In this document: positions 1 through 25,707 of the stretch, piece by piece
Layout of the letters: every line of letters starts with the position of its first letter
Numbering within the stretch: the first letter of the stretch is position 1
Notes under the pieces: generated by a model
Databases searched by the model: none
The model's input: only the letters and a program-made list of their open reading frames with translations
What the model was told of the DNA's origin: nothing
IMG/VR virus record: IMGVR_UViG_3300028797_000096
Location: 205,860-231,566 of that record
Source of the DNA: a virus
Lineage: Duplodnaviria; Heunggongvirae; Uroviricota; Caudoviricetes
Length of the DNA: 25,707 nt
Strand: one strand, 5' to 3'
Translations under genes and position numbers: made by a program

Positions 1-42
1 AGTAATACTACTTTAGACATAAGTTTAAACCCAGAAGAATAA
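1..42 (+). CDS. probable 3' end of an upstream gene (partial, ...SNTTLDISLNPEE*)
   Basis: Frame 1 is open from the window edge to TAA at 40-42 and is followed by an intergenic region carrying the AGTTCTA motif. Confidence 0.35.
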   Translation, partial: SNTTLDISLNPEE

Positions 43-73
43 ACAAAAATCACTAATTTCTAAGAAAAATTGG

Positions 74-80
74 AGTTCTA
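74..80 (+). promoter_or_regulatory. AGTTCTA motif, candidate phage late promoter element
   Basis: AGTTCTA(TATAAC) 45 nt upstream of ORF 126; the same motif lies upstream of several other genes in matching orientation. Confidence 0.55.
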
Positions 81-125
81 TATAACAGTAACCAAAGATT
101 CCCAAAAAATTAAGAGATAAAGTAA

Positions 126-2528
126 ATGTTAGTTTCAAGAAATGTTTTACAGTCCTACCCAGATTTACGTGGACAATCTAATAATTATTATTTTGCTTCT
201 AGACAAGATAGAAATACCTACTTTAGTAACCAGCCAATTGCAGAAATGCAATTATGTGCTGTAGGTGGTAATCCAGATTCTACAAATTGGGATGAAGTAG
301 TATGGGAAGTTGAACAATTTAATGGTGAAAACTGGGCAGTTGTTCCTATGGATACTAATTTTGCATTAGTTGTAACTAATGAAGGTATTCAAGCTTTAAC
401 CAATGCTTCTCTAGGCCAATATAAATTAGAAATTTCGCGTGTTGCTATAAAGCAATCTTTATTTCCATCTGGAACTTCTTTAGCTAGTTTAACAAAATCT
501 GATTTCTTCAGTAATTATGAAGACATTTGTTTAGATACTAAAAATGTATTAAATTCTACATTTACTTTAGATAACAGTCTATCTTATCGTACAAATTTAT
601 TAAATGGTGGATTACAATTTACAGTTGAATTAGGATTAGATTGTTTAGGACAAGAATCTTTATCTGAAACAAGCCGTATTGCTCCAACATTAGTGGTTTT
701 TGATGTAGCTGTAATTGGTTTATTTGTAAAAGATCAAAGAGATACAAATAGTACTGAAGATATTTTATTTGGAATAGCATGTTTACCTGCGGTTGTACAA
801 AAGATTGCAACAACCCCTACTCGTGTTGGTAATTCATTAAAATTCTACTTGAATACTACATTAAGTAATATGGCTAATGTTACTAATTTATCTGTATTAA
901 AAAGCTCAGTTAATAGTGTACCCGAAGTATCAAAAGATGATGATTTAATCGATACTTATGATGGTATTTCTGCACCCTATAATCTTTATTTAGTAGATAA
1001 TTATAGTGGAACAAATATTCCTGCTTTGGCTGTTAGAAAAGGTAACCCTTTAAATAGTACTACTCCTATTTCTTGGACATATTTTACACCAACTGATGAT
1101 AATGTATATATTTCTGATACATCTTTAATCGATTTATATGATGAGCTTACAAATCCAACAGGGTTACGTAATTATATGATTGCAGCTTGGGATAATGACT
1201 CAGGAAAATATGTTGCAGCAGATGGATCAGATACCGATCAGCAAATGGCAGGTTTATATAATAATTATTATTTGTCTTATGCCGGTAAAATTAATAATAT
1301 GAATACTCGTTATAATTATTCATATCAATGGAATAATGATGCTGCTGTTAATTATAGAGAAGGTGATACTTTACTAGTAAGTTTTGATAATCCTTCTAAT
1401 CCTACACAATCTCAAACATTTACAATTAAAGTTATTGGCTTAGAAAATGCAGAAATGGGTAAACCAAATGAATTTTATGTAACTCCAACTTCTGGTAATA
1501 CATTTATTGGTACAGATAACCCATACAGAGATGTTAGTTATAGATATATAGAACCAGGAAGAACTTTAGGTACTGGTTTATTATTTAAAGTTAATGCAAT
1601 AAATGCAGATTCAATTAGTTGGAATTTCCCAACGAGTTGGTTAAGTAAACCATTATATGTTGATTATGACCATAGTACTGAAAGTGCAGCTACATGGGAA
1701 AGTTATTGTATTAGTATTGGTTTAGATCCAACTACAGAAAATAAAAATCGCTGTGGTAAATTAACAATTGAAAGAACAGCTATGTTTGTGGGTTGGTGTG
1801 TAGATAGTAATGCAATTAAATTAGCATTAGACTTACGTAATGAAGCAACTGAAACAACGTATGGTACTACAGCTTATGCAACAAATGCAGAAGTAAATAA
1901 TGTATATGGAAATTCTGTAGCTAAAAATACAAAATCAGTAACTCCAGAAACCTTACAAAATAATTACTTACAAACAACTATTCCAGGAACTCCACGCACT
2001 TTAAATGGTAATGAAGGTAATGCAATAAACAATCCTATTGTAGTTAATACATATACCAGATTTGATAAAGTAATTTATGGTAAAGGTACTTCATACTCAG
2101 CAAGCGGTAATTTATCTAATGTATCTTTCTATGGTACTGCATATCGTGCGTTATGGGAAGACTTAGCAGAATATTATAGATCAGATAAAATTTACCCAGC
2201 TGGTACATTGATTTGCATTGGTAGTGGTAACGCTGAAATTACAGAAGCAAAAACAGAATGTAACGGTATTATTTCTACAAAGCCTGGATATGAATTAGGC
2301 GAAAAGAAAGATGCTCGTGATTTACCTGTTGCTTTAATTGGTAAAGTACCAGTATTATTTGCAGATGATTGTGTACCTAGTTTTGGTGAAAAAATATATT
2401 TGTCTAAAACCACTCCAGGTAGAGCATCAACTATACCAAATGGTAAATGCTTAGGTAAAGTAATCGATAAACGTGAAGATTTAAATCAAACACATTCTAT
2501 CTTATGCTCAATTAGAATTGAATTTTAA
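126..2528 (+). CDS. phage tail fibre/baseplate protein with C-terminal Peptidase_G2-like intramolecular chaperone
   Basis: VVTNEGIQALTNA...LEISRVAI resembles tail-fibre N-terminal (DUF3751-like) domains; EATETTYGTTAYATNAEV...VTPETL resembles the T4 gp34/gp12 fibre repeat; C-terminal DLAEYY...GIISTKPG...PVALIGKVPV fits the G2 autoproteolytic chaperone pattern. Confidence 0.75.
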   Translation: MLVSRNVLQSYPDLRGQSNNYYFASRQDRNTYFSNQPIAEMQLCAVGGNPDSTNWDEVVWEVEQFNGENWAVVPMDTNFALVVTNEGIQALTNASLGQYKLEISRVAIKQSLFPSGTSLASLTKSDFFSNYEDICLDTKNVLNSTFTLDNSLSYRTNLLNGGLQFTVELGLDCLGQESLSETSRIAPTLVVFDVAVIGLFVKDQRDTNSTEDILFGIACLPAVVQKIATTPTRVGNSLKFYLNTTLSNMANVTNLSVLKSSVNSVPEVSKDDDLIDTYDGISAPYNLYLVDNYSGTNIPALAVRKGNPLNSTTPISWTYFTPTDDNVYISDTSLIDLYDELTNPTGLRNYMIAAWDNDSGKYVAADGSDTDQQMAGLYNNYYLSYAGKINNMNTRYNYSYQWNNDAAVNYREGDTLLVSFDNPSNPTQSQTFTIKVIGLENAEMGKPNEFYVTPTSGNTFIGTDNPYRDVSYRYIEPGRTLGTGLLFKVNAINADSISWNFPTSWLSKPLYVDYDHSTESAATWESYCISIGLDPTTENKNRCGKLTIERTAMFVGWCVDSNAIKLALDLRNEATETTYGTTAYATNAEVNNVYGNSVAKNTKSVTPETLQNNYLQTTIPGTPRTLNGNEGNAINNPIVVNTYTRFDKVIYGKGTSYSASGNLSNVSFYGTAYRALWEDLAEYYRSDKIYPAGTLICIGSGNAEITEAKTECNGIISTKPGYELGEKKDARDLPVALIGKVPVLFADDCVPSFGEKIYLSKTTPGRASTIPNGKCLGKVIDKREDLNQTHSILCSIRIEF

Positions 2529-2543
2529 TTAAAGGATACATAA

Positions 2544-4043
2544 ATGGCAGATGCACAAGCGGTTAGCTTTCGTAAAGGAACTTCAGTTGAACATGAAACT
2601 TTTCGTGGTGTTGAAGGTGAAGTAACTGTAGATTTAACAAATAAAACAGTATGGGTACATAAAGGCGATGGTAATAAAGGTACTCCTTTAGCGCGTGCTG
2701 ATTTTGCTAATTTAGATCAAGCTGCTCTTACAAATGGAAATATCGCAAATCGTGGTTTAAGTAATGTTGTAATAAGTGAAGTTAGTACAGTAAAAGATAG
2801 CTTAGCCCCTTTAGGATATGCATATAAAGATTTTTCTAATGGAGAATTCGATAAAGCCGATACAACAGGTTTAACTACAGCAAATAGATTACATACTGGA
2901 ACAAATAAAAATCTAGCTTATGCAGATCTTTCAAACATTAACGATAACAATTATAGTAATCCAGCAGTAGCCAAAGCTGCTATTAGTACAGTATTAGCTA
3001 CAAATAACGATGATGTATTTGTTAGATATGATATGTCTAATGCACAAACTGAAATACTAGCAGGTAGTTCTGGTACATTACCTACAGGTCAAAAAGCTTT
3101 AGCTTATCAAGATTGTTCTAATATTAATACTACAAATTTAGCAACAAGCACTGGGCATAGTGGAACAAATTTAGCTTATGCAACACTTGAAAACACAAGT
3201 TTAGATAGTACAGCATTAGCTCATATATGGAATGAAGGGATCCAAATAAATAGTAATCTAATTAATTTAAATAATGCAGATCCATTAAATACAAACACCT
3301 ATCCTACTGCTATCTCTGTTAAACAAACTATTGATAATTTAAATGTTCTTCCTAATCTACCTTCTGAAAGCGCTGTAGAAAATATTATATTAAGAGGAAC
3401 TTATCATTTTGAAAATGAAATTACTATTAATAATGGTGGTACAGGTTATTCTATAGGTGATACAATAACAATAGAAAGCAGTATTGCTTCTTTTGATGTT
3501 GAAGTAGCTAATGTTGATATGAATGGTGCTATTACAGGAATTACACCAGACTTTACATTTACCAATGAAGATCGTACTCAATCTGCTATACCTACAACTA
3601 CTAGTGGAAGTGGTATAGATGCAACAATTAATATTGTAAGTACAAGAATTATACCAGCTACCATGGCAGATGTTAACTGGTCAGATACAATTAATAGTCG
3701 AAATATAGAATTTGAAAATAGTTCAGTTATTAGTGGCTACAGTAATTATATTAAACCAAGAGCAGATATCGGTACTATATCTTCAGTAACAGAGGCTTTA
3801 CAAACATTAGGCTTAACATTACAAGATTTAGTATTTATTAATAATATATCTATTGCAGATGATATCGATGGTATTATAACCGTAACTACTTCTGCTGCAA
3901 TTACTTCAGCCCCATTAATTAGAACATTAATTGGTAGCCTAGCAATTACTGGAACATGGTCTGGCTCTGGAACTTCTTGGACATTCACACCAGATGTTCC
4001 TTCTGATGTATTAGATCAATCTTGGATTATTAAATTATCATAA
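2544..4043 (+). CDS. phage tail fibre/virion protein with Mtd_N-like N-terminal domain and internal repeats
   Basis: N-terminal VSFRKGTSVEHETFRGVEGEVTVDLTNKTVWVHKG..G.PLARAD resembles Mtd_N/hyaluronidase N-terminus; about 7 LAYxDxSN repeats; ITINNGGTGYSIGD motif; AAGGA RBS. Confidence 0.75.
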   Translation: MADAQAVSFRKGTSVEHETFRGVEGEVTVDLTNKTVWVHKGDGNKGTPLARADFANLDQAALTNGNIANRGLSNVVISEVSTVKDSLAPLGYAYKDFSNGEFDKADTTGLTTANRLHTGTNKNLAYADLSNINDNNYSNPAVAKAAISTVLATNNDDVFVRYDMSNAQTEILAGSSGTLPTGQKALAYQDCSNINTTNLATSTGHSGTNLAYATLENTSLDSTALAHIWNEGIQINSNLINLNNADPLNTNTYPTAISVKQTIDNLNVLPNLPSESAVENIILRGTYHFENEITINNGGTGYSIGDTITIESSIASFDVEVANVDMNGAITGITPDFTFTNEDRTQSAIPTTTSGSGIDATINIVSTRIIPATMADVNWSDTINSRNIEFENSSVISGYSNYIKPRADIGTISSVTEALQTLGLTLQDLVFINNISIADDIDGIITVTTSAAITSAPLIRTLIGSLAITGTWSGSGTSWTFTPDVPSDVLDQSWIIKLS

Positions 4044-4052
4044 GGATAGTAC

Positions 4053-4208
4053 ATGTTATATAATTATGGTAAATGTGCAATATATTTAAATAGATCTGTA
4101 ACACCCACAAATGGATGGGAATATAATATAAATCAAGATAATACTGCTACATTACACAGATATGTAGGTCCATCAAATACAGTAACTGTACCTACAACAA
4201 TTGCATAA
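4053..4208 (+). CDS. small 51-aa ORF absent from the ORF track (MLYNYGKCAIYLNRSVTPTNGWEYNINQDNTATLHRYVGPSNTVTVPTTIA), resembling a BspA-type LRR N-cap
   Basis: AAGGA RBS about 6 nt before ATG 4053; TAA at 4206-4208; fills the gap between two + strand genes. Confidence 0.7.
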   Translation: MLYNYGKCAIYLNRSVTPTNGWEYNINQDNTATLHRYVGPSNTVTVPTTIA

Positions 4209-4229
4209 ATCATTTAAAAGGAGTCACAT

Positions 4230-4661
4230 GTGGAAATATTACCAGATACATATTTGGTAATTACAGCAACTGATATATTACAAGGCGATATATCTACATC
4301 TAAATATAATAATATAGAAATCTGGCATAGAATAAAAGTAATTCATTTCTTTAATACTGCCAGATTATTTTTTTATAAAGAATTTAATGTAAATGTAACA
4401 GAATTTCATTTAATTCAAGCAAAAAACGCTTCTAAAGAACCAATTCCAGATCCAAACGGGCATTATTCTTGGTTAAGAATTAAAACTAAAGATAACCAAT
4501 TATCTGATTGGATAGTTACAGATTTTTATCCATCTAAAACATACTGCGCAGCAAGTGCCGCTTTTGATACTGGAAATTTAACACAAGCTAATAGTGCATT
4601 TAGATTTGGATTAGTTCAATCTTTATCTAATAATAACTATTCTATAACAGATTTAGTATAA
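4230..4661 (+). CDS. hypothetical protein (143 aa, GTG start)
   Basis: AAGGAG RBS at 4218-4223; open frame; 3' end overlaps the convergent ORF by 25 nt. Confidence 0.65.
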   Translation: MEILPDTYLVITATDILQGDISTSKYNNIEIWHRIKVIHFFNTARLFFYKEFNVNVTEFHLIQAKNASKEPIPDPNGHYSWLRIKTKDNQLSDWIVTDFYPSKTYCAASAAFDTGNLTQANSAFRFGLVQSLSNNNYSITDLV

Positions 4662-5047
4662 ATTAAATTATATACATACCATTTAAATGATTTAGGCTCT
4701 TCTTCTGAAATATCATATAATACACCATTCTCATCAAGTGCCAATCTATCTATAGAATGATATATACCATTAGTAAAATCATGATTTTGTTGATCTTTTA
4801 GTACTGTATACTCATCTTCTGTAAAAAATAAACATGCACTATATTCTATTTCTGTTCCAGGTGTTTTTAATAAAGGAAAAGTATTTGTATATTTAGAAAA
4901 ATATGGAATTAAAAATTCTAAATTTTTACTAGTTAAATAAGCTTTATCTAAATAAATAATATCATCTTCTGGAATATCTATAAATAGTGATGGATCTTCT
5001 TGATCTATTATATCTTGATCATCAAAATATTTATATTGTATAATCAT
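4637..5047 (-). CDS. acidic hypothetical protein at the end of the radical SAM cluster
   Basis: GAGGA RBS and its own upstream AGTTCTA motif; 136-aa open frame. Confidence 0.7.
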   Translation of the reverse strand: MIIQYKYFDDQDIIDQEDPSLFIDIPEDDIIYLDKAYLTSKNLEFLIPYFSKYTNTFPLLKTPGTEIEYSACLFFTEDEYTVLKDQQNHDFTNGIYHSIDRLALDENGVLYDISEEEPKSFKWYVYNLIYTKSVIE

Positions 5048-5069
5048 TATTCTATCCTCATTATTAATA

Positions 5070-5076
5070 TAGAACT
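5070..5076 (-). promoter_or_regulatory. AGTTCTA motif
   Basis: TAGAACT on + strand in the 30-nt intergenic gap, about 23 nt upstream of ORF 4637..5047. Confidence 0.55.
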
Positions 5077-5077
5077 A

Positions 5078-6121
5078 TTAATTTTTTGCTAACCATTCAT
5101 AGAACATTTTTATTGCACACCCTTGGTTTTTACTATTTTCATGCATTTTACTTGCCATACAAGGTAATCTACAATAAGAATAATGTTTACATAAATTACA
5201 ATTCAAATTAGAAGTAGCAATAGTGTATTGCCTTTCTGTGCATTGATCTGATAAGCATTCTTTTAAAGTCATACCATATTCTTTCAACATATTTAAGGTA
5301 CCCGAACGGATTAAACAACTAAAAGTAAGCTTATTATTTATAAATGAACAACTATTTGAGCAAACACAATATCTTCCATTTGGATTTTTATAACTTTCTA
5401 TTAATTTGTTTATTTCATCTATATTATTATACCCTTTTTGATAATAATATTTATAAAACTCAAATAAATCCTCATTTGAAGGTGCATATTTTTCCCAATT
5501 TTTATTATAAATATAATATTCTGGATATAACTGATAATTTTTAAGTCTATCTAATACATCTGAATTAAGATATGCAATAATATTTGGCTTAGTCAGTGTA
5601 ATTGATATAACTTGTGGTCTAAAATATCTAATATTTTGCCACCATAGGTCTTCTTGCCTCTGATTATTAAATCTTTCTACTGGATCATAAGAAGTGGCAA
5701 TAACACTATTAGTATCATCTAAAAAATCTTGTACTCTTTTTATGTTTTTAAAGACTAAATTTGAAGAATAACAAAATTCAACTGTATATTTATATGAAAT
5801 AGCCCAAGTTTCTATAGTATGTTGTAAATATGCATAAGCTTCTAGGTATTCATCACTTAAACTATCCATAAAAACTTCGCCTCCCCAAACACGAAAAGTA
5901 AGATGTTTAATATTAGGACGGCTCTGCAAAGCTTCTTTTAATTGTGGTAATAAATATTTAGATAATTCTTTAATTTCTTGAGGAGTTTTAATAGAAGTAT
6001 GCTCCTGAAAACAAAATTTACAGCCCAAATTACATCTGTCAAATAAAATTAGACAAATTTCTAAAAAATCATAGCTTGGATAAAATTGTTTATATAATTT
6101 ATTCATTATCAAATAACTCAA
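5078..6121 (-). CDS. radical SAM protein with C-terminal SPASM-like Cys cluster (rSAM-7)
   Basis: CNLGCKFC, WGGEVF, TSYDPVERF, C-terminal CVCSNSC...C and CNLCKHYSYCRLPC...C. Confidence 0.92.
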   Translation of the reverse strand: MSYLIMNKLYKQFYPSYDFLEICLILFDRCNLGCKFCFQEHTSIKTPQEIKELSKYLLPQLKEALQSRPNIKHLTFRVWGGEVFMDSLSDEYLEAYAYLQHTIETWAISYKYTVEFCYSSNLVFKNIKRVQDFLDDTNSVIATSYDPVERFNNQRQEDLWWQNIRYFRPQVISITLTKPNIIAYLNSDVLDRLKNYQLYPEYYIYNKNWEKYAPSNEDLFEFYKYYYQKGYNNIDEINKLIESYKNPNGRYCVCSNSCSFINNKLTFSCLIRSGTLNMLKEYGMTLKECLSDQCTERQYTIATSNLNCNLCKHYSYCRLPCMASKMHENSKNQGCAIKMFYEWLAKN

Positions 6122-7259
6122 ACAAGGCTTTTAATTGGCATTTTTGAGGTTTTTGCTTAACAATTGATTGAATAAAACATTTTGGTTTACAAAAAGGTTT
6201 ATATTTACAATACATACAACCAAATTTATTATCAAAGTAAGCTTTAACCTCTTGTTTATTGCTTAAACAATACAATCCTTCATTATTCTTTGGTATAAAT
6301 TGTAATATTTCATCATATTTATGCTCACTTATATTACTTAATATACTACTTATACAATTTTTATTGATTATTCTTAATTCATCATCTGTATATACTGCTT
6401 CTGTATTGATTGATTCGGCTGCAAATTGTAATAAAATACACTCATTTCTAGGCTGATTGTCTATATATTTGTGAGATATTCTATTTTTATAAAAAGATAA
6501 AACAGAATGGTTAGGAAAATTTTCTTTTATCTTAGTATAAAAACTTACCAAATCTTCTGTAGTTGGATATAAATCATAATTTTCTATATTATTTAATATA
6601 TAATCTTCAAATGAAATATCATACTTATCATTATTTAATAATATTTCATTTAAAATTTCACTACCTTCTTTATTTTGTAAATAATTTTGAATTCCATACG
6701 TAGTTAATATCATTTCTACCATAATTTTTTTATCTAAAGAAGATTGTAATGTTTTTAAATTATTATTCCATAAAATTAATTGCTCCTTAGTACTAAATCT
6801 ACCCCATAAATCAAAAGATGTAGTAATACAAACATTTATACTTAATTTCATTAAAAATTTAGACAACTCAATAAAATAAACCAAATGCTCTTGATCTAAT
6901 AATAAATTACTTTGAATATTAAATCTAATTTTTATATAACGTTTAGCTACAATATCATATAAATCTTTTGCAACTTGTTTATATAGATCAAAATATTGTT
7001 TATCTAAATAAAATAATTCACCTGCAACAAAGAAAAATGTAATGGTAATATCCGGAGGTAATTCATAAAGGTGTTTATTTAGCCAATTTTTAGTATTTGT
7101 AGTAGTTTTAATAAAATGATCTAACGATACATTATTATTAATCATTCTTTTTGATATAATACAAAATTTACAATTATTATTACAAGAAGTCTTACTCAAT
7201 CCAAATGGATTTATAGTTAATTCTTTTGAATATTTTAAATATTCTAATAAATCTTTCAT
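6099..7259 (-). CDS. radical SAM protein (rSAM-6)
   Basis: CNNNCKFC, AGELFYL, TSFDLWGRF, C-terminal CMYCKYKPFCKPKC...C. Confidence 0.9.
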   Translation of the reverse strand: MKDLLEYLKYSKELTINPFGLSKTSCNNNCKFCIISKRMINNNVSLDHFIKTTTNTKNWLNKHLYELPPDITITFFFVAGELFYLDKQYFDLYKQVAKDLYDIVAKRYIKIRFNIQSNLLLDQEHLVYFIELSKFLMKLSINVCITTSFDLWGRFSTKEQLILWNNNLKTLQSSLDKKIMVEMILTTYGIQNYLQNKEGSEILNEILLNNDKYDISFEDYILNNIENYDLYPTTEDLVSFYTKIKENFPNHSVLSFYKNRISHKYIDNQPRNECILLQFAAESINTEAVYTDDELRIINKNCISSILSNISEHKYDEILQFIPKNNEGLYCLSNKQEVKAYFDNKFGCMYCKYKPFCKPKCFIQSIVKQKPQKCQLKALFELFDNE

Positions 7260-7307
7260 TTTATTAATGTTTCTTATAATCTATATAAGCTATCTTTTTC
7301 ATAAAAC

Positions 7308-8513
7308 TTATTCATTTATTAACTCGTATACTTGTTTTTTCCAACATTCTTTAGGCATATATTTTAAAGTCATTATACCCATACAATACCTATTACATAC
7401 ATTACTATACTTACAAAAATCGCAATGTAATGTTTTATTAAAATATTTATCTACTAACTTTGGTTGATCAATACATATAATACCAGATTTAGGTAAATCT
7501 TCATCAAAATCTCTGTTTATATCAAAGTTAGGCATATTATGGTATTGTGTATAAATACAAGAATCAATAGGTACTGAGCCATCTTCAATACATTCATGAT
7601 GATATGGAGGTTGAGTCCATCCAGGTACATTAAACGTTAAAGCATGACAATTGTTATAATAATATGTTGGTTTAGGAATATTTAAATCTTCAACTTTATA
7701 TGCATTAATTATATCACAATTTGGATGTTTTTCTTTAACTTTTTTATAAAAAGCCAATACTAATTCTTTTGAAGGAATTAATTCTTTAATTTGTTCTTCT
7801 GAATTAGGTACATATTCTTGCATTGTTATAGAAATTTTTGGATTTTTTAATAGCTCATCAAATATTCTACATAATACCATATTTGTTTCATTAATATAAG
7901 TTTCTAAAGCTGGTGTAATCAATAATGTTTCAACATGGATCTTTTCATTTTCATCTAATTGTTCCATTAATAATTTAATAGTATTCATCCAATTAAATAA
8001 GCTTTGTGGAGTATTAAATCTACCCCATAAATCAAAAGAAGTACAAATATTCGGATGTTTACCTAACAAATTACTACATTTATTATAAAAATCTACAAAA
8101 GCTTTTACTCTATCTTCATTAAATAATAAATTAGTAAACAAATTAACAACAGGAGTCTTTTTTAATATAGGTGATAATAAATTCCATCCTGTTTCTAACC
8201 AATTATAATATTCAGTATAATAATCATCTGGCAAATAAAATAATTCCCCACCGATCATTTGAAAATTACATTTGATATCTAACAAATTATTTTTTATAAG
8301 TTGTGGAATTATAGTATCTTTAATCCATTTATATTGAGAATCTTTAGCGATACGTAAATCTTTTATAGACTGAGGTAATCCCATACAGTCTGCTGTAATA
8401 CAAAATTTACATCTATTATTACAAGATGGACGAATTGGATCATAGCTAATTACTTCTAAAATTTTAGACTTTTTAATACATTCTATATAACTCTGCGTAT
8501 TTAAATACTTCAT
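7308..8513 (-). CDS. radical SAM protein (rSAM-5)
   Basis: CNNRCKFC, GGELFYL, TSFDLWGRF, C-terminal CDFCKYSNVCNRYC...C. Confidence 0.92.
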   Translation of the reverse strand: MKYLNTQSYIECIKKSKILEVISYDPIRPSCNNRCKFCITADCMGLPQSIKDLRIAKDSQYKWIKDTIIPQLIKNNLLDIKCNFQMIGGELFYLPDDYYTEYYNWLETGWNLLSPILKKTPVVNLFTNLLFNEDRVKAFVDFYNKCSNLLGKHPNICTSFDLWGRFNTPQSLFNWMNTIKLLMEQLDENEKIHVETLLITPALETYINETNMVLCRIFDELLKNPKISITMQEYVPNSEEQIKELIPSKELVLAFYKKVKEKHPNCDIINAYKVEDLNIPKPTYYYNNCHALTFNVPGWTQPPYHHECIEDGSVPIDSCIYTQYHNMPNFDINRDFDEDLPKSGIICIDQPKLVDKYFNKTLHCDFCKYSNVCNRYCMGIMTLKYMPKECWKKQVYELINE

Positions 8514-9481
8514 CTTAATATCTCTTCATATATTTTAGTTAAGCCTGGGCAACCTGTCTCATCAAACTGTAATTGACAACAATCGCCATTACATATTTTG
8601 TAGAACTTACAGAATTTACAAGGATTTGGAATACTTTTTTCTATTTTAATTAAAGTATCTTCTAAATTTTTATTATATATATTATCTTTGGTTTTTATAA
8701 TCTTATCTGAACAATTTGGGCATGCACCTAATGATCCATCTGTATTTAAAGTACGAACATTCTGCATACATTCTCTTCTTCTACACCCAAAAAAGTCTTG
8801 CTTATAATGTATTAACTCTTCAAACAAAGGAATTTCTAATTGGAATTCTTTATTTACTATAAAAACTTCATATAACCAATCATCTATTTCTCGATTTGTT
8901 GGTTTAACCTTAACCTCTGCTGCTCTGCCAGTTTCTGTAATACGTTCAAAATTTACTATATGAATACCTAAAGCTTTAAAATAAGTTAATAATTCTTTTG
9001 GCTTATGTAATACAGTCTGATTATTAACAGTAACTATCACTTGAATATTAAAACCTAATTTTATCAATTTTCTTATATTTATTTCCCATAAATTTAATTG
9101 GTCTTTTGTTTTAAATCTATAATCATCTACATCCCAGCTTGTTTTAATAAACTTATTTGTAAACTTATTAAACAAATTTATATGATCTTCAGTTAAATCA
9201 TACATTAAATTAGTAGTAGCACTCCATATTACATTAGGAAAAGTATCTATTAACTCAATATAAGGTTTTGTATCTTTTATTAAATAAAAAGGTTCACCTC
9301 CATGAAATACACATTCTAAACTATCATCTTTAGCTAAACCTTTAAGCATATCACTAATTACTTCTTTAATTCTATTTATATCTAAAAAAGATATTTGCTG
9401 TAAAGTACATGGTTTATAACAACCTTTACAAGCTAAATTACAACTATCAGTTAAGCATAAATAAAGTTTTTTATTTGTCAT
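8510..9481 (-). CDS. radical SAM/SPASM protein (rSAM-4)
   Basis: CNLACKGC, FHGGEP, C....C...DGSLGACPNC, CKFCKFYKICNGDC...C. Confidence 0.93.
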   Translation of the reverse strand: MTNKKLYLCLTDSCNLACKGCYKPCTLQQISFLDINRIKEVISDMLKGLAKDDSLECVFHGGEPFYLIKDTKPYIELIDTFPNVIWSATTNLMYDLTEDHINLFNKFTNKFIKTSWDVDDYRFKTKDQLNLWEINIRKLIKLGFNIQVIVTVNNQTVLHKPKELLTYFKALGIHIVNFERITETGRAAEVKVKPTNREIDDWLYEVFIVNKEFQLEIPLFEELIHYKQDFFGCRRRECMQNVRTLNTDGSLGACPNCSDKIIKTKDNIYNKNLEDTLIKIEKSIPNPCKFCKFYKICNGDCCQLQFDETGCPGLTKIYEEILR

Positions 9482-10385
9482 TATAACTTTCCCACCACTC
9501 TAGTAATTCTTTACAACCATCACATTTTAAATTAGTAATATGCTCTGTCCAACAATTACCATAATATTTACAAAACCCACATTTCTTTCTATATAAATGT
9601 AATTCGTTGTTACAATCTTCTATATATTCTTTAATATTATCATACCATTTAAAATACTCTAAATTATTTTCATTATAATAAATTGCACCTAACTTTCCAT
9701 CTGGTCCAATTCTAATGCATTGATCATTTGTTGCAATAGGATAATTCCTTTTAATACACTCATTTAATCCACAGATATGTCCAAGCTGATATTCATATTT
9801 ATTCTGTAAATATACTTCTGTTAAATTCTTCAAAGTATTTTGATATTGTTCTTGAGAAATATTAAATATATCACCAGTATTAATACTAGGATAATACTTA
9901 ATAAAACATACATAATCAATATTTAAATTTTTATAATCATCTAATATTTCTTTTGGATCTGTATTAATAATACTAGGTGTTATCATACTCAATACAGATA
10001 ACTTCCTTCCTAATATGTTATTTTTTAATTTATTCTTAATATCTTCATAATCTGGTCTTTCTTTATTTAAAGAAGTTGATAATATAGTATCTTCAAATAT
10101 TTTTAATTTTTTTATGTCATATAAATTACTTGTAACAAAATTTGGTGCATTATAACTATTTATTATATTATTTAATTCAATTAAATATTCTTCATCTAAT
10201 AAAGTAATTTCACCTCCATATAAATTAAACTTATGAATTTTAAAATATTTTGATATTTCAACTAATCTTTGTTTTAGTATATTCAAATCTAATACTTGTG
10301 AATGATGATTGTTATGTAAATAACAAAATTCACAATTTTGATTACATTGATAACTAGGAAAAATGGACACTATTATTTCACGCAT
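9471..10385 (-). CDS. radical SAM protein (rSAM-3)
   Basis: CNQNCEFC, YGGEI, C.RIGPDG, CGFCKYYGNC...C..C. Confidence 0.92.
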   Translation of the reverse strand: MREIIVSIFPSYQCNQNCEFCYLHNNHHSQVLDLNILKQRLVEISKYFKIHKFNLYGGEITLLDEEYLIELNNIINSYNAPNFVTSNLYDIKKLKIFEDTILSTSLNKERPDYEDIKNKLKNNILGRKLSVLSMITPSIINTDPKEILDDYKNLNIDYVCFIKYYPSINTGDIFNISQEQYQNTLKNLTEVYLQNKYEYQLGHICGLNECIKRNYPIATNDQCIRIGPDGKLGAIYYNENNLEYFKWYDNIKEYIEDCNNELHLYRKKCGFCKYYGNCWTEHITNLKCDGCKELLEWWESYNDK

Positions 10386-11199
10386 TAGCTTTTACTTTTT
10401 CATAGAATTTTGGATAAAAGGAACATCTAGTATGTAACTCACAAGGCCTACAAACTTTTGCATATTTACAATCAAAGCATTTTATTAATATATTTCTACA
10501 CCTTTCACCGATTATACAACCTGGTCTAACAGTTCCATCAGGTAACAAAGTTATACTATTACATTTAAAATCCCAGTGTAAAATTTGTTCTTCTATTAAA
10601 TTTTTAATTTTAATTCTTTTATACCGCCAAAGTGTATAAATATTACATAACCATTCATCTATCTTATTTTGGAAATCATTAGTTAAAGTATTATCAACTA
10701 ATGGTTCAAATAAAATTTCTTCTATACCAACTTCTTCTAAATCTTTTATTACTTTAGTAAACATATCAATATCAAAATGTAATAAATCCTGATCTAATGT
10801 AATTAATACCAAAGGTTTATTATTTAAACTTTTTATATTATTTAGCCATTGTAAATAATGCTGTAAATTAAACCTATTCGGATTCCAACTTGTTGCTATT
10901 GGAATATCTCTTTTGTTTAAATCTTCTATTATTTCTGGTTCAGTAATTAAATTTGTACAAATCGAATCAATTATATTTGTATCCATTATTTCTAAATATC
11001 TTTTTGGATATAAAGTAGGCTCACCTCCATGCAAAATAAAAGAGGCTTTAGGATATTTCTTTTTCAATTCTTTTAGTTTTGTAATGAATACTTCTTTATT
11101 GTAGGTATCTGTATATTTATGTACAAAACAATGCGGACAATGTAAATTACATTGCCAAGTAGGAACTACATAAACTTGCTTTTGTTTAGATAAGGTCAT
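10378..11199 (-). CDS. radical SAM protein (rSAM-2)
   Basis: CNLHCPHC, HGGEP, TSWNPNRF, C..ITLLPDG...GC, CFDCKYAKVCRPC....C. Confidence 0.92.
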   Translation of the reverse strand: MTLSKQKQVYVVPTWQCNLHCPHCFVHKYTDTYNKEVFITKLKELKKKYPKASFILHGGEPTLYPKRYLEIMDTNIIDSICTNLITEPEIIEDLNKRDIPIATSWNPNRFNLQHYLQWLNNIKSLNNKPLVLITLDQDLLHFDIDMFTKVIKDLEEVGIEEILFEPLVDNTLTNDFQNKIDEWLCNIYTLWRYKRIKIKNLIEEQILHWDFKCNSITLLPDGTVRPGCIIGERCRNILIKCFDCKYAKVCRPCELHTRCSFYPKFYEKVKANA

Positions 11200-12151
11200 G
11201 TTTTTTTAATTCTATATAATGTTCTTTCATCCATTTACAATGTTCTTCTTTGATTGGTTCAGTACTTTGTCTATTTAAAGAACATCCATTACAAATATTA
11301 TACATTGGACAAGCATAGCATTTACTAAACAGAACGCCTTTTTCTACTTTATATTTACCTTGTGAACTAATTTCTTCTTCACAATTACCTTCAATTAAAC
11401 AATTGTTTATATCTACATATACTACTTTTAATTGCTTACAATTTTTATATGATGCACTAAATGGACAAATTTTTCTTTCAATATTTAATAAGTTACCTTC
11501 ATGATCTGCTAATCCTTTATTATATAACTCCAAATATATTTCTAATAACCTATATCTTGGAAAATACTCTGTTGCTTTTCCAACTGGTAATTGTGAATTT
11601 AATTTAACCCATACATCTAATTCTTTTGCTAATTCTACCGTTTTTATTGCATATTTTACATTATCATTATTAATAACACTAATAAAATCTAATTTTTTCT
11701 GATATCTATTATAAAATTTCCAAAATAAATCTAAAAAACGTTCTTCTGTATATACTTTGTCATCTTTTCTATCATCACCATATTGAAAAGAAGTATCTAC
11801 TCCAACTTTTGGATTATTAAATAACCAATCCCATTCTTCTGGATTATTATACCATAATACTAAATTACTTGTAATACTAACCCAATAATCTACTTGTGTT
11901 TTATCTAATGTATCAAATAAATCATCCCAATAAGATTTAGGATTCATTAAAGGTTCACCACCTGTAATAATAATATTAGTAGGTTTATAATCTAAAATAT
12001 ATTGTTTTAAAGGCTCTGGAAGTTTGTTATGAAGAGGTATATTTAATAATTTTGCACTACAAAAAGCACAATTAAAATTACATGCATTAGTAGGTTTAAT
12101 TATTAAAGTTTTAGAAGTACTTAATAAATTATCCTGCATTATCTTCACCAT
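11186..12151 (-). CDS. radical SAM/SPASM protein (rSAM-1)
   Basis: IKPTNACNFNCAFC, TGGEPL, CYACPMYNICNGC...C; the true start may be the second Met near 12139. Confidence 0.93.
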   Translation of the reverse strand: MVKIMQDNLLSTSKTLIIKPTNACNFNCAFCSAKLLNIPLHNKLPEPLKQYILDYKPTNIIITGGEPLMNPKSYWDDLFDTLDKTQVDYWVSITSNLVLWYNNPEEWDWLFNNPKVGVDTSFQYGDDRKDDKVYTEERFLDLFWKFYNRYQKKLDFISVINNDNVKYAIKTVELAKELDVWVKLNSQLPVGKATEYFPRYRLLEIYLELYNKGLADHEGNLLNIERKICPFSASYKNCKQLKVVYVDINNCLIEGNCEEEISSQGKYKVEKGVLFSKCYACPMYNICNGCSLNRQSTEPIKEEHCKWMKEHYIELKKHDLI

Positions 12152-12869
12152 CTTCTTGATTATTTAGAACTAAACCAAAGAAAGATATAGAAGGTAAATT
12201 TAAAAACTCTGTATATAAAATAGAATTTTTATCTATTTGTTCTAAAATAAATGTATAATTAGCAGGTTTAATTTTATCAGTATAATATAACCTAATCGCA
12301 TCAAAAACAATAGGATATTGTTGTAATAATAAATGTAATACTTCAAAATATAATGGTTTTTCAACAATTGTTTCTAAATCAGAAGTTATTGTAACATCAC
12401 TAAATTTTGTTCTAGTAGGATTTTCTAAAGCATAATCAAGTAAAAGGTTTAAAGAAACAATAAAGCGTAACATTTCATTTACCAGATCTTTATTATTCTC
12501 TTTAAATTTAATTGTTTCTTCAGGTGTTAATATATTAATAATATTATCAATCGGACCATCTGCTAAAATACTTAAAATGGTTTCATTTAATTCTTTTATT
12601 GATAAATCGTATAAACAGGCATCTAAATATTTTAAAATCCACTCTTCTTTTACTTCATATGTACATTTAGAAAAATCACAAGGAAAAGGTAAATCTATAT
12701 TGCGAAGATAAATTAAACTACATTCTACTTTATTTGATTCTAAATCTGGATCATCATATTTAATACTTGCAATATCTATACAATACTCACTTATATCTAC
12801 TATAGGATTACCTTCATTTGAAATATCTAATACTTCATCAGGAACAGGTAATGTAATTAATTGCTTCAT
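12129..12869 (-). CDS. hypothetical acidic protein, putative accessory factor of the radical SAM cluster
   Basis: Strong AAGGAG RBS; lies between the CHSN-repeat gene and rSAM-1 and overlaps the latter; no recognisable motif. Confidence 0.75.
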   Translation of the reverse strand: MKQLITLPVPDEVLDISNEGNPIVDISEYCIDIASIKYDDPDLESNKVECSLIYLRNIDLPFPCDFSKCTYEVKEEWILKYLDACLYDLSIKELNETILSILADGPIDNIINILTPEETIKFKENNKDLVNEMLRFIVSLNLLLDYALENPTRTKFSDVTITSDLETIVEKPLYFEVLHLLLQQYPIVFDAIRLYYTDKIKPANYTFILEQIDKNSILYTEFLNLPSISFFGLVLNNQEDGEDNAG

Positions 12870-12892
12870 TTAAATCTCCTTTTAATATTATT

Positions 12893-13666
12893 CTAACGCC
12901 TTGAACGATTTGTGTGGCAATTACTATGGCAATTGCTATGACAGTTAGAATGGCACCAATATCTAGCAAAGAATACAATATTACTTGCACTAGAACTATC
13001 ACTTGCATTGCCACTCCACCAGGCTGCTTGGTTATTTTGTGTTTGCCAAGAATCTTTAAATTTATTTACCTGTGTTTGTAAAGTAGTAAGATAATTAACC
13101 ATATTATTAACAGAAATTATAGTGCTCGCTGTTAATTCTCTTGTCATAGTCCAACCACTGCCTCTATCAGGAATAGTTTGATATCCAGTATTATCAGTAT
13201 TTGAATTACTAACAGCCGTAGGTTTAGTATAATTACCACCTAATGTAATATTTTTTTTAAAATATGTCCAAGTACCATTTTTTGGATTAATGCCATATGA
13301 ACTAACAACTGAAGCAGGAGAAGCCGTTGAACCGGGTGCATTAGCACCTACATTAAAATAATATACTTTTCTACATCTACCCATTTGTACAAAAACTCGC
13401 TTCATTAAATCCCAAACCTTAGAAGCTTTAATTAACTGATTTGTACTAGCAGGTTCACCTTCTGTATCAATTATTGCACAAATATCGGTATATAAACTAT
13501 CTCTTGTAGACAAATAAGGCGTTAATTGACTATCTGGAGAATTGTCACTCGACCAAGCAGAAGTCGGTAACATATTATAAATAGTTGATTTTAATGCCTC
13601 TTTAAATCCATCAACAGTATCATTACTGGGAGCTTTTTTAAGCTTAATCTTATCATTAGTAGCCAT
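12893..13666 (-). CDS. 257-aa protein with C-terminal (CHSN)x3-CHTN-RSRR tail; putative radical SAM modification substrate, possibly a virion protein
   Basis: First gene of the unit that holds 7 rSAM genes; Cys every 4th residue at the C-terminus; Ser/Thr/Asn-rich body. Confidence 0.7.
   Translation of the reverse strand: MATNDKIKLKKAPSNDTVDGFKEALKSTIYNMLPTSAWSSDNSPDSQLTPYLSTRDSLYTDICAIIDTEGEPASTNQLIKASKVWDLMKRVFVQMGRCRKVYYFNVGANAPGSTASPASVVSSYGINPKNGTWTYFKKNITLGGNYTKPTAVSNSNTDNTGYQTIPDRGSGWTMTRELTASTIISVNNMVNYLTTLQTQVNKFKDSWQTQNNQAAWWSGNASDSSSASNIVFFARYWCHSNCHSNCHSNCHTNRSRR
12896..12955 (-). repeat. coding 12-nt tandem repeat encoding CHSNCHSNCHSNCHTN plus RSRR
   Basis: TGC CAT TCT AAC / TGT CAT AGC AAT / TGC CAT AGT AAT / TGC CAC ACA AAT. 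Confidence 0.95.
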
Positions 13667-13705
13667 AATATAAAACCTAAGTAAAAAATAAAACTTTATA
13701 CTATA

Positions 13706-13729
13706 TAGAACTGCATTTTTATAGTTCTA
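13706..13729. promoter_or_regulatory. back-to-back AGTTCTA motifs (TAGAACT-N10-AGTTCTA) in the divergent intergenic region
   Basis: TAGAACT at 13706-13712 points to the rSAM unit; AGTTCTA at 13723-13729 points to the spanin genes. Confidence 0.6.
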
Positions 13730-13747
13730 AAAAGAAAAGGAGTATAA

Positions 13748-14059
13748 ATGATTTCCTTAAAAGTTAAAGCTTTTCTTATCGGTGGAGCTATAATAATCAT
13801 CGGTACTTTATTTTCTTTATGGCGTATTACAAGTATAAAGCTTACTAATACTCAACGCCAATTAACTGAGGTTACTTGTCAATTAGATACCGTAACCAAA
13901 GAAAACGCTAATTTAATTGAATATAATAAGCGTAGAGATAGCCAAATTAAAGAATTAGAGAAAGCCTATCAAGAGCAATTAAATACAATACCGGCTGATT
14001 CTTGTGGTGATATGAAGCCCTCAAAAGAAATGTTAGATTTCTTTAAACAAGGGAGATAA
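13748..14059 (+). CDS. putative inner-membrane spanin (Rz-like)
   Basis: One N-terminal TM helix, a long coiled coil and a C-terminal C.D..P motif; immediately upstream of a lipoprotein gene; AAGGAG RBS. Confidence 0.7.
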   Translation: MISLKVKAFLIGGAIIIIGTLFSLWRITSIKLTNTQRQLTEVTCQLDTVTKENANLIEYNKRRDSQIKELEKAYQEQLNTIPADSCGDMKPSKEMLDFFKQGR

Positions 14060-14061
14060 CT

Positions 14062-14298
14062 ATGAAAAGATTAGTTTTATTATTGATATTGGGATTATTT
14101 TGTTTAATGCTTGTTGGATGTTCTTGGTTTAATTCATCTAAGCCTATCCAGACAAATCAATACTATCAGACAGATTACAACTACTTCTGTTATGAAGAAG
14201 GTAAAACTTGGTCTCAAATTGTAGTATGTTTAACTGCAGAGGGTAAAGCAGAACGTACCCAAAATAAAATTACCAATGATTTATTAAATCAAAATTAA
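14062..14298 (+). CDS. putative outer-membrane lipoprotein spanin (Rz1-like)
   Basis: MKR, hydrophobic stretch, lipobox LVGC; small mature domain with two further Cys. Confidence 0.7.
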   Translation: MKRLVLLLILGLFCLMLVGCSWFNSSKPIQTNQYYQTDYNYFCYEEGKTWSQIVVCLTAEGKAERTQNKITNDLLNQN

Positions 14299-14580
14299 TT
14301 ATTTTTTATTGTATTTTTTTGATAAATGTTCAACACGATTTGACAAACAAAAATATAGTACTAAACTAGCAAAGTTTGCCAACATATTTAATAATAAAAG
14401 AACTAAAATACCAATAAATAAATCATTTAAACTTGAAAAATAAGCTAAATTTCTATGTAAATCAGCAAAGTCTTTAATTGCTAATCCCATAACAACACAA
14501 CTTATTAATGGAAATATAAATACACTTTTAATTATTGTTTTTTTATGGAACAATCTTTCAAACCAATTCAATTTAGCCAT
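14299..14580 (-). CDS. small membrane protein (2 predicted TM)
   Basis: Two hydrophobic stretches, basic termini. Confidence 0.6.
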   Translation of the reverse strand: MAKLNWFERLFHKKTIIKSVFIFPLISCVVMGLAIKDFADLHRNLAYFSSLNDLFIGILVLLLLNMLANFASLVLYFCLSNRVEHLSKKYNKK

Positions 14581-14583
14581 TTT

Positions 14584-14820
14584 TTACTCTTCATCTTTAT
14601 CTGAAATAGGAAATGTTATATATTTTAATACCTTAAGAGGATGTAGAGTAAAATAATGCTCTGCTATTACTGCACTTACAGCAACACTTCCACATACAAA
14701 CCAACAAGGTAGACCTAAAATTCGAAGCAAGATACCCACAAAGACTGCAATTAATGTTGCAACACCCATATTAAATGCCGTAGTTATCTGCTTATTTGTT
14801 GCTCGTCTACACATTGTCAA
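14584..14820 (-). CDS. small membrane protein (2 predicted TM)
   Basis: Hydrophobic segments; GAGG RBS just upstream. Confidence 0.6.
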   Translation of the reverse strand: MTMCRRATNKQITTAFNMGVATLIAVFVGILLRILGLPCWFVCGSVAVSAVIAEHYFTLHPLKVLKYITFPISDKDEE

Positions 14821-14825
14821 ACCTC

Positions 14826-15191
14826 TTAGTTTTTCTTGGTTCTTTTATTTACAGGGTCTGCTTCATAATCTTCTTGAGTTGGCTTAACACCGACTGTATC
14901 TTCAATCTTTTTTACAAATATTGTAGGTATAGCGGATAATAAACGCTCTGCCGATAATGCAGATAAAGCAACTATTATATATGTTAAATCTTCTGCAACA
15001 CCAAAATGTGCACATGCAAAACTAGCTAATATACCAATAAAGAAACTCAAAATAAGATTAACAATAAAATCAAGTTTCTTCGGAAATATACCATCATGCA
15101 CATATAATAGTATAGTTTTAACCGCACCACTCAAGAAAGAAATTAGAGATGCTACAAGTATAGTTATAAGATCTTGTCCTCCGATCATCAT
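14826..15191 (-). CDS. putative holin (3 TM, charged C-terminal tail)
   Basis: Three hydrophobic helices in the pattern SFLSGAVK...LSFFIGIL...IIVALSALS; charged tail; near the spanins. Confidence 0.6.
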   Translation of the reverse strand: MMIGGQDLITILVASLISFLSGAVKTILLYVHDGIFPKKLDFIVNLILSFFIGILASFACAHFGVAEDLTYIIVALSALSAERLLSAIPTIFVKKIEDTVGVKPTQEDYEADPVNKRTKKN

Positions 15192-15263
15192 GTCTAAATA
15201 TTCTCTTTATTACTTTTTTCTCTCACTTTAGGAAAACAAATTAGATATACTTGCCTATATAAA

Positions 15264-15270
15264 TAGAACT
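15264..15270 (-). promoter_or_regulatory. AGTTCTA motif
   Basis: TAGAACT on + strand, directly after the hairpin and upstream of the holin-like gene. Confidence 0.55.
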
Positions 15271-15295
15271 GGGATATTTTCAATAAAATATCCCA
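15270..15295 (-). terminator. hairpin, probable terminator of the metallophosphoesterase gene
   Basis: TGGGATATTTT-caat-AAAATATCCCA perfect 11-bp stem; weak U-tract. Confidence 0.55.
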
Positions 15296-15320
15296 AATTC
15301 ACTTTATTTTATATATAGTT

Positions 15321-16274
15321 TTAATACTGTAATTCAGCGTCTTTTTTCTTTTGCATTATTTTTAATTTATAAGATTGTAATTCGCCTATTTTTGCTATAG
15401 GATTTACAATAATTTTAACATCTGAATTTAACTTATATTTACCATCTTCACTAAATGGAGTTAATTCAACTGATCCAAAACCTTGTAATGCTTGATGAGA
15501 ATAGAATCTTTCTGCAAAATTAATGTTATGATCATCAACTGTTCTACCTTTTTGATAAGAAGGAGTTTGAATAGATTGACGATTTTTCATTCTTACTTCA
15601 CCTGTTTGATCAATATACATAATTGGATCTGAATAATCGGCTACAGCATGATGTTTATGACCAATCCAAATTAAATCGGCTAATGTACCTTTCATAATAC
15701 GATTAAAATCAATCATACCTTTAGTTACTGGGCTATTACCACCTGCGCCATGATTTTGGAATATATCATAATGTATAATAGATTTATTTCTATTATCTAC
15801 AAAATTAAATCTTAAAAAATTAGCATAATTACCATATTGTATTTGATGTTTACTTCCAGTATTTAATAATTGTGTAACAAGTTGTAATACATCTACTCCC
15901 GAATACTTTAAAATAGATTCTTCGTGATTACCACGACCTATAAACAAAATGCTATCTTTATAAGGTCTTAAAAATTCAACTACATCATTAATTTTAACAT
16001 TTAACTGATTATCTGTCTTTTCCATAAGATGATTTACTGCTCTTTTACCGTCTCTTAATAAAATAGCATCGAATAAATCACCACCAATAAGGATATATCT
16101 ACCATCCTTTAAACAAAAATCTAAATGCTTTTTTAATGTCGTTTTATCACAATCTGGGGAATCAAAGTGAATATCTGAAAATAGAGCTAATTTTAAAGTT
16201 GTACCTGCTTTTAAAGGTACACTATATTGCAAAGCTTTCATTGTAAAATTTCTCCCTATAATATATCTATTCAT
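15321..16274 (-). CDS. calcineurin-like metallophosphoesterase
   Basis: SDIH, GGDLFD, GRGNHE, HG and GHKH motifs; likely true start at 16241 (MKAL) behind a GGGAG RBS. Confidence 0.88.
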   Translation of the reverse strand: MNRYIIGRNFTMKALQYSVPLKAGTTLKLALFSDIHFDSPDCDKTTLKKHLDFCLKDGRYILIGGDLFDAILLRDGKRAVNHLMEKTDNQLNVKINDVVEFLRPYKDSILFIGRGNHEESILKYSGVDVLQLVTQLLNTGSKHQIQYGNYANFLRFNFVDNRNKSIIHYDIFQNHGAGGNSPVTKGMIDFNRIMKGTLADLIWIGHKHHAVADYSDPIMYIDQTGEVRMKNRQSIQTPSYQKGRTVDDHNINFAERFYSHQALQGFGSVELTPFSEDGKYKLNSDVKIIVNPIAKIGELQSYKLKIMQKKKDAELQY

Positions 16275-16319
16275 ACCAGATTAGTACATAATAGAGATAT
16301 ATTCTTCCTTTACATATAA

Positions 16320-16326
16320 TAGAACT
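16320..16326 (-). promoter_or_regulatory. AGTTCTA motif
   Basis: TAGAACT on + strand between the terminator and the phosphoesterase gene. Confidence 0.55.
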
Positions 16327-16339
16327 TCTCTAAAATTTT

Positions 16340-16365
16340 AAAAACCCCTAGTTTACTTCTAGGGG
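16340..16365 (-). terminator. rho-independent terminator after the glycosyltransferase gene
   Basis: CCCCTAG-7 nt loop-CTAGGGG followed by a T5 run on the - strand. Confidence 0.75.
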
Positions 16366-16375
16366 CTTTACGAGT

Positions 16376-17398
16376 TTATTTCTTCTTTTTCTTATCTTCT
16401 TCTTGACATTCTGTTTCTAATTTTTCTATAAATTCCTTAAATCCTATTCGAGGTATAATCCTAAACATTTTATTACCTAAATAGCAATTTCTCATTACTT
16501 CATTATAGCAGTCTGACAAGATTTCATCAGAAATTTTATCTTTAATTTCACGATAAATCTCACGATAATATTTGCGACACCATTCCCAATTTTGTTCTTC
16601 ATATCTAGGATCAGAACGCTGCGTTTCTAAGAAATATTCATATAAATTACATAACATAACTACTTTTTGTTGCATTACTTGACCATTAAATGGAACAACT
16701 TTTTCTGCTTCTTTTAAAGCATTTATTTGATTTGCAGTAAAACCAACAAAAGAACCATTATATGAATAATTTGCGTTATCTTTTCTAGTAATTGAATCCT
16801 CTTTAAAACACCAATAATATAAAATATCAGGAATTTCTATAATCTGTTCATTTTCATTTTGATATAATTTACACAATGTATTCCAAAAGCCATCTTCATT
16901 ACTACGACTATTCTCTGGTGGAAAATGTACTTTATATTTATTAATAAAATCTCTACGATATAATTTACCAAACATCCAAGGATCCATACCACCATGTTCA
17001 AGATATGCTTGTTGTTGATCTTCTAAAAAATGCCCAAATACTCCTACAATACGAGGATCTTTTAACATATTTAAACGTGCAATTTTTAAAGCAAATCTAC
17101 CAGAAAATGTATCATCAGCATCAATAAATGTTATAATAGGATTATTAGTTTCATTAACACCTTTTTGACGAGCTTCACCTGGACCAGCATTTTCTTCTAA
17201 AGTAATTTCTTTAATTTTCATATATGGAGAAAACATATCTATAAATTCTTTATAACCAATTCCATCTGCGTCATTTACTATTGTAACTTCAAGATCTTCT
17301 ACAATTTCTTGTTCTGCAATAGAAGAAAGCGTACGAATAATTGTATTCTGTGCTTTATAAGCTGGAATAATTACATCAATTTTTGGTAGATCACTCAT
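16376..17398 (-). CDS. glycosyltransferase family 2 (GT-A fold)
   Basis: DVIIPAYK, IVND, NAGPGEARQKG, FIDADD (DxD), WMFGKLYRR, NED. Confidence 0.92.
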   Translation of the reverse strand: MSDLPKIDVIIPAYKAQNTIIRTLSSIAEQEIVEDLEVTIVNDADGIGYKEFIDMFSPYMKIKEITLEENAGPGEARQKGVNETNNPIITFIDADDTFSGRFALKIARLNMLKDPRIVGVFGHFLEDQQQAYLEHGGMDPWMFGKLYRRDFINKYKVHFPPENSRSNEDGFWNTLCKLYQNENEQIIEIPDILYYWCFKEDSITRKDNANYSYNGSFVGFTANQINALKEAEKVVPFNGQVMQQKVVMLCNLYEYFLETQRSDPRYEEQNWEWCRKYYREIYREIKDKISDEILSDCYNEVMRNCYLGNKMFRIIPRIGFKEFIEKLETECQEEDKKKKK

Positions 17399-17421
17399 AA
17401 AAACCCCTTTTATCTATTATG

Positions 17422-17428
17422 TAGAACT
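17422..17428 (-). promoter_or_regulatory. AGTTCTA motif
   Basis: TAGAACT on + strand 3 nt from the terminator U-tract and about 24 nt upstream of the GT2 start. Confidence 0.55.
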
Positions 17429-17431
17429 AAT

Positions 17432-17459
17432 AAAAAAGGGATAATTTTTTAATTATCCC
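17432..17459 (-). terminator. rho-independent terminator ending the adhesin/fibre gene run
   Basis: GGGATAATT-tttt-AATTATCCC followed by T6 on the - strand. Confidence 0.75.
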
Positions 17460-17465
17460 AAAATT

Positions 17466-17849
17466 TTATTGATTATTTTTCCATTCTTCAAAAGGTATTA
17501 ATTCTAACTTTAATATAGCATTTGTATCTTCTAATTTTTCTAAATCTAAATAATACTGCTCATATTCTTCAAATATAGGATCATCTTCATATAAGAATTT
17601 CTGATTTAAAATAAATTCAAATATTTCTTTCTTTTTCTTTTCAATTTGAATTTCTTCTTCAGTACGAATATGTGTATAAAAATATCCATCTTTACCATCT
17701 ATAAAATATTTATAATCTGAATTAGTACACCAAACAGCCCATTTTGGATAAATATTATCATCTCTTTCATCATATTTCATAATTAGATGTAAAAAATATT
17801 CATCTGTATAATTTGTTTCTACTACTTCTTGTTTTTTCTTTCTTACCAT
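17466..17849 (-). CDS. hypothetical protein, possible tail fibre assembly chaperone
   Basis: Last gene after the fibre-like genes; Y..WAVWC and YEQYY.DL...PFEEW resemble phage tail assembly chaperones; AAGGA RBS. Confidence 0.45.
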   Translation of the reverse strand: MVRKKKQEVVETNYTDEYFLHLIMKYDERDDNIYPKWAVWCTNSDYKYFIDGKDGYFYTHIRTEEEIQIEKKKKEIFEFILNQKFLYEDDPIFEEYEQYYLDLEKLEDTNAILKLELIPFEEWKNNQ

Positions 17850-17870
17850 TTTTATTATCCTTTTTAATTT

Positions 17871-19370
17871 TTACATTTTTGAAAATGTAAACGTAATTGT
17901 TTTTGTTCCAGTAAAGTCACTTTGTGTAAAGTAATCTTCTAAATGATGACTATAGTGTTCACGCTGTGAATCAACTTCATATTTAATCTGTTCTGGCCAT
18001 GTAAATGGTATTGCTACAGGTAAAGTAGCTGTTTTTCCATTAAGCGTAATTGTTAAATTCCACAAACCAAATAATCTACCATCAACTCCTCCCGAATAGC
18101 AAGTATCAAATTGACTACACCAAGGATTTTTACTAGCCTTTGGTTTTTCTAAACCAAAAGTAAAATCACGAAGAGTGGTTTGACCTAAATATGACCCAGA
18201 ATTAACTGTACCTATAGAATCACTCTCAAAGCTACGCATAACACCATATAATTCATATGTACTACTCCAATTACTATCAACGCCAAACGTTACATTTACA
18301 GAATATGTAGTAGGTACAATAAAATCATACATCGCATATAAAGTAACATCTGAATTAATTATATAAGTATCTAAATTAACAATATCTGCAGCTAAACCTG
18401 TTAATGAATACCCTGTTAGTTCTTGCGCATAAAAAGTATACATTGTGTGATCATTATTATCTGGTCTATACCCCAGTTTAAAGATTTGATTTTCTACGAT
18501 ATTATTTATTGTAGAACTAGTAGTAAGTAATTCTCTTAATGTAATCCCTTTTTGAGCAGAAACTTTGATTGTTTTCCAATTACTTCCTGTTGAAGTACCA
18601 TTTGAACATTTAATAGTTAAAGTTACTGTTACAGGTAATTCATTACTATCATATTCAGGTGCTCTATATACAATAATAGATGGATTAACTGGATCAGCTG
18701 CTTCTACATCTATATATAAATTTCTAAATACAATCTCTTCATTATCTGGAGAAATTACACAGATTGTTGTATTTTCTGATTCCTGTGTATTTTTATACAA
18801 AGTAATACTTATATCATGTTCATTTGTATTATATTTTAAATCTGAAATATTTTGTGTAATATAATATAGTTGACCATTACTATGATCATCTTTATTTGTA
18901 GAGTATGCCTTATATGTATAATTACTATTCTCTCCTAAATCAAAATATCTATATATTTTATTATCATAAATATAATCTTTTTTATTATTATTTATATTCC
19001 CTTTGGTCATATTATTATTCATATGCGTACTAAAAGAGGCTATTCCTGTACCTTGTTTAACCAAAATACAATCGGGCTCTGATTCATATTGTGAAGGATC
19101 TGTTCCTTCGTCCAGTCTACAAACAGGTGAATATCTTATACTTAAGATATTTTTTGCATATAAATAATCATTTACATGCCCATAATAACCTGTACATATT
19201 TTATATCTATAGGGATAACCAGGATAAGTTGTATCTGATATAGAATCTAAATAGAATAATGCTTTATAATCATAATCATAATCATAACGTTTATAATAAT
19301 ACCCATCCCATTCCATATATAATGTTAAATCTGTTTCATTTATAGCTGCATCAGAAATTTTTCTATACAT
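17871..19370 (-). CDS. Tyr/Thr-rich putative virion/adhesin protein
   Basis: Beta-rich composition; INSDVTLYAMY resembles the end of a Listeria-Bacteroides (Flg_new) repeat; tightly packed with the LRR genes. Confidence 0.5.
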   Translation of the reverse strand: MYRKISDAAINETDLTLYMEWDGYYYKRYDYDYDYKALFYLDSISDTTYPGYPYRYKICTGYYGHVNDYLYAKNILSIRYSPVCRLDEGTDPSQYESEPDCILVKQGTGIASFSTHMNNNMTKGNINNNKKDYIYDNKIYRYFDLGENSNYTYKAYSTNKDDHSNGQLYYITQNISDLKYNTNEHDISITLYKNTQESENTTICVISPDNEEIVFRNLYIDVEAADPVNPSIIVYRAPEYDSNELPVTVTLTIKCSNGTSTGSNWKTIKVSAQKGITLRELLTTSSTINNIVENQIFKLGYRPDNNDHTMYTFYAQELTGYSLTGLAADIVNLDTYIINSDVTLYAMYDFIVPTTYSVNVTFGVDSNWSSTYELYGVMRSFESDSIGTVNSGSYLGQTTLRDFTFGLEKPKASKNPWCSQFDTCYSGGVDGRLFGLWNLTITLNGKTATLPVAIPFTWPEQIKYEVDSQREHYSHHLEDYFTQSDFTGTKTITFTFSKM

Positions 19371-19374
19371 AATA

Positions 19375-22300
19375 TTATTCCATTACATAAAGTTTGTTAT
19401 TAATACCTCTATACATATATTCAGCTGTATTATTATCACGATATCCTGTTATATATGTATCAGTTATTCTTATTCCAGTAACTGTTATTTTAATATAACC
19501 ATTACCACCTTTTACTGGTGCATTCCATCCTGTTACACCTCCTCCATAACCATATTCCATTCCATATGGACTTTGATTATTACCTGTAACTAAAGATCCT
19601 CCATTATTACCATTATTACCTTTAACACCTGTAAATATATAGTCGGTATTTGTAGTATTTATAAAATTACCACCTTTTGGACCCAATGCTTTATATGGAT
19701 CTGGTGTATAATAACCACCTTTAGCTTCTGTTAACATTATTCCATTCGGTGAAATTACACTAGAAGTTCCGCCATCTGCTGGAGAATTCCCTAAATATAT
19801 TTCATTTGCAATTGTTATTCCATTTGAGCCTTCTCCAATAATTAAGGTATAATTTCCAGCTAAGCTTTCATTATCAGGTACAGTAATTGTTGTATATGCC
19901 CCACTTCCTCCAGATATAGTCATATAATTACTATATACAAACATTGATTCACCACCTGCCCCTGCACCAACTACATCTATTTTATAACTATTACCTTTTC
20001 TTAAAGTACATGTATAAGTACCTGGAGTATTACTTTCAAATATAATTTTATTTACTTCATATTGTAAATAAACTTCTTTTGTTATAGAATTTTCTGGCAT
20101 TATATATGTAATAGTCTGTGATTCATATCTATTTAATGGATCAGCTACTACGCAGGTTATTAATGTACCAGCCGGAGCTGCAATACTATTACCAATTTGA
20201 GTATACCCATCTGCAGTTAATGTTATAACTGCATCAATTGGATCTGTTTTAATAGTTAAAGCTGGATATACTGATAAGGTTACATATACATTTGTAGTTT
20301 TATCAACTAAAGCAGTAACTGTTTGAGAATAATAATCTTGTTTACTTACTGTATAAGTAACCGTGGTTCCTCTTGGTACTATACATGTATTATTATTTAT
20401 AACTTGACCATCATATTCAAAGTTTACAGTTGCATCTGAAGGTATTGGATTAATTGTTAATGTAACATTATCCAAACTTTTTAAATATACTCCATCTTTT
20501 GTACCGATTGTATCATAACCCGCTGATGTAAACGAATTATATGTTTTTGTATAATTTCCTGTTACATCTCTAAATGGAATATATACATTTATAGGATTAG
20601 TATTTCCTAAAAAACAACCTGTTGCATATGCGACTATATTCGAAGTAATATTAATATCTCCACTAAGATTAGTTGACTGAAAACAACCTGTCATATCTAT
20701 AACACGTTTTGGAATATTTGGTGCAGTAGTTAATAATATACACTTAGAAAAAGCATATGCCATGTTTATAATAGAATTTGGTAATGGTTGTATAGTATTT
20801 AACCATCCACATTCTTTAAAACAATAAGATAAATCTTGTATAGAATTACCAAAGTTAGGTGTTGTTCTTATATTACTACAACCTTCAAAACAATATGCCA
20901 TATTAATTACAGAATCTGGTATATTTTGTGGTGTATTTACTGTATTTTTACAACCACTAAAGCAATACGCTATATTTGTTACACTATTGCCTATTCCAAA
21001 GGTACCTGTACTCATTAATTTATTACAATTAGCAAAACAATAACTAAGTGTTTTAACTGAATCAGGAATTTTAAGGGGAATATACTCTATATTTGTATCA
21101 CTAAATGTACCGCACATATTAACAACACTTGTAGGAAGGCTTGGTACACTAGATAACTTTGTATTACTAAAGCAATAAGATAAATCTTTAACATTAGTAG
21201 GTAAATTTTCTACATAAAATAATTGCCTACAATTATAAAAAGTATATGCCATATTAGTAATACTAGGAGAATCACAAAGATTTGCGCTATTGATAATCTG
21301 ATCATTATGAAACATCGCATAAATATTTTTAACAGCTGTCAAATCTAGTTTCTCAAAATCTTCTGTTGTTTTAACTACATTATAAAACATATTAATACAG
21401 CACAAATTTTCAGAAGAAGGTAATCTAATGCCATTTACATCTAAATTATAACAACCATAAAAACAATTACATAAATTATTAACACAATCTGGTATAGCAG
21501 GTGGTATAACTAAATTTTTACAACCTTTAAAAGTATCTGCCATATTTATAACTGAATTCGGAATACTCGGTACTATAATATGATCAATAAAAGCAAATGT
21601 TCCACTCAAATCATTAATATTACTTGGAAGATTAACTGTACCTTCTATATTATGACAACTATAAAAAGCATGTGATAGATTTGTAACAGAATTTGGTATA
21701 GTAGGAAGAGTTGTTAATTTATTATCCATATAAAATGTATACGCCATATTCGTTACATTTTCTGGTATACTTGGAGTAGTTGTTAAATTTCGGCAATAAT
21801 AAAAACAATAACTTAAATTTTTAACACTATTAGGAATAGTAATATCGAATTCTATTAAATCATCATTTTGCCCAAATAACCATTGCCAACTTTGTAAATT
21901 ATTTAAATTTTTTATTTTCTTTATTTTATCATACCAATCAGTAACCCCATTAAATATTTTAAATATCTCTAAATTTTCATGAGTAGGTAAACTTAATTCC
22001 ATAGAATTAATATTATGGCAATTCGCAAATATTCTAGAAAGATTAATTACACTTTCTGGAATTGTTGGAGGTGTAATTAAATTTGTACAACCAGCAAAAG
22101 TAGATGCTAAATTTTGTACAAAATTTGGTAAAATAGGGGCTTGGCTTAAATTTGTACAATTACTAAAAGCATATGGCATTTCTAATACAGAATCTGGTAT
22201 AGAAGTAACTGTTGTTAAAGAAGTACAATTTCTAAATGTTGAATTTAATATTAAAAGTGAATTTGAAAAAGCTGAAGCAGTTGTTAATCCAGTACAATTA

Positions 22301-22929
22301 GAAAAAGTATTCGATAAGTTTGTAACAGAACTTGGTATAATCGGCATACTGGTTAATCCAGTACACCCACTAAAAGTACCAACTAACTGCTTAACATTAT
22401 TTGGTAATATAGCTGATGTTAAAGATGTACATCCATTAAATGTATAAAATAAACCAGATACTTGTGTTAAACCTGCTAAATTTGCATTAGTTAAGTCTGT
22501 ACAATTAGAGAATGCATAATTAGCATATTGTATACCTTTTGGAAGAGATGGAACTTCTGTTAGTTTAGTATTAGCAAATGCATAATACATACTATTACTA
22601 TATTTTGGTAAATTGGTAACAGAAACTAAATTTGTACAATTATTAAAACAATAATCTAGTGAAGCATTAACCACCTGATTAAAATTGGTAATACTAGTAA
22701 CATTTTGGTGATTAGAAAAAACATACTTATATCCATTTGTATAAGTATTATTTTGGCGAGCTCCACCCTCCGAATATACAGATGTACCTAAATATCCATT
22801 TAAATCTATAGTCTTAGCATTTGGAAAAGCTGGAATATAATTATAATCAGCATATCTATCTGCTCTTATCATGCTACCATAAGCCACAACTGGAATTTTA
22901 TTTGCAATATTTACAGTTATAATTGCCAT
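19375..22929 (-). CDS. large BspA-like leucine-rich repeat protein with Ig/PEGA-like domains and a Gly-rich C-terminal domain; putative receptor-binding protein
   Basis: About 30 repeats of roughly 22 aa (CxxLxxxPxIPxSVxNMxxTF); two TLTIxxxPxDA.(V/I) beta modules; C-terminal VVGAGAGG...SGGSGAY...GGNGYIKIT; no signal peptide. Confidence 0.8.
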   Translation of the reverse strand: MAIITVNIANKIPVVAYGSMIRADRYADYNYIPAFPNAKTIDLNGYLGTSVYSEGGARQNNTYTNGYKYVFSNHQNVTSITNFNQVVNASLDYCFNNCTNLVSVTNLPKYSNSMYYAFANTKLTEVPSLPKGIQYANYAFSNCTDLTNANLAGLTQVSGLFYTFNGCTSLTSAILPNNVKQLVGTFSGCTGLTSMPIIPSSVTNLSNTFSNCTGLTTASAFSNSLLILNSTFRNCTSLTTVTSIPDSVLEMPYAFSNCTNLSQAPILPNFVQNLASTFAGCTNLITPPTIPESVINLSRIFANCHNINSMELSLPTHENLEIFKIFNGVTDWYDKIKKIKNLNNLQSWQWLFGQNDDLIEFDITIPNSVKNLSYCFYYCRNLTTTPSIPENVTNMAYTFYMDNKLTTLPTIPNSVTNLSHAFYSCHNIEGTVNLPSNINDLSGTFAFIDHIIVPSIPNSVINMADTFKGCKNLVIPPAIPDCVNNLCNCFYGCYNLDVNGIRLPSSENLCCINMFYNVVKTTEDFEKLDLTAVKNIYAMFHNDQIINSANLCDSPSITNMAYTFYNCRQLFYVENLPTNVKDLSYCFSNTKLSSVPSLPTSVVNMCGTFSDTNIEYIPLKIPDSVKTLSYCFANCNKLMSTGTFGIGNSVTNIAYCFSGCKNTVNTPQNIPDSVINMAYCFEGCSNIRTTPNFGNSIQDLSYCFKECGWLNTIQPLPNSIINMAYAFSKCILLTTAPNIPKRVIDMTGCFQSTNLSGDINITSNIVAYATGCFLGNTNPINVYIPFRDVTGNYTKTYNSFTSAGYDTIGTKDGVYLKSLDNVTLTINPIPSDATVNFEYDGQVINNNTCIVPRGTTVTYTVSKQDYYSQTVTALVDKTTNVYVTLSVYPALTIKTDPIDAVITLTADGYTQIGNSIAAPAGTLITCVVADPLNRYESQTITYIMPENSITKEVYLQYEVNKIIFESNTPGTYTCTLRKGNSYKIDVVGAGAGGESMFVYSNYMTISGGSGAYTTITVPDNESLAGNYTLIIGEGSNGITIANEIYLGNSPADGGTSSVISPNGIMLTEAKGGYYTPDPYKALGPKGGNFINTTNTDYIFTGVKGNNGNNGGSLVTGNNQSPYGMEYGYGGGVTGWNAPVKGGNGYIKITVTGIRITDTYITGYRDNNTAEYMYRGINNKLYVME

Positions 22930-22942
22930 TTTAATCTACCCT

Positions 22943-24700
22943 TTAATTAGTACTAATACTTATACCATCTGCTAAATTAACATTTTGTTGTGTTGAATCT
23001 GCAACTAAAAGACTAGGATTTGTAAAACCTGTATATGTTCCAATAGTATATATACTATCATCATATGATACCTCATATGATATTCCAGAAGGTATTGTGT
23101 CTAATGTAATTGTTAATTCTTTTGATTCATCCATTACAACAGAACCTTCTACAACAGGTAATCCAACTTGTGTAACTATATAATCTACTGTATCATTCAA
23201 ATTTACATCTATAAATTGTCTACCTGTACCTGTTTTTATTATATCTCCATAAATAAGCTGAACAGTTGCATTTGGAGTAGATGCACTTGGAATAACCGTT
23301 AAAATAGTATCTTTTAATTCTTTTAAATATACTCCATTTAAAGTACCTTCTGTATCATATCCAGCATTTATAAAAGCATTATAAGTATCAGAATTTGCTG
23401 GAACATATACATTCTTGGGTAAACTTGTACCATCAAAACACCATTTAGCATTAGTAATTTGATTAGATAATATAAATATATCACCCGTCAAATTAGTACA
23501 ACCAGAAAACAAACCTTGCTTATCTAGATCAGTTGTAAACGAATTAATAACTTGAACAGAAGCTGGAATAACGGGTGCTGTTGTTAAATTTGTACAATTG
23601 GTAAAACAACCATCTATATAAATAACACTATTTGGAATAGATTTTATTGTTTTTAATGCATTACAATTCATAAAGCAATCTGACATATTCATAACAGAAT
23701 TTGGTATAGTTGGCATTGTAATAATACCTGTATCACAAAAACTGCTATTCATATCAACTACTGTATTTGGAATTGCCGGAGCAGTGGTTAAATTCTTACA
23801 CCCTCCAAAACAACCTGCTCCTTTTAAATCTGCAGAAACTTTACCCATGTTTACTAAATTTTTAGGTAATGTTGAAATAGAAGTTAATTTTTCACAAGCA
23901 TAAAAGCATCCAGCCATATTAGTTACAGAATTTGGAATTATAGGTGCAGATTGTAAATTATAGCAAGCCGCAAAAGTACTATACATTCCTGTAACAGAAT
24001 CTGGTATAACTGGTGGAGTAACTAAATTATAACATTCAGAAAATGTTTGGTACAAGCTTATTATAGAATTTGGTAATCTATTTGTTATGGCTACTATATT
24101 TCGGCAAGCTATAAAAGTTCTTACCAAACTTGTAACAGAATTTGGTATAATAGGCATATCATCAATACCAGATAGCATAAATGTCAAAGGTAACTGTGTA
24201 ATATAATTAGGTAAGTTTGGAACAGATTGCAATTTTGTACAACCATAAAAAGTCCCATACATATTTTGAACAGAATCTGGAATATCTGAAACTTCTAATA
24301 AATTTTGACAATTATAAAATGTACCATACATACTAGTTACAGAATTAGGTATGGTTACTCGATTTGTCAAGTTAATACAATCACGGAATGCCCAATCTAT
24401 ATTAACAACTGCAGTAGGTAAAGCCGGAGCTTCTTCTAAACTTCTACAATTCACAAATGCTCCATATAAATTAGTTACAGAATTAGGAATATTAGAAACA
24501 TGTTGTAAATTATAACAATTTGTAAATGCCATTAATAAATTATTATTTACAATTGGTATATTGTTTACATCTATTTCCGAAACATTGGGATGCTTATAAA
24601 AAGCAGTTGTAGCCATATTACTAACAGAATAAGGTGTTATATAAGTATTTGTATGATAATCATATGCTAAATCTAATGAAGTATTTCTTACATAAGTCAT
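22943..24700 (-). CDS. BspA-like leucine-rich repeat protein (paralogue of the 1184-aa protein)
   Basis: About 16 IPNSVTxM/L..F..C..L repeats; shares the AGYDTxGTxxGVYLKxL cap; AAGGA RBS. Confidence 0.82.
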   Translation of the reverse strand: MTYVRNTSLDLAYDYHTNTYITPYSVSNMATTAFYKHPNVSEIDVNNIPIVNNNLLMAFTNCYNLQHVSNIPNSVTNLYGAFVNCRSLEEAPALPTAVVNIDWAFRDCINLTNRVTIPNSVTSMYGTFYNCQNLLEVSDIPDSVQNMYGTFYGCTKLQSVPNLPNYITQLPLTFMLSGIDDMPIIPNSVTSLVRTFIACRNIVAITNRLPNSIISLYQTFSECYNLVTPPVIPDSVTGMYSTFAACYNLQSAPIIPNSVTNMAGCFYACEKLTSISTLPKNLVNMGKVSADLKGAGCFGGCKNLTTAPAIPNTVVDMNSSFCDTGIITMPTIPNSVMNMSDCFMNCNALKTIKSIPNSVIYIDGCFTNCTNLTTAPVIPASVQVINSFTTDLDKQGLFSGCTNLTGDIFILSNQITNAKWCFDGTSLPKNVYVPANSDTYNAFINAGYDTEGTLNGVYLKELKDTILTVIPSASTPNATVQLIYGDIIKTGTGRQFIDVNLNDTVDYIVTQVGLPVVEGSVVMDESKELTITLDTIPSGISYEVSYDDSIYTIGTYTGFTNPSLLVADSTQQNVNLADGISISTN

Positions 24701-24724
24701 ATTACATATTCCTTATTATATTAT

Positions 24725-25681
24725 TTACCAAGGTAATGTGTCGGTATCTAAACTTGGTGCTCTGCTACAACTTTCCCAATAATAACTACTCATACTATCT
24801 GCACTGTTATAATAAACATATCCAAGCTCTTCTGCAGGATCATAACAAAAATAAATTGTATAATGCGGAGAATTATTTACAGATTGATTTGAATATGCAT
24901 AATACCAATATCTAGTATCTTCATTCATAACATACTCTACATAATAAGTTGTACCTGTTTGTATACCTACAAAAGCTTTATATTTTGTTCCTCTTATATA
25001 TAATTCGTATTCTTGATTATTATATATTAATATTCTTGAGTTTAAATTAAGATAAGTTATATAAGGAAAGTCTGAACTGGTAGAAGTATCTACATAATCT
25101 ACAGTTAAACTAGATGTATCATCACCTGCACTTACAAACGCTCTAGAAGAAAAAGTATTTAAACCATATGCAGCTGGAATGGTTTTTAAATAAATTCCAC
25201 TTGTTACATTATATGGATACCCCATAAAATTACTAGATATAGTTGGAGTTAAAACTAAATTATGTAAAAAATAATAGCTATAATTTGATCCAGATTTTCT
25301 ACGTGCTGGTTTTACTGCAAATGAAGCTTTTTTATTTACGGTTACATTATTTGTTATTTCTATATAATTATCATTTTCTTTTATATACCAATGATATTCG
25401 TTTCCTCCAAGTACAATTTCATACAAATATCGAGTTACTAGAGTACTTGTTCTATCAATAACTTCTCGATTATAAGTTATATATTCTGTTTTTTCCATTA
25501 AATTAAATGTATTATTAGTAGTATCAATATCACCAACCCAAGATTGTGGTATAATCTCACCCGTATTATCATAAAGTGGTAAACCCCTTGATAAAGTTGC
25601 TGTATCTGTATATACTGGTGAAATATCTTCTGGAGTTGGATTATCTAATTCCCAACCATATAATCGTAATGGCTTTGTCAT
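24725..25681 (-). CDS. hypothetical Tyr-rich protein, probable virion component
   Basis: 318-aa open frame, AAGG RBS, co-oriented with the LRR genes. Confidence 0.55.
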   Translation of the reverse strand: MTKPLRLYGWELDNPTPEDISPVYTDTATLSRGLPLYDNTGEIIPQSWVGDIDTTNNTFNLMEKTEYITYNREVIDRTSTLVTRYLYEIVLGGNEYHWYIKENDNYIEITNNVTVNKKASFAVKPARRKSGSNYSYYFLHNLVLTPTISSNFMGYPYNVTSGIYLKTIPAAYGLNTFSSRAFVSAGDDTSSLTVDYVDTSTSSDFPYITYLNLNSRILIYNNQEYELYIRGTKYKAFVGIQTGTTYYVEYVMNEDTRYWYYAYSNQSVNNSPHYTIYFCYDPAEELGYVYYNSADSMSSYYWESCSRAPSLDTDTLPW

Positions 25682-25707
25682 TATAAAAATACCTTATAAA
25701 TCTTATA

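Follow-up and report, generated by a model that had tools for sequence, protein, structure and literature searches.

The window, a 25,707-nucleotide stretch of a Caudoviricetes record from a large uncultured phage (IMGVR_UViG_3300028797_000096, positions 205,860 to 231,566), was found to carry a run of ten co-oriented minus-strand ORFs spanning 4637-13666, and their order and sizes (257, 246, 321, 273, 304, 323, 401, 386, 347 and 136 aa) agree with an earlier reading made from the DNA letters alone (hereafter the sequence-only reading). Neighbouring genes overlap by 4-23 nt at six of the nine junctions and are separated by 23-48 nt at the other three. The placement of the run between fibre and lysis genes was also borne out: fibre genes lie on the left, and a holin (PF16083 match at its cut-off) and a spanin-like pair on the right. 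Positions 12907-13272 are also present, with zero differences, in a contig that comes from another study, and a promoter scan stayed at chance level (88 vs 100.6). The features are as follows.

126..2528, plus strand: fibre protein, family F9, 800 aa (PHROG tail-fibre matches)
4637..5047, minus strand: 136-aa protein, co-oriented, outside the conserved cassette (zero matches in 125 loci)
5078..6121, minus strand: radical SAM/SPASM enzyme, core family R1, 347 aa (R1 profile 213 bits; phrog_1802 E 1.7e-25)
6099..7259, minus strand: divergent R1-like radical SAM enzyme, 386 aa (R1 profile 88 bits)
7308..8513, minus strand: divergent R1-like radical SAM enzyme, 401 aa (R1 profile 72 bits)
8510..9481, minus strand: radical SAM/SPASM enzyme, core family R0, 323 aa (R0 profile 257 bits)
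9471..10385, minus strand: radical SAM enzyme, core family R4, 304 aa (R4 profile 227 bits; C-terminal Cx2Cx5Cx3H)
10378..11199, minus strand: short second R0 copy, 273 aa, specific to the window's lineage (R0 profile 117 bits)
11186..12151, minus strand: radical SAM/SPASM enzyme, core family R2, 321 aa (PF04055 48 bits; R2 profile 274 bits)
12129..12869, minus strand: conserved accessory protein, family F3, 246 aa (F3 profile E 1.2e-23, this protein being included in the profile)
12893..13666, minus strand: putative substrate, 257 aa, alpha/beta body and C-terminal (CHSN)3-CHTN-RSRR tail (profile match and model)
12896..12955, minus strand: tail-coding stretch, four C-H-x-N units and then RSRR (family pattern (CHxx)3-RxRR)

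The seven proteins in the middle of the run are all intact and show the motifs of the radical SAM superfamily, an N-terminal CxxxCxxC (starting within residues 14-31) followed by a GGE-type motif (GGE or AGE), and the C-terminal Cys cluster claimed for them was present in all seven as Cx2Cx5Cx2-3(C/H). PF04055 matched five of the seven, two of them over the cut-off, and phrog_1802 matched four; the 401- and 386-aa proteins had zero library matches and were recognised by the R1 cassette enzyme profile at the scores listed. These two neighbours share about 30% identity, and the closest complete relative of the locus (L177) has one divergent R1-like gene, not two. The 273-aa R0 copy groups with those of loci L001, L162, L029 and L021 (clade support 0.96). 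The SPASM model TIGR04085 was matched by the 323-aa enzyme only (20.2 vs 27 bits), and family R4 seems to be without the first auxiliary Cys set. Families R0 and R2 were each found in 15 cultured-phage records. A PDB sequence search with two of the enzymes gave no match at E ≤ 0.01. The best NCBIfam match of the 323-aa R0 enzyme was AmcB (43.6 bits vs a cut-off of 425), which weakly suggests a candidate cyclophane-forming enzyme. Similarities to characterised maturases are all far below the cut-offs, and the chemistry and roles given to single enzymes are guesses.

The 257-aa protein ends in WCHSNCHSNCHSNCHTNRSRR. Its repeats use different synonymous codons, and recent DNA slippage is therefore ruled out. 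When the tail was removed, the body matched a profile of 84 other tail-free bodies (E 3.6e-7), and the same profile matched gp170 of phage Atu_ph07 (E 1.9e-8). The family comprises 908 clusters at 50% identity, ranges in size from 120 to 430 aa and has a mean column identity of 18% in its alignment. The exact (CHxx)3-RxRR end was found in 136 of the 150 top profile matches, all of which score on the body alone, and at least one CHxx unit is kept in the other 14. Evidently, a near-invariant tail sits on a highly variable body. At the second residue after His (n = 409), Ser occurs 358 times, Asn 39, Ala 9, Asp 2 and Gln once, and Gly is absent there, as it is from 279 such positions in a separate count; the residue directly after His is Gly in 70 of the 409. 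The absence of Gly at His+2 would fit a cross-link from His to Cβ, and could alternatively result from structure or metal binding.

The body is predicted confidently as a domain (pLDDT 90). Foldseek with this model gave no match at E ≤ 0.001 (best VIA Z 4.4), fold searches of both substrate models gave no convincing solved match, and a PDB sequence search with the substrate alignment gave nothing significant. The 257-, 246- and 136-aa proteins had zero Pfam or NCBIfam matches at E ≤ 0.01, and the ESM Atlas returned leads under 0.9 or nothing. An Atu_ph07 protein of 296 aa came second in a search of a viral fold library, too weak for use at E 0.53. Homotrimer prediction of a 180-aa family member scored 0.00, which is no answer either way. 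Locus L014 has a fusion protein, in which a Gly_rich_2 domain is joined to the initial ~45 residues of the substrate body. Ser/Cys-rich proteins of L162 were rejected as substrate homologues, and the CxxxCH spacing was judged not to point to heme c, since its motifs overlap one another and an export signal is not apparent.

Comparison was made across 68 loci (some of them close relatives, and the window included) in which the tail gene is flanked by 8 kb or more in either direction. Family R1 was found in 68, R0 in 63, and R2 and R4 in 61 each; all four occur together in 58, in support of the proposal that the Cys-His-tailed protein and the enzymes are one conserved system. Seven full-length control loci, in which the DNA pattern lies outside an ORF end, have 0 radical-SAM ORFs each, so the co-occurrence of tail gene and enzymes exceeds chance. 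In all four translated clusters from cultured phages the tail gene was kept beside an orthologous enzyme, and no homologous cluster without it was found among them. The true loci have 3-8 radical-SAM ORFs, and at least seven are present in 15 of the 68; the seven of the window, taken by the sequence-only reading for an unusually large set, are thus a high but not exceptional number. The 246-aa gene was rightly placed in the system, F3 being present in 62 of the 68 loci and usually directly behind the substrate gene; its product may be a chaperone or a substrate-presenting partner. F3 had no consistent Pfam match and no PDB match, nor a detectable relationship to family F7 (probability 0.4). 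The 136-aa gene has to be removed from the system: it had no match in the 125 loci, is absent from L177 and has one homologue (61% identity). It was tested as a member of the cassette's 139-aa family F6 and rejected; the F6 alignment itself gave nothing significant against PDB sequences.

The cassette occurs in jumbo phages, in further viral contigs and in genomes of Bdellovibrionota, and despite many rearrangements the tail gene and the enzymes are kept together. The loci differ in whether they have oxygenases, a cupin and a B12 radical-SAM enzyme, with the tail unchanged. Carriage of two R0 copies is linked with loss of the cupin (11/12 vs 9/51 loci), a link that comes from about three independent events on the tree and whose p-value was therefore disregarded. 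The window's copy has Asn in place of Ser, is without oxygenases and has extra radical-SAM paralogues; the cassette is widespread, and the version at this locus is a divergent one. Of the 68 loci, 57 have a fibre-type gene at a distance of up to 10 kb and the other 11 have no recognised one in that range. Among the Bdellovibrionota neighbours are a protein that combines a pilin leader with an S74 chaperone and another that weakly resembles the F9 chaperone domain. A profile of the F9 C-terminus matched the phi29-type preneck appendage 3gqh (E 4.4e-4), and PF11962 was matched at E ≤ 1 by 33 of 43 F9 members (best 1.3e-7), the window's 800-aa protein being outside those 33. The C-terminal chaperone domain of the F9 fibre is related to Peptidase_G2, and the fibre is the likely partner structure of the 257-aa protein. 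In a literature search, with most subscription journals outside it, the cassette was nowhere described as a system, and papers only list its genes. The term 'radical SAM' is absent from the jumbo-phage overview PMC7824862, and neither CHXXCH nor CHSNCH occurred in any of the papers listed by a text search, which was swamped by unrelated words.

The suggestion that the protein is a virion component gained outside support from the published particle proteome of Atu_ph07, that is, from one distant homologue, related to the 257-aa protein through the profile only, in a PEG-purified stock whose particle list also holds metabolic enzymes (PMC6102473). There, gp170 (31.9 kDa) was identified by 8 peptides at 35% coverage and was most abundant in gel band 1, the uppermost (PMC6102473, Table S5). 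As counted from that table, 26 Atu_ph07 proteins of 25-36 kDa have at least 4 peptides, and gp170 tops in band 1 and the other 25 in bands 7-13. Disulfides could explain this position, because no reductant is given in the recipe of the loading buffer. The products gp164-169, 171 and 172, the cassette enzymes among them, are absent from the particle list. In the RSF1 record, the cassette homologue is labelled 'hypothetical' and one of its neighbours a virion protein, and the structural-gene list of the FLC6 paper omits the cassette homologue. From its homology, the 257-aa protein is likely to be a virion protein; no radical-SAM-matured virion component was found in the literature searched.

We consider it probable that the radical-SAM enzymes of the conserved cassette, together with its one accessory protein, introduce cross-links into the Cys-His-x-Asn tail, and that the 257-aa protein is then assembled into the particle on a chaperone-folded fibre. 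One core enzyme, at best guess of family R0, would join each His ring to the beta carbon two residues on, a triceptide-like link whose acceptor would be Asn in the window's copy and Ser in most relatives; another would act on the Cys thiols to give a thioether, and the remaining enzymes would tailor the product, with the 246-aa protein presenting the substrate. The modified tail would stay on the protein, itself probably built into the particle on the fibre, and would most likely serve in the recognition of diderm cell surfaces, as a contact element that is rigid and may bind metal, or else as a lock holding subunits together. In this gut-derived lineage, from which oxygen-dependent tailoring enzymes are missing, the extra radical-SAM paralogues may stand in for them. 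Four to eight enzymes per locus is a large number for 3-4 short repeats, which counts against cross-linking.

Cys and His residues that recur with a period of four can form a metal-binding array, and there are known phage fibres in which His coordinates iron or zinc. The tail could accordingly be an unmodified metal-binding site on a particle protein, with the enzymes modifying other residues of that protein or the fibre, or building a cofactor that is loaded on the tail, and the constancy of the tail while oxygenases, cupin and B12 radical-SAM enzyme vary would agree with this. Such a site leaves the invariant features that are not ligands unexplained, namely the lack of Gly at His+2 and the fixed RxRR end, and no other conserved target is to be expected in so variable a body; we regard this reading as unlikely. 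The C-terminal core with its basic end, the many tailoring enzymes and the presence of the cassette on bacterial contigs would also suit a classical RiPP, in which the body serves as a large leader from which the modified tail is cleaved, to be set free as a small molecule such as a signal, antibiotic or metallophore. However, no protease or exporter was found in the window or among 30 representatives of recurrent neighbouring families (several of them unnamed), the gp170 body is in particles and runs high rather than low, and the body is predicted to be confidently folded; release of the tail is thus improbable.

It is very improbable that the protein is an internal or ejected periplasmic factor, such as a DNA-binding escort or a decoy for HXS-type defence, and not part of the outer fibre. 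According to PMC13128918, HxsA binds DNA via its basic His-x-Ser repeats and blocks DNA entry, and the cassette tail is likewise rich in His and Arg; the proteome cannot tell inside from outside. Yet in phage groups that are unrelated the gene co-occurs with fibre and chaperone-domain genes, as it does in bacteria that eject no DNA. Least probable of all is that the enzymes are auxiliary metabolic, cofactor or nucleotide-modifying enzymes with the tailed protein a mere neighbour, as the radical-SAM clusters of Campylobacter phages are read in PMC2853527 and as weak viperin, MoaA and QueE profile matches over the N-terminal core and dihydrofolate reductase genes inserted within RSL2-type clusters might suggest, since those matches are far below cut-off and mostly to the shared core, the tail gene is kept with the enzymes through rearrangement, and SPASM-like C-terminal clusters occur in all seven enzymes.

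Cross-linking of the tail is the reading that we prefer. Should the tail be modified, phage particles would contain enzyme-built chemistry that escapes standard proteomics and the annotation of genomes, and new reactions could be sought in four radical-SAM families, as yet uncharacterised, whose substrate is defined and repeated. That predatory bacteria have this kit next to fibre genes as well points to a mode of contact with bacterial surfaces that they share with phages. More tentatively, we propose a pathway common to phages and predators, in which the tail of a fibre protein of new fold would become a cross-linked metal-binding polycycle, possibly an SDS-resistant subunit polymer, that recognises or enters diderm prey, the enzyme set adapting to oxygen through exchange of oxygenases for additional radical-SAM copies. 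The cassette is directly testable, being present in cultured phages, one of them with existing proteomics, and the window's copy, which has an Asn tail and is without oxygenases, offers a natural minimal version to reconstitute.

Several known systems resemble the cassette in part. According to PMC11002830, triceptide enzymes link an aromatic residue i (His C2 included) to the beta carbon of residue i+2, reported as Ser, Asn, Ala, Asp or Arg. The cassette shares with the triceptide systems (HaaB, YhhB, XncB, OscB, MscB) the aromatic-x-Ser/Asn/Ala motif with His allowed, a third residue that bears a beta carbon (Gly in 0 of 409) and radical-SAM/SPASM enzymes. It differs in that its enzymes score about a tenth of the maturase cut-offs (AmcB 43.6/425, YhhB 29/445, GrrM/OscB 23.9/310 bits) and were not assigned to these cyclophane families, and in that its substrate is a folded protein of 120-430 aa with Cys before every His and no recognised protease or transporter. 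CXXX-repeat systems likewise have Cys at every fourth residue of a repeat beside radical-SAM genes; the TIGR04115 maturase scored 19.9 vs 350 bits, and the TIGR04114 target was matched by 0 of 66 substrate-family members among the matches listed. A low-ranked ESM Atlas look-alike carried the TIGR04114 target family (score 0.81, a lead only). The Campylobacter phages CP220 and CPt10 resemble the cassette carriers in having many radical-SAM genes in a large lytic phage; their function is given as unknown, and no substrate is proposed, in the accessible part of PMC2853527. No Campylobacter phage record was matched by tblastn with either of two core enzymes or with the substrate.

The HXS antiphage system, a precedent for maturation of a His-x-Ser protein by radical-SAM enzymes, is described in PMC13128918 as an HxsA effector with His-x-Ser repeats, the radical-SAM proteins HxsB and HxsC, and HxsD, with a +8 Da change mapped to SHRSS. 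Among the seven enzymes, no HxsB or HxsC orthologue was found (only HxsC matched, at 21.7 vs 267.9 bits), nor was an HxsA-type effector with a peptidoglycan-binding domain or an HxsD, although His-x-Asn repeats are present. Both systems combine a folded repeat protein, co-encoded radical-SAM genes and a small helper, and HxsA is matured and remains a protein. The cassette differs in its repeats, which are Cys-His-x-Ser/Asn at the extreme C-terminus and end with RxRR, in having four core enzyme families against two, and in its carriers, which are phages and predatory bacteria, with a homologue found in phage particles.

The window forms the last part of a virus record of 231,566 bases, and ORF calling found the ten minus-strand ORFs that the sequence-only reading had described there, filling the interval as it said.

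Features of the locus and its putative fibre partner (window coordinates)
4637-13666, minus strand: ten ORFs, from ORF calling
126-2528: gene of fibre family F9, the commonest fibre-type gene at the homologous loci

Six of the nine junctions in the run overlap; fibre genes converge on it from the left, and a holin gene and a spanin-like pair lie to its right. In each of the seven middle proteins CxxxCxxC stands near the N-terminus and Cx2Cx5Cx2-3(C/H) in the C-terminal part, and GGE or AGE is present as well; five match PF04055 and four phrog_1802. Four Cys-His-x-Asn units followed by RSRR form the C-terminus of the 257-aa protein, and the units are encoded with differing synonymous codons. 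Full-length matches to the window DNA came from two records labelled bovine gut metagenome, which may be the source, and near-identical pieces occur in a second study with the same label. The spanin-like pair (13748-14298), in which one protein is a membrane-anchored coiled coil and the other has a lipobox (LVGC), suggests a diderm host. Adjoining the lysis genes, at 15321-17398, lie genes for a phosphoesterase-like protein (phrog_7339) and for a glycosyltransferase of family 2. Two paralogues with BspA-type leucine-rich repeats, of 1184 and 585 aa, are encoded at 19375-24700 and are likely surface-binding particle proteins; one of them has DUF285 as well as a weak match to a head fibre. The sole radical-SAM match elsewhere in the genome, a 171-aa protein (G000:C1:167590-168105, on the whole record), looks by size and context like an anaerobic ribonucleotide-reductase activase.

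Sequence comparison identifies the window locus as one copy of a widespread cassette. An identical set of 15 cultured-phage records was matched by each of two window enzymes, and the four translated clusters (RSL2, Atu_ph07, pPa_SNUABM_DT01 and Phosso) all have, behind the R0 enzyme, a gene ending in (CHxx)3-RxRR. A DNA pattern for the tail found at least 122 loci in IMG/VR (about 300 estimated; flanking DNA was taken for 80 of the at least 122) and 47 in GTDB, of which 38 are real ORF ends, 26 of them by our own count in Bdellovibrionota-titled records; an even sample of 301 genomes from the phylum to which one such carrier genome belongs contained 10 with a match. By profile search the family of the tailed protein, the putative substrate, comprises 908 clusters at 50% identity. 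Clustering of 2,121 proteins at 125 loci gave as recurrent neighbours the radical-SAM enzymes R0, R1, R2 and R4, the accessory families F3, F6 and F7 and a cupin (F8), with R10 enzymes, B12 radical-SAM enzymes and 2OG-Fe oxygenases as optional members. Among the 68 loci flanked by 8 kb or more on both sides of the tail gene, R0, R1, R2 and R4 occur together in 58 and F3 in 62; because loci were chosen by the tail pattern and include close relatives, these counts express association and not independent events. Seven full-length loci of chance pattern matches held zero radical-SAM ORFs. In a subgroup (L007, L032, L039, L040, L044 and similar loci) two short tailed genes (124-140 aa) stand in tandem behind a fibre gene; these loci also have several R10 enzymes and accessory proteins of two different families.

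Family profiles assigned the seven window enzymes to R2, R4, R1, two R0 and two divergent R1-like proteins, and the 246-aa gene to F3. The 136-aa gene, counted into the system by the sequence-only reading, was left out of it, since none of the 125 loci has a counterpart and a single homologue was found. In L177, the closest complete relative, the gene order is the same with six enzymes; what the window adds is a second divergent R1-like gene, sharing about 30% identity with the one next to it. At least seven enzymes occur in 15 of the 68 loci. Profiles of F6, F7, cupin, oxygenase and B12 enzyme had no match in the whole virus record (estimated 93% complete), and oxygen-dependent families are present in 52 of the 68 loci. 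The cupin is absent from 11 of 12 loci with a second R0 copy; as the tree gives this link only about three origins, it only hints that, in an anoxic habitat, a radical enzyme may have taken the place of an oxygenase.

The tail is nearly fixed on a variable body. A profile built from 84 other bodies matched the tail-free body of the 257-aa protein (E 3.6e-7) and also gp170, the homologue in phage Atu_ph07 (E 1.9e-8). Mean column identity of the body in the family alignment is 18%, and the exact (CHxx)3-RxRR end is found in 136 of the top 150 profile hits, all 150 of which score with the body alone. The family body has a confident predicted fold (pLDDT 90; 64 for the 257-aa protein's own model), and searching solved structures with the body models gave no convincing match. 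Across 409 units, Gly never stands two residues after the tail His (His+2), where only Ser, Asn, Ala, Asp and Gln occur; one residue after it (His+1), Gly is present in 70 units. This is the pattern expected if a beta carbon were required at His+2, as in triceptides, where, according to the available text of PMC11002830, a position of this type supplies it; a structural cause is possible. We consider it probable that the enzymes modify the tail, joining each His to the beta carbon of His+2, converting Cys to thioether and further tailoring the product, and that the protein would then be assembled on the particle, tail still attached. Behind this reading, the gene anatomy, the inheritance of the parts together and the occurrence of one homologue in a particle preparation are shown; that the tail is modified, the chemistry, what each enzyme does and where on the particle the protein sits are inferred. 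A tail that binds metal unmodified is a rather doubtful alternative for the same Cys-His units.

At L014 (4201-5569) the substrate gene is apparently split. A 308-aa protein with a Gly_rich_2 domain (41.7 bits) begins with the first ~45 residues of the substrate, and the remainder, including the Cys-His tail, is encoded by the following gene (140 aa). The N-terminal helix might be a docking element that can be transferred. At L162 (1871-3092) two genes point away from another seven-enzyme cassette; neither is homologous to the substrate body, and one product has a long Ser-rich C-terminus containing two Cys, which may represent another type of modifiable tail.

One homologue was detected in a particle preparation. 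Table S5 of PMC6102473, in the portion available, lists gp170 of Atu_ph07 with 8 peptides and peak abundance in band 1, taken as the gel top from the peak positions of the largest proteins (bands 1-2) and of the smallest (band 13). Among its 26 proteins of 25-36 kDa with at least 4 peptides, gp170 alone peaks in band 1 and the other 25 in bands 7-13. The cassette enzymes and accessory proteins (gp164-169, 171 and 172) are absent from that table, and the fibre homologue gp176 is present. The table gives no peptide identities; the stock was PEG-purified, the protein list includes metabolic enzymes, and the buffer as written contains no reductant. The RSF1 record and the FLC6 paper, in the portions available, do not term the homologue structural. 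Among the other alternatives to a modified particle protein, release of a peptide is unlikely, an internal or anti-defence factor slightly more so, and a role in unrelated metabolism the most improbable. The 66-kDa gp176 (L003:8599-10422) has its peak in band 4, alongside 50-56 kDa proteins, and the portal, also of 66 kDa, in band 3; this fits loss of the C-terminal chaperone domain of gp176.

As to where on the particle the modified protein would sit, 57 of the 68 loci have a fibre-type gene no more than 10 kb away, and the F9 C-terminal domain (the window protein has 800 aa) has a relative in the self-cleaving chaperone of the phi29-type appendage. In Bdellovibrionota the neighbours are a pilin-leader protein that carries an S74 chaperone and a second protein with weak similarity to the F9 C-terminal domain. 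At L149 (1564-3410) and other Bdellovibrionota loci the prepilin-leader protein ends in the S74 domain, and a stand-alone 200-aa, weakly Peptidase_G2-type-like protein adjoins it; the pair accompanies the cassette in 11 of the 68 loci. Bdellovibrio fibre adhesins have already been published (PMC10769870). From gene context, the tailed protein would dock on F9-type or Bdellovibrionota fibres.

The cassette is real, widespread and apparently undescribed, and is testable in cultured phages. A literature search, with most subscription journals outside its scope, found no account of it as a system; the available texts of carrier-phage papers merely list its genes (PMC11898562, PMC8066314, PMC7029224), and those of PMC2853527, PMC5468394, PMC7412058, PMC7824862 and PMC9062424 do not describe it. 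It is most alike in working to HXS, in which, according to the available text of PMC13128918, two radical-SAM enzymes mature a His-x-Ser-repeat protein, and its tail motif resembles that of triceptides, but it belongs to neither, nor to the CXXX-repeat family, because every curated model for these three scores far below its own cut-off. Radical-SAM maturation of a repeat-bearing protein is of an already known kind; a modified tail carried on particles, if true, would be categorically new.

Follow-up and report, generated by a model that had tools for sequence, protein, structure and literature searches.

A Cys-His-tailed jumbo-phage protein and the radical SAM gene cassette that probably modifies it

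In a 25,707-nucleotide stretch of phage DNA (hereafter the window), a 257-residue protein ending in a short repeat of alternating cysteine and histidine leads a cassette of radical SAM genes. As far as sequence can tell, this protein (hereafter the carrier) belongs to a widespread family, apparently undescribed, of which it is a divergent representative of Asn type with seven enzymes. It has all of the family's defining features: the tail, the shared body (through a remote link), the accessory gene and enzymes of the R323, R321, R347 and R304 classes. We consider it quite probable that the carrier tail is the substrate of the cassette radical SAM enzymes, and likely that the carrier is a virion protein. 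The explanation towards which we lean overall is that the carrier is made late, that the cassette enzymes modify its tail, probably by crosslinking, and that it is then built into the particle as a virion protein. The original prediction, a structural protein with a crosslinked or metal-binding C-terminal tip, is partly supported by our results.

The window is the terminal part of a 231,566-base virus record (29% GC). Genes for the sheath and tube of the tail, the wedge of the baseplate and the protease of the head, together with the major head genes, identify the source as a jumbo myovirus, and the Rz-like spanin and holin matches that adjoin the carrier gene suggest a diderm host. The carrier gene (12893..13666, minus strand) encodes a body predicted to fold as an alpha/beta domain, followed by a C-terminal tail. 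Translation of the open reading frame bears out that YW precedes the repeat and that RSRR and a stop codon follow it, and the codons agree with those first listed; the repeat had been described as four CHSN units, which is true of three, the fourth being CHTN. This core, CHSN-CHSN-CHSN-CHTN (residues 238-253; 12908..12955, minus strand), is the likely modification site, and the terminal RSRR with its stop codon (12893..12907, minus strand) represents an RxRR motif present in 24/24 aligned sequences. The body is indeed rich in serine (11.9%), threonine (11.1%) and asparagine (9.4%), but not, as had been claimed, in glycine, which at 5.5% ranks below alanine and lysine. A six-frame search found no CHxxCH anywhere else in the 232-kb genome, the carrier tail being the sole instance. 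The N-terminus is not hydrophobic (maximum KD15 0.23), which argues against export.

The four 12-bp units of the repeat differ pairwise at 2-5 of their 12 bases, and every difference is synonymous except the Ser-to-Thr change. Over the 12 codons starting at YWCH, two relatives differ from the window at 5 and 3 nucleotides and at none of the amino acids. Since the changes between units are nearly all synonymous and those against the two relatives entirely so, the repeat is maintained at the protein level, as originally proposed from its varied codons; fresh DNA slippage as its origin is ruled out by the same observations. A frame artefact is likewise ruled out, the open reading frame being conserved over its full length in homologues. 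In an alignment of 24 sequences, mean identity of the 23 homologues to the window's carrier is 0.92 at 15 tail positions and 0.33 at 233 body positions, and the tails hold two C[HY] units in 4 sequences, three in 14 and four in 6, so that units are gained and lost over longer times. What is constrained in the repeat is thus its protein sequence, a unit now and then being added or dropped.

The carrier gene leads a closely packed minus-strand run in which an accessory gene is followed by seven genes with a CxxxCxxC motif, located at residues 14-31 in all seven products; we name the enzyme classes by protein length. The accessory protein (246 aa; 12129..12869) is a conserved partner of the carrier, with a homologue in all 58 viral contigs that extend at least 7 kb downstream. 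It has no Pfam, NCBIfam or PHROG match, the ESM Atlas gave nothing usable for it, and its profile found nothing below E 0.24 among PDB sequences. The Radical_SAM profile recognizes five of the seven enzymes at E ≤ 1.2e-4, R386 weakly and R401 not at all. In order, the run comprises R321 (11186..12151; PF04055 E 2e-12, supported by the class profile; 45/58 contigs), a core class; R273 (10378..11199; PF04055 E 5.5e-9), which is mostly lineage-specific (1/58); R304 (9471..10385; PF04055 E 2.2e-6; 34/58); the radical SAM/SPASM enzyme R323 (8510..9481; phrog_1802 E 3.8e-31; 47/58), also a core class; R401 (7308..8513), a divergent protein with no family match that is likely a radical SAM enzyme, having the motif at residue 31 and 19 cysteines; R386 (6099..7259; R347 profile E 2.4e-27, PF04055 E 0.028), a divergent radical SAM paralogue of the R347 class; and R347 itself (5078..6121; phrog_1802 E 1.7e-25; 51/58). 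Two relatives, L251 and L252, preserve this gene order. Profile searches of the run gave no peptidase, transporter or RRE match. A second accessory class, a 2OG oxygenase and a cupin are common among family members but absent from the window's cassette; B12-type methylases likewise occur in the cassettes of other members. The run ends in a 136-aa orphan (window 4637-5047, minus strand) with no family match. Elsewhere in its own genome, the profiles of the window's cassette found only one further match: a stand-alone R304-like gene (E 9e-37; genome 25857-26816, minus strand; L255:8857-9816), which lies far from the cassette and has lost CxxxCxxC.

The link between tail and enzymes was assessed in both directions. 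In the scanned part of IMG/VR, at least 122 stretches matched a degenerate pattern of DNA coding for three CHxx units, RxRR and a stop codon (about 280 are estimated), and from these we obtained a flanked set of 80 loci on 77 contigs. All 77 contigs have a CxxxCxxC open reading frame near the tail; in 69 an enzyme is confirmed by a class profile, and the remaining 8 have divergent CxxxCxxC frames only. When divergent frames were sampled, nine of ten gave weak matches, to Radical_SAM or Fer4_12 or, in one case, to something unrelated. Tail homologues occurring apart from radical SAM genes, which would have counted against the original prediction, were therefore essentially not encountered in this flanked viral set. 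In the reverse direction, the R323 profile picked 336 loci, and of the best 80 among them 70 have a carrier (69 recognized by the pattern, plus L231, whose tail is a variant) and 9 are truncated at a contig end, L232 being left aside; this test is partly circular, the R323 profile having been built from tail-selected loci and the best 80 of 336 having been used. Enzyme-picked loci also include 16 with a tail ending in CHGS[I/L], which is beyond the reach of the DNA pattern. The 95 carriers on the 77 contigs range from 124 to 434 aa (median 186), none being shorter than 100 aa and 14 reaching at least 240 aa. A long body is therefore the rule of the family, and the carrier, described earlier as unusually long, is so in comparison with RiPP leaders but not among its relatives. 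Bodies are very divergent across the family, with few residues in common, and some loci encode tandem paralogous carriers that differ in body but end in the same tail. A distinct group combines twin short carriers (124-140 aa) with strongly diverged enzymes in which the motif reads CxxxCxGC (L006, L030, L037, L038, L058, L063, L067, L078, L083 and L084).

The family extends to cultured phages and to bacteria. Through the R323 enzyme we found the cassette in phages RSL2, Atu_ph07, pPa_SNUABM_DT01 and Phosso; tblastn of the window's carrier against cultured phages gave no real match. The carrier has no Pfam, NCBIfam or PHROG match either, and its ESM Atlas matches all score below 0.9. In GTDB the pattern matched 43 stretches, of which 39 have a real carrier (L131-L169), 27 belong to Bdellovibrionota and two lie on contigs longer than 2 Mb. 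The other four are chance matches: three have no carrier frame and one is a 32-aa frame in DNA of 69% GC. At two of four scanned bacterial loci the cassette adjoins a gene for Peptidase_S74, which is the terminal domain of many Bdellovibrio MAT fibres (PMC10769870). One bacterial contig, L146, has a cut carrier and no cassette gene in the 5.2 kb downstream. Bacterial carriers show no signal-peptide-like start, only 1/71 sequences in the wider-family alignment (A3) exceeding the threshold, which in the case of Bdellovibrionota is awkward for a role at the cell surface.

One tie between the carrier and the virion runs through its body. The AlphaFold2 model of the carrier is a compact alpha/beta structure (mean pLDDT 73, pTM 0.72) in which a strand at residues 231-240 runs into the low-confidence tail, and helices and strands follow one another in the same order in the model predicted for a typical 190-aa family member (pLDDT 84). 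With tails included, the carrier profile (A2) and the wider-family profile (A3) align colinearly with a probability of 99.2%. After removal of the tails the match is weak: E is 0.006 for the main group and 0.0015 for Bdellovibrionota, against about 0.08 for reversed controls; the tail-free comparison with the Atu pair (E 0.35) is not significant. The typical-member model matches a 296-aa protein of Atu_ph07 (E 2e-7), 296 aa being the length of gp170, as well as A0A6J5PFP0 (E 9e-11). The latter is also the top match, and the best viral one, of the model of the window's carrier itself, at a non-significant E of 0.13. We take the window's carrier to be a remote homologue of gp170. The carrier model matched no PDB fold at E up to 0.001; the best VIA Z values are 4.2 for the carrier model (rmsd 4.1, 121 aligned) and 3.8 for the family model (rmsd 4.7, 132 aligned). 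These values give no ground for calling the carrier fold new or different. Three BFVD proteins of one uncultured myovirus (A0A8S5USJ7, A0A8S5USJ8 and A0A8S5USV2; 504-660 aa) have the carrier fold in common, suggesting that much longer forms may exist.

In the published proteomics of Atu_ph07 virions, gp170 (31.89 kDa) was detected with 8 unique peptides and 35% coverage (PMC6102473 Table S5). It was spread over gel bands 1-9 and peaked in band 1, alongside proteins of 127 and 139 kDa. Among the 39 proteins of 25-40 kDa with at least 2 peptides in that table, gp170 and gp321 are the only ones to peak above band 4, and just 2/39 peak in band 1 (PMC6102473). The radical SAM and accessory neighbours of gp170 (gp165, gp168, gp169 and gp171) are absent from the same virion list (PMC6102473 Table S5). 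The sample was PEG-purified, and RecA-like and reductase proteins appear on the list too; moreover, the loading buffer as printed contains no reductant (PMC6102473), so gp170 in band 1 could represent disulfide aggregates. In RSL2, gp68 is annotated only as hypothetical, whereas gp57 and gp65 are annotated as virion proteins. The window encodes an 800-aa tail-fibre-like protein (126..2528, plus strand) with PHROG tail fibre matches, the C-terminal domain of which is found no more than 8 kb from the tail in 54/77 contigs, and the Atu_ph07 homologue of this protein, gp176, is found in virions (PMC6102473 Table S5).

Late expression of the carrier is suggested by a short upstream motif. This motif, AGTTCTA (13706..13712, minus strand), is found 46 nt upstream of the carrier gene and precedes the carrier in L251 and L252 too; in this phage group it is a putative late-promoter element. 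A second AGTTCTA(T) copy, at 13723-13729 on the plus strand, places two copies back to back in the gap between the carrier and spanin genes. Across the genome, AGTTCTA(T) occurs in 33 of 114 upstream regions, where 1.2 would be expected. Genes bearing it include those for the sheath, two tubes, the wedge, the head protease, two fibre-like proteins, two holins and the spanin. However, a helicase, HNH nucleases, Hsp20 and a methyltransferase have it as well; among the genes lacking it (81, of which 44 were scanned) are DNA polymerase, DnaB and dUTPase. The major head gene has the motif at -243. A sigma-70 scan of upstream regions yielded no more sites than shuffled sequences. AGTTCTA is likely a late-promoter element, and together with the presence of gp170 in the Atu_ph07 proteomics (PMC6102473 Table S5) it lends indirect support to the earlier claim that the carrier is structural.

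If this reading is correct, the carrier would be made late in infection and bound by the cassette enzymes, with the accessory protein perhaps taking over from an RRE the task of presenting the substrate. By abstracting hydrogen atoms from the tail, the enzymes would then form crosslinks, most plausibly between the His ring and the C-beta of the Ser or Asn two residues on, and/or thioethers of Cys, which are the other obvious option for the chemistry of such a tail. The modified carrier would join the particle in the region of the baseplate or fibres, where it might stiffen a fibre- or baseplate-associated structure or link its subunits. The His-to-C-beta crosslink specifically is a tentative choice, and we think it unlikely to be the right one among the possible products, but the tail is compatible with it. 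In 166 distinct tails, whose Cys, His and Arg are fixed by the search pattern, the residue directly after His is variable, but S, N or A occupies the next position in 162, 163 and 166 tails at the three repeats. Triceptides follow an aromatic-X2-X3 rule, and links from His to C-beta are known among them (PMC11499958); the tails agree with this rule, and the carrier core (H-x-S/N/A) has that motif. The triceptide systems (HaaB, HtkB, YhhB, ChlB; PMC11499958) share with ours a His-X2-X3 unit with a variable X2 and a restricted X3, and SPASM-type enzymes. The R323 profile matches ChlB, and the best NCBIfam match of R323 is the cyclophane maturase AmcB. However, here a precursor of 124-434 aa is predicted to be folded, 4-7 enzymes are present, neither a peptidase nor a transporter is found, and the crosslink is putative; scores to the known cyclophane-synthase families lie far under the cut-offs (AmcB 43.6/425, YhhB 29/445 and GrrM 23.9/310 bits).

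Other maturation systems are similar in part. The CXXX-repeat system (TIGR04114/TIGR04115; tSAM_targ_Cxxx_rpt) also has Cys at every fourth residue beside radical SAM genes, and a weak Atlas feature match (0.81) is a lead only. The carrier differs in having a fixed His and S/N and a tail ending in RxRR; it does not match the target model, and the maturase model scores 19.9 against a cut-off of 350 bits. The radical SAM/SPASM maturases of the anSME and QhpD type act on motifs containing Cys, in proteins that fold afterwards. Positions 12-317 of the R323 profile align to anSME 4K37 (E 1e-10) across both the radical SAM and the SPASM regions, and R323 has invariant C-terminal cysteines, a trait of radical SAM/SPASM auxiliary clusters; R401 has the CxxxCxxC motif only. 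Unlike in the anSME and QhpD systems, there is no sulfatase or dehydrogenase target here and several divergent enzymes accompany one small protein; the score to the anSME model is 36 against 349 bits. None of the cassette enzymes comes near the cut-off of a named maturase family. The system works like a radical SAM protein-maturation pathway and belongs to none of the families tested.

The terminal arginines may have enzymes of their own. Among enzyme-picked loci with at least 9 kb downstream, those with RxRR have R347 in 35/35 and R304 in 33/35; where RxRR is missing, both are absent in 7/7, R323, R321 and the accessory gene are retained, and a gene resembling a B12-type radical SAM methylase is present instead. 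When five records of each kind were searched whole, R347 was found in 5/5 with RxRR and in none without, the R304 profile giving in the latter only cross-matches to frames of R321 length. The loci without RxRR belong to a clade whose tail ends in CHGS[I/L] (L208, L214, L215, L217, L224, L229, L234 and nine more). This covariation, by which R347 and R304 might act on, or depend on, RxRR, is a lead only, the RxRR-less records being 22-41% complete and probably from one clade. The most far-reaching version of our reading is that, in hundreds of large phages and in predatory bacteria beside phage-like fibre genes, a radical SAM cassette crosslinks the tail of a particle protein into an SDS-resistant polymer, using separate enzymes for the Cys-His repeats and the terminal arginines. 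In this full form we find it doubtful.

Of the rival readings, the one that fares best also holds the tail to be modified, but makes the carrier a packaged or intracellular effector (in DNA binding, superinfection block or counter-defence) akin to HxsA. The HXS system (HxsA, the radical SAM enzymes HxsB and HxsC, and the partner HxsD) is the closest working analogue, although the carrier does not belong to it. HxsA, as described in PMC13128918, is a protein on the 214-residue scale that is matured by two radical SAM enzymes and a small partner, gains 8 Da on an SHRSS motif, has basic His-x-Ser repeats, binds DNA and forms part of an antiphage system. The likeness lies in a full-size protein with His-x-Ser-type repeats (H-S-N in the window's carrier, H-x-S in most family members) beside several radical SAM genes, a small non-enzyme partner and basic residues near the repeats. 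The precedent of a DNA-binding protein matured by radical SAM enzymes (PMC13128918), the H-x-S/N repeats with their RxRR end, the presence of the cassette in bacterial chromosomes as well (27/43 GTDB matches in Bdellovibrionota) and carriers without a hydrophobic N-terminus would all suit an effector. Against it stand the peak of gp170 at the top of the gel (PMC6102473) and the fibre-type genes that are the usual neighbours in phages (54/77 contigs) and recur, as Peptidase_S74, at 2/4 bacterial loci. The carrier differs from HxsA, too, in its repeat period of four, invariant Cys and C-terminal position of the repeat, in having neither a signal peptide nor a peptidoglycan-binding domain, and in being encoded by phages of lytic type and having a relative in virions. 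The HxsA family (TIGR03979) has no match in the genome, none of 71 family members gave an Hxs match, and the maturases stay below their cut-offs (best HxsC 21.7 against 267.9 bits; HxsB absent among the matches listed). We consider such an effector rather unlikely.

Cys and His in alternation lend themselves naturally to metal binding. The tail might then be an unmodified metal-binding (Zn, Cu, Fe-S) or disulfide-forming element, the enzymes acting instead on the fibre protein, whose genes often adjoin the cassette, or on a small molecule. The migration of gp170 in band 1 with no stated reductant (PMC6102473) would fit disulfides. Yet the enzymes track the carrier (70/71 untruncated loci among the best 80 of 336) more closely than they track the fibre domain (54/77), the position two after His is restricted to S/N/A, and loss of RxRR accompanies loss of two enzyme classes. 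This strict coupling to radical SAM/SPASM enzymes of the peptide-modifying type leads us to favour covalent modification and to regard an unmodified tail as improbable. Still less do we expect the carrier to be a true RiPP precursor, with the body as an oversized leader and the modified tail cleaved to release a small peptide at lysis. A C-terminal repeat core beside several radical SAM/SPASM enzymes, the 2OG oxygenases, cupin and B12-type methylase of other members, and tandem paralogues with different bodies and an identical tail do recall such systems. But carriers of 124-434 aa (0/95 below 100 aa) and a cassette with no peptidase or transporter match depart from the general RiPP pattern (a protease encoded elsewhere or by the host might still act), a folded body is predicted in which the strand leading to the tail is modelled with confidence, and peptides of the gp170 body were found in particles (PMC6102473). 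Finally, a tail serving as a docking tag, in the manner of a C-terminal 'follower', and bringing in enzymes that modify the body or a bound partner would suit its near invariance and the position of CxxxCxxC at residues 14-31, which leaves no room for an N-terminal RRE, but is very improbable given that such divergent bodies make a poor shared substrate and that Cys and His are typical sites of radical SAM reactions.

Modification of a late virion protein by the cassette would give phage radical SAM clusters something they have lacked, a named candidate substrate, tied to the virion through existing proteomics. Phage radical SAM enzymes are mentioned without a substrate in the passages covered of several reports (PMC11898562, PMC8066314, PMC5468394, PMC7029224, PMC5332604), and clusters in large phages have been described as cassettes of the host-recognition region (PMC7029224) or as Fe-S genes (PMC5332604). 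The cluster of phiRP31 (PMC5468394 Table S2B) is not among the R323 matches in cultured phages. In the literature covered, which mostly excluded subscription papers (the original RSL2 proteomics included), we found no description of the tail or the cassette, and the word 'radical' is absent from a jumbo-phage survey (PMC7824862). Were our explanation true, RiPP-type radical chemistry would extend to virus assembly, at least four new enzyme classes would act on a 16-residue tag, and a maturation step common to the fibres of phages and of predatory bacteria would be suggested. The window itself adds an Asn-type, seven-enzyme variant, the late-promoter link and a covariation of tail and enzymes that assigns likely roles.

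Several further features of this genome were recorded along the way. Two frames of 51 and 143 aa that follow an Mtd_N gene (window 4053-4661, plus strand) have no family match. Over ~1.36 kb the two ends of the record are repeats of one another, but the two copies of a 318/333-aa gene differ in their C-termini. Two BspA-type leucine-rich-repeat proteins have their genes on the window's minus strand (19375-24700), and long arrays of paralogous adhesin-like genes occupy positions 1-18000 and 132000-150000 of the genome; together they suggest a variable host-recognition repertoire.
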